Assembly (NCBI GenBank): GCA_963695855.1
Contig: CAVOHZ010000010.1
Location: forward strand, 736,001 to 800,000
Reading direction: 5' to 3'
Source: an uncultured Nitrososphaerales archaeon
GTDB lineage: Archaea; Thermoproteota; Nitrososphaeria; Nitrososphaerales; Nitrososphaeraceae
DNA: 64,000 nucleotides
Shown here: positions 1 through 64,000 of the stretch, piece after piece
How the letters are laid out: each line of letters starts with the position of its first letter
How positions within the stretch are numbered: the stretch's first letter is position 1
Position numbers and translations under genes: made by a program
Notes under the pieces: model-generated
The model's input: the letters and a program-made list of their open reading frames with translations, nothing else
What the model was told of the DNA's origin: nothing
Database searches by the model: none

Positions 1-490
1 ATCTTCTACTCTATCTAGTGTTCTTTATGAAATTTATATAATGATCTATCCGTCCACAAACTCGATTTGTTTAGTTGATTTTCTGCAACCCAGCTGCTTC
101 TAGCTTGTCTACTTCAAAACTTGTTACATACAGCTTACTTTCTTCTATACTTGCATCTTTTCTATATTCATTATCTAGTATAACTCTAATTGAGACAATA
201 AAACACACCCTAAATTAGGAAACTAACTTGGTTACGCTAAAAACTAGATACTAGTATGATTATTTATGTTAACTATTGCTTTATTCCAAGACTCAGAAAT
301 CGATAAGATGATCTAAATTTTTGACAGCAACAAATTAACAAAAATTTTTTCTTATATAAAAGGGAGATTTATCTTTTCAAAATTAATGAAAATCATAGTT
401 GCGAAACAAAACAATAATTATTATAGTTTATTGATCTCAGAATACCGATAAATCAAACAGATTTTTATAGAGTTTGTAAGAATATGTATT

Positions 491-1867
491 CTACCTCCAG
501 GTTTTATTTTTTATTGTGATTGCAGCATAAATTAACAGCCAAGTAAAAAGGAAAGTTGATAATAAATTCATCAATGGTCTGTAAAACCATCTTGAATAAC
601 CCGGTCTTCTCAATCTAACGTCAATACCATACATTAAACCTGCAAATGCTGCACCGGAAAGATAAACTAAACCACTAAAATAATCTCCTGATAACGGTAA
701 CAAAATAAGTGATTTTATAATTATATATGGTCTGAATAATCTCAATACTATAGTGACATAATAAAAAATGGCCGCAGGTAACGGTCTCTGCCAATATATT
801 GAACCGGTAGCAAATATACTTCTAATAAAACTCTTCCGCCATCGTATTTGTTGTTTGATTAGGGAACCTAAGGTATCTGGAACCCCTATCTCTACATTAA
901 CCTTTAAACTATATTTTAATTTCCATAACTTTATTTTATTATCATTGAATTCAATAGTTGTCTTATTTCTGCGCATATCCTTATCCAAATCTTTCACCTT
1001 TCCAAGGACAAATGCAGTAAGTCTTCTGTCTGTAGCAAATCTAAAATCGATCCCTAAAAAACGATCGTTAGCCCATTTATCCATATATTGTTTAACTGCT
1101 TCTCTTCTAAAAGCAGATAACGCACCAGAACAACAAGTAAGAGATGAAAAGGAACTCTCCATTCCTTTTAGGATTCTATATTGACCATCAAACCAAACAT
1201 CTTGGATTTTTTCTAGTAAATTGCCTTTTTCCGCATTTCGAACTCTTCCATGCGCTGTAATAGCTCCAATTTCCTTATCTGATAGAAATATTTTAACTGC
1301 ATTTGTGATAGCATCTGTTGTCATATTGCAATCACTGTCCATAAAAAAATAAAACTCGCCTTTTGCTATTTTTATAGCTTCTTTTATAGCGTGTTTTTTT
1401 CCTAAATTTACTGGCAAGTCTATTATAACTAAATTTGGATTACTTTTTTTTATCCGCTCTAGAATAATTGGTGTTTTGTCTGTACTTGCATCATTAACTA
1501 CGATGATTTCTTTATATCCATATGACGAATTTGTGCAAGATTCTATGCATCTTTCTATATTTCCTTCTTCATTTTTAACTGGAATAACAATTGATACTAA
1601 CGGGTTCTCCTTTGAGGGATTGTCTTTCTTAATTTCATTAAAGGGATCTCTATATCGCAAGTATGACAAAGAAAATAAGGTAAATAAAATAAATGTTGTA
1701 AGGACACTATAAAAGCCAACTGTAAAATCTATAATAAAAATCATGAAGTATATTTTTATTATCAAAATAATTGCTATAGCAGCAAGTATAAAATATCTCA
1801 ATACCCATCTCCTGTTACTCATTTCACGAGATTTGATTGACCCTTTTTCCATAATCATTTTTATCAC
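491..1867 (-). CDS. Processive GT2 glycosyltransferase, hyaluronan synthase/NodC-like
   Basis: IPVKNE, VNDASTD, FMDSD, TDRRLT and QQIRW (QxxRW) motifs; hydrophobic helices at both ends. Confidence 0.85.
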   Translation of the reverse strand: MIKMIMEKGSIKSREMSNRRWVLRYFILAAIAIILIIKIYFMIFIIDFTVGFYSVLTTFILFTLFSLSYLRYRDPFNEIKKDNPSKENPLVSIVIPVKNEEGNIERCIESCTNSSYGYKEIIVVNDASTDKTPIILERIKKSNPNLVIIDLPVNLGKKHAIKEAIKIAKGEFYFFMDSDCNMTTDAITNAVKIFLSDKEIGAITAHGRVRNAEKGNLLEKIQDVWFDGQYRILKGMESSFSSLTCCSGALSAFRREAVKQYMDKWANDRFLGIDFRFATDRRLTAFVLGKVKDLDKDMRRNKTTIEFNDNKIKLWKLKYSLKVNVEIGVPDTLGSLIKQQIRWRKSFIRSIFATGSIYWQRPLPAAIFYYVTIVLRLFRPYIIIKSLILLPLSGDYFSGLVYLSGAAFAGLMYGIDVRLRRPGYSRWFYRPLMNLLSTFLFTWLLIYAAITIKNKTWR

Positions 1868-2135
1868 AATTTCATCCTTTTATGTTGGTTGACATCTTTT
1901 ATACTATTTTTATTTCAGATACGAAATTCGATATTAAATATAATAGTAGATTATATTTAATCTGATTATCATAAAAATTTATTGCGATGTTAATTTTATT
2001 AAAACAAATAGTGTGAATTTATAATGATTATTAAAGAAAGCATATATAGTTAATATTATTTATTTATATTATTATGTATTTATTGTTCACAAACCATTAT
2101 CATCATAACATAGAAATTTTTACATATTATAATCA

Positions 2136-2882
2136 ATGGATGGAATCCGGGTGCGAAAAATGCAAATAGTAAAGGTTAGTTCTGTATCATTCGAATATGG
2201 TTCGGAGAAAATTCTAGACGATATTTCTTTTAGTGTGAATGAAGGTGATTTTCTGGGGATTATTGGACCAAATGGTGCGGGTAAGACCACTTTATTTTTT
2301 TGTATGCTTGGTTTAATAGATGGGTATACTGGTGAAATAAAAATATTTGGGGAAAATATTAGAAGAAATAAGAAAATTTTAAAGCAAATTGGCTATATCC
2401 CACAAAGAAAATCTATTGACAGAAGGTTCCCACTTACTATAAAAGAATTGGTTTCTCTTTCAATTACAAACAAATCATATGTTGACAATGTGGATAAAGT
2501 CTTAAGATATGTTGACCTTTATGATAATCGAAATAAAATAATCGGTCAATTATCTGGTGGACAGCAACAACGTGTTTTAATTGCGAAGGCACTCGTTAAT
2601 AAACCTAAAATGTTGATGTTAGACGAACCAACAAACGAACTTGATCAAACAAGTCAAGATAATTTCTACCTCTTTTTAAAGCAACTGAATGATGAAGAAA
2701 AAATTTCCATTATATGGACATCACACGATCTCGGCGCAGTAAATCGACTCTCTAATAAAATATCCTGTATTAATAAAAAAATGTTTTACCATGGAACAAA
2801 AGACGACTTCTTCTCTAATGATAATAATTTAAAAAAATACTCTGAATCAGAGATGCAAATTCATATGCATAGTCATTATTAA
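2136..2882 (+). CDS. znuC: Zn/Mn ABC transporter ATP-binding protein
   Basis: Walker A GPNGAGKTT, signature LSGGQQQR, LDEPT, His-rich tail HMHSHY. Confidence 0.88.
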   Translation: MDGIRVRKMQIVKVSSVSFEYGSEKILDDISFSVNEGDFLGIIGPNGAGKTTLFFCMLGLIDGYTGEIKIFGENIRRNKKILKQIGYIPQRKSIDRRFPLTIKELVSLSITNKSYVDNVDKVLRYVDLYDNRNKIIGQLSGGQQQRVLIAKALVNKPKMLMLDEPTNELDQTSQDNFYLFLKQLNDEEKISIIWTSHDLGAVNRLSNKISCINKKMFYHGTKDDFFSNDNNLKKYSESEMQIHMHSHY

Positions 2883-2915
2883 TAAAATGAGAATTGATGT
2901 TGAATGTTGATTTAA

Positions 2916-3737
2916 ATGCAAGAATTTTTTGATTTTTTTTCGTTCGGATATATTCAACGAGCCTTAATCTCAGGGATTTCAATCGCAATAATGTGTTCAT
3001 TAATTGGATTATTTCTTGTTTTACGAAAACAATCACTTTTTGGGGACGCGATTTCTCATATGGCTTTTGGTGGCATAGCTATAGGAACATATTTGAATAT
3101 TTACCCCTTCTGGACTGCAATAATTTTTTCTGCTTCTTCTGCCCTGGCCATAAATAAAATACGATATTACACTAAGCTTAACGCGGATTCAATGGTTGCT
3201 GTCTTGTTATCTTTTGGTCTTGGAATGGGAGTAACTTTGATAAGCGTATCCGATGGTTTTTCTGTTGATTTATTCAGTTTTCTTTTTGGAAGCATCCTGT
3301 TGGTAAGTTATGAAGATGTATTAATCACAGTTGGAATGGTTATTATTGTTACGTCCATAATTGGTTTATTTTTCAAAAAATTCATTTATGTTACTTTTGA
3401 TGAAGATCAAGCAAAAATTAGTGGTTTGCATGTTGAACAACTTGATTATTTATTTATAGTTTTGGTTGCAATAACGGTAATAGTTTCTATGAAGCTAGTT
3501 GGAATTCTTCTTATATCTTCCTTGATAGTCATTCCAAATATTGCATCACTGATGTTAAATCAAGGTTTTAAAAGAACTCTTTTTATTTCTATAATAATAT
3601 CTGCATGTTCTGTTTTCTTTGGGATAATTCTTTCATATTATTTTAATACTGCTCCAAGTGGCATGATCGTATTGTTATCAGTTGGGATTTTTATTGCAGT
3701 TATAATATCCAAATATTTTTATCAAAATATTGCTTAA
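2916..3737 (+). CDS. znuB: Zn/Mn ABC transporter permease (ABC-3)
   Basis: GDAISH, FLFGSIL, VGILL motifs; multi-TM; follows the ATPase. Confidence 0.88.
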   Translation: MQEFFDFFSFGYIQRALISGISIAIMCSLIGLFLVLRKQSLFGDAISHMAFGGIAIGTYLNIYPFWTAIIFSASSALAINKIRYYTKLNADSMVAVLLSFGLGMGVTLISVSDGFSVDLFSFLFGSILLVSYEDVLITVGMVIIVTSIIGLFFKKFIYVTFDEDQAKISGLHVEQLDYLFIVLVAITVIVSMKLVGILLISSLIVIPNIASLMLNQGFKRTLFISIIISACSVFFGIILSYYFNTAPSGMIVLLSVGIFIAVIISKYFYQNIA

Positions 3738-3846
3738 TTTTTTCAGTCATTCTTCAATAGTCAAATAAATATGTGTGTAATGCCTATCCTTGAATGAAAT
3801 ATCCTTCAATGAAAATAAGATGAATTCTATCCATAAAAAGATGTTA

Positions 3847-4542
3847 TTAAGTCATCTCATTTATAACCTGATCAAATACTGAATATGGATATGCTCCCTG
3901 AATTGCAACAGGCGTAGTACCATTGTATAGAATAAAAGACGGAGTACTTGTTAAACCAATACTTCTTGCTAGCTTATCATTTTCACTTACTAAGGAATTG
4001 TATTTATGTGATTCAACACAGTCAGAAAACTTCATTAAATCAGGCACTCTGACGTTATTAGCAAATTGTTTCAAGTTGTCTTTAGTAATCCACCCTGTAT
4101 TCTCTCCATTTGAATTTCTATACAATTCATCATGATAATCCCAGTATTTTCCTTGTTCTGCTGCACAATAAGATGCCTCAGCTGCTAATGTAGACGCCTT
4201 ATCACTAGGAAGATCGTTTACTATAAAATCTTTGAAAATAAATCTAACTTTTCCAGTTTCCACAAAATTTGTGACCAAAGAATTCTTTGTTTCCTTATTA
4301 AAACGTGCGCAAAACGGACATTGATAATCTCCAAATTCAACTATAGTCAATTTTGATTTATCTTCTCCTATACCAGATGCATTAGCAGTTATTGGTTGAA
4401 GCAAATTACGAATGATATCCTGGGTTTGTTCAGAATCTGGAATAGATTTATTTTTGGGAGCAAAATTGAGAAAACCTAGTAAGGTTCCAAGTAACATTAT
4501 TGCCATGAGTGTAATACTCGCAATTACAATTTTTTTCTTCAT
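3847..4542 (-). CDS. DsbA-family thiol-disulfide oxidoreductase, membrane anchored
   Basis: EFGDYQCPFC active site, TPSF cis-Pro loop, GAYP, N-terminal hydrophobic anchor. Confidence 0.9.
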   Translation of the reverse strand: MKKKIVIASITLMAIMLLGTLLGFLNFAPKNKSIPDSEQTQDIIRNLLQPITANASGIGEDKSKLTIVEFGDYQCPFCARFNKETKNSLVTNFVETGKVRFIFKDFIVNDLPSDKASTLAAEASYCAAEQGKYWDYHDELYRNSNGENTGWITKDNLKQFANNVRVPDLMKFSDCVESHKYNSLVSENDKLARSIGLTSTPSFILYNGTTPVAIQGAYPYSVFDQVINEMT

Positions 4543-4642
4543 ATATTATCAATACAATAAAACTTCTTATTAATCATGTGGCTCATAAATAGGTCGATTA
4601 TGTTCAGAACAATTAAATCTTGGTCTGATTGTTTTTACATAT

Positions 4643-4807
4643 ATGAGCACTGGTGGACTAGGGAGTGTTACCTATGACTGCATGAGATGTGGGACTGGTG
4701 TCACCATAGAGGAATTATCAACATTACCGGAAATAAAATGTATTTGTGGTTTCAGAGTATTTAGGAAAGCTAGACAACCTGTAGTAAAACAAATAAAGGC
4801 AATCTAA
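4643..4807 (+). CDS. rpo12: RNA polymerase subunit P (Rpo12), not in the ORF track
   Basis: Hand translation MSTGGLGSVTYDCMRCG...IKCICGFRVFRKARQPVVKQIKAI (54 aa); Zn ribbon and C-terminal motif typical of Rpo12. Confidence 0.9.
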   Translation: MSTGGLGSVTYDCMRCGTGVTIEELSTLPEIKCICGFRVFRKARQPVVKQIKAI

Positions 4808-4899
4808 TCAATTTTGGGTCCTTTAGTATTGAAAGAAAATTTAAATTAAATTGATAGGGTATAGTTTATTGCCTTCTTAATATTATAATATATTATTAT

Positions 4900-5073
4900 A
4901 TGAAAATAATATGTCCAGATTGTAAAAAAACTGCTCATTTAGCCGATGATTTTACTCTAGTAAAATGCACGTATTGTTCTCTTGAACTAAGTTATGGGGA
5001 ATACGTCAAATATATCGCATACAAAGATCCTAGGTATAGTGATATTTTGAGTGATTACAAGAGAAACACCTGA
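4900..5073 (+). CDS. Small zinc-finger protein (57 aa), not in the ORF track
   Basis: MKIICPDCKK...VKCTYC...YGEYVK; two CxxC pairs, ATG start, clean stop. Confidence 0.7.
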   Translation: MKIICPDCKKTAHLADDFTLVKCTYCSLELSYGEYVKYIAYKDPRYSDILSDYKRNT

Positions 5074-5437
5074 AGGTGCTATAAAAATAAAATACTAGCT
5101 ACAAACACTAGAATTCTAGAAGAATTACAAATTTAATTATTTTTGTACCAATAAAAAAATAAATATCCATAATAATGAAAACAGTATTTACGAAAGGATA
5201 AACTGTAGTTATTCTATATAATAGTGTCTATTAATTTCAAACTAAATTTCTAGAAAACAAAAAAGGATTATATATAATCCTTAACAAAATAATAAAATAA
5301 CCATTTGTAATTTTTTGGCGATAAAATACGATACCCTTGTCAAATAATATGTAAAAATAGGGGTAATCTTAAACTAACCACATCCATTACATCTAGAAAA
5401 TACATTAAGAATAGAAATTTGAGAACTCCTCATAATA

Positions 5438-5830
5438 TTATGCACGAATACAAATAATTGAATCCAATTGGAAAATGCTAGGAATCCAATAAATTTTCCT
5501 ACATAGATAATAATAATGAAATTGTTCCTTTCTATCTTTTGCATATTGCATGGTCGTTTCCATTATCTTCTTTTTAAATAAGGAGCATTTTACTCTTGTT
5601 CCAATTTCAAAGAAGTACAGACATGAGAATATCACCTACTACAATCTCGATATATTACCCCTATCATATTTTCAACTCGCGAATATAGAAAGTGTTCAGT
5701 AACAACTATGTTTCTGCACCTTGAAATGTAAGCACAAATTACAATCTATGCACTACTTGAACTGCTACTCATAACCATCATTTTGCGTTTGCGATTTTTA
5801 CCAATGCAGATACTCTTCATAGATAGATTT
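5438..5830 (-). pseudogene. Possible heavily decayed acyl-CoA dehydrogenase fragments
   Basis: Minus-strand fragments TMQYAKDRKEQF and AVQVVHR...FYIRELKI resemble ACAD C-terminal motifs; many stops, fragment order not colinear. Confidence 0.25.
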
Positions 5831-6134
5831 GTTTTGGATGAACTTTGTAACCGTTCCTAGCTCATATCAATCGCTTTCTATCTACAAATGGTTTTATGCT
5901 GTTGTTACATTACGAAAACTGAATCCCAAAAAATACAAATATAGTTCATACATGATTATCTGGCTGAATGTGCTTTCAGGTTCTGATAATCCCAATATAG
6001 TATCAGAAAATAGTTAAGATATAGTTTTTTCCTCTGTTTTAACATAACAGCGCCATTATTTATCTGAATATCCCAATTTGGTAGAAGTAGCTACTTATTC
6101 ATTTTTATTATTCTTATTTCTATATTTCTATAAA

Positions 6135-6437
6135 ATGAGTATTAGTGAAAAAAAGATTAATGAATTAAGAACAGGAATGAGAGGAATAAATGTTAAAGTA
6201 AAAGTAGATAGCATATCTGAACCAAGAAATGTTAATTTAAGAACTGGTGGTCAAGCCAAGGTAGCAGATGCTCAAGTGTCTGATGAAACAGGCGTTATCA
6301 AATTATCGTTATGGGATGATCAAATCAATATGATTGAAGAAGGTGATATGATATTGATTGAAAATGGCTATACTCACGCGTTCAGAGGAGAAAATAACCT
6401 CAATATAGGAAAATACGGTAAAATTGTAAAACTATAA
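6135..6437 (+). CDS. ssb: Single-stranded DNA-binding protein (single OB fold)
   Basis: VADAQVSDETGVIKLSLWD and IENGY OB-fold motifs; likely start ATG 6135. Confidence 0.88.
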   Translation: MSISEKKINELRTGMRGINVKVKVDSISEPRNVNLRTGGQAKVADAQVSDETGVIKLSLWDDQINMIEEGDMILIENGYTHAFRGENNLNIGKYGKIVKL

Positions 6438-6539
6438 CGAAAATAGCATAAAAGACGAAATTTTATATATTCCTAAATTATATCAACGAACAGTCCAGTT
6501 CTGAGATAAGTTATAAATGGGAAATATAGAATCGCAAGT

Positions 6540-7079
6540 GTGAACGATAAGGTATTATCTACAAATAAAATTCCAAGCGGAACGATAGACAATATTAATG
6601 TAGTAATTGAGATCCCTAAGGGCAGTAATATCAAATATGAGGTTGATAGGGAAACTGGTGCACTATTTGTTGACAGGAAATTATTTACGGCAATGTGTTA
6701 TCCAACCAATTATGGTTTCATCCCATCTACACTTGAAGGTGACGGTGATCCTGTAGATGTTTTAGTACTGGGAGAATTCACAGTAATTCCACTTTCTGTT
6801 ATTCGGGCAGTTCCGATTGGTGTCCTATATACTGAGGATGAAGAAGGTCAAGATTCCAAAATTATTGCGATCCCCATAAAAAAAATAGATTCAAGTTTTT
6901 TACCAATAAATGACGTTAGTGATATACCAGATATTACCAAAAAACAGATCGAGCATTTCTTTGAACATTATAAGGAATTAGAAGCAGGAAAATATGTGAA
7001 AATTTCTGGATGGGGAAACAAACAGGCAGCTCAAAAAAAGATTTCAGAAGCTATTGACAGATTTTCTAATTCAAATTAA
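6540..7079 (+). CDS. ppa: Inorganic pyrophosphatase (family I)
   Basis: EIPKGSNIKYE, YPTNYGFIP, DGDPVDV, HFFEHYKELE. Confidence 0.95.
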   Translation: MNDKVLSTNKIPSGTIDNINVVIEIPKGSNIKYEVDRETGALFVDRKLFTAMCYPTNYGFIPSTLEGDGDPVDVLVLGEFTVIPLSVIRAVPIGVLYTEDEEGQDSKIIAIPIKKIDSSFLPINDVSDIPDITKKQIEHFFEHYKELEAGKYVKISGWGNKQAAQKKISEAIDRFSNSN

Positions 7080-7114
7080 ATTCATATTTGAAGTGGAAAA
7101 ACAAATGTATTATG

Positions 7115-8320
7115 TTATAGTGCCTTAAATTGTTCACTCCATCTCATATAAGCTCTGATCATGTCTATGCTAACACTAGGCTTCCTTATCTTTATTATTT
7201 CCTTAAAATCGTTCATCGATACTGGACGAGGATTAGAATCTTCTTCCAATGCCTTACCGCTATCGAATAATTCATTCACAACACGTAGCTGTGCAGCTTG
7301 GCAAATATCTTTAATATCGCTTGCACTATATCCTTGAACAAGTTTAGCAAGATCTTCAATTTTAAGACCTTTTTCCTTCTTTAAGGGTGCTGTATATTGT
7401 TTAAACAAATAATTTCTTGAATCATTATCGGGTAAAGTAACATAAATTCTCTTTTGAAATCTTCTCAGAAAACCTGCTTCCAAGCTCCATGGTTTATTTG
7501 TTGCACCTATCACGTACAATTTAGATTCTTTGGCTTTGTTATTTATTCCATCCATCTCTGTTAGGAATTGATTTTTAACTCTTATCTCTCCTCCGACCTC
7601 TCCATTTCTTGTACCTAACAGAGAATCTATTTCATCTATGAAAAGTAATATCGGGATATTTTCTGTTTCTAGTAATTTATTGGCCATCTTAAATAACTTG
7701 GAAACGTTTTTCTCAGCCTCTCCTAGCCATTTACTCATCATTGCTGCAGCGTCCACATTTATAAAATATCCATCTATTTCGGCAGCAGCAGCTGCAGCCA
7801 ATAAAGTCTTTCCACATCCTGGAGGGCCATAAAGTAATATTCCACGTGGCCATCCGAGAGGAAAAAGATCAGATCTTTTCATTGGATAAACAATGGATTC
7901 ACGTATGGCTCTTTTAGCGTCATCTAACCCAATAACATCTTGCCATGAAACATTGGGCTTTTCTCTCATAACCAGATTATCAAATTCATCACCAAGTTGA
8001 TCTCTAGACTTTTTCCCGTCCATTGCCATTTTTTTTCCATGACTTTCTTGTTCATTTAAAATTAGGTCATCACTTTTATCATCCTCGAGAATGTTGGACA
8101 TCTGTAATGATTTTATTCTATTCATATAAGCATTAGCTCTTTCCATGTAAATTTTATTTAATTTGTATTCTGGATAAATCTGAATTAACTTATTAAGGGC
8201 CTCTATCGCATGTTGATATAATTGAATAGCTTTTATCCTAGAACCTTGAGAGTCTAACCTTATTGCTTCTGCAGCAAATTTACTAGCACTATTTTCTAAT
8301 TCTTGTGGGGCTAAAATCAT
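7115..8320 (-). CDS. cdvC: Cell-division AAA ATPase CdvC (Vps4-like)
   Basis: N-terminal MIT-like domain; GPPGCGKT, SKWLGEAEK, FIDEID, GATNKPW, C-terminal EQFKAL. Confidence 0.92.
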   Translation of the reverse strand: MILAPQELENSASKFAAEAIRLDSQGSRIKAIQLYQHAIEALNKLIQIYPEYKLNKIYMERANAYMNRIKSLQMSNILEDDKSDDLILNEQESHGKKMAMDGKKSRDQLGDEFDNLVMREKPNVSWQDVIGLDDAKRAIRESIVYPMKRSDLFPLGWPRGILLYGPPGCGKTLLAAAAAAEIDGYFINVDAAAMMSKWLGEAEKNVSKLFKMANKLLETENIPILLFIDEIDSLLGTRNGEVGGEIRVKNQFLTEMDGINNKAKESKLYVIGATNKPWSLEAGFLRRFQKRIYVTLPDNDSRNYLFKQYTAPLKKEKGLKIEDLAKLVQGYSASDIKDICQAAQLRVVNELFDSGKALEEDSNPRPVSMNDFKEIIKIRKPSVSIDMIRAYMRWSEQFKAL

Positions 8321-8518
8321 AATTTTTATCGACTATCCTAGAATTAATTTGTATTTTTATTACTATTATGTGAATCTTAATTGTTCAACAAACCAAAAAA
8401 TTTGTACCAAATATTTTGTGGATCATCTACATCACTATAGACTATTAGTTTAAAGGTATTATAAATGAACAATAATTATTTTATCTTCTTATATAAGTGA
8501 TAATAGTTTCAAATATTT

Positions 8519-9793
8519 CTATAAAAACGCGGAAATTGTTTGTTGCTTATTATTATCTTTAATTTTTTTTTGATATTCTAATGATTTCTCTAACATTTTT
8601 AAAATTTTCTTATCCTTAGTTTCTTCTACATAAATTACATAAATCAAAGCACTATTTTTATTATTAGATTTCCTAATTACTCTTCCAATTCTCTGAATCA
8701 ATTGATTCATGTTTTGTGTGTTTGAGACTATTATTGCTATACCTACAGAAGGAAGATCAAATCCTATTTCCAAAGTATGAACTGATAATAGCACAAAAAA
8801 TGATTTGCCCCAATCATCTAAAATTGTCATTCTCTGTCGAGATTTAATTTTGTTGTGAATTACTTCAGCCCTTATACTGGATTTGCTAAGCATCTCTCTG
8901 ATCTTATTAATGGATTCAATGGTTTCACTAAAGATCATTATTTTCTCAGTTGGATGGTTTTTAACAATTTTAATAGTTTCATCCAATTTCGACAAAGTCT
9001 CATTCAGTAATTTTTTTCTTTTCTGAACGTATAAAAACCATTGTTTTGCTAATCTCGACTTTATGCCCCCGTATTTTAATAATCTAGAAATTTCAATCGG
9101 ATTAGAAGATTTCAATTTCAACGATATTTCTCTTATTGATTTGGACATATCTTCATATTCTTTTCTCTCCTTAAAATCTAGTTTTACAGGCCTGATTATT
9201 ACTTCCGGTTCAGTTAATCTTCCATCATCTACAGCTTCCTTAATCATATATTTTCTCACAGGCGGTATCAGCGCAATTATTTTGGAATATTTGGGATCTC
9301 TTTCGTCTATTGTAGCTGTTAGACCCAAGATAGCTTTACTGGAATCTTCTTCTAAAATTGAAAAAATATTGCTTAATTTCTTGGCAGTGGAAGAGACAAG
9401 ATGAACTTCGTCTAATATAACCATTTTAGAGTTTCTGATTAGATCAAAATTTCTTATAATGCTTTGATATGTACTAAACGTTATTTCCTTGATATCTTTT
9501 TTCTCGCCATAGAAAACACCGATACATTCTTTTTTTATACCATATTGATTCAATCTTCTGATATTTTGTGCGATCAATACAATACGTGGGACGACAAAAA
9601 GAATATTAAAAGCACCGTGAGAATTTTCTGTTTTTGCTATTCTTCTAGCACATTCAAATGCTATCTCTGTTTTTCCAGTTCCTGTACTGTAAATGATGGA
9701 TCCTCTATTTTGATTTTTTAACCAAGAATTTACGGCTTCTATCTGATCCTTTTCTAAGTTAAATGGAAATTTTAAAGATGTAATTTCTGACAA
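8519..9793 (-). CDS. SF2 helicase, XPB/Rad25-like
   Basis: TGTGKT, DEVH, LGLTAT, QRIGRVIR. Confidence 0.85.
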   Translation of the reverse strand: MSEITSLKFPFNLEKDQIEAVNSWLKNQNRGSIIYSTGTGKTEIAFECARRIAKTENSHGAFNILFVVPRIVLIAQNIRRLNQYGIKKECIGVFYGEKKDIKEITFSTYQSIIRNFDLIRNSKMVILDEVHLVSSTAKKLSNIFSILEEDSSKAILGLTATIDERDPKYSKIIALIPPVRKYMIKEAVDDGRLTEPEVIIRPVKLDFKERKEYEDMSKSIREISLKLKSSNPIEISRLLKYGGIKSRLAKQWFLYVQKRKKLLNETLSKLDETIKIVKNHPTEKIMIFSETIESINKIREMLSKSSIRAEVIHNKIKSRQRMTILDDWGKSFFVLLSVHTLEIGFDLPSVGIAIIVSNTQNMNQLIQRIGRVIRKSNNKNSALIYVIYVEETKDKKILKMLEKSLEYQKKIKDNNKQQTISAFL

Positions 9794-9931
9794 ATACTAC
9801 CGAAATATATCTAATGTGATTAATAATTCTAATCAAATGAACTTGTTTTAGATGGTTATTGCAGACTTTCAATCATGGTTTACAATATTAAAGATTATTT
9901 ATTCGAGTATTTTAATACATAACATCTTTCA

Positions 9932-10438
9932 ATGAATGTATTTGTTTTAATGTTGAAGCAAGACGATCCGACTAAATGTACTGCTGCTAAGTTAAAAAAG
10001 TTTCATCTAATTAATTCAACAACATTCATACCTAAAAACACAATTGTTTTAAATGCATTATCTAAAATTGTGCTGTCCAGAGACGATCTAAATAATGGAA
10101 AATCATTATGTGCTATCGATTGTTCGTGGAATTATATCCAAGAAACACTAAATAAATTTAAAATCATAAAAAAAAGAATCGACAGACGTCTTCCTCTCCT
10201 CCTTGCTGGGAATCCAGTAAATTATACTAAGCTGGGAAAATTAACAACAGCAGAGGCCTTGGCTGGGTCTCTTTATATTCTTGGATATCAATCCAGAGCA
10301 GAGAAATTATTGAATAAATTTAAATGGGGGCACACGTTTTTAGAACTGAATTTGGAAATCCTAAAATCATATAGTGAAACACACAGTCCTGAAGAAATTA
10401 AAAAGATTGAAAAGGAATATTTTCCAAATGTATATTAG
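9932..10438 (+). CDS. tsr3: 16S rRNA aminocarboxypropyltransferase Tsr3 (DUF367)
   Basis: DDPTKCTAAKL, DCSW, LPLLLAGNPVNY, FKWGHTFLELN. Confidence 0.93.
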   Translation: MNVFVLMLKQDDPTKCTAAKLKKFHLINSTTFIPKNTIVLNALSKIVLSRDDLNNGKSLCAIDCSWNYIQETLNKFKIIKKRIDRRLPLLLAGNPVNYTKLGKLTTAEALAGSLYILGYQSRAEKLLNKFKWGHTFLELNLEILKSYSETHSPEEIKKIEKEYFPNVY

Positions 10439-10460
10439 ATAATATATATTTTGTAACAAC

Positions 10461-10745
10461 GTGAGCTAGAGCGCGAGTTACTCATAACGAGAGGAAACTC
10501 CTCCCTCATAGCAGGCACCCAAATTAGCGATAATTAGCTGGAGACAGCTGGCAACGTAACAGAAAAGCTATCTAGAAGAGTCTATATATCTGTGATGGTT
10601 AATCGCCTGAGATCCCCTTACCTAGAATGAAACTGACGACCTGGGTGGAGCAAGGCCAAAACGAGTTATAAGGTTCCTGCACTTACTCAGGTTGGCCGCT
10701 TAGCGAAATCTCGCATAAACAGAAGGAGGGTTATTCCTAGCACAC
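10461..10745 (+). ncRNA. rnpB: RNase P RNA
   Basis: Conserved GAGGAAACUCC (CR I), ACAGAAA, UGAAAC, GGAGCAAGGCC and AACAGAAGGAGGGUUAU (CR V); terminal helix GTGAGCTAG/CTAGCACAC. Confidence 0.93.
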
Positions 10746-10750
10746 CATTG
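10729..10750 (+). repeat. attL-like core (rnpB 3' end) GGTTATTCCTAGCACACCATTG
   Basis: Matches 21204-21220 at 16/17 and 21357-21376 at 17/20. Confidence 0.7.
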
Positions 10751-10803
10751 CTTCAAGTGAGTGTTCTAGCAGTAATTATTTATCTTACATTAATAAAATA
10801 AAA

Positions 10804-11145
10804 TTGTCTTTGGTAACAACGATAACAAAAACAACAACAACGCTAAAAGGAGAAGAAGAAAAGATAGATTCGGTCACTAAATCTTCTAAGCCTTTTATCA
10901 ATAAAATGTTAAAGGATTTGGCAAACAAAAACACAGAAAACGCCAATACTATCTGTAACTATATAATTGCTGAACAAACAGAATTCAATATCAAAGATTC
11001 TACCAAGCTTGGAAGGATAAAGGCACTTGTATATTTATCACGTATCTGCAATGATCAGAATTTTAAAGATATCACAAAACAGGATATTTTGGATCATGAG
11101 AGCGTATTATTTTCTATATTATATTATAAGCTCATATATAATTAA
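10804..11145 (+). pseudogene. Tyrosine integrase, N-terminal (SAM-like) fragment only
   Basis: NANTICNYIIAEQTEFNIKDSTK...FKDITKQDIL resembles the N-terminus of Nitrososphaeraceae integrases (recalled, not searched); no catalytic R-H-R-Y domain follows. Confidence 0.7.
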
Positions 11146-11203
11146 ATTACAAAACTTAATCCTATTTTCAAAAATGATATATTGAATAATTTTCTCTTAA
11201 ATA

Positions 11204-11836
11204 TCAAAATGGATTATTTGTATTTGTTCGAAATCTCCATGTGATGGGTGGTCCATATGGACAAGGACCAGGATTTGGTATTCTCTCAATTATACATCGA
11301 TCATTAATATTTTGAAAATTATTTTTAGTCTGCTGTGATTTTTCTACTATATCTTTAAGATTAGAGTAACTAGAACGCAAATTATTTATGGAATTGGCAG
11401 TCTCCAAGATTTCAGAAATATTTTTGTATGGGATATTGTTTTCTTTTAAGAATCGATTTATCTTCAGCAAATAGTTTAATCGAGGTTTATTGTCCTCATA
11501 AATATAGAAAAATTCTGCGTTACTTGATAAAAATAAATATTCTCTCCATAATCGGTCAATTTTAGGGAAATTTAAATCCAAAATAATGGCTACATCGAGA
11601 GCAGATTTGCCTTCTTTAAATAATTTAAAAGCCTGACTACCTTGTGATAACGTTCTTTTTTTATTCTTATCTTTACCTGATTTTAAGGTTGATTTTTCAT
11701 ATTTTTTTATTATAGGTTTTGTATCCCTTATCGATACGTGAGCGATATGGGCTATTTCACTATATGTCCTTCTTTCCTCATGTAACCTTATTACTAAATC
11801 ACGTTTTTCAAATTTATTTAATAATGAAACTTCCAT
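11204..11836 (-). CDS. HTH-containing protein of a mobile-element-associated family
   Basis: RTYSEIAHIAHVS HTH and second HTH-like SQAFKLFKEGKSALDVAIILDL, followed by coiled coil. Confidence 0.65.
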   Translation of the reverse strand: MEVSLLNKFEKRDLVIRLHEERRTYSEIAHIAHVSIRDTKPIIKKYEKSTLKSGKDKNKKRTLSQGSQAFKLFKEGKSALDVAIILDLNFPKIDRLWREYLFLSSNAEFFYIYEDNKPRLNYLLKINRFLKENNIPYKNISEILETANSINNLRSSYSNLKDIVEKSQQTKNNFQNINDRCIIERIPNPGPCPYGPPITWRFRTNTNNPF

Positions 11837-12086
11837 TCTGGGATACTGTTAAAAAAGGGGTTAATAAACAGTTTGGTATTGTATTTTCATTTATTTATCT
11901 TTTATTACCAATTGATACCTACTGATATCATCTATTTTTTCTCATGCTCATTAAAATTTAGAAAAATCATCAACTACATTACTATTTTTTTTTTCCTTTT
12001 TTCTTATCGAAAAAGAATTAACTAATCTATTGCTATTCTAGCATGTTAATTATAAATTTAGGTGATCGATAATGAAATTTGGAAGG

Positions 12087-12125
12087 TTGGAACCACAATG
12101 CGATGCTCGAAGGTTCCCTTGACAC
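12087..12125 (+). repeat. Element-end motif with eroded att-like core, internal copy
   Basis: TTGGAACCACAATGCGATGCTCGAAGGTT matches 21179-21207 at 26/29, then CCCTTGACAC. Confidence 0.7.
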
Positions 12126-12190
12126 CCCTAAATATTATTTTTATATTTTTTTAAAACAATATCATTTTTTATATAATCTTTATAGAGGGT

Positions 12191-12214
12191 TGTCCACCCT
12201 GTCCACCCTGTCCA
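12191..12214. repeat. 9-bp tandem repeat TGTCCACCC (2.7 copies), iteron-like
   Basis: TGTCCACCC-TGTCCACCC-TGTCCA next to an AT-rich tract. Confidence 0.55.
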
Positions 12215-12343
12215 TTTTTCTATTTTTTCCTGGTAAAATATGGTTGGAGCACCCATAACCGGACAAAAATGTTAAGTATTTTGGTTAGTTATGATATCAT
12301 TATAGCAGTAAATATGATTATTTATGAGGTGAATAGCAAGTAA

Positions 12344-12797
12344 ATGGGTAATTTAACAGATAAAGAGAACCAGATTTTAAAACCTTTAGTAGCCGATTGT
12401 GTTAACTACCGCTTCAATGAGAAGGAAGCATTAGCGTATATTAGAGCAACATTAGGCCGAGAAATATCATCAGATGTCTATTATAATCGAAAAAAGACAG
12501 TAGATAGTGGAGAATATGCAAAAGAATGGCTATCATATTATAGCCGTGTTGGCTTTCTGGTAAAACATAAATAGATTATCGAAGTCTGTGAGATGGTTCA
12601 GAAAGACATGATTAGGAGACTATTTAATAGAACAAAACAAACCCGCAGAAAGGAGGAATCCAGAATTAATAATGAAATTGAGATATGAGATTGGGGAGAA
12701 CGTCAAACTACTGCAAGAATTATCTTTAGGTACTCCAATAATCGCACAGATAAAAGCAAGGATAGATTATGCTGAAGTGCTTCAATCAGGCCAGTAA
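12344..12797 (+). pseudogene. Putative terminase small subunit-like gene, disrupted
   Basis: Helical ~150-codon gene overlapping the TerL start; TAG at 12572-12574 and a frameshift near 12617; continues LQELSLGTPIIAQIK; call is positional. Confidence 0.5.
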
Positions 12798-14300
12798 CCT
12801 GCTATCTTTGGCTAGCAGGCTAGGCGGTAACGACGACGATAACTATTCAAATCTTTTACAGATATCCAAAGACAAACCATTCTATTTTGAACTCCAACAA
12901 CATAACCATAAAGACGACTGTTTCAACTGTCTAATTGGATGCCCACTAAAGAACAATAAGGAATATCCTCTTTTTGAGTATGAAAAAAATATTATTGATT
13001 CATAAGAGGGAAATCAACACGTATTCATTAAGAAGGCTAGGGGTATCGGAGTAACCGAGTTAATTTTACGTTATCTAGCGTGGTCCTGTTTATCATCTGA
13101 CAGGTTGGAAGGTAAGTCTATATTTCTTGTATCAGGTACTCTTGAAGACTTTTCAAATAATATTAAAATTAGATTAGAGACGTTGTCTGAACGCAATTTT
13201 CCTAATGTTAAGTTTGAATCAAAATATACTGAACTGACAATAGGCAAGACATGGATCAAGGTATTTCCTACAAAGAGGATACGGGATTTAAGAGGCTATA
13301 CTGACGTTTCCTATCTTTTCATAGACGATGCCGATTATTTTGATCCTGCAGAACAATTTGAACTAGAATATGTTATCAAGGCATACGAGAAAAAAATAAA
13401 TGTAAGATAATCCTGGCAAGTACACCTAACAAACCATTAGGATTATTTGATCGCATAGAGAGAAACGAAATATTCAAAGACTTCTTTCATAAAATATTCC
13501 TCCATTATACTGTAGGCCTTAACAAGATATACGATTCTGCTTTCATTGAACGAGAAAAGAATGAGGCATACTTTGAACGTGAATACTTTCTCAAATACCA
13601 GGGTCGCATTGGCAATATCTTCAGTCTGCAGGACATAGATACAGCGGTCCAGTTAGGTGTCCAATACAGCGAGTTGCCTATCAATCATGGGTGTCTGCAT
13701 CCTGCAGGTATTGATCCAGGCTTTAGTTCCTCGGTTACAGCAATAACAGTTTGTGAGATAGACGTAGAGAACCAGATCGTTAGAGTCATACTATCTGAAG
13801 AGCATGACAAGGCCAGACCTTCAGCAATAGCAGACAGGGTATTTCAAATACATACAGAAATACCGCATTGCCTGTTTTTCGTAAGTTCTGCCAACCGTGG
13901 TTTCACAAATGTACTAAAATCCAGGTTCGGAGAATCCTTAACATGGGAAAGATCGGAGGAGGTATCTATTGACGACAATTATGTTATACCGGTTCCATTT
14001 CAAAAAGATCACAAATCAATGTTAGAATGGACTTACAATCTTTTATCAAAAAAGAGGATAGCAATCGATCCCAAGTACCAGAAACTTATCCTATCCCTAA
14101 AATCTGCCTACGGTACAGAGTTCGATCTAGATAAGAATATTACAATATACTCAGATTACTTGGACTGGTTACGCTTAAGTCTAAGAGGCGTAAAACTAAA
14201 ACAGATAGATATGCCTGGAATCCATAAATGCCGAGACTATTTTGTATCTACTTCTGATAACAATTATTATTACTCAGATAGCGAAGACTTTCTCTCATAG
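12769..14300 (+). pseudogene. terL: Terminase large subunit, disrupted
   Basis: Joined frames give IKKARGIGVTE (Walker A), LFIDDAD (Walker B), LASTP (coupling motif), FEREY, GIDPG (RNase H-like nuclease); TAA at 13003-13005 and a frameshift in an A-run near 13390. Confidence 0.85.
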
Positions 14301-14686
14301 TTACTGCCCTAATTGTGAATCTTATGGACATTATAATCTACTAAAGGAACGTATCTATCAGGATTCAGAACTTATTAACGGTGATAAACCCCATGATTCT
14401 GAGAACCGGTTACAGTGCTATCGCTGTGGCCTAATAGTGGTAACGGTCCACGCTAAACAGGACTCAAAAATTACTAGAATAAAGGACGTACCAGAATCAA
14501 TCTATGATACTAAAAAGTTAACAATATTACCGTTTAACTAATGGAGTCAGAATCAAAGAAAGTATAGACAATTAATAAAATCCAGGACAATTAGGAAGAA
14601 TCCGGAAGAAGACGATCCAGATATACAGAGATCTAGAGAAAGGATCAAGATTGATAAGTTACGAATCAACAAACGAAGAAGGATAA
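14211..14686 (+). pseudogene. Zinc-finger protein downstream of TerL, disrupted
   Basis: YCPNC...QCYRCG pairs in ORF 14242-14541; reading continues past the stop (EEDDPDIQ...KGSRLISYES). Confidence 0.5.
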
Positions 14687-14734
14687 CCTACAACAAGAAA
14701 CATAACGATACCAATTTTTTGTATAATAATAACC

Positions 14735-14855
14735 GTTGGAGAGAGGGAAGGAAGGATTACAACAAAGACTACAAATATTCAGATATCTGTCAATCATTAT
14801 GGAGCGAATGACCAACCAGATATTCATTCATTATTTGTTTCTTTCTCTCTCCAAC
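14735..14855 (+). other. Long nested stem-loop (candidate ncRNA or DNA cruciform)
   Basis: GTTGGAGAGAG/CTCTCTCCAAC outer stem enclosing CAAATA/TATTTG, ATATCTG/CAGATAT and TCATT/AATGA. Confidence 0.45.
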
Positions 14856-15034
14856 ACCACTGTATGAGCCCACGCACTCTAGATAGTGGTAAAACATGTA
14901 CTACGATGATATTAGATTATCGGATGTAGGTCTGATATTCTTTTCATCAACCGAACTAGTTTTCTCACTACAGAGATTGCCAGTGGTATTAATAATATTA
15001 AGTTCTGACTACTTAAATTTTCAATAACAAGAAT

Positions 15035-15235
15035 TCATTTATTTTGTGCTAATTTTTTTCTCTTTTTCAGATAATCATCCAGCGCTTCAGTAACTAACTC
15101 TGTCAAGGTTTTCCTATCATCTATTGCTAAATGTTTCAATTCCCTTAACATCTCATCAGGTAATCTAATCGTGGTCTTACTGATCCCCTCCTCATCCTTT
15201 TCTTCCTTCATTATTAGTTGTTGACTTGTTGCCAT
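15035..15235 (-). CDS. Ribbon-helix-helix (CopG/ParG-like) regulator
   Basis: KTTIRLPDEMLRELKHLAIDDRKTLTELVTEALDDYL. Confidence 0.85.
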   Translation of the reverse strand: MATSQQLIMKEEKDEEGISKTTIRLPDEMLRELKHLAIDDRKTLTELVTEALDDYLKKRKKLAQNK

Positions 15236-15344
15236 ATAATTTAATATTCATTTCCATGTTTATAATGATTGCCGTTTTGCTGTCAAAACAGATATACATA
15301 TATATTTAAATATTCTCAGGACTAAGAATTAGTAAGAAGTTATT

Positions 15345-16022
15345 ATGGCTAGAAGAGTAGCAGTACTGGTAGAACAGAAGAAGAAAAAAGTACCCGATAT
15401 TTTGAAGGGTTGGAATAACAGAACAGAAGAAAGTTATAGGAAGAATGGTCTTGACGTTCCAGAGCACCTAGATTATCAAAACAAGCATTTTTTGATGTTG
15501 GTTGATGCAGAAAAGTATCCAGTAGAGAAAGAAATAACGAAGATAGTACGGATTAGAGCAATTGACTATAATTCTAAGAGAAAGGAGATGAAAGAATTCC
15601 TTTACGGGTTCGAGAATTGGTATGGGAAGGACTGGCAAGGCCGTAAAGTAGCACCGGTGGCAGATCATGTAGAAGACAGGTACTGGGAGCAGGAGTTAGA
15701 GCCCGTAATAGAGAGAGACCAGATAATAGGATACGATAGAACAGGACAGCATGAAGTCTACTACGTACCATTCAGCAAGAAAGCGGTTGATGACATCATA
15801 GCAAAATCAACCTATGACAACAAGGAACAGATCAAATTACTGGTGAAAACACCTACAATAAAAAATGGTCAGTTCTCTTATGATCAGTTTGTTAACACAC
15901 CATGGGATGAATGTATTACCATGATAATGTATAATGGTGAGCCTTCAAGATATGAGTACCATAAGAAGCAACAGGAGAAGAAAGACGCTGAGCTCGAGAA
16001 ACAGAACAAACAGTACTCTTAA
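15345..16022 (+). CDS. Hypothetical protein (island)
   Basis: 225-aa intact ORF divergent from the RHH gene, TATA-like sequence upstream; no motif recognised. Confidence 0.75.
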   Translation: MARRVAVLVEQKKKKVPDILKGWNNRTEESYRKNGLDVPEHLDYQNKHFLMLVDAEKYPVEKEITKIVRIRAIDYNSKRKEMKEFLYGFENWYGKDWQGRKVAPVADHVEDRYWEQELEPVIERDQIIGYDRTGQHEVYYVPFSKKAVDDIIAKSTYDNKEQIKLLVKTPTIKNGQFSYDQFVNTPWDECITMIMYNGEPSRYEYHKKQQEKKDAELEKQNKQYS

Positions 16023-16470
16023 TAATTCTTATTTTATGTTTTGCACGTTGTTATTTCAGTTTGTAACTAAATAAAAAAATGAAAGGATTAGTAATTAGTA
16101 ATTATTTTTACTATAGTTATGGCAACACTACTAATTTTGCGACACTGGTGAAAAATCGGGTAAAAACAGACTGCCTGCTGAATTCGGGTCATGGCGTGTT
16201 GAATTATGGTGATGCTACAATCTTGCGAGTAGATAAACCAAGAATGACAATTTCATCAAAGATTATAAGCAAACTTTTTCATATTATAAAATATAACCAT
16301 GATTGACGAAAGACGCTTGGCAATCAGAAAAAAATCGATATTTCAGCCACTCAGTCAGCGGGAGGCAGCCATTAACATCATCCGCGTTCCGCTTCTCGTC
16401 ATCCTCGTCGTCTTGGCGCAGCACGCGAGCATCATCATGTCATCGGGAAGTAGTTCTGACGGAGGGCAGC

Positions 16471-17115
16471 ATGGCACAATTTGACTGGTACATCGAAGGA
16501 GCCGAGTTCAGCAATTGCAACTGCGACTACGCCTGTCCTTGTCAGTTCGAGTCACCTCGCCCCACGCACGGACACTGTCGCGGCTTCGCGGCCATTCGCA
16601 TCGATAAGGGCCACTTTGGAGACGTGGCGCTCGATGGCCTCGGCGCAGCCCTCCTCTACGCCTGGCCGGGACCGATCTACGAGGGTAACGGTGAGTGTCA
16701 GGCCGTCATCGATGAGCGGGCGGACGGCAAGCAACGAGACGCTCTTACTACCGTGCTGTACGGTGGCGAGACCAAAGAGGGGGCGACCCATTGGTGGGTC
16801 TATCGGATGATGTCAAGCACCGTCCATCCCCCGCTTTTCAAACACATCGATTTTGACGTGAATATCGAGCGCCGAAAAGCACGCATCGTGATCCCCGACA
16901 TGCTCGAGTCCACCGCCCGTCCGATCCGAAGCCCTGCGACGGGCGCTGAACATCGCGTCCGCATAAACCTCCCGAATGGGATCGAGTTCGACCTCGCCGA
17001 GATAGGCAGTGGTACCACCAAGACGATGGCCTCAATCGCCCTCGACCTCAAGGACACCTACTGTCATTTTACTGTTCTGCGCCAGTCTGGCAAGGGGGTG
17101 GTCCGCTCACGATAG
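16471..17115 (+). CDS. DUF1326 family protein, GC-rich
   Basis: CNCDYACPC...PTHGHC...IDKGHFGDVALDGL...PGPIYEGN; GGAGGG Shine-Dalgarno at 16461-16466 before ATG 16471. Confidence 0.85.
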   Translation: MAQFDWYIEGAEFSNCNCDYACPCQFESPRPTHGHCRGFAAIRIDKGHFGDVALDGLGAALLYAWPGPIYEGNGECQAVIDERADGKQRDALTTVLYGGETKEGATHWWVYRMMSSTVHPPLFKHIDFDVNIERRKARIVIPDMLESTARPIRSPATGAEHRVRINLPNGIEFDLAEIGSGTTKTMASIALDLKDTYCHFTVLRQSGKGVVRSR

Positions 17116-17331
17116 AATCCGACCGCTGAAGACCAGTGTGATCTTGAAGGGCAGTTAGATGATGGCGGAACTCTATTAAAGACGAATGTAAATCCTGACA
17201 TGGAATATCGTATATGTTTTGAATATGAAGATGGACATGGAAATGACTGTAGTAATCTAACATTAGCAGCAGGGGAAAATAAACTATGTACGGTTAAAAA
17301 CTATATTACCATTGGAACGGTGGTGGGCTAA
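17116..17331 (+). pseudogene. C-terminal remnant of a secreted repeat (prealbumin-like fold) protein
   Basis: Open frame without its 5' part: ...GNDCSNLTLAAGENKLCTVKNY...*. Confidence 0.4.
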
Positions 17332-17618
17332 CTCTACATTTTTTTTATTTATTTTTTATTATTACTAAAACACTTGTAATTATTTATTCGTGAAAGTTAT
17401 CCATCAGATGGGCGTGAAGATTCTCCATAAGTTGTGTTACATACTTCTTTTTTTCTTTCTGCATTAAGTTTGGTGCCGCAAAAATACAGTATAGAGATTC
17501 TGGTGGTAACTGTAACGAAATTAATTCAAGTATTTAATAGTATGCAATACGTACGTAACAATGTTCCGTATTATACAACTTTAATAAAATGAAATTGGGA
17601 AGAGTGTTCCGAAACTTA

Positions 17619-18507
17619 GAGCCTATCCCAAAAATAGATAGGAATATAGCTCTTTAGTTTTATATCATACATGGTAATGTTGATTAAGAGTAAAAAGTCT
17701 GTTAGAACAATTACACGTATTCCTGACGATTTATGGAATGCGATTAAAAATATTTTACTAGAATAGAAACCAAGTAACACTATAGGAAGGCCAATTGTTC
17801 CATACAGAAAAGTCCTTGATGGAATAATGTTATCCTCAGAACTGGCTGTCAATGGAAAATGTTATCTAAAGAGTATGTTCTGGTTCAACATCTCATAGAA
17901 GATTTCAAGAATGGAGGCAATCAGGTATTTTTGATAGGGTCTGGACAAGATCGCTACAAAAATATGATACCAGGAAAGGAATCAGATGGAACTAGCAATC
18001 ACTTGATAGTATATCTGTAAAATCGCCTTTAGGGGAGTGATGACTGGACATAATCCAACTGATAGAGGCAAATTAGGAAGCAAAAGACATATTCTAACAG
18101 ATAATGATGGCATTCCTTTGTCTGCACTTATAATATCTGCAAATACTCATGATGCCACTGTTGCAACAAATACAATTGATAATATTGTAATCAGAAGACC
18201 ATCATACAAATCGGATGAGATAAAGAAACAGAATCTATGTCTTGATAAAGCATATCATTCCAAAGAAGTAGAGCAAGAAATTACCAAGAGAGGATACATT
18301 CCTCACATACGATTTAGAAGAGAAAAAAAGAAACACAACAATAAACAGCCAACAAGGAGATGGGTGGTAGAGAGAACAAATTCATGGCACAACAATAGAT
18401 TTAGGAAATTATTTACACGATATGAAAAGAAAGATGAGAACTATCTTGGTCTTGTACAACTAGCCAATAGCCTTATTGTATATAGAGGTTAATTTTGGGA
18501 TAGGCTC
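17619..18507 (+). mobile_element. IS5-family insertion sequence (889 bp), transposase disrupted
   Basis: Perfect 15-bp TIR GAGCCTATCCCAAAA, flanked by TTA on both sides; IPDDLW, TGCQW, NPTDRGKLGSKRH, LDKAY, RWVVERTNSW; stops in the 5' half. Confidence 0.92.
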
Positions 18508-18515
18508 TTAGTTAA

Positions 18516-18731
18516 TCACTCGTAATTATGAGTTGGGCCATCATTCTGTTCGTAGAACTTTACCAGATTAACTAACATTTCGTCATAGGTAGGATTGGAA
18601 TAATATTTAATTGCATGTTCCTTCAATACCCGAAAAGTCTGTTCTGTTATCTGCATGGTCCTGCAGTGCGAAGGAGGATTAACTTGATTCATTTTGGTAT
18701 ATCTACCAACAAGTCTATTATTCCTAGCCAT
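18516..18731 (-). CDS. Small RHH/antitoxin-like DNA-binding protein
   Basis: TMQITEQTFRVLK...TYDEMLVNLV beta-alpha-alpha pattern. Confidence 0.55.
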   Translation of the reverse strand: MARNNRLVGRYTKMNQVNPPSHCRTMQITEQTFRVLKEHAIKYYSNPTYDEMLVNLVKFYEQNDGPTHNYE

Positions 18732-18797
18732 AACGCGATAATAATTAGTTACACGATAGGATATTAAAAATATTTTTAGTTACTTTTTTTTCTAGTG

Positions 18798-18980
18798 TTA
18801 ACACCCTGGAGATACAAGGAAGCTATACCGTGTACATAGTTCACTAAGATTATTTGTAATATCATGAACTACATAATCATATACTGCTATTATTGCTAAT
18901 GCAGATACAAACAGTATAACCAATGCAATTATAATTGTTGTACCATAACTTTTGATTTTATTTTTTTGTTCCGAATACAT
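18798..18980 (-). CDS. Small single-TM membrane protein
   Basis: 60 aa with a long hydrophobic run IIIALVILFVSALAIIAV. Confidence 0.55.
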   Translation of the reverse strand: MYSEQKNKIKSYGTTIIIALVILFVSALAIIAVYDYVVHDITNNLSELCTRYSFLVSPGC

Positions 18981-19063
18981 TTATAGAATATTTACCATAT
19001 AATTCTTCTATTTAAGAATTATAGTACATTCTACAAAACGGTAAAGTTAAAAATTACATACAA

Positions 19064-19506
19064 TTATGCTGTGAAAGTAGAAGGTGTTTTTTTGACAAAC
19101 TCAAATCTTCTTTTTACTTCCACCCTACTGTCTTGAGGTACTTCGTAGTAAACCAACAAATCAAGTAATCCGGTTGTCGAATCTCTATCCCTCTGAGAAC
19201 CGTGTACCTTTCCATTAAGTTCTATTACAATGTCAGATAGAACTTCATATTGTTTCTGCACTTATGTTATTGAACCAGAAAGCAACTCTAAGGAATTAGA
19301 CATTTTCTTCTTTGGATTCCGGGTTTTTTACTACAATAAGTTGAATTAGTGCTATTACTAGTTAGTTTATTTGCGACTCTGTTCGGACAAACATGCTTCT
19401 TTTGTGAAAGAACTTCTCAGTATTCATTAACTGCAGTATTCCAATAGATACGGGTATTGCAACCATATTCACAGGTTTTAGGATAAATATTGCTTTGAGA
19501 ACTCAT
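19064..19506 (-). pseudogene. Disrupted hypothetical protein with N-terminal Cys/His metal site
   Basis: Fragments YPKTCEYGCNTRIYWN...KKHVCPN, MSNSLELLSG and QKQYEVLSDIV...NGKVHGSQ separated by stops and frameshifts. Confidence 0.5.
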
Positions 19507-19512
19507 TTCTGC

Positions 19513-19818
19513 TTAGTGTCTTTCATAAGAATCCAGGAGTCTGCTTATCTCTTCGTCATACGATTCACCATGTTGGCGATTCTTTTTTAATCTGCTATCT
19601 GTTTTTCTGGTTATATACATAGTAACCTTCTCGTCTTTTTCGTCTTTTTCAACATAAAACTCACCACCATGTACGTCTAGATGATGATCGTAACAAAGTG
19701 GAATCCTTATCCACTGTATTCCAAGGGGTCCCATATCTACAACGTCGCCCAGGAGCATATAACCGGCTACAGGATTTTCACATTGAAGAATAGAACATAA
19801 TATTGTTGGTGGATTCAT
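19513..19818 (-). CDS. Hypothetical protein: Cys/His N-terminus and RHH-like C-terminus
   Basis: CSILQC...LCYDHH then VTMYITRKTDSRLK...GESYDEEISRLLD. Confidence 0.6.
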   Translation of the reverse strand: MNPPTILCSILQCENPVAGYMLLGDVVDMGPLGIQWIRIPLCYDHHLDVHGGEFYVEKDEKDEKVTMYITRKTDSRLKKNRQHGESYDEEISRLLDSYERH

Positions 19819-19997
19819 TTCTTATGTTTCCCTTCATACTTCTGCAGAATATACTGCATACCTTCCAGAAGCAAAGCATTCAAAGTGATATCATTATCAA
19901 GTGCAATCTGCTTCAGGCGTTTTATATCAGGTGCATCACATCGAAATACCAATTTCTTTGAGTTTGCATCTATCAATAATTCAAGATTCTGTTTCAT
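19815..19997 (-). CDS. Ribbon-helix-helix regulator
   Basis: KLVFRCD...IKRLKQIALDNDITLNALLLEGMQYIL; 4-bp overlap with the next gene. Confidence 0.75.
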   Translation of the reverse strand: MKQNLELLIDANSKKLVFRCDAPDIKRLKQIALDNDITLNALLLEGMQYILQKYEGKHKK

Positions 19998-20062
19998 GTA
20001 TTTATATTTCTTGCATGTTGTATTTATAACTTGTTATAATGCTATACTGCTACACTATACCA

Positions 20063-20533
20063 ATGAAACAAACAATTTCTAAACAATTAGCGAAGGAAGA
20101 AAAGAACAACAAGAAGGATAGAAGGGAGGGCAATGGTCGTGTCCTGGCCCTCTCTAGATATGTCTACCGCCTCCAAGCAAAAGACACGTATTATGTCGAA
20201 TCTGAGACGGCGGATAGTAGATATTATTTCGTACGCTTCAACTATTCCTTTACCGGATGATTCTGCAGTTGCAAAGATTACGAATCGAATCGTTCAGAAA
20301 AGTGTAAACACCAATACGCTGTGGAATATGAGATAAGATTCAATACCATTAAGGAAGTTGAACATTTACCGGAAGAAGTAAGCAACGCTAAGAAGACTGC
20401 AGAAAGAAATTACGAAAAGGAATCTATTAGAACATGGAACGAATTAGAGAAAGCAGAAGCAGAAGATACGACAGAGGCCATAGACTACAGGGGCCAGTGC
20501 CTAACCCACCAAGACGACGACTATTCATTCTAA
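20063..20533 (+). pseudogene. SWIM zinc-finger protein with one in-frame TGA
   Basis: YYVESE...YFV...G*FCSCKD...KCKHQYAV (CxC...CxH); ORFs 20039-20260 and 20321-20533 share a frame. Confidence 0.75.
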
Positions 20534-20563
20534 CCAACCTTTTATTTATTTGTAAAATCGGAA

Positions 20564-20809
20564 ATGGGCCGGAGACGTAAATTCCGTTGGGTTCCGTTGA
20601 CGTCTATATCCGTCTCAGTGGAAATCCTTGATTTAATACAGATACTTAAAGTCAGAAATGAGACATACGATCACCTTCTACGCGTAACGCTGGCAGAATG
20701 GCAGGACCTGCAGGAGTACCGTCTAGACATGGACCAGGTGATAAGATTGAAAGATACTCAGATCGCAACGCTGGAAAATGAATTGAAGGAAAAAATACCT
20801 AACTTTTAA
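20564..20809 (+). CDS. Small RHH-like protein with coiled coil
   Basis: TSISVSVEILDLI...NETYDHLL then heptad-rich tail. Confidence 0.6.
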   Translation: MGRRRKFRWVPLTSISVSVEILDLIQILKVRNETYDHLLRVTLAEWQDLQEYRLDMDQVIRLKDTQIATLENELKEKIPNF

Positions 20810-20888
20810 TGCAATTTCTTCATTTATTTATTTATAAATTTATAAATTTATTACTCTAGCGATATCTAGAAGTCATCTGGCTATCTTC

Positions 20889-20913
20889 TCGGGTTCAAAT
20901 CCCGACGGCCCCG
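20889..20913 (+). repeat. Orphan tRNA 3' fragment (T arm and acceptor strand), att-like
   Basis: TCGGG-TTCAAAT-CCCGA-CGGCCCC-G; no D arm or anticodon arm upstream. Confidence 0.8.
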
Positions 20914-21178
20914 TTTCAAATATGGTTCTATTTAATTCCGGAGTAGAAAGCGGTTGTCCGACACACTTTCTTCATTCCGAAAGCGCAAGTTGCCAATACG
21001 AAGTAGGTAAGTGTAATTATGATAAGTGCTTTATCTTTATTTACAATAGAAAATATTTAGAGGTATATTGAACTAATACACGATCGGAAAAATAATTAGA
21101 TTAACTATCCTCTTCTTTCTAGGAATAAATATATCATCTATTTATTTCATTTAGTATGTTGGTATGGCATGGCTTGGT

Positions 21179-21220
21179 TTGGAACCCTAATGCGATGCTC
21201 TAAGGTTATTCCTTGCACAC
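21179..21220 (+). repeat. attR-like copy of the rnpB 3' end preceded by the element-end motif
   Basis: GGTTATTCCTTGCACAC versus GGTTATTCCTAGCACAC (16/17). Confidence 0.72.
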
Positions 21221-21356
21221 TATCAATCCAAATGAACGTTCTCAGATCTATTTTTGATGATTAATTTCATGATGCTAAAATCTTATCAAATCATAAAGAT
21301 GTTTAGACCTGATGATATGATATTTAAGTTTGAACCATCAATCTTTTGATAAATAC

Positions 21357-21376
21357 TTATTGCCAGCACACTATTG
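21357..21376 (+). repeat. Further degenerate copy of the rnpB 3' end
   Basis: TTATTGCCAGCACACTATTG versus TTATTCCTAGCACACCATTG at 10731-10750 (17/20). Confidence 0.55.
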
Positions 21377-21607
21377 ATAACCAGCAAGTTCAATGTAGTT
21401 TGAGTAACCGTAGAAATCAAGGCTAAATATACTTGATTTGTAATTTCCATTTTTTAACTTGTTTTGTTATTTTATAATATTTTTATAACTAAAATTATAA
21501 ACAAGTTATGTTTAGATTTATAGAAAACAATTTCAATCTTTATAAAAAACCAGATATAAAATAAATATAGTCATGGATTAATATTTTCATGTTATTTCAA
21601 TATGGAA

Positions 21608-23377
21608 TTACTTTGTAACTATTAACATCAATACTATTATTCCAAATGTAACAGATAAGAATATCTTAGTCAAATCCATAGACTTATCCAAGGCTCTCGA
21701 ATAATCTTCAAATTGACCATTGCCCATAACTTTAATTGATGTTTTGCTGTCTAATATTTCGTATTTTGCATTTTTGATTTTTTCTTGTGCTTCAGATAAG
21801 ATTTCAATGAAATATTTTGTTGCGTCATCAAAACTTGTAATTTCTCCAAATGGAAAATATCCCTCGGAAGTCCTAAATCCTGAATTTTCATGCGTATCAG
21901 AGGTACAAATATCTAACAATGTAATGCCCTTTTGTTCAAGATCCTCAATAATATGTTCTCGCAATCCATTTTTCATATTATTTGAATCTATCCAACCAAT
22001 AAAATATTGTTTATCATGAATTTGAATCATAAATATCGATATTCCTGCTTTTCCTAAATCTTTATTATTTATGTCACTTTGGATTCCTCTTGTACTGGAA
22101 TAACTTATTTTAAACTCCGACTGAGGGGAATTTCTTAGATTTCTTAAGCAACTTTTTGCAGCATTTACCATATCATTTCTGCTTGTTTCCTCTAGTTTTT
22201 TCCCCATAGCATTATGGCTATCTACTATTAAAATCTTGTCAAAACCAATTTCTTTTGAATATTTCTCTAATTCAGCTAATATACTTTCTGGAACATCATC
22301 CATACCAACGGGTGAATTGGATAAAATTATAAGAGGTATATTTCCGAATGCAATTCCAGTACAAGTGGAACTTCCATTTGTTATCCTTATAGGAATGGAA
22401 CAAGTAGTTCCATTTTGGATTATATTATATGTTGATAAAGATTCTAAATATTTTACAACCTCTTCACTCGATGGAATATTTAACGAATGATCCGAAACAC
22501 TATGAAATACGATTGATTTATAATCATAGTATTCCCAAATTCTAAATGATAAATTACTTCCTCCTATTGTCTTGAACGGTCCAGGATGTATATCTGGTAA
22601 TACTAAATTTATATTTTCGAAATCATTCCCAAACCTAACAATTCTAGTAAATACCGATGCTTCTCTGGATTTAGAGATCAGAATCCTTTCAATATCTTCA
22701 ACTTTATTTTCTGTCCAGGCAGACATAAAAGCTTGTAAGAGAGAAAAAGTACTTTGAATATATGGACGACCTGATCTATCTACTAATATAGCCCACGCTA
22801 TCCCTAAACCTAATATAATGAAGCCAAAACAGATGGGAAGGGGGTCTGTCAGCCCCTTAAATGAATTTAACGGAGTTATGACAAATAATAAGAGGAATGG
22901 TTGATAGATTGCTGTTTTTATTGCTTTTTTTAGGCCTGCTCCAAAAACTGATGTAAATATACCTATTCTTAACCCAATTGCTACCATCATCCCTTCTATT
23001 ATATGTCCAATAGGAATATTGTCTTTGTTGAATATCATATAGGAAACTATACCCAGAACTAAAATTGCCATCCAAAGAAGATTTGAAAATGCTGAAACAT
23101 GGAGTATCTTGGAAAACTTGTTGACAGGCGTATCACGCAACAAATAAAAATCTAAAAAATAACTACAAATTAAAAAACTTAAACCCAATATAGAATAAAT
23201 GATAATATGAGCTGAATCCTGTAGGAAATAAATTTCTGTTAGTATAATAATTAACAGTGAGCTAATTATAGATATTATTAATGAAACCTTATAAGATGAA
23301 AAGTTTATTCTTGTGAAAGACCATCTTCTGTGGATATTAGAAACACTATCATGGTCCTCTCCCATTACTTGAGCCAC
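21608..23377 (-). CDS. DUF2070 family membrane protein
   Basis: Multi-TM N-half; IHPGPF..GGS, DSHN, DSNNM, TSDTH motifs. Confidence 0.85.
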   Translation of the reverse strand: MAQVMGEDHDSVSNIHRRWSFTRINFSSYKVSLIISIISSLLIIILTEIYFLQDSAHIIIYSILGLSFLICSYFLDFYLLRDTPVNKFSKILHVSAFSNLLWMAILVLGIVSYMIFNKDNIPIGHIIEGMMVAIGLRIGIFTSVFGAGLKKAIKTAIYQPFLLLFVITPLNSFKGLTDPLPICFGFIILGLGIAWAILVDRSGRPYIQSTFSLLQAFMSAWTENKVEDIERILISKSREASVFTRIVRFGNDFENINLVLPDIHPGPFKTIGGSNLSFRIWEYYDYKSIVFHSVSDHSLNIPSSEEVVKYLESLSTYNIIQNGTTCSIPIRITNGSSTCTGIAFGNIPLIILSNSPVGMDDVPESILAELEKYSKEIGFDKILIVDSHNAMGKKLEETSRNDMVNAAKSCLRNLRNSPQSEFKISYSSTRGIQSDINNKDLGKAGISIFMIQIHDKQYFIGWIDSNNMKNGLREHIIEDLEQKGITLLDICTSDTHENSGFRTSEGYFPFGEITSFDDATKYFIEILSEAQEKIKNAKYEILDSKTSIKVMGNGQFEDYSRALDKSMDLTKIFLSVTFGIIVLMLIVTK

Positions 23378-23379
23378 TA

Positions 23380-23547
23380 TTATACTGGAAATATGACTCT
23401 GATCAATATAGAAATTGCTATTAACCCTCCAGTAACCCCGAGAACTATTTCTGGTTTTACCTTGACTCCTTTAGTCTCATCCTCAAAAAATCTTAACAAT
23501 CCTGCGCTAGAAGCGGGTAATGGTGCATTCTTCTTTTTACTACTCAA
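23380..23547 (-). CDS. secG: Preprotein translocase subunit Sec61beta
   Basis: SSAGLLRFFEDE...KVKPE plus TM helix; TTG start inferred. Confidence 0.88.
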   Translation of the reverse strand: MSSKKKNAPLPASSAGLLRFFEDETKGVKVKPEIVLGVTGGLIAISILIRVIFPV

Positions 23548-23847
23548 TTCGATAAACTTCAGCACAGTATTACTTAAATACATATCGGTTTATCTAAAGA
23601 CTACTCGAGACTCGAATTTGAAATTATAGCTATATGATTTTGTTAGTCTTTTAAAAGATCCAAACTAAAACTAATATTTAGAATGTTTGAATGTTTGAAT
23701 AACCATTCGCAAGAAATTAAATATTTTCAATTTAGACTCTTGTTTCAGATTGCTTTATATACATAACCAATATGATAGATTTAGTATCTGCACTTTTTAC
23801 TTGGTAAGGCTTAATAAGAACATATGAAAAGAATAGGTAAATAAAAT

Positions 23848-24156
23848 ATGGCGGTTATTTGTAAAAAATGTGGATTACCTGATGATTTATGCCCTTGTGG
23901 TGAACTAGAAAAGGAAGAAACGAGAATCATAATCCGCCTAGAAACAAGGAGATTTTCAAAGACTACTACTTTGATTGAAGGAATTGATCCTAAAATAACC
24001 AATATGCAAAATATTGTAAAAGAATTAAAGAGCCAATTTGCTTGTGGCGGTACAGCAAAAGACGGGTTCATCATGTTACAGGGGGATCATAGAGATGATG
24101 TTAAAGGATATCTAATAAAAAAAGGATTTAATGAAGAGGCAATAGAAGTTCAATAA
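23848..24156 (+). CDS. Translation initiation factor SUI1 (aIF-1)
   Basis: CKKCGLPDDLCPC, LKSQFACGGT, LQGDHR. Confidence 0.93.
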   Translation: MAVICKKCGLPDDLCPCGELEKEETRIIIRLETRRFSKTTTLIEGIDPKITNMQNIVKELKSQFACGGTAKDGFIMLQGDHRDDVKGYLIKKGFNEEAIEVQ

Positions 24157-24298
24157 TTTGCGCAGTTGAAACAAAGAATTTTTATAGAAACGTCCATTTT
24201 ACAAAAATAGTTTATAAGCTATTATGGCAATATTTATATTGTAGAATAAAACATAAATAATACGGTTTAAGTTATTAAAAAGTTTTATGGTGAAATGA

Positions 24299-25213
24299 AT
24301 GGTTAAAGATATTTCGTTATTTGGTGATCGTTGTCCTAGATGTGGTAAAGGTCCGATGGTAACCGATAATTCCACAGGTGAAATGTTTTGCGGCAATTGT
24401 GGTTTTGTAATCAATGAAAGAATTGAGGAAACCGGACCTGAGTGGAGAGCTTTTTCTAAAGAAGAACATGAAGATAGAAGTAGGGCAGGAATTCCTACTT
24501 CCTTGGCGATGCATGATATGGGACTAGCCACAATAATAGGTCCTATAGACAAGGATGCATCTGGAAAACCATTATCTTCTTCTATGAAAAGCACCATTGA
24601 AAGGTTAAGAACTTGGGATAGTCGAAGTCAGGTACATGAACCGGTTGATCGTAACTTTAGACAGGCGTTCAGTGAGTTAGATCGATTGAAAGATAAATTA
24701 GCTGTTGGCGATGCTGTTATAGAAAAAGCAGCGTATGTGTATAGAAAAGCACTCGAAAAAGGGCTTGTTAGAGGAAGGTCGATTTCAGCATTAGTCGCAG
24801 CTGCATTATATGCTGCTTGTCGTGATACAGAAACGCCCAGGACTCTAAAAGATATAGCAAACGCTAGCAATATTAAGAAAAAAGATGTCGCTAGGTGTTA
24901 TAGATTATTAATCAGAGAGTTGGATTTACGCATGCCTGTTGTCGATCCGGTTAAATGTGTTGCCAGAATAGCAAGTAAGGCTGGATTATCAGAAAAAACA
25001 AAACGTAAGGCGTTAGAGATACTAAAGAAAGCAGAAGAAGGTAAGATATCAGCCGGTAAAGATCCTATGGGGCTAGCAGCTGCGGCTCTTTATGTAGCTT
25101 GTGTAATGAATGGTGAAAATAAGACCCAAAAAGATGTAGCAGAAGCAGCGGGTGTTACAGAAGTGACAATCAGAAATAGATACAAGGGATTAAAAACACA
25201 CTTAAAACTATAA
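24299..25213 (+). CDS. tfb: Transcription initiation factor IIB
   Basis: Zn ribbon CPRC...CGNCG, GPEWRAF, cyclin repeats, VTEVTIRNRYK. Confidence 0.97.
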   Translation: MVKDISLFGDRCPRCGKGPMVTDNSTGEMFCGNCGFVINERIEETGPEWRAFSKEEHEDRSRAGIPTSLAMHDMGLATIIGPIDKDASGKPLSSSMKSTIERLRTWDSRSQVHEPVDRNFRQAFSELDRLKDKLAVGDAVIEKAAYVYRKALEKGLVRGRSISALVAAALYAACRDTETPRTLKDIANASNIKKKDVARCYRLLIRELDLRMPVVDPVKCVARIASKAGLSEKTKRKALEILKKAEEGKISAGKDPMGLAAAALYVACVMNGENKTQKDVAEAAGVTEVTIRNRYKGLKTHLKL

Positions 25214-25274
25214 TTCTTATTTAATATGTTTTTTACGAAAATGTGGATATTTATGATGATGATTTAACATAGTT

Positions 25275-27650
25275 ATGATTATTCAAAAAATTGTAGTCCT
25301 TTTAATTCCAATTTTAGGTACCATAATACTTTCTTCCTTAAATTCTATTGATTCAAAACCTATTATAAAAGGTCCTTACATAGATGACGTCAAATTCATT
25401 CATTATCTTGATGAGAATGTTGCCTTAGAGGAAATAAAGTCTGGCAATCTAGATATGTATTATTTCCGTGTTCCCTTGGATTTGGTTCCCAGCATTCTTG
25501 CTGATGACGATATTAAATTATATGATAAAGTGTCTGGAACATTCGGTATTCTTCTAAATCCGGCACCGGCAGAAGATGGCAGTATTAATCCATTCCAATT
25601 CCGTGAAATAAGGTATGCTATGAATTTTTTAATTAATAGAAACTTTATTTCTAACGAAATATTGCAAGGATACGGTTTTCCATTATTTGATCCCTTTGGA
25701 CCGCTTTCTCCTGATTATCGTGTGGTAATGGATACTGTCGAATCATATGGTTTTCATTACGATCCCGAATTTGTTTCGAATATAATTGGAAAGGTTTTAC
25801 AACAAAATGGGGCATTTCTTGAAGACAAAAAATGGTATTTTAATGAAAAACCAATTACATTAAAAATTCTCATAAGAAGCGATGACCAACAAAGAAAAGT
25901 ACTTGGTGAATTGATATCATATGAACTCGAGAAGATGGGATTTACCGTGTTAAAAGATTATGGAGATCTAAACAAATCACTAAGAATCTTACAAAATACT
26001 AATCCACAAGATCTTCAATGGAATATATATACAGAGGCATTTACTAGTAACGCATTTTCTAGATATAACGAAGATATAGTCGCTCAGTTTTATGCGCCAT
26101 GGTATGCAAACATGCCGGGTTATCAAAATCCAGGATTCTGGCAATATCAAAATTCAACATTAGATTTTTTGACTCAAAAATTGGTTTTTTCAAACTTTAC
26201 CTCAGAGGGTGAAAGAAATATGTTATTAGAAGAAGCAACAAAGATGGGAATCGAGGAATCTGTACGAATATTTCTAGTAAAGAATATAGATCCTTTTGCT
26301 GCTTCATCCTCTGTTTCTGGATTAGTAAATGATTTTGGAGGAGGAATAGCTAACAAATATTCCTTATTTAACGCTAAATCCAACAAAACGAATTCTCTTG
26401 ATATAGGTGTTAAGCAAATCTATCAAGGAGCATGGAATACTATTGGGGGGTTCAGCGATACTTATAGTAGCAACATCTATTCAAATATAGCTGATAGTTC
26501 AATTCTCCGACATCCTTTTACAGGCGATGTTATATCTATGAGAAATGAGGTCGTAAATGTAACTACGAATGGACCATATAATAAACTTAAAGTCCATCCT
26601 GAAGCAATAATTTGGAATAGTTTCCACGGATGGATACATGCAGATCATAATTCTACTTCTCTAAGTAAGGTAATTAATAAGATACTTTATTCGAATTGGC
26701 ATCACGGGATTCCAATGGACAAATCCGATCTCCTTTATACTTTGTATTTTATGTTTGAATGGGGATCTAATTACGGTGCAGACGATCTTACACAAGATCC
26801 AGAATATACGTCACGTGTAGAAGTAAGTCTTCCTTTAATGAAGGGGATTCGATTTCTTTCTAATGATACTATAGAATCTTTTATTGATATATGGCATTAT
26901 GACAGCAAGGAAATAACAGGATATGCAGGATTGTGGCCACAGGAACCATGGGAAATTTCTGCTGCCACTGAAAGATTAGTCCTTTCAAATGTTCTTTCAT
27001 TTTCCAAATCTCAAGCTACTACAAAAAATGCAGAATGGTTATCGTTAATAATTCCAGGACATGCAAATTTGATAAAAAAAGAATTAATAAAAATGAAAAA
27101 TGAAAATTTTATTCCTTTACCATTAAAAAATATTGTAATTCTGGAAGAGGCAAAGAAAAGATATGATGCAAGCATAAAATGGATTGAAGATCATAAACAT
27201 GCTGTAATAAGCAACGGTCCATTTTTCTTGGACTCGTATAATCCAGCAGGAAGAACCATGGAAATAAAGGCATTCCGTGATCAGACCTATCCTTTTGAAC
27301 AGGGATATTGGTCACATCTAGAAAAACCAAAATCTATTCAGCTAACAAACTTTACAACTGACAAATTTATAAAAATCAGAGAAGAAAAAGTAATCGATTT
27401 TCAAGCTCTAGTTGATAATTCGCCTCAATCCAATATCTCCATTTATTACTTTCTTATTGATTATTCCGGGAAAATAGTGAATTCAGGGACGGCTAAAAAG
27501 ATCAACGATGTTGGATCTTTTCAAATTCAATTGCACAAAAATCTAACTGAAACATTAAGGCAAGGACCGCTTTCATTAAAAATATTTGCGAATACTAACG
27601 AAGCATTGAAACCATTCATTTCAAATAACCTCTACTTAGTCATTAAATAG
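25275..27650 (+). CDS. Peptide/nickel ABC substrate-binding protein (family 5)
   Basis: Signal peptide, NPF..REIRYAMN..INR, WHHG, ISNGPFFL. Confidence 0.8.
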   Translation: MIIQKIVVLLIPILGTIILSSLNSIDSKPIIKGPYIDDVKFIHYLDENVALEEIKSGNLDMYYFRVPLDLVPSILADDDIKLYDKVSGTFGILLNPAPAEDGSINPFQFREIRYAMNFLINRNFISNEILQGYGFPLFDPFGPLSPDYRVVMDTVESYGFHYDPEFVSNIIGKVLQQNGAFLEDKKWYFNEKPITLKILIRSDDQQRKVLGELISYELEKMGFTVLKDYGDLNKSLRILQNTNPQDLQWNIYTEAFTSNAFSRYNEDIVAQFYAPWYANMPGYQNPGFWQYQNSTLDFLTQKLVFSNFTSEGERNMLLEEATKMGIEESVRIFLVKNIDPFAASSSVSGLVNDFGGGIANKYSLFNAKSNKTNSLDIGVKQIYQGAWNTIGGFSDTYSSNIYSNIADSSILRHPFTGDVISMRNEVVNVTTNGPYNKLKVHPEAIIWNSFHGWIHADHNSTSLSKVINKILYSNWHHGIPMDKSDLLYTLYFMFEWGSNYGADDLTQDPEYTSRVEVSLPLMKGIRFLSNDTIESFIDIWHYDSKEITGYAGLWPQEPWEISAATERLVLSNVLSFSKSQATTKNAEWLSLIIPGHANLIKKELIKMKNENFIPLPLKNIVILEEAKKRYDASIKWIEDHKHAVISNGPFFLDSYNPAGRTMEIKAFRDQTYPFEQGYWSHLEKPKSIQLTNFTTDKFIKIREEKVIDFQALVDNSPQSNISIYYFLIDYSGKIVNSGTAKKINDVGSFQIQLHKNLTETLRQGPLSLKIFANTNEALKPFISNNLYLVIK

Positions 27651-27826
27651 TTTTACTAATCTTATATTTATATAGCTTTTTCTGATGCTCTCTTTTTATT
27701 TTTTTGTTTTTTATAATATTATTAATTTTTTATCATGAGATTATGTTGTCAATTATTAGAATATCAAACTATATCGATATCGATATTTTTATATTTTCAA
27801 GTTTTTATTACTTTACATTATATTCC

Positions 27827-28759
27827 ATGAGCTTTTCTATTGCTGTTCCTATATCTGTTTCAACGGCATATAGTCCTGGTCATATTACAGGTTTCTTTGA
27901 AAAACCACCCAATCACTTTAAAGATAATCCTCTTTCTGTTGGTTCTCAGGGTGCTGGTTTTTCAATAAAAAAAGGTGTTACAACTACTGTAGAATTATAT
28001 GAATCATCTAAAATGTCTTATGAAATTTTTATAAATGGTTTGATGGTAAAAAATGCTCCTGTATCTGATTGGATCGTTAGACGCTATATTGAAGAGTGCG
28101 ATTCTAATTTCTTGATAAAAATAAAACATCTCGTTGATATTCCCATTGGTTTTGGTTTGGGTACCAGTGGAGCTGGAGCGTTAAGCTTATCCTATGCACT
28201 TAATCAAGTTCTAGATACAAAGTTTAGTATCGAACAGGCCGCACAAATTGCTCATGTCGCAGAGTTACATTGTAAAACGGGTTTTGGTACTGTGCTCTCT
28301 GAATTTTATGGAGGAATAGAAATTAGAACTAGTTTTGGGGCACCAGGTATTGGAAAAGTCACTAAAATTGAGCCAAAAGATCATTTAGCTATAATTTTGT
28401 GTATCAATCCAATTTTTACAAAAAAAATTCTTCCTACGTATTCAAATAGAGCAAATATATTAGCTAGACAAATGGTGGACCAATTACTTGTTTCTAGGGA
28501 TCTCAAAGATTTTCTAAAATTTTCAAGAAAATTCGCTGATTTTCTAGGCCTAACTAAGGGTATTTGCGCCGCACCATTAAATGAACTTGCTAGTAATGGA
28601 ATATATTCGAGTGTAGCCCTTTTCGGTGAAACTATATTTACTTTGGTACCAAAGAATGAAGAAAAAAAAGTAAGTTCTATCTTAGGTAAATTTCAAGGAG
28701 TTCTGGTTGTTAGTGATATTGATACTAAAGGAGCGGTATTAAGAAATCGTGATCAATAA
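27827..28759 (+). CDS. Pantoate kinase (GHMP family)
   Basis: PGHITGFF, GSQGAG, PIGFGLGTSGA, AHVAE...TGFGTV; start moved to ATG 27827. Confidence 0.9.
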   Translation: MSFSIAVPISVSTAYSPGHITGFFEKPPNHFKDNPLSVGSQGAGFSIKKGVTTTVELYESSKMSYEIFINGLMVKNAPVSDWIVRRYIEECDSNFLIKIKHLVDIPIGFGLGTSGAGALSLSYALNQVLDTKFSIEQAAQIAHVAELHCKTGFGTVLSEFYGGIEIRTSFGAPGIGKVTKIEPKDHLAIILCINPIFTKKILPTYSNRANILARQMVDQLLVSRDLKDFLKFSRKFADFLGLTKGICAAPLNELASNGIYSSVALFGETIFTLVPKNEEKKVSSILGKFQGVLVVSDIDTKGAVLRNRDQ

Positions 28760-29513
28760 TCATATCCCGTCAAATCATCCTAGAGCAAAGTCTCTCTATA
28801 TTCGAAATTTACTTGTAACTGGTTTTAAATCTGGATTAGTGGTCCCAGAAGGATTAATGGCACATGGAAGAGGTGAAGCTTTTGATTACCTCATAGGAGA
28901 ACATACTTCTGTCTACGCATCACATGCCATTAAGGCCGCATCATCTCTATTATTATTGGCAGATCATGCGGTAATTTCGGTTAATGGAAATTCTGCAGCT
29001 TTATGTGCTAGGGAAATGGTAGAATTAGCTAATTATTCTAGTGCATTTTTAGAAGTGAATTTATTTTATAAGAGTCGTGATCGGGAATATCTTATTTCAG
29101 AAACACTAAAGAAGAATGGAGCTAATATTGTTCTTGGGCTAGATAAAAAGAATTCTATAGATATTACCGACCTAACTAGCTCAAGAAGACATGTGGATCT
29201 TGAAGGAATATACAAAGCAGATGTTGTATTAGTACCTTTAGAAGATGGGGATAGAACAAGTGCTTTAATCAAGATGAAGAAAAAAGTAATAACAATAGAT
29301 TTAAATCCTCTTTCAAGGACCGCCCAATCAGCCACTATCAGTATTATTGATAACATTGTGCGGGCTATGCCCTACCTCGTTGAAACAACAAAAAAAATAA
29401 AAAACATGAAAAAGAGCTCGCTTGAAAAAATCGTGGAAGAATATGATAATCAATATAATCTGGACAAGTCTATAAAATTAATACGTGAAAATGCAGGCTC
29501 AAAACTTAGATAA
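28749..29513 (+). CDS. Phosphopantothenate synthetase (archaeal)
   Basis: IPSNHPR, AHGRGEAFDYLIGE, SVNGN, VPLEDGDR, IDLNPLSRT. Confidence 0.95.
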   Translation: MINNHIPSNHPRAKSLYIRNLLVTGFKSGLVVPEGLMAHGRGEAFDYLIGEHTSVYASHAIKAASSLLLLADHAVISVNGNSAALCAREMVELANYSSAFLEVNLFYKSRDREYLISETLKKNGANIVLGLDKKNSIDITDLTSSRRHVDLEGIYKADVVLVPLEDGDRTSALIKMKKKVITIDLNPLSRTAQSATISIIDNIVRAMPYLVETTKKIKNMKKSSLEKIVEEYDNQYNLDKSIKLIRENAGSKLR

Positions 29514-30366
29514 TGGTACTGATAAAAATAGATCAAGAAAATTAACAGTTACTGAGTTCATTTTAATGAAGAATAGAGAAAAAATTTCGATGGTTACTTC
29601 TTATGATTATTGGAGTTCGAAAATATGTGATAAAGCAGGAATAGATGTCTTGCTGGTTGGAGATAGTGCAGGCATGGTAATGCTTGGATATGATTCTACT
29701 GTCCCAGTTAGGATGAAAGAAATGTTGTTATTTACAAGAGCAGTAGCACGTGGTACAAAAAGAGGGCTAATTGTATCCGATATGCCACTTGGATCATATC
29801 AAACAGATACTATGCATGCTATAAGAAATGCAATAAGATTTATCAAAGCTGGTAGCGACGCCGTGAAATTAGAGGGCGGTGTTGAGGTCGCAGACAAAAT
29901 AAAGGCAATTGTCAACTGTGGAATTCCAGTTTTGGGTCACATTGGATTGAAACCACAAACAGCAAAACTCTGGGAGGGATATAAAGTCCAAGGTAATACA
30001 TGCGCTTCTGCTTCTGATCTTATTAAGGATGCAAAAGAGCTGGAAAAAGCTGGGGTTTTTGGAATAGTTCTTGAATTGGTAACATCGGAGATATCGAAAT
30101 TAATTTCAAAAAATGTAAGAATTCCAACAATAGGAATAGGTTCAGGGCCTTATTGTGATGGCCAGGTTCTTGTACTTCATGACATGTTGGGTTTATATGA
30201 TGATATTAAACCTCGGTTCGTGAAAAATTATACTTATATGTCCAAGCATATTTTTCAAGCAACACAGAATTACATAAATGAAGTAAAAACAGGAGTTTTT
30301 CCAGAAGACAAACATACTTTTCATATGAAAAAAGATGAATATAATAAATTAAAAGCGGGAAAATAA
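29485..30366 (+). CDS. panB: Ketopantoate hydroxymethyltransferase
   Basis: LLVGDS, AVKLEGG, GHIGLKPQ, IGIGSG..CDGQVLV. Confidence 0.96.
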   Translation: MKMQAQNLDNGTDKNRSRKLTVTEFILMKNREKISMVTSYDYWSSKICDKAGIDVLLVGDSAGMVMLGYDSTVPVRMKEMLLFTRAVARGTKRGLIVSDMPLGSYQTDTMHAIRNAIRFIKAGSDAVKLEGGVEVADKIKAIVNCGIPVLGHIGLKPQTAKLWEGYKVQGNTCASASDLIKDAKELEKAGVFGIVLELVTSEISKLISKNVRIPTIGIGSGPYCDGQVLVLHDMLGLYDDIKPRFVKNYTYMSKHIFQATQNYINEVKTGVFPEDKHTFHMKKDEYNKLKAGK

Positions 30367-30384
30367 ATCATGTAATACTATAAA

Positions 30385-31656
30385 ATGAAATTTAAAAGAA
30401 CCAAGAATTTTCATCCATCAAAGGATATCTCGTGTACATTAGGCGATGAGCTTAAAGGAAAACAGGTAATATTATGTGTTTCTGGCAGTGTCGCCGCATA
30501 CAAAGCCATAGATTTTGCTAGACTTCTCATGAGGCATGGTGCAGATGTATTTGCAGTAATTTCTAAATCTACATCTTTATTATTAAATCCTAATTTTTTA
30601 AAATGGGCTACAGGAAACGAGGTAGTTGCAAAATTAACTGGAAATATGGAACATATTGCTTTGGGAGACTTTGAAATGTCTGATTTAGTAGTAGTATATC
30701 CATGTACTGCAAATACTTTGGGTAAATTCGCATGTGGGATAGATGATACTCCTATTACATCAATTCTTACAGTTTCTCTTGGATCCAAAATTCCAATATT
30801 TATAGCTCCAGCTATGCACGAAGCAATGTATCACAATCCTTTTGTGGTCAATAATTTAGAAACAATAAGACAAAATGGTGTGTCAATAATAGAACCATCC
30901 ATGATTGAAGGAAAAGCAAAAATTGCAACACCTGAAAATGCATTATCTCAAATTTTGAATTTTTTTGCACAATCCAATAATAAAATTTTGTCGAATAAAA
31001 AAATTCTTGTAACCTCTGGAAGTACTATAGAATTTATCGATCCTGTAAGAGTTATATCTAATCTGAGTTCAGGAAAAATGGGTCAAGCACTTGTAAACGA
31101 AGCTTTAAAACAAGGCGCGCATGTTACTCATATATCAGGTAATTCCTTCCTTAAACCTTTAACTAATAGAAATTTAAAAAATATCCAGATTACTACATCT
31201 GAGGATATGTATGAGCAAGTGACATCTGAATTATCTTCTAAGAAATATCATATTGCGATAATGGCTGCTGCAGTCTCTGACTTTAAGGTGAATCAAGTAA
31301 ATAAAAAGAAGATCAGAAGTCGCGGTTATAATAAATTGACAATAGATTTGTTTCCAACGAAAAAGATCATAAATTGCATAAAATTGGTGGATAAGAATAT
31401 TTTTCTTGTAGGTTTTACAGCCTATCATGATGTATCCAATTCATTTCTTATTTCTAGGGCAAATGAAAAATTAAAAGAATCTAATAGTGATATTATTATT
31501 GCAAATGACGTTGGAAGAAAATATTCTACTATTGGTTCAGATTATAATGAAGTATTTATAATTTCTAAAAATAAACCCGTTGTTCATTTACCTCCTGAAC
31601 GAAAAGACCTCATCGCAAAAAAAATATATGAAATAATTGCCTCATACTTGGAATGA
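30385..31656 (+). CDS. coaBC: Phosphopantothenoylcysteine decarboxylase/ligase
   Basis: GSVAAYK, PCTANT, PAMH, IDPVRVISNLSSGKMG, AAAVSDF, IANDV. Confidence 0.95.
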   Translation: MKFKRTKNFHPSKDISCTLGDELKGKQVILCVSGSVAAYKAIDFARLLMRHGADVFAVISKSTSLLLNPNFLKWATGNEVVAKLTGNMEHIALGDFEMSDLVVVYPCTANTLGKFACGIDDTPITSILTVSLGSKIPIFIAPAMHEAMYHNPFVVNNLETIRQNGVSIIEPSMIEGKAKIATPENALSQILNFFAQSNNKILSNKKILVTSGSTIEFIDPVRVISNLSSGKMGQALVNEALKQGAHVTHISGNSFLKPLTNRNLKNIQITTSEDMYEQVTSELSSKKYHIAIMAAAVSDFKVNQVNKKKIRSRGYNKLTIDLFPTKKIINCIKLVDKNIFLVGFTAYHDVSNSFLISRANEKLKESNSDIIIANDVGRKYSTIGSDYNEVFIISKNKPVVHLPPERKDLIAKKIYEIIASYLE

Positions 31657-31720
31657 ATAATAAATTAACCTTGTTATATATTTTCAATTGAAATTTTTTG
31701 AACAAATTTATTATAATATA

Positions 31721-32808
31721 TTATAATATAACTAGATTATTTCTAAATTTGTTCATTTTTTGTACACCGTTTTTTATTTTGTTATCTATGATCACACTAT
31801 CCTCTATTCTAATACCAAATTTGGACTTTAAATAAATTCCTGGTTCTATTGTTATGGTCATATTATTATTTAAGATCTGGTTATTGTTTCTGCGAATCCA
31901 AGGGGGTTCGTGAACATCCAAACCAATTCCATGTCCTGTAGAATGATTAAATTCTTCATTGTAACCCCTATTCGAAATAAAATCTCTGCAAATTTTATCT
32001 ACTTCTCCAGCTGTTGTGTTTTCGCATGCGTTTTTAACCCCTAAATCTTGTGACTCTCTAACTATTTCATAGATTTTTTTCATTTCTGAACTAATTCTCC
32101 CAAGAGCAAAAGTTCTTGTTGCATCGCCAACATATCCTTTATATCTTAATGTTATGTCTACCACAATAAAATCACCCGCCTTGAATCTTCTATCTGAAAC
32201 ATTTGAGTGTGGTAATGCTCCATTTGGACCACTTGCGATAATAAAAGGATTTAGAGTCGACCTGTACGAAGGCAAGCTTGCTTTCTTTTTTAAAGCCTCA
32301 TACACTAGTGTTGTCTGTAACTGTCTTTCAGAAATTCCAACCTTTACCTCATTTATACAGACTTCAAATAAGTAATCTATGATCTTTGCTGCATGCTGAA
32401 TATTTCTTATTTCTTCCCTATCTTTAATCATTCTACATTTAAAAAAAGGCTCATCATTGACAATGATTCTTTTTTTTTCCTATATGATTCCTCAAATATT
32501 CAACTCTATTGTATTCCTCACAATCCGTTATTGACGAATCGCTATTTTTTAAATCTGATATAACAGAAAATAAAATATCATTCCCCCTTTCAGACTGAAC
32601 CACTTCGCAATCCTTTGAATCTAGGTTAGCTCGAACATACTCTAATTTCGGAGTATATAACCTAGTCAGGTCTTGATCGACCAACAGGTACTCCCTCCCC
32701 CCAAAATCCTGTAAAATAATAAATATTTTCTGGTTTAAAGGAAATTAAATTTCTACCTCCATACTTTGATACAGCTTTTAATATGTTTTTTCTGCGGTCA
32801 CCGAACAT
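31721..32808 (-). pseudogene. Xaa-Pro aminopeptidase (M24) with two frameshifts
   Basis: Intact catalytic domain (HSTGHGIGLDVHE, TIEPGIY, GIRIED); N-terminus MFGDRRKNIL..PENIYYFTGFWGEG lies in other frames; shifts near 32688 and at the T9 run 32470-32478. Confidence 0.85.
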
Positions 32809-34032
32809 ATTTTTAGGTTGTAATCTTATCTTTTATTCCTTTTCAATAATATTACGGGTATATTTGTTATAAACACGGATTAATACTTCAAATGGAAGTC
32901 TACAGGTTTTTATACTAATCTAAGCAGATGGTTCCTATCATGATAGTAATACTATTTCAGTTAATATGATTTAGTACTATGAAATCAGCAATAAAAGTAG
33001 CAAAGAATGTTAGATGTAAAAAAACTAACTATTTCAAAAGAAATTTGACAGTAATGGGCACACAACTGAATTTAACAAATGGAGTAATAGTGACTCTTAT
33101 TGAAAAATATCGATTGTAGAATCTGTTTTTTCCTTCATGAAAAGATGCTTCATGAATATATGGCAGTTAAATTTCCCAACATGGTAAAGAAATGATCATG
33201 AAAACATCACTCTACAATCTGTTTACCTCCATAACATAATTCTAGATTAGTTTTTGAAAATGAAACTATTATGGCGTCAGGATTTTGGATATTATTACAT
33301 TAAACTGGAGACTCTTTCTTCATATGTCATTTAGACTTAGAATTAAAACAATTGTTATTTTTATCGGAAGGAATAAAAAATATGTCAAACCTCGTTTTCA
33401 ATAATATCCTAATCAATCATTTGATAATAGTCCTACAAAAGCAAACTATTGACCTTGAAAAATTTTAATAAAACTTTTTCATCCTGAATATTATAATATT
33501 TTTTCATTTTTTCTAATAATTTATCATCATAAAATATTGCTCCGATCATCTTATGTTCACTATATAATTTAGGTATTTTTTAAAATCATCATTGTAAATT
33601 TTTTATACTTGATTCACATTAATCATTTTAGCTGATTTTATTTATTGTACTTTCAACATGATCTACAGGAAAAAGATCACATGTATCTGCGTATGTGTTA
33701 TACTTTGATCTCGACGTTTAGATTAAATTGACAACTTCAGAGTTTATATCTTTTTTTGCCAAAACTAAAATATCTAAGATATCAAATGTAGATTTTTAAT
33801 TATTTAATGATAATTCTATGAGTTATAGATTTATTTCTTTAAAAAAAATTTGTTTTTATTTTTAATGATATTAAAGCCAATACGTTAAGTAACTGCAAAT
33901 AAGAATTTTACCTCGAATGTATAGAAATTTCATATCACTAAAATTCGTTATAAATTGGGGATTTCTAGTGCACTGATTTTTTGGTTGAATATATATTAAA
34001 ATATAGGTTCAACAGACTGTTATTGAAAAATC

Positions 34033-35175
34033 ATGGAATATTTGGTTATGTTGCCAGGTCCAACTAACGTTCCAAATCGTGTCATGAATGCTATGATTGC
34101 CCCAATAATAAATCATCGTAGCGAAGATTTTCGTGTTCTGTATAAGGGAATAATCGAAAAGACTCAGAAAGTTTTTGATACTTCAAGTGATATTATTCTT
34201 CTCACTACATCTGGAACTGGTGCAGTCGAATCCTCAGTAGTTAATCTAATAAAGAAAGGTGATAAAGCAATAATTCCAGTTAATGGTGAATTCAGTACAC
34301 GTCTAGCCGATTTAATTGATAGTTGGGGTGGAATGGCAATAAGGGTCAATGCGCCATTTGGTCAGAATCCCCCAATAGAAGAAATAGAAAAGGCATTTGA
34401 AGATAATAAAGATGTTAAAGCAGTTTATGCTGTGTACAATGAAACATCAACTGGCACTACTATAAGATATTTGGATAAACTCGGAGATCTTTCCAGCAAA
34501 TTTGGCTCATTTTTTGTAGCAGATGCGGTTTCAATACTAGGAGGAGATGAACTCCCAGTTGATAAGTGGAATGTTGACATCTGTATAGCTGCTTCCCAAA
34601 AGGCATTAGCAGCACCCCCTGGTGTATCTCCGGTGTCGATCAATGAACGGACCAAAAAATACATGCAGTATAATCCTTCACCAATACTTTACCTAAATTT
34701 CAATAGGTATTTTAAATATTACCAAGAACATATAGAGACCCCTTTCACTCCAGCATTACCTCTCTATTATGCATTTGATGAAGCCTTAAATATCATTATA
34801 GACGAGGGAATGACTAACAGAATACAGCGGCATAGAATATGTGCTGATGCATTTTATTCTGGTCTTAATATTTTAGGATTAACTCCTTTTGCTAATGAAA
34901 ACGCGAGAAGCAATGTTGTTATTGCGTTAAACTATCTCGACGGAATGGACGATAAGAAATTTAGAACTCTATTATCTGATAAATTTAGGGTTCTAGTTGC
35001 TGGAGGATTTGGAAATCTTAAGGGGAAAGTTTTCAGAATTGGGAGTATGGGTGAAGTGAATGAGTATCATGTTATGAGAACAATGTCTTCTATTTATTCT
35101 GCCATGACAATGCTCGGAATTGAAGTAAACAAAGAAGCGTTATCTGTAACAGAAGAAAAATTGAAAAAACTATAA
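34033..35175 (+). CDS. Class V PLP aminotransferase (serine-pyruvate/alanine-glyoxylate type)
   Basis: MLPGPT, SGTGAVE, NETSTG, DAVS, ASQKAL..PPG, FRIGSMG. Confidence 0.93.
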   Translation: MEYLVMLPGPTNVPNRVMNAMIAPIINHRSEDFRVLYKGIIEKTQKVFDTSSDIILLTTSGTGAVESSVVNLIKKGDKAIIPVNGEFSTRLADLIDSWGGMAIRVNAPFGQNPPIEEIEKAFEDNKDVKAVYAVYNETSTGTTIRYLDKLGDLSSKFGSFFVADAVSILGGDELPVDKWNVDICIAASQKALAAPPGVSPVSINERTKKYMQYNPSPILYLNFNRYFKYYQEHIETPFTPALPLYYAFDEALNIIIDEGMTNRIQRHRICADAFYSGLNILGLTPFANENARSNVVIALNYLDGMDDKKFRTLLSDKFRVLVAGGFGNLKGKVFRIGSMGEVNEYHVMRTMSSIYSAMTMLGIEVNKEALSVTEEKLKKL

Positions 35176-35236
35176 ACCATATAAACATTTTTAATTTTCG
35201 TCAAGCTTAATATAAGGTAAATTAATAGCGATTTTT

Positions 35237-36121
35237 ATGCCTTTTGAAAAAGGATCCCTAATACTATTAGATTATACTGCAAGAATCAAAGATAATAATG
35301 AAATTTTTGAAACTACCCGAGAAGAAGATGCTAAAAATTCGAATTTATATGATCCGGTAAGAAAATATGAACCTCGTCTTGTATCAATAGGAGAAGGGTG
35401 GGTTCTCAGAGGCGTAGATGAAGCACTTTCTACTGCTAATGTAGGCGATAAATTAGTGATTGAAATTTCTCCCGATAAAGGCTTCGGGGATAGAGATGCG
35501 AATAAAATACGAATGATTCCACAAAGAAAGTTGGGAGAAAAAGCTGCCGAAATAAAGGTAGGTGATGTTGTAGAGATTGATGAAAGGCCTGGTATTGTAA
35601 GATATATAGGTTCTGGGCGCGTTCAAATAGATTATAATCATAGACTTGCAAGTAGAAGTTTGGTATACGATGTAAATATTATCCAGAAATTGGATACAAA
35701 CGAAGAAAAAATAAAGAATTTAATGAAAAGACGTCTTCCGCTCAATGAAGAAAAGATAAAGTTTGAAATGCAAGATGATACACTCGAGATCGAACTTCCC
35801 GAAGAACTTTTGTTATTAGATGGATTACAAATAATTAAACGAGCTATTTCTACTGATCTCTTTAAATTTATGACTTCCCTTAAAAAAATTATATTCAAGG
35901 AAGTTTATAGTTTACCATCTTCTAAAGGCTCTCAAAAATTGGAAGCAACAACTGCTGAAGCAACAACTGCTGAAGCAACAACTGCTGAAGCAACAACTGC
36001 TGAAGCAACAACTGCTGAAGCAACAACTGCTGAAGCAACAACTGCTGAAGCAACAACTGCTGAAGCAACAACTGCTGAAGCAACAACTGCTGAAGCAACA
36101 ACTGCTGAAGCAAGAACCTAA
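35237..36121 (+). CDS. slyD: Long-type FKBP peptidyl-prolyl isomerase with repeat tail
   Basis: LDYTAR..EIFETT, ISPDKGFGDRD, IDYNHRLA; C-terminal (EATTA)11. Confidence 0.9.
   Translation: MPFEKGSLILLDYTARIKDNNEIFETTREEDAKNSNLYDPVRKYEPRLVSIGEGWVLRGVDEALSTANVGDKLVIEISPDKGFGDRDANKIRMIPQRKLGEKAAEIKVGDVVEIDERPGIVRYIGSGRVQIDYNHRLASRSLVYDVNIIQKLDTNEEKIKNLMKRRLPLNEEKIKFEMQDDTLEIELPEELLLLDGLQIIKRAISTDLFKFMTSLKKIIFKEVYSLPSSKGSQKLEATTAEATTAEATTAEATTAEATTAEATTAEATTAEATTAEATTAEATTAEATTAEART
35942..36113 (+). repeat. Perfect 15-bp tandem repeat GAAGCAACAACTGCT x11 plus partial
   Basis: Directly visible, in frame, encodes EATTA. Confidence 0.97.
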
Positions 36122-36190
36122 TTCAGAGTCAATCTATCAATTATTTTTTATCTGAATACTCTCATTTCTGACTATGTATGAGAACTGAAA

Positions 36191-37252
36191 TCATATTACT
36201 TGTACATCTTTGGCCAATTCATAAGCAGTTTTCCGATCTAATTTATTCTTGCTTAATATCGTATATCTTTCTGGTCTTAGTGATTGGGCAATTACTAATG
36301 CTTGAACAACATGATTTTCATCTATATTTACTTGTGATGCCTTAGTAGGTGCTCCTAGACTCTCAAGAGCTTCAATTATTTTCTCATAATCTAGACCTTG
36401 TAATTTAGCCATCATTATGGTGCCAAGACCAACCCTTTCGCCATGTAACCCACAGAAATTGCCAGCAATATACTCTACAGCATGACTAAATAGGTGTTCA
36501 GATCCAGAACAAGGTCTACTACTACCTGCAATGCATGCTGCAACTCCGGAACTAATTAAAGCTTCTATAATTGTCCTGACACCAATTTTCTTATTTTTTA
36601 ACAATTCTTTTGATCTATTCATTATAATTGATGCACTCATTTGTGCGAGATTGGCTGAATAAGTTCCGAAGTATTCGTTTTTTTCCTCCTTAGCCAATTC
36701 CCAATCTTTTACAGCAGTTAATTTACCAATTAAATCTCCACATCCGCTAGATAATAGTCTTATTGGTGCCTCTGAAATAAGCTTTGTATCTGCTAATACC
36801 CCTATCGGAGTTGTTACTTTAATGGAGTGAGGTTTATGTGTCCCTCGTAATGATACAAATGGACTTGCAATACCATCATGTGAAGCAGAGGTTGGAACAC
36901 TAATAAAAGGTTTTTTCAAATAGAATGCTATCATTTTTCCTACATCTACAGATTTTCCTCCTCCAACTCCTAAAATAATATCAGGTTCAAGTTTTCTTAT
37001 ATCTGTCTCTGATTTAGCTACAATTTCTATAGAAGCTTCTTTTCTAATGTACCAATAACCATTTAGACCTTCCTTATGGAATGTTTCGTTAACGTGATCT
37101 TCAATCCTTTTTTTTACGTTTTCTCCAGATATCAGTACAACGTTTACAATCTTGTTATTGATACTTTTTACAAAACTGCCTAATGAAGAAATGACATTAT
37201 CTCCTATTAAAATTTCTCTCGGTAATTCCATTAAATGAGAATTTATATCCAA
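36191..37252 (-). CDS. egsA: sn-glycerol-1-phosphate dehydrogenase
   Basis: GVGGGKSVDVGK, PTSASHDGIAS, SSRPCSGSEHLFSHA, LHGE. Confidence 0.95.
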   Translation of the reverse strand: MDINSHLMELPREILIGDNVISSLGSFVKSINNKIVNVVLISGENVKKRIEDHVNETFHKEGLNGYWYIRKEASIEIVAKSETDIRKLEPDIILGVGGGKSVDVGKMIAFYLKKPFISVPTSASHDGIASPFVSLRGTHKPHSIKVTTPIGVLADTKLISEAPIRLLSSGCGDLIGKLTAVKDWELAKEEKNEYFGTYSANLAQMSASIIMNRSKELLKNKKIGVRTIIEALISSGVAACIAGSSRPCSGSEHLFSHAVEYIAGNFCGLHGERVGLGTIMMAKLQGLDYEKIIEALESLGAPTKASQVNIDENHVVQALVIAQSLRPERYTILSKNKLDRKTAYELAKDVQVI

Positions 37253-37331
37253 ATTAGTTTTCGATTCTATTTTATTCCAATAAAATAAATTTATTTCTTA
37301 AATTAATTGTTATTAATATTTCTGAATCATT

Positions 37332-37622
37332 TTATTTGTTTTGAATGGTTTCTGCTATAGCATAGCCCATTCCAACCCTTGTAATTTTTATTCTAACTTC
37401 GTCTCCTACCTTTGTGCCAGCTACAAAAATTACCATACCTTCTATCTTGGCAACACCTGAATCTCCTCTTTTACTCATATCTTCTATCTTAACATCATAT
37501 TCTTCGCCTACTTTTACTGGGATCCTAAAGGATCTAAATTTGCGAAAACCTCCATCCTTTTCCCCATCCTCTCTAGTGGAATTCTTATTTTCTAAACTAT
37601 TTTCTCTATCCACGTTTTCCAA
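37332..37622 (-). CDS. Single TRAM-domain RNA-binding protein
   Basis: PVKVGEEYDVKIEDMSKRGD.GVAKIEG..IFVAG. Confidence 0.9.
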   Translation of the reverse strand: MENVDRENSLENKNSTREDGEKDGGFRKFRSFRIPVKVGEEYDVKIEDMSKRGDSGVAKIEGMVIFVAGTKVGDEVRIKITRVGMGYAIAETIQNK

Positions 37623-37772
37623 TCTCTATTCGTATCTGACTTATTATCCATTACTATTTCAACTTTTTTTTTATTAATAGTAAAGGATAAATATTTTCAC
37701 TATTAATTTATTACAATTGATTTATATTCCATATAGATTTTTTTTAACTTTAAAAAATTATAGGAAAATAAT

Positions 37773-39647
37773 ATGACGTTTACAAATTTCGATAATGAAA
37801 ATACAAATCAAAATATAATGACCGTTATTTTGAAAAGCCTTCCAAAAGAATCAGGATTGACTAAAATTGAATATGAAGGACCGGCAATAGCCCTTTACAC
37901 TCGTAATCCGAAATTTTTGATTGAAAATTCTCAAGCTTTGACAAATATGGTTAGTATCATCCGAAAAAGGATTGTGATTAGAACCGACGAATCCATAAGA
38001 AAATCGGAAAAAGAAGCATCATTCATCATACAAAAATACTTTAATTCAAATAATATAAAAAAGATTTTTTTTGACTATGCATTAGGTGAAATAACGATTT
38101 ACACGAACGATCTTTCAGAACGTGCGTCAAAAGATGGGATTTTGAATATTCTAGACCTAGTTGCTGAAACAGGATGGAAGATCAAGATCAGAAAATCTCC
38201 AAAGATCCTTTCTTCAATTCAATTCATAAATAAAGTATTGAACGATGCTACTGATTATCGAATAAAATTTTATAAAAAAGTTGGGGAAAATCTTTTTCGA
38301 TCAAAGCTAAGTAATATTCATGAAGCTAGTCTGTTAGCGTTGGGAGGCTTTGGAGAAATAGGCAGATCATGTTTTTTACTCGTTACTAGTGAAAGCAAAA
38401 TTTTATTGGATTGTGGAATTAATGTTCAAGAGAACAGATCAATACAACACTTCCCAAGATTGGATATTACGGGTTTTCGAATTGAAGAAATCGATGGGGT
38501 AGTAATTAGTCATGCACATATAGACCATATCGGATTTCTACCTTTTCTTTTTAAATACGGATATCGTGGACCAATCTATTGTACAGAACCGACATTGCCT
38601 TTAATGGCTTTGCTTTTTCTAGATTATTGCAAATATCATGATATATACTCGAACGATGATATTAAAAATGTCATAATACATACTATTATAGTGAATCCAA
38701 ATGAAGTGACTGATATAACACCGGATATTAAATTAACATTATATAATTCTGGACACATTTTAGGTTCAGTATCTACTCACCTTCATATTGGAAATGGTGA
38801 TCACAATGTTGTATATACTAGTGATTTAAAATTCGGGAAAACTAATCTACTGGATAATGCATCTTGGAATTTTCCGCGAGTAGAAACATTGATAATTGAA
38901 GGCACTTTTGGAAGTAGGGATTACCCATATAAACGTGATGAATATGGTCCATTTTTGATTGAAAGCATTAATCAGACTCTTAGATCAAACGGAAAAGTTC
39001 TAATTCCAATTCCAATTATAGGCCTTTCTCAGGAACTTATATACATATTAAACCAATATCAAAATTCTGGTGCATTGGATCCAGTACCTATATTTGTGGA
39101 TAATTCCATTCTTGAATCTACCAATATTTATGAAATGTATCATGAGTATCTTTCAAAAGATCTAAAAGAAAAACTGCCGATATACAATACAAACATATTC
39201 AATCATGACAATCTTGTATCAATTCCATCTAGGTCGAAAGTCGATAAACCCGCAGTTATTTTAGCTCCGTCTTCAATGTTGATAGGAGGAACTTCCGTCA
39301 GGATCTTGAAACAAATATGTAAAGATCCAACTAACAAAATTTTATTACTATCTTATCAAGCTCAAGGAACACCAGGAAATGAAATTCAATTAGGAGCCAA
39401 AGAGATTTTCATTAATGAACAAAAAATTGATATTAGATGTAAAGTTGATTTTATCCATGGCTTTAGTAATCATAGTGACTACAATCAGCTTCTCGCCTAT
39501 GTTAGCCGTCTAAAGCCAAAACTTAAACGGGTAATTGTAAATCATGGAGAAAAACCTCGAGTCCAAAATTTAGCCGTTTCCATTAACAAGACTCTTAATA
39601 TTCCTTGTCATTATCTTTTAGTACCTGAAGCAACAAAACTATTATGA
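37773..39647 (+). CDS. Beta-CASP ribonuclease, aCPSF1-like (KH + MBL + beta-CASP)
   Basis: KIEYEGP KH domain, LGGFGEIGRSC, SHAHIDH, SGHILGS, HSD, NHGE; may be a divergent paralogue. Confidence 0.88.
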   Translation: MTFTNFDNENTNQNIMTVILKSLPKESGLTKIEYEGPAIALYTRNPKFLIENSQALTNMVSIIRKRIVIRTDESIRKSEKEASFIIQKYFNSNNIKKIFFDYALGEITIYTNDLSERASKDGILNILDLVAETGWKIKIRKSPKILSSIQFINKVLNDATDYRIKFYKKVGENLFRSKLSNIHEASLLALGGFGEIGRSCFLLVTSESKILLDCGINVQENRSIQHFPRLDITGFRIEEIDGVVISHAHIDHIGFLPFLFKYGYRGPIYCTEPTLPLMALLFLDYCKYHDIYSNDDIKNVIIHTIIVNPNEVTDITPDIKLTLYNSGHILGSVSTHLHIGNGDHNVVYTSDLKFGKTNLLDNASWNFPRVETLIIEGTFGSRDYPYKRDEYGPFLIESINQTLRSNGKVLIPIPIIGLSQELIYILNQYQNSGALDPVPIFVDNSILESTNIYEMYHEYLSKDLKEKLPIYNTNIFNHDNLVSIPSRSKVDKPAVILAPSSMLIGGTSVRILKQICKDPTNKILLLSYQAQGTPGNEIQLGAKEIFINEQKIDIRCKVDFIHGFSNHSDYNQLLAYVSRLKPKLKRVIVNHGEKPRVQNLAVSINKTLNIPCHYLLVPEATKLL

Positions 39648-39728
39648 CCAGCAAGATATTCAATTTCATTTGCTTTTTCTTTAACGCCAGGCATTAGACT
39701 TAAACATGCTAGTCTTTCTTTAAATGAT

Positions 39729-40442
39729 ATGAATAAGGAAAATTCTATCAAGTCTTCGCTAGACCTTATTTCTAAAAAATGGTATATTGATCCAAAAATC
39801 TATGATATTCATCTGGGAAAACGAAAGGATGTAATAGATACATTAATTCAGATCAATCAAGTTATCTTTCACATTCCGAAGTTATCTGATGACAACGTTT
39901 TTGTAATATGGAAGTGTTTGTGGCCAGATTGTCATAATTGTTGTGAAAAACAAGGCCGATTGCCATTAACAAAAGATGATATTAATAACCTTACCAAAAA
40001 ACTCGGATATCCTTCAAAACCCGAGTTCATAAGAAATGAAACTAACATATCAACTTGGGAAGAAGAGGGTAACTTTGGTAATTTAATTACTATTATAACA
40101 ATGATCTCCTTAAGAAGAAAAAAAGATGAAAAAATCGAAGATGATGGAAATCCTATTAGATGCAGATTTTTAGATAAGGAAGGATATTGTCAAATTCAAT
40201 CAGATAAACCTGGTGTTTGTTGGTTATATCCATTTGCTTCTTGGACAGAATCTTCTAATGGAAAACCCCTAGTTCATGCTACTTTTCAATTTACAGGAGA
40301 TTGTCCTGGTTATTATCTCAGTGAAACAATAGATGACTTGATTCCAATATTAAATGAATATTCGACCAAAATCTATAATTACAATATGAGTGTTAATAGG
40401 ACGGTAAGAGATGGTTTAGGTATCTCTAATATTATTTACTAA
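39729..40442 (+). CDS. YkgJ-family cysteine-cluster protein
   Basis: C...CHNCC, CRFLD...C...KPGVCWLYPF, CPG. Confidence 0.85.
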   Translation: MNKENSIKSSLDLISKKWYIDPKIYDIHLGKRKDVIDTLIQINQVIFHIPKLSDDNVFVIWKCLWPDCHNCCEKQGRLPLTKDDINNLTKKLGYPSKPEFIRNETNISTWEEEGNFGNLITIITMISLRRKKDEKIEDDGNPIRCRFLDKEGYCQIQSDKPGVCWLYPFASWTESSNGKPLVHATFQFTGDCPGYYLSETIDDLIPILNEYSTKIYNYNMSVNRTVRDGLGISNIIY

Positions 40443-40572
40443 TCTTTCTTTGAGGTTAAAAAATTTGATATTTTGACACTATAAGTTAGACATGTTAATA
40501 AATAGCTTTTGTAGATAAAGCAGATAGATTTAGATTTTTTTCATCAAATGTCATTAGATAAACTAAATATTT

Positions 40573-40998
40573 ATGCAAGTCGCACTAGGTATTATGAATT
40601 CCAGTATTAACAATCCATCCAATCTCAAGACAGGAGCAGATTTATTGTTAAAAGGAGGATCTCTATTAGATATTTCTTGTAATAATTGCGGCGGGGTACA
40701 AATTCGCTACAAGACAAAAATAATATGCATTAATTGCGGCAAAGAGACACCAGAAAGTAAAGATGATGTTGGCACAAATTCTTTGGACCTACATTCTGAA
40801 AAAAACAAAGCTCATGAAAATCAATCAAATCCTAATATCGCCATCTCAGGATTTGACAAAATCATCATTCAAAAAATCTCAAATTTGTTGGATAGCCTAA
40901 AGGATGATAACGATCTTTTAAATCAAAGTACCAAGCTAGAACTGATAATTAAATACATGGAAATACTAGAAAAAATCCATAAAATTTTAAAAACTTAA
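40573..40998 (+). CDS. Autoantigen p27-like Zn-ribbon protein (UPF0148-like)
   Basis: ADLLLKGGSLL..SCNNCG...ICINC. Confidence 0.75.
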   Translation: MQVALGIMNSSINNPSNLKTGADLLLKGGSLLDISCNNCGGVQIRYKTKIICINCGKETPESKDDVGTNSLDLHSEKNKAHENQSNPNIAISGFDKIIIQKISNLLDSLKDDNDLLNQSTKLELIIKYMEILEKIHKILKT

Positions 40999-41047
40999 AA
41001 CAATCCCTTGTTTTTTGGATTGTGTCCTGATGATTGGCACAAATTAA

Positions 41048-42112
41048 CTAAATTCTCATATTTTCAACATGTTGACTCTCCATTGGAAGAATTTTGACTT
41101 CTTTTTCATTATCATCAGTAATTATTCTTACTATGGATAGATCATTCTTTGGTGCATCGGAATATCTTAGTCCTATTCTTGCAGAAATCTCAATTTCATC
41201 CTCTGTTGTTTCCTTAGCTCTCATTAAACATGTTGGACCGACATAATCTTTTACTTTTAAAATTATATCCTTGTTTAATTTCATCGTATCTATCATATCA
41301 TTCTCCTGCTTGTTTCTACCAACAATAAGTTTACTATTTTTGGACAATCTGAAATGTCTTCCTATTTTTAATAATTCAATGTCGTTCGTATCAGGTATAT
41401 CGTTACTGTGGAAATAAAGATCTCGTACTCTTTTAGAAAATGCGGGATCCGTTAATAAACATCCACCAGCAGAATTTGGAGGGTTGATGATTTCAAATTT
41501 CTCAGCTAATTTCAATTGAACCTTTCTAGATCTGCCTGTAATATTTCCTAAAAATTCTCTTTTGATCAACCCATCTTTTTCCGCTTGTGTAACAGGTAAT
41601 TTTTTAAATGATAGTGGTCTTACTATCAATCCATTAGTACCTGTTTCCTTTTCGATTATTTTTAAAGCATTACTATTTTGACTCATTGGCCTTTGACCTA
41701 AAACCTCACCAGTAATGATAAAATCGGCATCTATTTTTTTCATATGATCTTTAGCTGCCAAATACATCATACTCCTGCAATCAATGCAAGGATTCATTCC
41801 CGAACCATAACCATATTTGGGATTTTTTAACATTTTCAGATATTCTCGACCAAAATAAACAGTTTTCAGACTGACTCCCAATTCTTCAGCAACCTCTTGA
41901 ACCCGATGGCCGCAACCTTTTCCACAGTCAAAATCACAAAATGGTGTTTTGATTGCTATAGCTTCAACTTCTATCCCTTGCTCTTGTATCATTCTTATTG
42001 CTAAATTACTATCCAACCCACCAGATAACAATGCTACCGCCTTCAACTTAGTTTTTTTGTCTTTAGATATTTTTTGTATAAATTCACTCGATTTGCTATG
42101 GGCAGGCTTCAT
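41048..42112 (-). CDS. ThiI/MnmA-like tRNA thiolase (PP-loop ATPase)
   Basis: LLSGGLDS, NPCIDC, TGEVLGQRPMSQ, AGGCLLTD, GRHFR, VGRN. Confidence 0.85.
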   Translation of the reverse strand: MKPAHSKSSEFIQKISKDKKTKLKAVALLSGGLDSNLAIRMIQEQGIEVEAIAIKTPFCDFDCGKGCGHRVQEVAEELGVSLKTVYFGREYLKMLKNPKYGYGSGMNPCIDCRSMMYLAAKDHMKKIDADFIITGEVLGQRPMSQNSNALKIIEKETGTNGLIVRPLSFKKLPVTQAEKDGLIKREFLGNITGRSRKVQLKLAEKFEIINPPNSAGGCLLTDPAFSKRVRDLYFHSNDIPDTNDIELLKIGRHFRLSKNSKLIVGRNKQENDMIDTMKLNKDIILKVKDYVGPTCLMRAKETTEDEIEISARIGLRYSDAPKNDLSIVRIITDDNEKEVKILPMESQHVENMRI

Positions 42113-42195
42113 AAACTTTTTAAATTATTAATCTATATTTATTGTTAAGTTAATAAATATAAAATATATTAATGACAAAAATTAGTAAATGAATT

Positions 42196-42336
42196 ATGGT
42201 TCTAGAATCAATACCCAATTTTGATTCCTACGTGTGGATCGCAGTAGGTTTATTCATCGCAGGTCTATTTTCGATAATGGTTTATGAAAAATCTAATTCA
42301 CAATCAAAACAGGAGAAATCAACAGATCGTCAATAA
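42196..42336 (+). CDS. Possible 46-aa single-TM protein, not in the ORF track
   Basis: MVLESIPNFDSYVWIAVGLFIAGLFSIMVYEK...; overlaps the Lhr 5' end by 53 nt. Confidence 0.4.
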   Translation: MVLESIPNFDSYVWIAVGLFIAGLFSIMVYEKSNSQSKQEKSTDRQ

Positions 42337-45094
42337 TAAGTTTAGCCCATCGAAGGCTGAATTTGAACATATTGAAAAAATTATAACCAGTCAATATTAT
42401 GATTATGGGTTTAATTCGCTTACTCGTATACAAAACTTAGCTTTAAAGGTGATAGTCAGAGATTATAATTGCCTCTTAGTAGCACCAACTGGATCAGGTA
42501 AAACAGAAGCTGCGGTATTACCTATAATTAAGTTGCTTTCTTTATTTAAAGGAGAAACAGGGATCAAAGTGATTTATGTGACCCCCTTAAGATCTCTTAA
42601 TAATGATGTTTTGCGTAGAATAATTCGATATGCGCACACAGAGAAATTAACTGTCGAAATAAGACACGGTGACACCCCAGCCAAAACGAAAAAGAAAATA
42701 ACTCTTAATCCTCCAGATATCTTGATAACTACACCTGAATCGATTCCAATACTTTTAACTATCGAGAATCTGTTAAAAGCTTTTCAATCCTTAAAATGGG
42801 TTATTATTGATGAAGTCCATGAATTGGTGTCCAATGAACGAGGTTCTCATTTGTCTCTATCGCTTGAAAGATTGCAGCAACATTCTAGGAATATTATAAC
42901 AAGAATAGGACTATCAGCAACATTGGGGAATGTAAAAGAAACAGGTAAGTTTCTGGTGGGATCAAATCATAAATGTGCAATTCTTCAAGACCGATCTGTG
43001 AGAGAATATGATCTCAAGATAAAATTTGTAAACGGTTCCATTTATAATGTAGCCAAATTTATTGTAGAATATATAAAGACGAATAATATTTCAGGTTCCG
43101 TTCTTCTATTTACTAACACAAGGGACGAAGCTGAATATTTCGGGACCATTCTTAAGACTCAAAAGGAAGTTAATGTAGATGTACACCATGGTTCTTTATC
43201 AAAAGAAATTCGCGAAGATGCTGAACACAAATTAAGAACCGGTGCTGCGGGAATAGTCGTATGTACCTCTTCATTAGAATTAGGTTTGGATATTGGTTCT
43301 GTTGATCTGGTAATCCATTATGGTTCTCCCAGACAAGTTTCAAAATTAATGCAAAGAATTGGGAGAAGTCGTCATCAAAACCGACGTTCAGCTAAAGGGT
43401 TGATTGTTACTAATATTCCTGATGATGAAGTTGAGTGTATTGCATTAATTAGAAGAATGCGAAATAGATCTGTTGAACAACAATCAATACATCTCAAGTC
43501 TCTTGATGTTCTGTCCCATCATTTGGTAGGATTGACGTTAGAAAGAAAGGATGACGTTAGTGTTGACAAAACTTTTTCTATTGTGACAAGAGCATATCCT
43601 TTCCTTAATCTTTCAACACGTACTCTTGAATCCTGCTTGGATCTTCTTGATAGAAATAAAATAATAATGTATAATAGAGAAACCAATACATTTAGACGTA
43701 GAATCAAATCATATAAATATTATTTTGAAAATATATCCATGATTCCTCATATTCTCAAGTTTCAAGTAATAGATTTCATTAGTAAAAAAAAGATAGGAAC
43801 ATTGGATCAAAAATTCGTGGGTGATTATGGAGAGAAAGGAAATGTATTTGTACTCAAAGGTACCCAATGGAGGGTCATATCAATTGACGAATCGAAATTC
43901 GAGGTCAACGTAGAGCCATTATATGGAACTAACATTAATGTTCCGCATTGGGTAGGTGAATTAATTCCAGTTGATTATTACACCGCTGAAGAAGTGGGAA
44001 AAGTCAGAAACTTCATAGTGGGAAAAAAAATAGGTGTAGACAATTCAGTAATGGATGATTTTTTCAAGACATTCAATCTTGTTCCAGACACCAAGAAAAT
44101 CGTGGTAGAAAGTTCTGATACTCAAAATCAAATTGTCATTCATTCCACATTCGGTACAAAAGTAAATAATACCTTGTCATCGTTATTTTCTACAATTATT
44201 TCAGCGAAATTAGGATACATAGTAGAAACTCGAAGTGATCCATATAGAATTCTTTTAACATCTTCTGCAAGAATTACTAAATTTCACATTCAATCTGTAC
44301 TTGATGGTGATTACGATATTGAATCAATCCTGATCGCGTCTCTAAATAATACTTATCTTTTAAATTGGAAAGTGTGGATGGTAGCGAAAAGACTTGGTAT
44401 AATTAGTAAAGAGGCACTATATGATAAAAAAATTGCAAGGTTGATTTATGATAGATACGCTAAAACACCACTAAGTGAAGAGTCGATCAGAGAATTAATT
44501 CATGAAAAACATGATATCTTACTGACTAGACATGTATTAAATGATTTTAAAAAACAAATTATCAATTTGCATTGGGTTAGAATATCGGATTTCTCAGAAC
44601 TAGCTAAACCAATCCTTGATCATTCAACTAAATTATCCTCAGCCCCTAACTCTATTGAGACCGGTATTATAGAGATTATAAAAGAAAGACTTGACAAGAC
44701 GAAACAAAAACTTATATGTATACGATGCGGAAAATGGGAACGTACATTTACTGTCCATGAGACTCCTTCAAATATCGTATGCACATATTGCAAATCTCGA
44801 CTCATAACACTTACTTCTTGGTATGATAACGACCTCAAAAAAATAATATTAAAAAAAATTGAAAGAAAGATGTTAAAGCAGGACGAATCTCATAAGTTTG
44901 AACGTGCATGGAAAATATCTTCTTTGATAAATAATTTTGGAAAAAAAGCTGTATTAGTACTTGCAGGACATGGAATCGGTGCTGATACAGCGGCGAGAAT
45001 CCTGCGTGATTATGTAGATGATGAAGAAATATTCAGACAAATATACAAGGCAGAACGACAATACGTAATGACAAGAGGATTTTGGGACAATTAG
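42284..45094 (+). CDS. lhr: Lhr-family ATP-dependent helicase
   Basis: APTGSGKT, RHGDT, ITTPES, DEVHE, GLSAT, HHGSLS, TSSLELGLDIG, QRIGRS; C-terminal Zn finger. Confidence 0.93.
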   Translation: MKNLIHNQNRRNQQIVNNKFSPSKAEFEHIEKIITSQYYDYGFNSLTRIQNLALKVIVRDYNCLLVAPTGSGKTEAAVLPIIKLLSLFKGETGIKVIYVTPLRSLNNDVLRRIIRYAHTEKLTVEIRHGDTPAKTKKKITLNPPDILITTPESIPILLTIENLLKAFQSLKWVIIDEVHELVSNERGSHLSLSLERLQQHSRNIITRIGLSATLGNVKETGKFLVGSNHKCAILQDRSVREYDLKIKFVNGSIYNVAKFIVEYIKTNNISGSVLLFTNTRDEAEYFGTILKTQKEVNVDVHHGSLSKEIREDAEHKLRTGAAGIVVCTSSLELGLDIGSVDLVIHYGSPRQVSKLMQRIGRSRHQNRRSAKGLIVTNIPDDEVECIALIRRMRNRSVEQQSIHLKSLDVLSHHLVGLTLERKDDVSVDKTFSIVTRAYPFLNLSTRTLESCLDLLDRNKIIMYNRETNTFRRRIKSYKYYFENISMIPHILKFQVIDFISKKKIGTLDQKFVGDYGEKGNVFVLKGTQWRVISIDESKFEVNVEPLYGTNINVPHWVGELIPVDYYTAEEVGKVRNFIVGKKIGVDNSVMDDFFKTFNLVPDTKKIVVESSDTQNQIVIHSTFGTKVNNTLSSLFSTIISAKLGYIVETRSDPYRILLTSSARITKFHIQSVLDGDYDIESILIASLNNTYLLNWKVWMVAKRLGIISKEALYDKKIARLIYDRYAKTPLSEESIRELIHEKHDILLTRHVLNDFKKQIINLHWVRISDFSELAKPILDHSTKLSSAPNSIETGIIEIIKERLDKTKQKLICIRCGKWERTFTVHETPSNIVCTYCKSRLITLTSWYDNDLKKIILKKIERKMLKQDESHKFERAWKISSLINNFGKKAVLVLAGHGIGADTAARILRDYVDDEEIFRQIYKAERQYVMTRGFWDN

Positions 45095-45100
45095 CTATTT

Positions 45101-46549
45101 TTAATTTATTTTTCTAATCTCAGAAAATCCTTTTAACGTTATTTCAATTTTATTCTCTCTTCCCATTCCTGCAACTGCTCCAATAACTTTAATTCGATTG
45201 CCCACAACCAGTTTTGAAATTAGGCGACTCTGCTCTCTCCATCCTGTTAATCTAATTTCTCCAGTATCGTCTCCTATAAGGGTATCACTTACTGTAACAT
45301 TTTCTCCACTTTTTGTTGTTATTTCGGACGTATTGGGAGATTGTAAAACAATTGCTTCTATTATGTAAGGTTTATCAGAAATTTCTATATTCTTAATTTT
45401 TGATTCTAGCTCTAGTTCATCAGGGAAAGACTCGTACTTGTCATCTATAATTCTAATAAATGAATCTTCATCGGTAAAATAAAAAATATTTCCAAATACC
45501 TTATTAGGTATTCCTTCAATAATTGTATTAGAGATTATTTCTTCATTAATTATTTTACGATCTATCACTACAGAAACAAAATTCCTATTTTTGTCTATAG
45601 CCAGGTAGTTTTCATTTAGTGTGTCTTCTTTGTTCGAATTTGAGATGATTTTCAAAATTACTACCTTTCCCTCTTCTACTTTCTCCTCTGAATCAATGAT
45701 CTCTATTATGGTAGATTCGTCTCCATGTATCTCTAATTCTTCTCCGCTATATTGAGGATTTCCTTGTTTGATTCTTACCCCTGTTAACTTTATTTTAGAA
45801 CCACTGATAAAAATATCAGGAATTTTATCTTCGTTTATGTTCCAAATAACGCTTCGAAGAGATCTACTTTTATCTTCATTTGATAATATCACTTGTAATG
45901 ATTTGCCAGGTTCATTCCTAAAGTTGGTGTATCTTGATATTCTTGGATTGGATGATATGTATCCAGTTACCACGATATTTTCTATAGGTTCTCGTATTTC
46001 TCCAATATTTTTGGTTCGTTGGTCAATTGATGGGATATCTGTATCATCTTTAATTGTCTCTAATATGCCTCTTGTACCTAAATTTATGATGGGTTTGTTA
46101 TCTAAGCCGGACTTAACATAACCATGTGAAATTTTTATGATGTCGCCAGGTTTTAGTTTCTCATTTTCAGGAAAATTAACATGATTATCCCATAGTCTCA
46201 ATTTAATGGATGAAAAGCTATCATAGATTGTTAATGTTCTAGTCTGTATTTCCTCATTTGTGTCTCTTCTTGTATATCTCTTAATTGGATATACGTTTAT
46301 TATTCTTGCAACAAGGTTAACATCGTTTGCCCCTATGTAAAGGTCCTTTATATAGGTTTGAACATCTTGTGCACTATCAAATGATATACCAAGATCCGAT
46401 GCTACAAGAAATAATGCACCTTGGTCCGTCAAGTAACCAGCACCGATTTTTCTTTTCTTCTCATCTATTAGATCTCTTATTTCTTCAGCAGTTATTTCTG
46501 GCAGCTGTTTGAGAATAATTTCAATCATTTTCTTAAATTCTAGTGACAA
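45101..46549 (-). CDS. rpa: Replication protein A (multiple OB folds)
   Basis: GAGYLTDQGALFLVA N-terminal motif; OB folds including IGDDTGEIRLTGW. Confidence 0.85.
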   Translation of the reverse strand: MSLEFKKMIEIILKQLPEITAEEIRDLIDEKKRKIGAGYLTDQGALFLVASDLGISFDSAQDVQTYIKDLYIGANDVNLVARIINVYPIKRYTRRDTNEEIQTRTLTIYDSFSSIKLRLWDNHVNFPENEKLKPGDIIKISHGYVKSGLDNKPIINLGTRGILETIKDDTDIPSIDQRTKNIGEIREPIENIVVTGYISSNPRISRYTNFRNEPGKSLQVILSNEDKSRSLRSVIWNINEDKIPDIFISGSKIKLTGVRIKQGNPQYSGEELEIHGDESTIIEIIDSEEKVEEGKVVILKIISNSNKEDTLNENYLAIDKNRNFVSVVIDRKIINEEIISNTIIEGIPNKVFGNIFYFTDEDSFIRIIDDKYESFPDELELESKIKNIEISDKPYIIEAIVLQSPNTSEITTKSGENVTVSDTLIGDDTGEIRLTGWREQSRLISKLVVGNRIKVIGAVAGMGRENKIEITLKGFSEIRKIN

Positions 46550-46943
46550 AGTATATCTATCATTTTATACTATATTACTATCCTATATGTTTTAATCCAT
46601 TGCAAATTGATAACATTTATTTTTTAAATATTCTTGAATTAAATTATCGAATAAAAAACATTTTTTCCTTTTAAATCATTCTTAAATCAATTAAATATTT
46701 AAAAGCATTAAATTTACTATTTCTGGATAACTATTAACAGTTCAACTAGATTATATCTTTGGTCAAAACTTTAAATAAATTAATACAATAATAATATGAA
46801 AACTATCTTCATATTTATAATATCTCTGGTTTTCTTACCAAATGTTTTTGTCCAAACTTCGACTGATCTAATGATCAAAGATATTCGAACTAATCATATT
46901 ATCAACCTATCATTTTTATTAAGAGAATAAATATTCTATAGTT

Positions 46944-47270
46944 ATGATAATTCGTTATTTTGTGGAGCCTGAGATTAACTATGTTTATAATGAAAACGGT
47001 AATCTGGATTCTGAAATTCAATCAGGTTATGGTAGTGAAGTAATAGGAGATCTAGAATATTGTTGTGAAGCTTTAGAAAAAAATTTCTGGTTAGAATTGA
47101 TGGATCCAGAATATTATGAAGATGACAATCCGAGGAAAATAAAGGAGCCAAAGATAGTTCTTGGATTTGCAAATTACTCTGGTGGTTATACAATTGTAGG
47201 TGGTGAAGATGGAATTAAATTTTGTCCGTTTTGTGGCGAAAAAATTGTTTTAGAATTAGTAGAACGATAA
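46944..47270 (+). CDS. Hypothetical acidic Cys-motif protein
   Basis: YCCE...IKFCPFCGEKI; isolated in AT-rich DNA. Confidence 0.6.
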   Translation: MIIRYFVEPEINYVYNENGNLDSEIQSGYGSEVIGDLEYCCEALEKNFWLELMDPEYYEDDNPRKIKEPKIVLGFANYSGGYTIVGGEDGIKFCPFCGEKIVLELVER

Positions 47271-47497
47271 GAATTATTAAAAATCACTATTACAAGAATT
47301 TGAAAATTTTCATCTGATAATAATTAAAAATATTCTTAAACAACACATATAATAATAATTGCTGTTTGAATAGATTTTTACATAAAATCTGAAGTATTTG
47401 ATTTTCTTATTGAGGTTTTGATGACTTATAAATAAATATGAATTTTTTAAAGGATATTATTTATATCGACTTCTCATAAATATGTAATACGGCAAAT

Positions 47498-47998
47498 GTG
47501 AACGGATACTCTTTCATAGCCGATGCGATGTTAGGTAAAATTGCAAGAAAATTAAGGATGTTTGGTTATGATACCGTCTATGATTCGAATGCAAAAGATG
47601 ATTATTTTATATTTCCAGAAGTTCATACTAATAGAATAATATTAACAAGTGACAGAGAATTGTTTAATAGATGTAGGAAAAAAAGTTTTAGCATAATTTT
47701 GCTTAATAAGAAAACTGAATTTGAAAATTTAGTAACCATTTTTTTATCCTTAAAAGTAAAATATATAGATCCAAACCTTTCTTTTTCCCGCTGTACAATT
47801 TGTAATGGTTTATTAGGTGTTGTTGATAGCGATAATATTTTTTTTGATGCAAATCATAAATTACTTAAATTAAATAATATTAAAGAATTTTACAAGTGTA
47901 AAATTTGTAAAAAGATTTACTGGAAAGGAAGTCATGTGAATAATATGCTAGATTTAATTAAAAAAATAAATATGGAACTTTCAAGTCAAAAAAAGTAA
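47498..47998 (+). CDS. Mut7-C RNase domain protein
   Basis: DAMLGKIARKLRMFGYDT, LTSDREL, RCTICNG, CKICKKIYWKGSH. Confidence 0.9.
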   Translation: MNGYSFIADAMLGKIARKLRMFGYDTVYDSNAKDDYFIFPEVHTNRIILTSDRELFNRCRKKSFSIILLNKKTEFENLVTIFLSLKVKYIDPNLSFSRCTICNGLLGVVDSDNIFFDANHKLLKLNNIKEFYKCKICKKIYWKGSHVNNMLDLIKKINMELSSQKK

Positions 47999-48307
47999 TG
48001 GGACAACTCTTTTCATGTGAACTATTTGTTCTTATTCCCTAATTAGTTTTTGATATTTATGTTTATTACTTTTTTTTGCATATTTATTATTTAATCCACA
48101 ATCATTCCAACTGCTAAAAACATAGTATAAGGAAACCATGTTTACAATTTTTATCTCATCTTCATAAGAGATGAATATGCATATCTAGGTATAAAGATGT
48201 AAATTATGGGAAAAATTATGTTCCAAATGAAAAGTAGATTATCTACTACATCAAATATGTTTCTATATATAATAACTATAATCACAGGGATCGTTTACGA
48301 TCATTTC

Positions 48308-48988
48308 TTATTTGTATAATTTGATTCGTAACAGTTCATAAGCCTTTGCCGCATCCCCTTCACTGATTATTAAAACTATTTCATTTGGAGTAAATAACGC
48401 ATTATGTAATAAAATTTGATTATTATAAAGAATATTTGAAATCATCGATAATAGTTGGTATGTTTTTTTAAATTCTGTTTCAGACCAAGGCAACGTAATA
48501 TTTATCATGGATATTCCTTCTTTAATTGTGTCAGGTTGGTTTTTTAATTCATCTCTAAAAATTTTCTTTATCTCATTAATATTTTCAACAAATAATTTAA
48601 TATGATTTCTTGTTTGAAAAAAATTAAATCGAATATCCCAGTCTTTGTCAAAAAGATTTAAAATTCTTTCCATATTTTCAATTTCCATTCCAAAATCCAC
48701 ATCAAGTATACTTCCAGTTAAAGATATTCTTGCACCTTTGATTGATTCTAAATTGTCATTAGACACATAAGAGTTCTCTCCTTGAATCACATCAGCTAAT
48801 CTTTTTATTCCCACTACAATTGTATTGATGTTTACCTCCGACTTCGTCATCTTCTCCACTTCAGTTTTTATCTTTATAGCTAATGCAGTGTAATTAGCAA
48901 TACCTGTCTTTAGTGCGTTTATATAAAGACTGTTAGAATATAGTATCTCTCTAATAGCATGAGAAACGCTAGGTATTCTTGAGTACAT
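48308..48988 (-). CDS. ACT-domain-containing regulator-like protein
   Basis: GIANYTALA..I N-terminus and C-terminal ACT-like fold. Confidence 0.7.
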   Translation of the reverse strand: MYSRIPSVSHAIREILYSNSLYINALKTGIANYTALAIKIKTEVEKMTKSEVNINTIVVGIKRLADVIQGENSYVSNDNLESIKGARISLTGSILDVDFGMEIENMERILNLFDKDWDIRFNFFQTRNHIKLFVENINEIKKIFRDELKNQPDTIKEGISMINITLPWSETEFKKTYQLLSMISNILYNNQILLHNALFTPNEIVLIISEGDAAKAYELLRIKLYK

Positions 48989-49062
48989 ATTTATTACATG
49001 ATGAAATAGATATTACATCAATTTATTCTTAATTTATTTTTGTGTCATAGCCAATTTCTATT

Positions 49063-49551
49063 TTATTGAATATTCTTTTCTTCTTCCTTGATTGTCCTGC
49101 AGCATCTTCCATAAGGAATGGGGTGTCCATGTGGACAAAATCTTGGATGATTTAATAGTATGCATAATGCATCTGTAAATTTAGTTTTCATATGATGTTC
49201 TATTCCACAGACCATTTCTTCATCTATCTCTATTTTTAGCGCATCATTCATCATAACTTCTAATAACCGTGTATTACGGATCATCTGTTTTCCTATTTTT
49301 TCGCCTTTTAGTGTTAACTGGACTAAATTTCCTTTTTCGTATGAAACAAGATTTGAATCATTAAGCTTATGCAACATTTGAACTACCGAGGGTTGTTTTA
49401 CATTCAATAATTTTGCTATTGAACTGACCTTTATCTCTTTACCCATTTCACGAATGAACCAAATCGCTTTTAAATACATCTCTGTATGTTCAGATTCCGC
49501 TGTCCCTAGATACAAGGCCTCCTCGCTAACCATCTCTGGAGATATCTTCAA
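49063..49551 (-). CDS. DtxR/MntR metal-dependent repressor
   Basis: EMYLKAI, IAKLLNVKQPSV HTH, CGIEHH, CPHGHPIP. Confidence 0.92.
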   Translation of the reverse strand: MKISPEMVSEEALYLGTAESEHTEMYLKAIWFIREMGKEIKVSSIAKLLNVKQPSVVQMLHKLNDSNLVSYEKGNLVQLTLKGEKIGKQMIRNTRLLEVMMNDALKIEIDEEMVCGIEHHMKTKFTDALCILLNHPRFCPHGHPIPYGRCCRTIKEEEKNIQ

Positions 49552-49641
49552 GCTTACGTTACTCCTTTTGTTTATTCCAACTATTAACTTTTACCAACTT
49601 TTAGAAACTAAATTTAAATCCCTCCGTGTCTGAATATTTAG

Positions 49642-50790
49642 ATGATGTCTACTATTAATCAGATTACTGTTGTTGGATCTGGTGCTATGGGTCATGGCAT
49701 TGCACAAATATCAGCAATGGTCGGTTATGAAGTTGTTATCCGAGATATCCAACAATCTTTTCTTGATAAAGCGATGGAGAAAATAAACTGGTCGGTAAAT
49801 AAATTAGTGGAGAAGAAAAAAATTAATCAAACTGAAGCAGAAAAGATAATCAGCAGGATTCATCCGATCGTGGATATACAACAGTCATTAAAAAACTCCG
49901 AGCTAATAATAGAAGCTGTTCCAGAAGATTTACAATTAAAACATAAAGTATATCAAGAATTAGATAAATATGCCGATAAGAATGTAATTTTTGCATCAAA
50001 TACCAGTACCTTACCAATATCTGAAATTTCGTCATTTACTTCAAGACCAAACAGGTTTATAGGCCTACATTTTTTTAATCCTCCTCAATTGATGAAATTA
50101 GTCGAGGTAATACCTGGAGATAAAACAGATAAACAAATTACAGATTTAATAATTAATTTTGTCAACAAGATAGGAAAGATTCCTATTTTGTGCAAAAAAG
50201 ATGTCCCTGGCTTCATAGTTAACAGAATTTTTATCCCCCTTGTCCATGAAGCAGTGTATTCTTTAGATAGATCAAAATCATCACTTGCTGAAGTAGATTC
50301 AGCATCAAAATATAAAATGGCCTTGCCTATGGGTATTTTTGAATTAGCAGATTATACGGGTATTGACGTTATACATAAAGCAACAAATGAAATGTATTCT
50401 CGTGATAAAAAGGTAATATTTCCACATCCAAAAATTCAGGAATTATTTGAAAATAAAGAATTGGGTCAAAAGACAGGAAAAGGATTCTATCAGTATCAAG
50501 GAGATAACTATGAAAGAATACAGCTTACAGAAGAATTGGCAGAAAAGTTTGATCCGATCTCTTTAGTATCAGTGGCAGTCAATAATGCCTCATGGTTACT
50601 TTCTAACGGAGTATGCAACAAGAATGAGCTTGAGGAGGCCTTAATGCTAGGAATGGGATTAAAAAGAGAATTATTTGAGACAGCGGAAATTTTTGGAATA
50701 AATAATATAATCGATAAATTACAATATCTCAGTTCGGAATTTGGAATGTTCTATGAACCAGACAAATATTTACTAGCTATGAAAAAATAG
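49642..50790 (+). CDS. 3-hydroxyacyl-CoA (3-hydroxybutyryl-CoA) dehydrogenase
   Basis: GSGAMGHGIA, IEAVPE, ASNTS, HFFNPP, PGFIVNR, PMGIFELAD. Confidence 0.93.
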   Translation: MMSTINQITVVGSGAMGHGIAQISAMVGYEVVIRDIQQSFLDKAMEKINWSVNKLVEKKKINQTEAEKIISRIHPIVDIQQSLKNSELIIEAVPEDLQLKHKVYQELDKYADKNVIFASNTSTLPISEISSFTSRPNRFIGLHFFNPPQLMKLVEVIPGDKTDKQITDLIINFVNKIGKIPILCKKDVPGFIVNRIFIPLVHEAVYSLDRSKSSLAEVDSASKYKMALPMGIFELADYTGIDVIHKATNEMYSRDKKVIFPHPKIQELFENKELGQKTGKGFYQYQGDNYERIQLTEELAEKFDPISLVSVAVNNASWLLSNGVCNKNELEEALMLGMGLKRELFETAEIFGINNIIDKLQYLSSEFGMFYEPDKYLLAMKK

Positions 50791-50816
50791 AATCAAAAAA
50801 TAAAAACAATATTTTC

Positions 50817-51323
50817 TTACTTTTTAATATATTTAATAATGTGTTCAACTGCTCTTTTTGGGCTAGTCGTTTTTTGAATCATTATTCTTTTTCGTTCATC
50901 TAAAAATTTTCCGCCGTAACTATCAGCAATTCCACCGCTTCCAGTAATTGCTACCATTTTCTTTTTTAGCATATAACCCACAGTTACCTCAGTCAACGTA
51001 CCAACTCCACCTCCAACAACTATAATACCATCTGCTGAAGTCGCTACAATGAAGTCCCTGCTGTAGCCTATTCCAGTAGGTATTACGATGTCGCAATATT
51101 TATTTGCAAATGAGAAATCATCTTGAGGGATAATTCCGATAGTTATACCTCCATTATCATTCGCACCATTACATGCGGCTTCCATTACTCCACCAAGACC
51201 TCCACAGACCAAAACAGAGCCCGATAACGCAATCTCTTTTCCTACGTCATATCCTATTTTTCTTGCAATAGCGGTACAAATATTCTCATTATAACCAATT
51301 ACAGAAATCTGTGTTTTACGCAT
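50817..51323 (-). CDS. LOG-family protein (TIGR00725-like)
   Basis: CGGLGGVMEAAC, GIIP, GGGVGTLTE. Confidence 0.88.
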   Translation of the reverse strand: MRKTQISVIGYNENICTAIARKIGYDVGKEIALSGSVLVCGGLGGVMEAACNGANDNGGITIGIIPQDDFSFANKYCDIVIPTGIGYSRDFIVATSADGIIVVGGGVGTLTEVTVGYMLKKKMVAITGSGGIADSYGGKFLDERKRIMIQKTTSPKRAVEHIIKYIKK

Positions 51324-51441
51324 TTAATACAAAGAATCATCTTATTTTAAATTTTTTTGGTTAATTTAAATGATATAATATCGCTAACAAGTTGAAAAAT
51401 CTACATTAAATATATTTGAAAATAGAATATATATCACCCTA

Positions 51442-52713
51442 ATGTCCTCTGTGCATATGGAATATAGAGTCAAAGATATTATACTTTCTAATACTGGTAA
51501 AAAAAGAATTGATTGGGCAGAGTCACATATGCCTGTCCTTTATGCTTTAAGAAAAAAATTCGAAGCTACAAAACCTCTAGAAGATATCAAAGTATCTGGT
51601 TGTCTTCATGTCACAAAAGAAACTGGTGTCTTGGTTAGAACTTTAAAAGCTGCTGGTGCTCAAATCTCTTGGTGTGGTTGCAATCCTTTAAGTACCCAAG
51701 ATGATGTTGCTGCTTCTCTCGCACAGGATGAGGAAATAGCCATTTTTGCGAGCAGAGGAGTGTCTACAGAGCAATATTATGAAGATATTTATTCTACTAT
51801 AAAACAAGGTCCTAATCTCACTATCGATGACGGTGCTGACCTTACCGTTGAGATTCACAATAAATTTGCTTCTAATGGATTCGATCTACTTGGGGGAACG
51901 GAAGAAACAACTACCGGAGTGATTAGATTGAGAGCTATGGAAAAATCTGGTAAATTGTTATATCCAATTATTGCAGTAAATGATGCCGAGACAAAACACG
52001 ATTTTGATAACGTGTATGGTACAGGCCAATCCGCACTCGATGGGATTATTCGTGCAACAAATGTACTGATTGCTGGAAAAAACATAGTTGTAGCCGGATA
52101 TGGTCATGTAGGTAAGGGAATAGCTAGAAGAGCTTCAGGCTTGGGTGCAAACGTGATAGTTACTGAAGTGGATCCAATTGCTGCACTTAAAGCGAAACTT
52201 GATGGATATTCAGTAACATACATGAATGATGCAGTATCTAAAGCTGATATTTTTATTACTGCTACTGGTTGTAAAGATGTCATTTCATATACACATATTT
52301 TGAACATGAAGGATGGTGCTATCCTTGCAAATGCAGGGCATTTCAATGTTGAAATTTCCGTTTCTGAATTGGAAAGGAATTCAATTAAGAAAGAATCCAT
52401 TAATGAAAGTACTATGCTATATCAATTATCTAAAGATAAAAAGATCTATTTGATCGGAGAAGGCCGTCTGGTTAATCTAGCGGCAGCGGAAGGACATCCT
52501 TCTGAAGTTATGGATATGAGTTTTGCAAATCAATTTTTGGCTGTTCTAAAACTTTCTAAAGTTGGTAAGGATTTGAGACCAAGTGTTTACAATGTAGATA
52601 AAAGTCAAGATCAAGAGATTGCAATGTCAAAACTTGGTTCAATGAATGTAAAAATTGATGTTCTTTCCCCCGGACAACAAGAATATCTTTCTGGTTTTAG
52701 CGAAGGAACTTGA
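51442..52713 (+). CDS. ahcY: Adenosylhomocysteinase
   Basis: CNPLSTQD, DDGAD, EETTTG, FDNVYGTGQS, GEGRLVNL..AEGHP. Confidence 0.97.
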   Translation: MSSVHMEYRVKDIILSNTGKKRIDWAESHMPVLYALRKKFEATKPLEDIKVSGCLHVTKETGVLVRTLKAAGAQISWCGCNPLSTQDDVAASLAQDEEIAIFASRGVSTEQYYEDIYSTIKQGPNLTIDDGADLTVEIHNKFASNGFDLLGGTEETTTGVIRLRAMEKSGKLLYPIIAVNDAETKHDFDNVYGTGQSALDGIIRATNVLIAGKNIVVAGYGHVGKGIARRASGLGANVIVTEVDPIAALKAKLDGYSVTYMNDAVSKADIFITATGCKDVISYTHILNMKDGAILANAGHFNVEISVSELERNSIKKESINESTMLYQLSKDKKIYLIGEGRLVNLAAAEGHPSEVMDMSFANQFLAVLKLSKVGKDLRPSVYNVDKSQDQEIAMSKLGSMNVKIDVLSPGQQEYLSGFSEGT

Positions 52714-52774
52714 TCTTCTTTTAAGGTCATGAAAGAAATAAAGGAACCTAAATCCTCTTATTGTATATCCTTTT

Positions 52775-52849
52775 GGATGGGTAGTCTAGCCTGGTTAAGA
52801 TACCTGTCTCACACACAGGTGATCGAGAGTTCAAATCTCTCCTCATCCA
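52775..52849 (+). tRNA. tRNA-Val (CAC)
   Basis: Acceptor GGATGGG/CTCATCC, anticodon arm CCTGT-CTCACAC-ACAGG, T arm GAGAG-TTCAAAT-CTCTC. Confidence 0.95.
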
Positions 52850-52879
52850 TCAATTAAACAATAAATCCGATCCTTTTTA

Positions 52880-53562
52880 CAGGGCTTTATGCCTTCCTGT
52901 TAAAATTTTTCAATATATAATAACAGAATTAAAAAAATTCGTTGATATTCCAAGACTGGGTCCAAAGAGCATAACAAGGATTGAAGCTTATTTCTCTTAT
53001 GAAGAGTATTTGCAGAAATTATTCTATCTAGAGTTACACGAATACAGGATCAGCAATAAACATTCAGATATACATTGTATTCTGTTCCTATATTGGTCAA
53101 TGGTACCCGTATCACAGTAACAATTTCTGCATAGCTTACCTAAATTCAAATAAATGTTTGCATGCAAATATTATGGCAACAGAGCAAAATAAAATAAAAT
53201 AATATCAAAAAGGAACTCGTTATAGGTAGTAGTTGTAGACATACAACATGATACTGAAGATAATCATAGGCTTATAAGAGACAAACTGAATAGATTCAGG
53301 ATTACACTCCCAAAGTATGCAGATAAACCAATACTGAAAACTCATGGAAAATACAGTGAGTTGAAACTTGCATACAACAATGTTTTGTACATGAAGAGAA
53401 ATAATATAGATCAGATTATATTATCTTTCATAGAGTTTTTGGAGAACATACTACATTCAGATTGATACTATTGCAGAATAGAGAGGTCGTTTTTAGATCT
53501 ATTGCGTCTAATGTTCATAGCATGATATGTTCGTAATTATCTTGATGATTTCTACGCAACCG
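52880..53562 (+). pseudogene. Decayed IS5-like (DDE) transposase remnant next to tRNA-Val
   Basis: Fragment RVFGEH..FRL...QNRE..FRSIASNVH and end sequence GATTTCTACGCAACC; many stops; left boundary approximate. Confidence 0.55.
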
Positions 53563-53774
53563 TATTAACCGATCATTTAAATAAAAACACTAGGTCTGCT
53601 TTAAGACATGTTTTTTTACTATTAATTATTATTCAAATAAACTAAAAATTATTTCAAATATTTTTTATCATTGTTTGCTTGTCAAAATTCAATGTATGAC
53701 CAAATGAAATTATCTTGGTTTTGATATATGTGTAATAAAAAAAAGGAGTCAAATATTAGAAAAAATAGGGAATT

Positions 53775-54818
53775 TTATTTTTTCCTAGCTTTCACTAATA
53801 CCAATACTGCCACGGCTCCCATCATTCCTCCAAGAATTAATAATACTTGAATGGGAAAATCACCTGATGATGTAACAGTTCCTTCTGGAGCATTAGGTGT
53901 TACAAATGCTACTTCTCCACCACCAACTTTTTGAACTTTTGCAAATCCACCTATCTGTATCTGAGCACTGGGTGGTGGATTTGAAGTTCTGATTGCTACC
54001 TCTGAACCATCGATGGTCGCTTTGGCCGATGCCTCCTTTGCAGTATGTGTTCCTTCTCTAAAACTACTTTCTCCTAGTGAAAATACGGAAACAACTTTAG
54101 TACCTCCTTCTCCTGAGTAACCTGATCCAGCAGCCGATGCCTGACTTCCGGTGGGGTCAAACAGAAAATGCCATGTGTCCATCGGTAATCCTATGTCCTC
54201 GAAATCTAACAATGGTATCTGAAGAATTTTTTTTGAATCTTCTGAAGAGGATAATATTTGAGCCGCTTCTGGGTATTTTGCCAATATTGGTGCCATTGGA
54301 TAGTTTATATCAAATTTTCCATATTCTGGAACGCTAACTGTAAGTGGACCCTGAACTACTACACTCCTCCAATCAAGATCAACTGCGGTAGTCCCGTTAG
54401 TTGGAAGTACAAAATTAGTAATTTCTGGCGTGAATTTAATTTTATATGATATTGACACTCGATTTTCCTCACCTCTTATTTGAGCAGCATATTCTAATTT
54501 AGCTTTGGATAGTTGTATAGGGCTATTTTTTTCTACAAGAATAGCTTCATTAACCGATTTCACAAGCTCATTCATTCCTGCGTCTGATGAATTCAATTTA
54601 AATGATATGCGGTCATTTGTACCATTAAATATCTTCGATATTTCGCTTCCTGGCTCATATTTCATAGTTAAAAATCTTACACTCGTAAATACAGGATCTG
54701 CCTTGTCACTCTCCGGCAAAAGAAATACTTCCATCTGTGCAGCAAATGCCTGTGAAAAAACAACAGGTACTAATATCAATCCCATGACCCAATATGATGA
54801 TAAGGCCTTTCGATTCAC
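53775..54818 (-). CDS. Secreted protein with C-terminal membrane anchor
   Basis: Signal peptide ending QAFA, C-terminal TM helix followed by KARKK. Confidence 0.8.
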   Translation of the reverse strand: MNRKALSSYWVMGLILVPVVFSQAFAAQMEVFLLPESDKADPVFTSVRFLTMKYEPGSEISKIFNGTNDRISFKLNSSDAGMNELVKSVNEAILVEKNSPIQLSKAKLEYAAQIRGEENRVSISYKIKFTPEITNFVLPTNGTTAVDLDWRSVVVQGPLTVSVPEYGKFDINYPMAPILAKYPEAAQILSSSEDSKKILQIPLLDFEDIGLPMDTWHFLFDPTGSQASAAGSGYSGEGGTKVVSVFSLGESSFREGTHTAKEASAKATIDGSEVAIRTSNPPPSAQIQIGGFAKVQKVGGGEVAFVTPNAPEGTVTSSGDFPIQVLLILGGMMGAVAVLVLVKARKK

Positions 54819-54839
54819 ACTAAATCTCTAAATTTGACG

Positions 54840-54921
54840 AATATAATTCTTATTATTAAAAAATTGGCTTATTTTAAAAAAATATAATTCTTATTATTAA
54901 AAAATTGGCTTATTTTAAAAA
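54840..54921. repeat. 41-bp tandem duplication in a divergent promoter region
   Basis: ATATAATTCTTATTATTAAAAAATTGGCTTATTTTAAAAA twice with period 41. Confidence 0.9.
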
Positions 54922-55040
54922 TATTATCTTAAATATGTGAAAAATTTCAATTTTTTTACAATTTGAAACAAGTCGGTTCTCCATAATGTCAGTCAATTAA
55001 TCGAAAATTTTACATTCGTCATTTTAATTTTATTTGATGA

Positions 55041-55952
55041 TTGATCACAGTTTTAGCCGGAGGAACCGGCTCCATTAAGATAATTCGCGGGCTAAGCGTT
55101 ATTACCTCCAAAATATCGATAATTGCTAACGTTGGGGATAACTTTTGGTTTCAGGGCTTGTATATATGTCCAGATGTTGACACGTCACTCTATGGACTAA
55201 AAGGAATACTTGACAAGGAGCGTGGTTGGGGTATAAAAAATGACTCTTTTACTTTTATTGACACTCTGAGAAGGTTAGGAGAGGAAAACTGGTTTAAAAT
55301 AGGAGATAAAGATCTTGTAACCCATATTATCAGAACAAGATTGTTACGAGAAGGCCTACCGCTATATGAAGTAATTAAAAAGATTGCAAAATTGTATGAT
55401 ATAAAACACAATGTTATACCAGCTACCGATACACCAATTGAAACAAGAATAATTACCGATAAAGGAGATATAAACATTCAAGAGTTTTGGGTAAAATATA
55501 AAGGAAAACCAAGAGTTTACGATGTCTATTATAAAAATGTTGAAAACGCCAAGATAAATGAGAATATTACAAAATTATTACGTCATTCCAAATCTATAAT
55601 CATAGCACCAGCTAACCCGATTTCGAGTATTGGGCCAATAATAGCTATTAAACCAATTCAAGATGAATTAATATCTCAAAGAAAAAAAGTTTTAGCTATC
55701 TCTCCTATCATTGGAAATAAACCATTCAGTGGACCAGCTGCAAAATATCTTGAATCCAAAAGAATTGAAATCTCATCTCTTGGAATAGCAAAATTTTATT
55801 CCAGATTTGTAAGTAAATTAGTTATTCATAAAACAGATCATCTTCTTTCAAAACTTATTTTAGATATAGGAGTTCAGCCATATATCACAAATATCATTAT
55901 GCGAGGTCCTAGAGAGGAAGTCAATTTGGCAAAATACATTTCAGCAATATAG
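55041..55952 (+). CDS. cofD: 2-phospho-L-lactate transferase (F420 biosynthesis)
   Basis: LAGGTG, NVGDN, ICPDVDT, IGDKD, PANPISSIGPI, FSGPAAK. Confidence 0.93.
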   Translation: MITVLAGGTGSIKIIRGLSVITSKISIIANVGDNFWFQGLYICPDVDTSLYGLKGILDKERGWGIKNDSFTFIDTLRRLGEENWFKIGDKDLVTHIIRTRLLREGLPLYEVIKKIAKLYDIKHNVIPATDTPIETRIITDKGDINIQEFWVKYKGKPRVYDVYYKNVENAKINENITKLLRHSKSIIIAPANPISSIGPIIAIKPIQDELISQRKKVLAISPIIGNKPFSGPAAKYLESKRIEISSLGIAKFYSRFVSKLVIHKTDHLLSKLILDIGVQPYITNIIMRGPREEVNLAKYISAI

Positions 55953-55959
55953 GTAGAAT

Positions 55960-56601
55960 TTGAGATTGAAAGTAGTTGCGATTGTGCCAATAAAGAATAT
56001 GGATTCTTCCAAATCTAGACTATCCTCCATATTGAATCAAAATCAAAGAAGAGATCTAGTAAATTTTCTACTTGACTTAACAATCAAAGAACTAAATAAA
56101 TCCTCTTTGATAACCAATATCCTTTTAGTATCAAGCAATAAATATTTCAGAGAAGTTTATAAAAACAAAAAAATTGGATTTCTCACAGATTTTAATGAAG
56201 GAGTAAATAAAGCCATCTCACTGGCTGATTCTTATCTAGAAAATCAGAAAATCGACGCAAGTATAGTAATTCCCATAGATTTACCTCTCATCACTTCTTG
56301 TGATGTTGATTATTTTTGCAGAATGTCCATGGAGTTTTCAAAATGTGTAGTTATCTGCCCTTCTAAAAGATTGGATGGAACCAATATCATGTTACGGAAA
56401 CCACATAATGTCATTAAAACCTATTATGATGACAACAGTTATCAAAATCACTTTCTAGAAGCAAAACTTCACAATGTCCCCATCAAACCGATATATCGCG
56501 ATAATCTTACTTTTGACATTGATACAAGGGAGGACTTGATTTCATTAACAAAAATTGGCAACTGGGAAAATATTTTAAAAAAATTGGGATTATTTTCATG
56601 A
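55960..56601 (+). CDS. cofC: 2-phospho-L-lactate guanylyltransferase
   Basis: VPIK....KSRLS, IDLP, DGTN, FDIDT..DL; follows cofD. Confidence 0.9.
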   Translation: MRLKVVAIVPIKNMDSSKSRLSSILNQNQRRDLVNFLLDLTIKELNKSSLITNILLVSSNKYFREVYKNKKIGFLTDFNEGVNKAISLADSYLENQKIDASIVIPIDLPLITSCDVDYFCRMSMEFSKCVVICPSKRLDGTNIMLRKPHNVIKTYYDDNSYQNHFLEAKLHNVPIKPIYRDNLTFDIDTREDLISLTKIGNWENILKKLGLFS

Positions 56602-56659
56602 TTTTTTTATTTGATATTTATAATTTTACTAGTTAACTATATTAAGTATAGATAGCAAT

Positions 56660-57718
56660 TTGAAAATAATGAAGGCGGCAGTTTTTAGAGAATATAACAA
56701 GGATCCTACACAGGTAATTAAAATTGAAGATATAGATACTCCGAAAATAAAACCTAATGAAGTTTTGATAAAGGTCGAATCAGCTTCATATAATTATAAT
56801 GATTTATGGGCAATTTGGGGAGATCCTGTCCAAACCCCACTTCCTCATATTTCAGGAAGTGATGTAGCTGGTACAGTGGTAGAGATTGGAGAAGAGGTAA
56901 CCAACTTTAAGCTAGGAGACAGAGTTGTTTCTCATTCTAATATGAGTTGTAGAACTTGTGCTTTATGTACAGCTGGAAAAGAATATGATTGTCCACAAAG
57001 AAACATTTGGGGTTTTCAAACTGGACCTCTTTGGGGAGGATTTGCACAATATACCCATTTGCCGGAAGTAAATGTAGCCAAGATACCAGATACAGTATCT
57101 TTTGATGATGCTGCAGCAATTTCAATGGTGGGAATGACATCATGGCATATGTTAGTTGGTAGAGCGAAGATAAAACCAGGACAAACAGTTTTGATAATGG
57201 GGGGAACAAGCGGAGTAGGAATGGCGGGAATCCAAATAGCAAAATTATATAATTGTGATGTTATTGCAACTGGGGGTAATCAGGCAAAAATGGATAAGTG
57301 TCTGGAGCTCGGTGCGGATCATGTTGTAAACCATCGAGAGTCTGATTGGGCTAAGAAAGTACGAAATCTAACAAATAAACAGGGAGTGGATGTAGTTTTC
57401 GAACACATCGGAAAATCTGTTTTTCCACAGGAAGTCTCTTTATTAAAAATGGGAGGAACCCTTGTAACTTGCGGTGCCACCACTGGCTATGACTCCACGA
57501 TAGATTTGAGATATCTTTTCTTTAAAGGCACTAATCTTCTTGGTTCTACTCAGGGAACAAAAGCAGAATTGGAAGATGTCATATACTGGGTTGGTAAAGG
57601 TAAAATCAAACCTCTTATAGCAACAACTTTACCATTTTCTGATATGGTGAAGGGTCATACCATGATGGCTAATGCTGATCAGATTGGGAAGATCGTCACA
57701 ACTCCACAAAGCCTTTAA
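56660..57718 (+). CDS. Zinc-binding medium-chain dehydrogenase/reductase
   Basis: GSDVAG, CRTCALC..G....C structural Zn site, GGTSGVG, CGATTG. Confidence 0.88.
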   Translation: MKIMKAAVFREYNKDPTQVIKIEDIDTPKIKPNEVLIKVESASYNYNDLWAIWGDPVQTPLPHISGSDVAGTVVEIGEEVTNFKLGDRVVSHSNMSCRTCALCTAGKEYDCPQRNIWGFQTGPLWGGFAQYTHLPEVNVAKIPDTVSFDDAAAISMVGMTSWHMLVGRAKIKPGQTVLIMGGTSGVGMAGIQIAKLYNCDVIATGGNQAKMDKCLELGADHVVNHRESDWAKKVRNLTNKQGVDVVFEHIGKSVFPQEVSLLKMGGTLVTCGATTGYDSTIDLRYLFFKGTNLLGSTQGTKAELEDVIYWVGKGKIKPLIATTLPFSDMVKGHTMMANADQIGKIVTTPQSL

Positions 57719-57747
57719 TCTTTTCTTTTATTTTTTTCATTACTCCA

Positions 57748-58689
57748 GTGATTTTACAGATGGTATTTAGGAGCCTTTTATTTATACCCGGAAACAACAA
57801 GAAATTTTTGGATAAATCTAAGACTCTATCTCCTGATATAATCTGTTATGACCTGGAAGATTCTGTTCCCCTTAATGAAAAAGAAAATGCAAGGCAAATG
57901 ATAATGCACGCTACATCGCTTGATAAATATAAGGATAATTCTGTCGAGAAACCGCAGATGTTGGGAAAATTAGCAAATACTAATTCCCAGGTTTTTGTTA
58001 GAATAAATTCATTTGAATCTGGAATATATGACCAGGATTTAAGATCTACATTGAATAGTGGAATAGATGGAATAGTTATACCAAAAGTAAACTCAGTTTT
58101 CGAACTTGAACAAATAATCAATCTTATTATATCTTTGGAAAAAGAAAGGAGTCTCGAAAAAATAAAATTAATCCCATCAATTGAATCTTCTTTGGGCGTT
58201 GTAAATTCATATTCGATTGCTTCTTTTGATTCTAGAGTTGTTGCATTAGTTTTTGGTGTTTTTGATTATTTATATGATATGAAACTAGATTATTCTGAAC
58301 GTGATGGATTAGAATATAGTTATGCGCGAGCAAAAATTCCGGTTGATGCACGAGCTGCTGGCATTTCTGCTTTAGACTCTATATGGCAAAAAATTGACGA
58401 TATTGATGGACTAAAACAAGATGCAATGGTAGCAAAGAGGCTGGGATATTCAGGAAAAACCATAATTCATCCCAAACACATTGATTTTGTTAATGAAGTA
58501 TTTTTTCCCTCAAAAAATGAAATAGATTGGGCAACCAAAGTGATATCTATCGTCAAACAATTCGAAGAGAAAGGAGATAAAAGAGGCGCACTCAAGATAG
58601 ACGGTAAAATGGTTGACGCTGTTCATTTTAAACAGGCTAAATTAATACTCGAAATATTGAAACACAAGCAAGAAGAAAAAAGTTCCTAA
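57748..58689 (+). CDS. CitE/HpcH-family CoA ester lyase
   Basis: RSLLFIPG, DLEDSV, FVRIN, IPKV, GKTIIHP, GKMVD. Confidence 0.9.
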   Translation: MILQMVFRSLLFIPGNNKKFLDKSKTLSPDIICYDLEDSVPLNEKENARQMIMHATSLDKYKDNSVEKPQMLGKLANTNSQVFVRINSFESGIYDQDLRSTLNSGIDGIVIPKVNSVFELEQIINLIISLEKERSLEKIKLIPSIESSLGVVNSYSIASFDSRVVALVFGVFDYLYDMKLDYSERDGLEYSYARAKIPVDARAAGISALDSIWQKIDDIDGLKQDAMVAKRLGYSGKTIIHPKHIDFVNEVFFPSKNEIDWATKVISIVKQFEEKGDKRGALKIDGKMVDAVHFKQAKLILEILKHKQEEKSS

Positions 58690-58751
58690 CCTAGTAAACT
58701 TTTGATGGTGGGTCAATAAGGTTTATTTTCTGATCATTTTCATAGCATGAT

Positions 58752-60107
58752 ATGGCCATTCTACCAATAGATTCGGGAAGGTATGGTAGCAAGGAAATCA
58801 AAATGATCTTTGAAGAAGACAAAAAACTTGAATATGCACTTCAATTTGAAGCCGCTGTTGCTTCTTCTCAATCAAGTCTAGGTTTAATACCCAAGGAGGC
58901 ATCTGATGAGATAAATTTACATGTAAATTCTGGCAACATTAGAGTAGCAAGGATTAAGGAACTTGAATCTACTACCGACCATGATATAGCAGCTCTCGTG
59001 CAAGCTTTGAGTGAACAATGTTCCCAGAATACAAAGCCTTGGGTCCACTTTGGTCTAACCAGTAACGATATTGTTGATACTACTACGTCAATGCAATTAA
59101 AAGATTCATTGGCTATAATAGAATCAAAAATTAGAACGCTAGCATCCTTATTTTCTGAGAAAGCTTTACAATTCAAGAACCAGCCTGCAGTAGGGAGAAC
59201 TCATGGACAGCATGCTAGCATTATTCCATTCGGTTTAAAATTTGCAGTCTGGGCAATCGAAATGGTAAAACATATTGAAAGAATCAGAGAGGGAAAAAAG
59301 AGATTCCTAATCTGTAAAACTCTAGGTGTAGTAGGTACAGGATCTCTGATGGGAGAAAAAGCATTGGAGGTCCAAGATAAAGTTGCTATCTCTTTGAATT
59401 TATATCCATCTGACGCTGCTACACAAGTAATTCCAAGAGAGAGGCTGGCAGAATTTCAATTTTTGGTAGCACTTGTAGGAGCGACTCTAGATAAAGTTGC
59501 AATAGAAATAAGGAATTTACAACGTCCAGAATTGGATGAAGTATCTGAATTTTTTAAGGAAGGTCAAATGGGAAGCAGTGCAGTACCAGTAAAGAGAAAT
59601 CCTATAAAAAGCGAAAGAGTGTCATCCTTAGCAAAACTTTTGCGTCCGTTAGTACAGGTTGCTATGGATAATATCAGTTTGTGGCATGAAAGAGATCTCT
59701 CTAATTCTGCAAATGAAAGATTCACAATTCCTATGGGAATAATACTACTTGATGAGATGCTAAATACTATGATCAAAGTTATATCGGAACTGAATATTAA
59801 CATTGATAAAATTTTTTCCAATATAGAAATTACAAAGGGACAAATTTATGCAGAATTTGTTTTGGAATCATTGGTTAAAAAGGGAATTCCAAGAATAAAT
59901 GCATATAGGGATATTCAAAGAATAGCCTTTGCGGCTAAAGAATCTGGAAAACACTTTATTCAAGCTATAAAGGATGATGATATATTATCATCTCATTTCA
60001 ATGATGATGAACTTGATTCTCTGTTTAAGCCACAAAATCATTTTGCCTCAGCTATTCAAATCATAGAAAATGTTTCTAATATTGTCTCGAAAGAATTTAA
60101 AAAATGA
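58752..60107 (+). CDS. purB: Adenylosuccinate lyase
   Basis: HFGLTSND, GRTHGQHA, GSSAVPVKRNP, HERDLSNS. Confidence 0.96.
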   Translation: MAILPIDSGRYGSKEIKMIFEEDKKLEYALQFEAAVASSQSSLGLIPKEASDEINLHVNSGNIRVARIKELESTTDHDIAALVQALSEQCSQNTKPWVHFGLTSNDIVDTTTSMQLKDSLAIIESKIRTLASLFSEKALQFKNQPAVGRTHGQHASIIPFGLKFAVWAIEMVKHIERIREGKKRFLICKTLGVVGTGSLMGEKALEVQDKVAISLNLYPSDAATQVIPRERLAEFQFLVALVGATLDKVAIEIRNLQRPELDEVSEFFKEGQMGSSAVPVKRNPIKSERVSSLAKLLRPLVQVAMDNISLWHERDLSNSANERFTIPMGIILLDEMLNTMIKVISELNINIDKIFSNIEITKGQIYAEFVLESLVKKGIPRINAYRDIQRIAFAAKESGKHFIQAIKDDDILSSHFNDDELDSLFKPQNHFASAIQIIENVSNIVSKEFKK

Positions 60108-60292
60108 ATGAATTTAGTTGTCATTATTTACGTTTCATTTCTATCTAAAGATACAAAGATATCTTCGTAATATCTTTTCTAACTTTTATAATTATAATGG
60201 AAATACCAAAAATATATGTACTGATTTTTAGTTGAATATAAAATTCTATGTTCCATGAATAATTCTACGAATGTTAAAAATTATATTTATTT

Positions 60293-61476
60293 GAGAGTGG
60301 GTCATAATTCATTAAACGAAAATTGTAATGTTAACAATAGTATATACTCAATCCTTATGTTCCTAACATGTATTTGATTGCTCTGGGATTATCCTTGTTG
60401 GTTTTACAGTTGTAGTATACAAGAATCTGGTATAGCAAAACAGATAGTAGTACTATAACACAGCCCTTGGTGTATCCTCGTACAGGTAATGGATCTATCC
60501 TGAACGCGGATTTGATATGTTGTATCAACGGCTCAATTGATATACTTCTCAAGGAATAGATAGCCTGTCCAATATTCGATTCATAAAATTCAACTAATTT
60601 TATCCGGTCAGCAGATGTATTTTCATATCTTTTTACTGGACACACCAATTGAAATCCCATATCTGTACTGAGATCATATAATTTATGATCATCGTATCCA
60701 GGATCTGCAGACATGAATAATGTTCTTTTTATAATCCTAAAAGGAATACTTGCTGTCAACATACTGTATATTTGATTGTCAGGTATGTTGGCAGTTGTAA
60801 AATCTGCTGCCAAAGGTACAATGATAGAACCAGTACTAGAAGATATCATATGTAATTTGTATCCAAATATCCAACCTTTTGTATGACTGAATCCCCACAC
60901 TGCATCAGTATCAATACCGGAACGTGGTACTACTTTTTTCTTTATAGATGATTTATGCCAGACATGACCTTTAGCCTTTACAAGTGTACTGTCTGTTGAA
61001 AGAACAGATGGATCGATTATTTTATCGTGAACAAAAATATCACTCATTATAGTTATTCTGTTTTTAATATCATTGGATATTGTGACAAGGCGTCTATCAA
61101 ATGTTCTTCTGCTAGGTACTCTGTATAGCCCACATACTTTCATTACCTTTTTGTTATACGATAGATCCATTGCAAGGTATTCATGCAATGCTCTGTTAGA
61201 ATCCAATCTAAACCAAATACGTACTATAAAACATCTCAAGATAACAGTAGGAGAATAGACATATGGTCTACCACGTCCCCCTCCTCCTCCTCCTCCTCTA
61301 TTATTTTTATGTGGCCAACGAATCAAACCAATCAAATACAAAATACTAATTAGAATAGATGTTGATCTTTTCTGCTGTGCTAGTTTGTTGGTTTGGATGA
61401 TAGTTACACCAAAACATCATACACCAATAAACTAGCTTTATTCGTTATGAAAATGGAATAATTATGACCCAGCCTC
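60293..61476 (-). mobile_element. Insertion sequence (1184 bp) with DDE transposase
   Basis: 17-bp TIRs GAGAGTGGGTCATAATT and GAGGCTGGGTCATAATT (15/17); 8-bp direct repeat ATTTATTT at 60285-60292 and 61477-61484. Confidence 0.92.
60355..61341 (-). CDS. DDE transposase (IS4/IS5/IS982-like)
   Basis: DST, DTDAVWG, FGYKLH, ADPGYD, R.SIE; GRP..YS N-terminal motif. Confidence 0.88.
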   Translation of the reverse strand: MYLIGLIRWPHKNNRGGGGGGGRGRPYVYSPTVILRCFIVRIWFRLDSNRALHEYLAMDLSYNKKVMKVCGLYRVPSRRTFDRRLVTISNDIKNRITIMSDIFVHDKIIDPSVLSTDSTLVKAKGHVWHKSSIKKKVVPRSGIDTDAVWGFSHTKGWIFGYKLHMISSSTGSIIVPLAADFTTANIPDNQIYSMLTASIPFRIIKRTLFMSADPGYDDHKLYDLSTDMGFQLVCPVKRYENTSADRIKLVEFYESNIGQAIYSLRSISIEPLIQHIKSAFRIDPLPVRGYTKGCVIVLLSVLLYQILVYYNCKTNKDNPRAIKYMLGT

Positions 61477-62233
61477 ATTTATTTAAGATAGTGTTTTAGA
61501 TAATAATGGTATCTTTTATGACAACCGATATTGTTTTTAGACGGATATTTTTTCTTTTTAAGAAAACGCCATTATTGAAAGTAGACTGGTATTATCAAAA
61601 TTGAAAAAGATACGATACAAAATAGTAAGTCACATGAATATATTTATGAAGATAAAAGAGCAGATGCGTTGTACCAGAGTTGTAACAAAATATGGTAAAT
61701 AATGGTTACAATTATGCTTGCAAACCTATTAGAAGTTGAATTATGCAATTCAGATAAAAATAATTGAATATTCTAATATCATTCTGTTGAATTGCGAATA
61801 CTCAAGAAATTATGTGAGAATGTGCAACTTTAATTGCCCTTGTTTTTGAATCCCTTGAAACGTTTTCATAAAACAGATATCACGCAATATTGAAAAACCT
61901 TGTTAAATATGTGTAAGTTCAGTTACCATTACAAGAAAGAATACCAGGTACTGATGTCCAAATAACTGCATCTTCCAAGTTGCACCCAAATTTGATAATG
62001 CATCTTAGTGATATTCATAATAAAAGTAATCCAGTAGAGCCAGAAAGTGAAATAACAATAAAGGTAGATAAGGAAAAGCTAAATCATGAATGCAATGACA
62101 ACTAAATATAGGATGAAAATGCATATAAAAATTAGTACCCCTATTATAATCAAAATCCTGTTTATTGATAACTAAAATTACTATTTTATATTATTAAAGT
62201 AATATATTCAATAATTATTTAATATTGTTTTGA

Positions 62234-63028
62234 TCAGTGATTTATTTTGGTCAATAAAAGTTTTCTTATTTCGTCCTCTTTCTTTATACCTTTTATAAGA
62301 TTTTTGTGAATTAAAGAACCGTATTGTAAAGCTTTTTTTGGATGTAGAGCTGCTTCAACTGGTACATTCAATAAAATGGCTACTTCTCGTAAAATATGTT
62401 TTCTGAGTAAGTCATTTGAACTTTTGATCTTTTTATCTATCGGTATTTTTTTTGCATATTCTATAAAATCTCGCGATAAAAAAGGTTGCTTAACAGAAAC
62501 GTTATATTCCTTTGAAACCTCCTGGATTTCCTTAATTAGTATTTGTTCATTTTCTATTTTCTTATCCATAAATTTATTTATTTCCATAATTCCGTCTGAA
62601 AATATTTGTCTGTACCTGTTATAGCCACAAAATAATTCGTCGAAGCCATTAGCAGTAAGAACAGTGTTAAACCCATTTGATGAAGCTAAAAAAGATATAT
62701 AATAGAAAGCGATGCAATTTTCGATATGAGATAAATTGTTACACGGTATATTCCTTATAATTTTTTTCAACACGATGATAAAATTCTCGATATTTATTTC
62801 ATATGTTATATGTTTTATACTCATTTTGTCAGAAATAAATTTAGAAAATTCAATATCATGGGAACCTGGAAAACCTATTGAGAGTAACGTAACATCTTTA
62901 AAATTATCCTTTACAATCTTTGCTAACAACGAACTATCTAATCCGCCAGAAAAAGCAATAGCAAAATTTTCCCTTCTATCCACACTAACATCTATTGATT
63001 TTATAATCTCACAAATTATATCAAGCAA
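62234..63028 (-). CDS. Asparagine synthase C-terminal-domain protein (no glutaminase domain)
   Basis: AFSGGLDSS, TANGFDELFCGY, PFL, RKHILRE, PKKALQYGS. Confidence 0.88.
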   Translation of the reverse strand: MLDIICEIIKSIDVSVDRRENFAIAFSGGLDSSLLAKIVKDNFKDVTLLSIGFPGSHDIEFSKFISDKMSIKHITYEINIENFIIVLKKIIRNIPCNNLSHIENCIAFYYISFLASSNGFNTVLTANGFDELFCGYNRYRQIFSDGIMEINKFMDKKIENEQILIKEIQEVSKEYNVSVKQPFLSRDFIEYAKKIPIDKKIKSSNDLLRKHILREVAILLNVPVEAALHPKKALQYGSLIHKNLIKGIKKEDEIRKLLLTKINH

Positions 63029-63231
63029 TTGTCACTCAATACAAGTATCCTTTTAATCTAACTTTTAAATATACCTTTATAAATTTTCTGACAATTTTAT
63101 ATTGTTTTTTACATTTTGTTTATTATTCAAAGAAAATATTTTTATAGTATTCAATGTTTTAAAAATAGGAATTATTTACTAACATTAAAGATTTTTATAT
63201 AAAATATTTCGATATTTAATTAAATAAAGAT

Positions 63232-64000
63232 ATGACTCGTAATCTAGTGGAAAAAGATATTAAATATATCAATCATAATGGGGTACATCTCTCAAATAGA
63301 ACCAAATTATCTTTATCAAATTTATTCATTTTTTTAGGAAAAGATCATGAAATTGATGCAAAAATTATGTCACCTAATAATAAAATGTTTATCATTGATT
63401 TCAAGATTGAAGACAAGTATATACAGGTAATAGATTCTGAAGAGGATTTTGATAAATTCAATAAGATTAAAGAAGATTTACCAGATCTTGATATCATAGC
63501 AATTGGTTCATCAAAATATGCCGGGAAATCAACAGAATTTGAGTCATTATTCCTTTTTGATTCTAAAAATTGCCGTATAGGTTCTATTTTTATTGAGGAT
63601 CCTTCTTTGTCTTTTGATTATGCCCATATTCTACCTCTAGTTACAAAATGCTCCATTCTTCATGGACATACCTCAACAGTAATGGTTGAAATCATTGGAA
63701 ATATGAGTAATGGCTTAGTTATGGATTTTAGTGAAGCTAAAAGACTTATCAAAGAGGCAATTAATAATTTAGATCATAAATTTTTTATCAATAGACAATA
63801 TCTACTAAAAGAAGACGAAAACTATTATTTTGTTCAGTTTGATGGACCTAGAGGATTTTTCAATCTCCAATTACCAAAATTAACGGTCTATCTTTTAGAA
63901 GATGAGGCTACTGTGGAAAATCTTTCTAGGGAGATAATAAAAATACTTTCTCCAAAAATGCCTAAAAATATCGATGCCTTGGGAGTTTATATTTATGAAG
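63232..64000 (+). CDS. QueD/6-pyruvoyl-tetrahydropterin synthase family protein with N-terminal extension; runs off the window
   Basis: Hand translation gives FDYAHIL...CSILHGH...MDFS...LDHK...TVENL; open frame to 64000. Confidence 0.85.
   Translation, partial: MTRNLVEKDIKYINHNGVHLSNRTKLSLSNLFIFLGKDHEIDAKIMSPNNKMFIIDFKIEDKYIQVIDSEEDFDKFNKIKEDLPDLDIIAIGSSKYAGKSTEFESLFLFDSKNCRIGSIFIEDPSLSFDYAHILPLVTKCSILHGHTSTVMVEIIGNMSNGLVMDFSEAKRLIKEAINNLDHKFFINRQYLLKEDENYYFVQFDGPRGFFNLQLPKLTVYLLEDEATVENLSREIIKILSPKMPKNIDALGVYIYE

Follow-up and report, generated by a model that had tools for sequence, protein, structure and literature searches.

The segment at 10746–21220 of the window (the whole 64,000-nt stretch of DNA that was analysed) is very probably foreign DNA that entered the 3'-terminal 17 nt of rnpB, the gene for the archaeal RNase P RNA, by site-specific recombination through a tyrosine integrase. 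It would belong to an rnpB-specific integrase lineage with a hot spot at this gene, and the copy in the window is now dead. In the proposed mechanism, the attP of the element would recombine with the last 17 nt of the single-copy rnpB, the catalyst would be a tyrosine integrase encoded just inside attL, and a displaced 17-nt copy would be left as the mark of attR. Since attP would carry a copy of the rnpB 3' end, rnpB would stay whole at attL. An element family that targets rnpB while restoring its 3' end was put forward in the initial annotation of this DNA, and an empty site, the repeats and an integrase clade support it. The target gene, its flanks and the junctions are as follows.

9932–10438, + strand: tsr3-like ribosome-biogenesis gene of the left flank (PF04034, 1.5e-40)
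10461–10745, + strand: rnpB, intact archaeal RNase P RNA gene and integration target (RF00373, 162.6 bits, full model 1–288)
10729–10745, + strand: attL core, formed by the terminal 17 nt of rnpB, which include the P1 helix 3' strand, GGTTATTCCTAGCACAC
10752–10767, + strand: left arm of the element (P'), TTCAAGTGAGTGTTCT, the inverted counterpart of the arm on the left side of attR
12089–12128, + strand: internal attR-type junction with P arm GGAACCACAATGCGATGC, 5-nt spacer and degenerate core GGTTCCCTTGACACCCC
21181–21198, + strand: right arm of the element (P), 5 nt before the attR core, GGAACCCTAATGCGATGC
21204–21220, + strand: attR core, displaced copy of the rnpB 3' end in which T replaces A at one position, GGTTATTCCTTGCACAC
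21608–23377, − strand: DUF2070 membrane protein gene of the right flank (PF09843, 1.5e-113)

The RF00373 model has one match in the whole genome, which makes rnpB a single-copy gene, and a tsr3 homologue is located upstream of rnpB in all family loci read (30/30). The gene is whole after integration, with a full-length RF00373 match and an attL core of the same letters as the core of an unoccupied site in a related genome, G106. The direct repeat of the rnpB 3' end described earlier holds, as the two cores lie on the same strand and agree at 16/17 positions, and housekeeping genes do resume near the second copy with the DUF2070 gene. The GC content is 0.27–0.32 in the flanks vs 0.33–0.50 between 12 and 21 kb.

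The initial annotation had proposed to look for empty sites, for other occupied sites with a repeated rnpB 3' end and for intact integrases beside rnpB, and all three were found. In the unoccupied locus of G106 (L056), tsr3, rnpB and DUF2070 are contiguous, with DUF2070 ~620 bp from rnpB. The rnpB region of the window (8945–10767) aligns with L056 1–1825 at 94.8% identity, 21204–21261 aligns with L056 1787–1844 at 96.6%, and 21264–25000 aligns with L056 2076–5809 at 95.2%. The flanks are thus ~95% identical, homology breaks exactly at the repeat, and it resumes exactly at the attR core. Right of the core, the G106 flank resembles an element arm (TCCAAATGAACGTTCT vs TTCAAGTGAGTGTTCT), so the "empty" site may itself bear the scar of an even earlier insertion. 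Three genomes of the same genus carry different insertions at the identical spot, with a perfect repeat of 20 bp in G048, a repeat of 18 bp in G026 and a tandem junction in G012, in which another left arm and integrase fragment come after a second core. An integrase or stump is present directly behind rnpB in 10 of the 21 other genomes of the genus. The rnpB-adjacent integrase of G102 is near-intact with one frameshift, and its ORF2 contains the catalytic domain (PF00589, 28.1 bits at a cut-off of 27.1), and three metagenome contigs (L103, L104 and L105) encode intact integrase ORFs of 495, 476 and 484 aa behind rnpB.

The repeated core was not found in G093, G104, G105, G108 and G113, in which rnpB and DUF2070 share one contig. 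No integrase of this kind was found within 1.5 kb of rnpB at the loci from other genera of the family (0/28), and among the loci examined rnpB-adjacent integrases are seen only in the genus of the window. Viral contigs were scanned for the free attP form once by protein and twice by DNA motif, with no hits. Within the genus, the rnpB 3' end is a hot spot with varied cargo, tandem units and stumps; the genomes being kin, many of the occupied sites may stem from few events. Insertion of elements behind rnpB also means that assemblies in the genus tend to break there. The named relatives of this genus are Nitrososphaeraceae and Ca. Nitrosocosmicus.

These loci bear on an improbable alternative, namely that an element integrated once, long ago, in the common ancestor of the genus and then decayed in divergent ways during vertical inheritance; rnpB would then not be a recurrent target, and the lineage would be extinct. 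In its favour, stumps and pseudogenes make up most of the copies, the integrases beside rnpB fall into a single group as expected of orthologues, and attL with the stump is 94% identical between the window genome (G000) and G048, equal to the flanks. However, the insertions of these two genomes have nothing in common beyond attL with the integrase stump (as far as 11097) and the final 24 bp ahead of attR; the interiors are unrelated, and identity at the right ends is only 74–79% vs 94% for the flanks. G106 is empty though ~95% identical to both, and G000 and G048 share 14 derived sites in the left flank vs 2 and 6 for the other pairings. The tandem junctions in G012 and in the window, the occurrence of two distinct arm types (A and B) and the intact integrases on three metagenome contigs argue further against a single event and for recurrent, site-specific integration at rnpB.

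Inverted motifs of ~16 bp are located on either side of the core in G000, G048, G026 and G012. The left-arm motif is found at the equal position in the type-A junctions of G012, G026, G037, G048, G093, G104, G110 and G111, and homology between G048 and the window picks up again at 21180, at the right arm. The 18-nt arm occurs at 2 places in the genome with ≤3 mismatches (reversed control 0), and both copies stand 5 nt before a core or degenerate core. The internal junction matches 21179–21207 over 29 nt at 90% identity, and its arm and degenerate core mark the border of two tandem units. From the arrangement of these sequences, attP is predicted to have its 17-bp core separated by a 5-nt spacer from a preceding ~16-bp arm and by a 5–7-nt spacer from the inverted arm that follows, and the arms presumably have a role in recombination.

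It is very unlikely that integration is really directed at the spacer immediately behind rnpB, with an incidental overlap with the gene end. The arm-like flank of G106 would fit such a target, and the rnpB 3' end is the one predicted by the Rfam model; yet the attL/attR/attB identity block comprises 17 nt inside the gene according to that model, 13 of them in the P1 segment, identity runs ≤3 nt past the 17 nt, in G048, and the core varies between species along with their rnpB (...TTACTCC... or ...TTATTCC..., for example). That the repeat is a chance match or a product of local duplication, with the 10.5 kb an ordinary variable region free of site-specific recombination, is already contradicted and scarcely credible. 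The repeat is short and imperfect and the window is without a working integrase, but with ≤3 mismatches the 17-nt sequence occurs at 2 places in total in the window vs 0.04 expected (100 shuffles). With ≤2 mismatches, the 3,548,682-base genome contains the same 2 places only (reversed-pattern control 0), so the pair passed the genome-wide frequency check as unique. The homology break of G106 at the repeat, the equal repeat structure in three other genomes and the conserved inverted arms around the cores all speak against a chance origin or a local duplication.

Two features at the left end of the element concern its integrase.

10804–11145, + strand: tyrosine-integrase N-terminal fragment without the catalytic domain (homology at 10855–11097)
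11085–12001, − strand: multi-copy ~0.9-kb unit with a 210-aa ORF (11204–11836), abutting and truncating the integrase

The fragment had been placed about 60 bp past rnpB, and its ORF does begin 59 bp after the gene. It exhibits no match when searched against Pfam and PHROG, and the PF00589 catalytic domain is not detected. By tblastn, residues 18–98 exhibit 47–56% identity to the N-terminal part of four integrase frames of 488–555 aa in the same genome, and they are 59–81% identical to rnpB-adjacent integrases of relatives, with the 81% belonging to the G048 fragment. The remaining parts of the integrase were not found anywhere in the window. The reading frame is cut after ~98 aa at a point that coincides with the edge of the ~0.9-kb unit, which has about 10 copies in the genome at 78–90% DNA identity. 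With the catalytic domain absent, nothing in the window shows activity, and this copy is a fossil that is unable to move by itself, its integrase cut, its attR core mutated and its interior mosaic. An SSV-type (suicidal) integrase, whose gene contains the att site and is split by integration to leave the N-terminal piece at attL, would account for the lone N-terminal piece and does occur in archaea (PMC7253208), but it too can be dismissed as highly improbable, as the fragment begins past the core and reads away from it, uninterrupted ORFs of 476–495 aa adjoin rnpB on the three metagenome contigs, no C-terminal piece is present at attR, and G048 reads on past the truncation point at the edge of the multi-copy unit. 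Assignment to the SSV-type class was rejected, with the core 59–90 bp upstream of the integrase ORF in the window, L103, L104 and L105.

The integrase tree (45 rows, 169 columns) places all 10 rnpB-adjacent integrases included in it on one side of a branch with support of 94/93, and the clade that was to be checked is thereby recovered. Adjacency to rnpB needs 1 change on this tree and on 93% of 200 bootstrap trees, and none of 500 shuffles gave so low a number. The group stands apart from its tRNA-adjacent relatives, the closest of which adjoin tRNA-Ser(GCT), tRNA-Val(TAC) and an intron-containing tRNA. L107 and L110 are inside the rnpB clade yet do not adjoin rnpB, and no core-like sequence with ≤3 mismatches was found at these two loci. 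A tree of the N-terminal domain (85 columns) does not unite the two rnpB subgroups and needs 2 changes, with 1 change in only 26% of bootstrap trees. The catalytic motif of tyrosine recombinases consists of R, K, H-x-x-R, H/W and the nucleophile Y. In 16 family members, R214, K246, R340, H341, H359, W362 and Y372 are invariant and may fill these catalytic roles, but three positions ahead of R340 the family has a conserved Tyr in place of His. The profile of these 16 members matches the XerC-like recombinase 4a8e (E 0.0068). The L103 integrase is just below the PF00589 cut-off at 26.5 bits and matches the phrog_1 integrase at 2.6e-18.

One integrase lineage therefore uses rnpB as a landing site, as most such elements use tRNA genes. 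The tRNA-type cores of L106 and L111 have the identical arm motif 5 nt upstream of the core, and sequence comparison suggests tRNA-targeting integrases as the source of the rnpB-specific lineage, through a change of core. We consider it rather likely that a still-active, Ca. Nitrosocosmicus-like integrase lineage switched from tRNA genes to rnpB by keeping its arm-binding sites and exchanging the core alone, with rnpB serving small terminase-bearing, capsid-less (satellite-like) elements as a landing pad across the genus. If this switch is true, no archaeal attachment site of this type would have been described before, and the lineage would be a natural system for the study of target change by integrases; the common arm motif with differing tRNA and rnpB cores makes the evolution of target specificity tractable. 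The case is fully delimited, with an empty site, several occupied sites, tandem junctions, environmental intact integrases and a defined attP architecture. The host belongs to the soil ammonia oxidisers, for which, to our knowledge, genetic tools are lacking, and an integrase with a 17-bp target in an essential, single-copy, conserved gene is a candidate tool for site-specific integration.

Archaeal mobile-element surveys and island finders seek tRNA and tmRNA targets, and because rnpB is often unannotated, islands of this type are filed as "intergenic" or missed. The literature search found no papers describing rnpB as an archaeal attachment site. Genomic islands, prophages and plasmids with tyrosine integrases enter tRNA or tmRNA genes in their 3' part (Williams 2002, cited in PMC6563490 and PMC12540744). 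As in those islands, the integrase here is just inside attL, attP carries the RNA-gene 3' end and restores the gene, a displaced partial copy is found at attR, and tandem arrays and decay occur at the hot spot. Unlike them, the target is the gene for the RNase P ribozyme RNA, and the core, just 17–20 bp long, corresponds to the helix P1 3' strand instead of a T-arm or acceptor stem. Among the targets in the survey of integrated elements in Thaumarchaeota, 39 are tRNA genes, 15 are intergenic and 14 are protein genes (Krupovic et al. 2019, PMC6563490). Its main text contains no mention of RNase P, rnpB or Nitrosocosmicus, and an unannotated rnpB is possible among its 15 "intergenic" sites. The elements of that survey are of the same phylum and likewise have short att sites (median 17 bp) and tandem integrations, and its cryptic NitKor-E1 has a terminase but no capsid genes, comparable to the terminase pseudogene here (PMC6563490). 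The phage phiEf11 uses as its att site ffs, the 4.5S/SRP RNA gene of Enterococcus faecalis, which its authors in 2025 called a novel type of att site (PMC12540744). Like the element here, phiEf11 is a tyrosine-integrase element that targets the 3' terminus of a structural RNA gene other than a tRNA gene; it is, however, a phage of bacteria that enters another RNA gene and has a core of 27 nt, and its integration alters the RNA 3' end, whereas here the core of the occupied gene equals that of the empty site (PMC12540744).

The 10.5-kb segment is a composite of two tandem units, an insertion sequence and mosaic cargo.

12299–16138, + strand: cargo block akin to an integrated element found elsewhere in this genome (C10:1493345–1497401, 79–89% DNA identity)
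12769–13005, 13105–13410 and 13674–14300, + strand: terminase-large-subunit-like pseudogene in three ORF pieces, 87–89% identical to paralogues
15035–15235, − strand: RHH gene inside the cargo block (profile match)
16139–17154, + strand: unique GC-rich segment (~50% GC, 0.498) with a DUF1326 gene at 16303–17115 (PF07040, 9.2e-54)
17614–18513, + strand: IS5-like insertion sequence within element DNA, with a DDE fragment at 18037–18492 (PF01609, 5.4e-15)
18514–20809, no strand assigned: small element genes (RHH at 19815–19997, DUF7557-like at 19513–19818, and others) with paralogues in other integrated elements

No DNA paralogue of the GC-rich segment was found in the genome. The IS5-like copy is one of dozens and is 97.8% identical to C10:1669660–1670560, and the sequences flanking it are collinear with C10:1480273–1481797. 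An intact 479-aa paralogue of the terminase pseudogene is encoded at L128:1345–2784 and matches the phrog_2 TerL (1.5e-18). The intact paralogous element of the same genome encodes PriX-like primase, TerL-like and SWIM genes. A capsid-less, terminase-carrying element of this genome (C10, ~1.52 Mb) has a gene pool in common with the 12299–16138 block and the terminase pseudogene, though unlike the window segment, the copies of the terminase-carrying element stand elsewhere in the genome.

The proposal of the initial annotation that a tyrosine-integrase element uses rnpB, which encodes the RNase P RNA, as its attachment (att) site is supported by an empty site in a relative, by the repeats at the insertion ends, by related integrases and by arm motifs about the repeats. 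The archaeal rnpB gene is encoded at 10461–10745 on the forward strand, with 162.6 bits across the full Rfam model, and is present in a single copy in the 3.55-Mb genome containing the window. The last 17 nt of the gene, GGTTATTCCTAGCACAC (10729–10745, the attL core), recur on the same strand approximately 10.5 kb on as GGTTATTCCTTGCACAC (21204–21220, the attR core), identical at 16 of 17 positions as first described, and the Rfam alignment assigns 13 of the 17 core nucleotides to the 3'-terminal P1 segment. With up to three mismatches allowed, the repeat occurs at just these two places in the window (shuffles expect 0.04); at up to two mismatches the pair is unique in the whole genome, with no match for a reversed-pattern control, which answers the concern that such matches might be frequent genome-wide. 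The observation of rnpB and its repeat is real. GC content rises from approximately 0.27–0.32 outside to 0.33–0.50 within the inserted region. Two genes upstream of rnpB, at 7115–8320 on the minus strand, is an ordinary cell-division gene of this phylum, encoding a Vps4/CdvC-like AAA ATPase that carries an MIT domain.

Features of the inserted region and its flanks, in window coordinates
9932–10438, tsr3, flank of the region
10746–12111, tandem unit 1: integrase stump, multi-copy unit and right arm
11204–11836, minus strand, 210-aa ORF of the multi-copy unit
12129–21203, tandem unit 2: remainder of the element
12299–16138, cargo block 79–89% identical to an element integrated elsewhere in this genome
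12769–13005, 13105–13410 and 13674–14300, ORFs representing pieces of a terminase-large-subunit-like gene
16139–17154, GC-rich segment of approximately 1 kb, about 50% GC in a genome of approximately 30% GC
16303–17115, DUF1326 gene inside the GC-rich segment
17614–18513, IS5-like element with a DDE domain, dozens of copies in the genome, the nearest 97.8% identical
18514–20809, small genes including RHH proteins, common to other elements
21608–23377, minus strand, DUF2070 gene, flank of the region

The contiguous arrangement tsr3-rnpB-DUF2070, which the initial annotation had named as the empty state to look for, is present in G106, the only one of the 21 other genus genomes with an rnpB match to have it; there, rnpB is followed by DUF2070 after about 620 bp. 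Window positions 8945–10767 align with G106 1–1825 (94.8%), 21204–21261 with 1787–1844 (96.6%) and 21264–25000 with 2076–5809 (95.2%). The G106 core is that of attL and the sequence past it is that found past attR, so that, relative to G106, the window has an insertion ending at the two 17-mer copies. Together with the full-model Rfam match, the identity of the G106 and attL cores bears out the suggestion that the rnpB 3' end is restored on integration. Precise loss of the element in G106 may be an alternative to its gain in the lineage of the window's genome (G000) and its nearest relative, G048. Among these three genomes, G000 and G048 share 14 derived sites in the left flank, against 2 and 6 for the other pairings, while the counts for the right flank (11, 13 and 11) favour no pairing. 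Gain in the G000/G048 lineage would fit these sequences.

The ORF at 10804–11145 starts 59 bp past rnpB and corresponds to the integrase N-terminal fragment that had been noticed there. Like most cargo ORFs among the window ORFs searched, it has no Pfam or PHROG match, and it was recognised solely through tblastn against its own genome, in which residues 18–98 exhibit 47–56% identity to the N-terminal region of four integrase frames of 488–555 aa. The rest of the integrase is not encoded anywhere in the window. Past residue 98, the ORF enters a unit of approximately 0.9 kb (11085–12001) that the genome carries in about ten copies (78–90% DNA identity). An inverted-repeat search of the ends of this unit gave weak AT-rich pairs only, with no clear terminal inverted repeats, and no transposase domain was found in it. 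In G048, the integrase sequence continues through the truncation point of the window, at which the multi-copy unit abuts, which argues that the window's integrase gene was truncated secondarily and not by integration itself. Elsewhere in the genome, the frames upstream of two full-length integrases (C10:1771462–1773108 and C2:2812–4476) translate a tRNA-3'-end-like sequence (GSSPTPGA); neither ARAGORN nor Rfam identified a whole tRNA at these loci (L068 and L083), where the sequences may represent tRNAs with introns or incomplete copies of an att site.

Occupied sites are found in several relatives. G048 contains a 7-kb insertion between perfect 20-bp repeats and G026 a 3.1-kb insertion with an 18-bp repeat, and G012 has two elements in tandem, with the second copy of the core leading into another left arm and another integrase fragment. 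The G012 integrase, which appeared full-length by tblastn, is broken, and its longest ORF has 183 aa. The window and G048 agree at 94% over attL and the integrase stump as far as 11097, and they also share the final 24 bp ahead of attR. Their interior sequences bear no relation to each other, and identity over the right-hand 0.5 kb is only 74–79%, which points to turnover of the site content since the two genomes diverged. Across the 21 genus genomes, which are kin and not independent samples, an integrase or stump directly follows rnpB in ten (G012, G026, G048, G059, G069, G093, G101, G102, G104 and G110), and six (G086, G100, G105, G108, G111 and G113) have other sequence without an integrase match. 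The contig ends 3–127 bp past the rnpB 3' end in four draft assemblies (G037, G078, G107 and G112; loci L048, L051, L064 and L066), as repeated or polymorphic element DNA at this position would produce. The expectation of occupied sites with a perfect repeat and an intact integrase found support: G048 provides the repeat and the metagenome loci L103, L104 and L105 provide intact integrases at rnpB. G093, G104, G105, G108 and G113 yielded no repeated core, though DUF2070 shares the contig. In G069 (L055), approximately 17 nt from the 3' region of rnpB recur in inverted form about 3 kb downstream of the gene; this copy may be due to chance or represent an inverted att scar.

The rnpB gene was identified in 94 of 100 genomes of the family, a tally that includes three unpublished genomes (G035, G077 and G099), on which none of the other results depends. 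The tsr3-rnpB order is conserved in the 28 loci representing other family genera; in none of them did tblastn or an HMM of alignment A1 place a member of the integrase family closer than 1.5 kb to rnpB. DUF2070 is likewise not within 1.5 kb of rnpB in these loci, and they therefore cannot serve as empty sites. Among named records, the closest integrases occur in Nitrososphaerales and Nitrososphaeraceae archaea and in Candidatus Nitrosocosmicus sp.

In G102, the integrase behind rnpB contains a single frameshift, and its second ORF of 422 aa matches PF00589 with 28.1 bits (cut-off 27.1). A metagenome scan for the integrase identified 27 loci. In four of these (L101, L103, L105 and L120) rnpB is directly upstream of the integrase, and the L104 contig starts inside the rnpB 3' end. 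The integrases of L101 and L120 are disrupted, while those of L103 (495 aa), L104 (476 aa) and L105 (484 aa) are uninterrupted ORFs, and the lineage has intact members in environmental contigs. The L103 integrase scores just under the PF00589 cut-off (26.5 bits), matches the phrog_1 integrase (2.6e-18) and has no match among PDB sequences by phmmer. The profile of a 16-sequence family alignment gave a weak match to the XerC-like recombinase 4a8e (E 0.0068). Seven residues invariant across the 16 aligned members (R214, K246, R340, H341, H359, W362 and Y372) are predicted to be the catalytic set.

Phylogenetic analysis used the first 175 residues past the N-terminal domain (45 rows, 169 columns), leaving out duplicate loci, matches shorter than 140 aa (except G048) and matches below 45% identity. 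The suggestion that rnpB-adjacent integrases form a clade held to the extent that all 10 such rows lie on the same side of a branch supported at 94/93 (99/95 in a smaller 24-row tree), a placement recovered in 93% of bootstrap trees and reached by none of 500 label shuffles. It did not hold without exception: L107 and L110 lie inside the group yet not beside rnpB, and the two rnpB subgroups are not joined in a poorly resolved tree built from 85 columns of the N-terminal domain. That domain is the only part the window retains, and its tree places the window's stump with the rnpB copies having type-A left arms. The L107 and L110 loci contain no core-like sequence, and neither an arm nor a core motif was found upstream of their integrases. 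In L110, an archaeal SRP RNA gene (1863–2173, minus strand) is situated upstream of the integrase, about 2.5 kb from the start of its ORF. Integrases outside the rnpB group adjoin tRNA-Ser(GCT), tRNA-Val(TAC), an intron-containing tRNA or unknown sequence.

Past 5–7 nt to the right of the attL core there is a motif of approximately 16 nt (TTCAAGTGAGTGTTCT, 10752–10767 in the window), and an inverted counterpart lies 5 nt to the left of each attR-type core (GGAACCCTAATGCGATGC, 21181–21198). Such inverted arms surround the cores in the window, G048, G026 and the G012 tandem junction, and the left arms split into types A and B, paralleling two integrase subgroups. At up to three mismatches, the 18-nt arm occurs at two places only in the whole genome, 21181 and 12089, with no match for a reversed control. 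Past the arm at 12089, a 5-nt gap leads to GGTT and a degenerate core containing indels, indicating that the window holds two tandem units. The same motif lies 5 nt ahead of tRNA 3'-end-like sequences in two loci with tRNA-group integrases, L106 and L111, which suggests that the family shares common arm-type binding sites while the core differs with the target. These arm-core copies (L106 3160 and 4601, L111 775) have no full tRNA upstream and could be attP forms or tandem junctions; the two in L106 are 1.4 kb apart, just upstream of the integrase. The rnpB group may have derived from tRNA-targeting ancestors, a direction that the trees, being unrooted, do not establish. In the viral contigs, a scan with the G102 integrase gave no relative and neither a 20-mer of the type-B arm nor a 24-mer of the type-A arm had an exact match, so that no free attP form was found.

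The design of the element is that of integrative elements targeting tRNA and tmRNA genes. A thaumarchaeal survey reports 39 tRNA, 15 intergenic and 14 protein-gene targets with a median att length of 17 bp, and its main text contains no occurrence of RNase P, rnpB or Nitrosocosmicus (PMC6563490). RNase P and rnpB are likewise absent from the accessible text of a review of archaeal tyrosine recombinases (PMC8371274). A 2025 study describes the SRP-RNA gene ffs as a novel phage attachment site, its RNA-gene targets, as given in the text available, being tRNA/tmRNA and csRNA only (PMC12540744). A full-text literature search, with subscription journals outside its scope, returned no report in which rnpB serves as an integration site, and in the papers naming rnpB it is a marker or an entry in an annotation list. 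We know of no such report, though island-mapping papers may hold one. The mechanism is known, while the archaeal target rnpB is unreported and its att architecture is well defined.

In the window the element survives as a composite, dead remnant with a mosaic of cargo. The broken terminase has an intact paralogue of 479 aa (phrog_2, 1.5e-18), and the element encoding this paralogue also encodes a PriX-like primase and has a SWIM gene. The GC-rich segment (16139–17154) lacks DNA paralogues in the genome, its protein paralogues are only 25–31% identical, and it looks like foreign cargo recently acquired within the element. The IS5-like element sits in sequence otherwise collinear with C10:1480273–1481797, and the 97.8% identity of its nearest copy suggests recent transposition.
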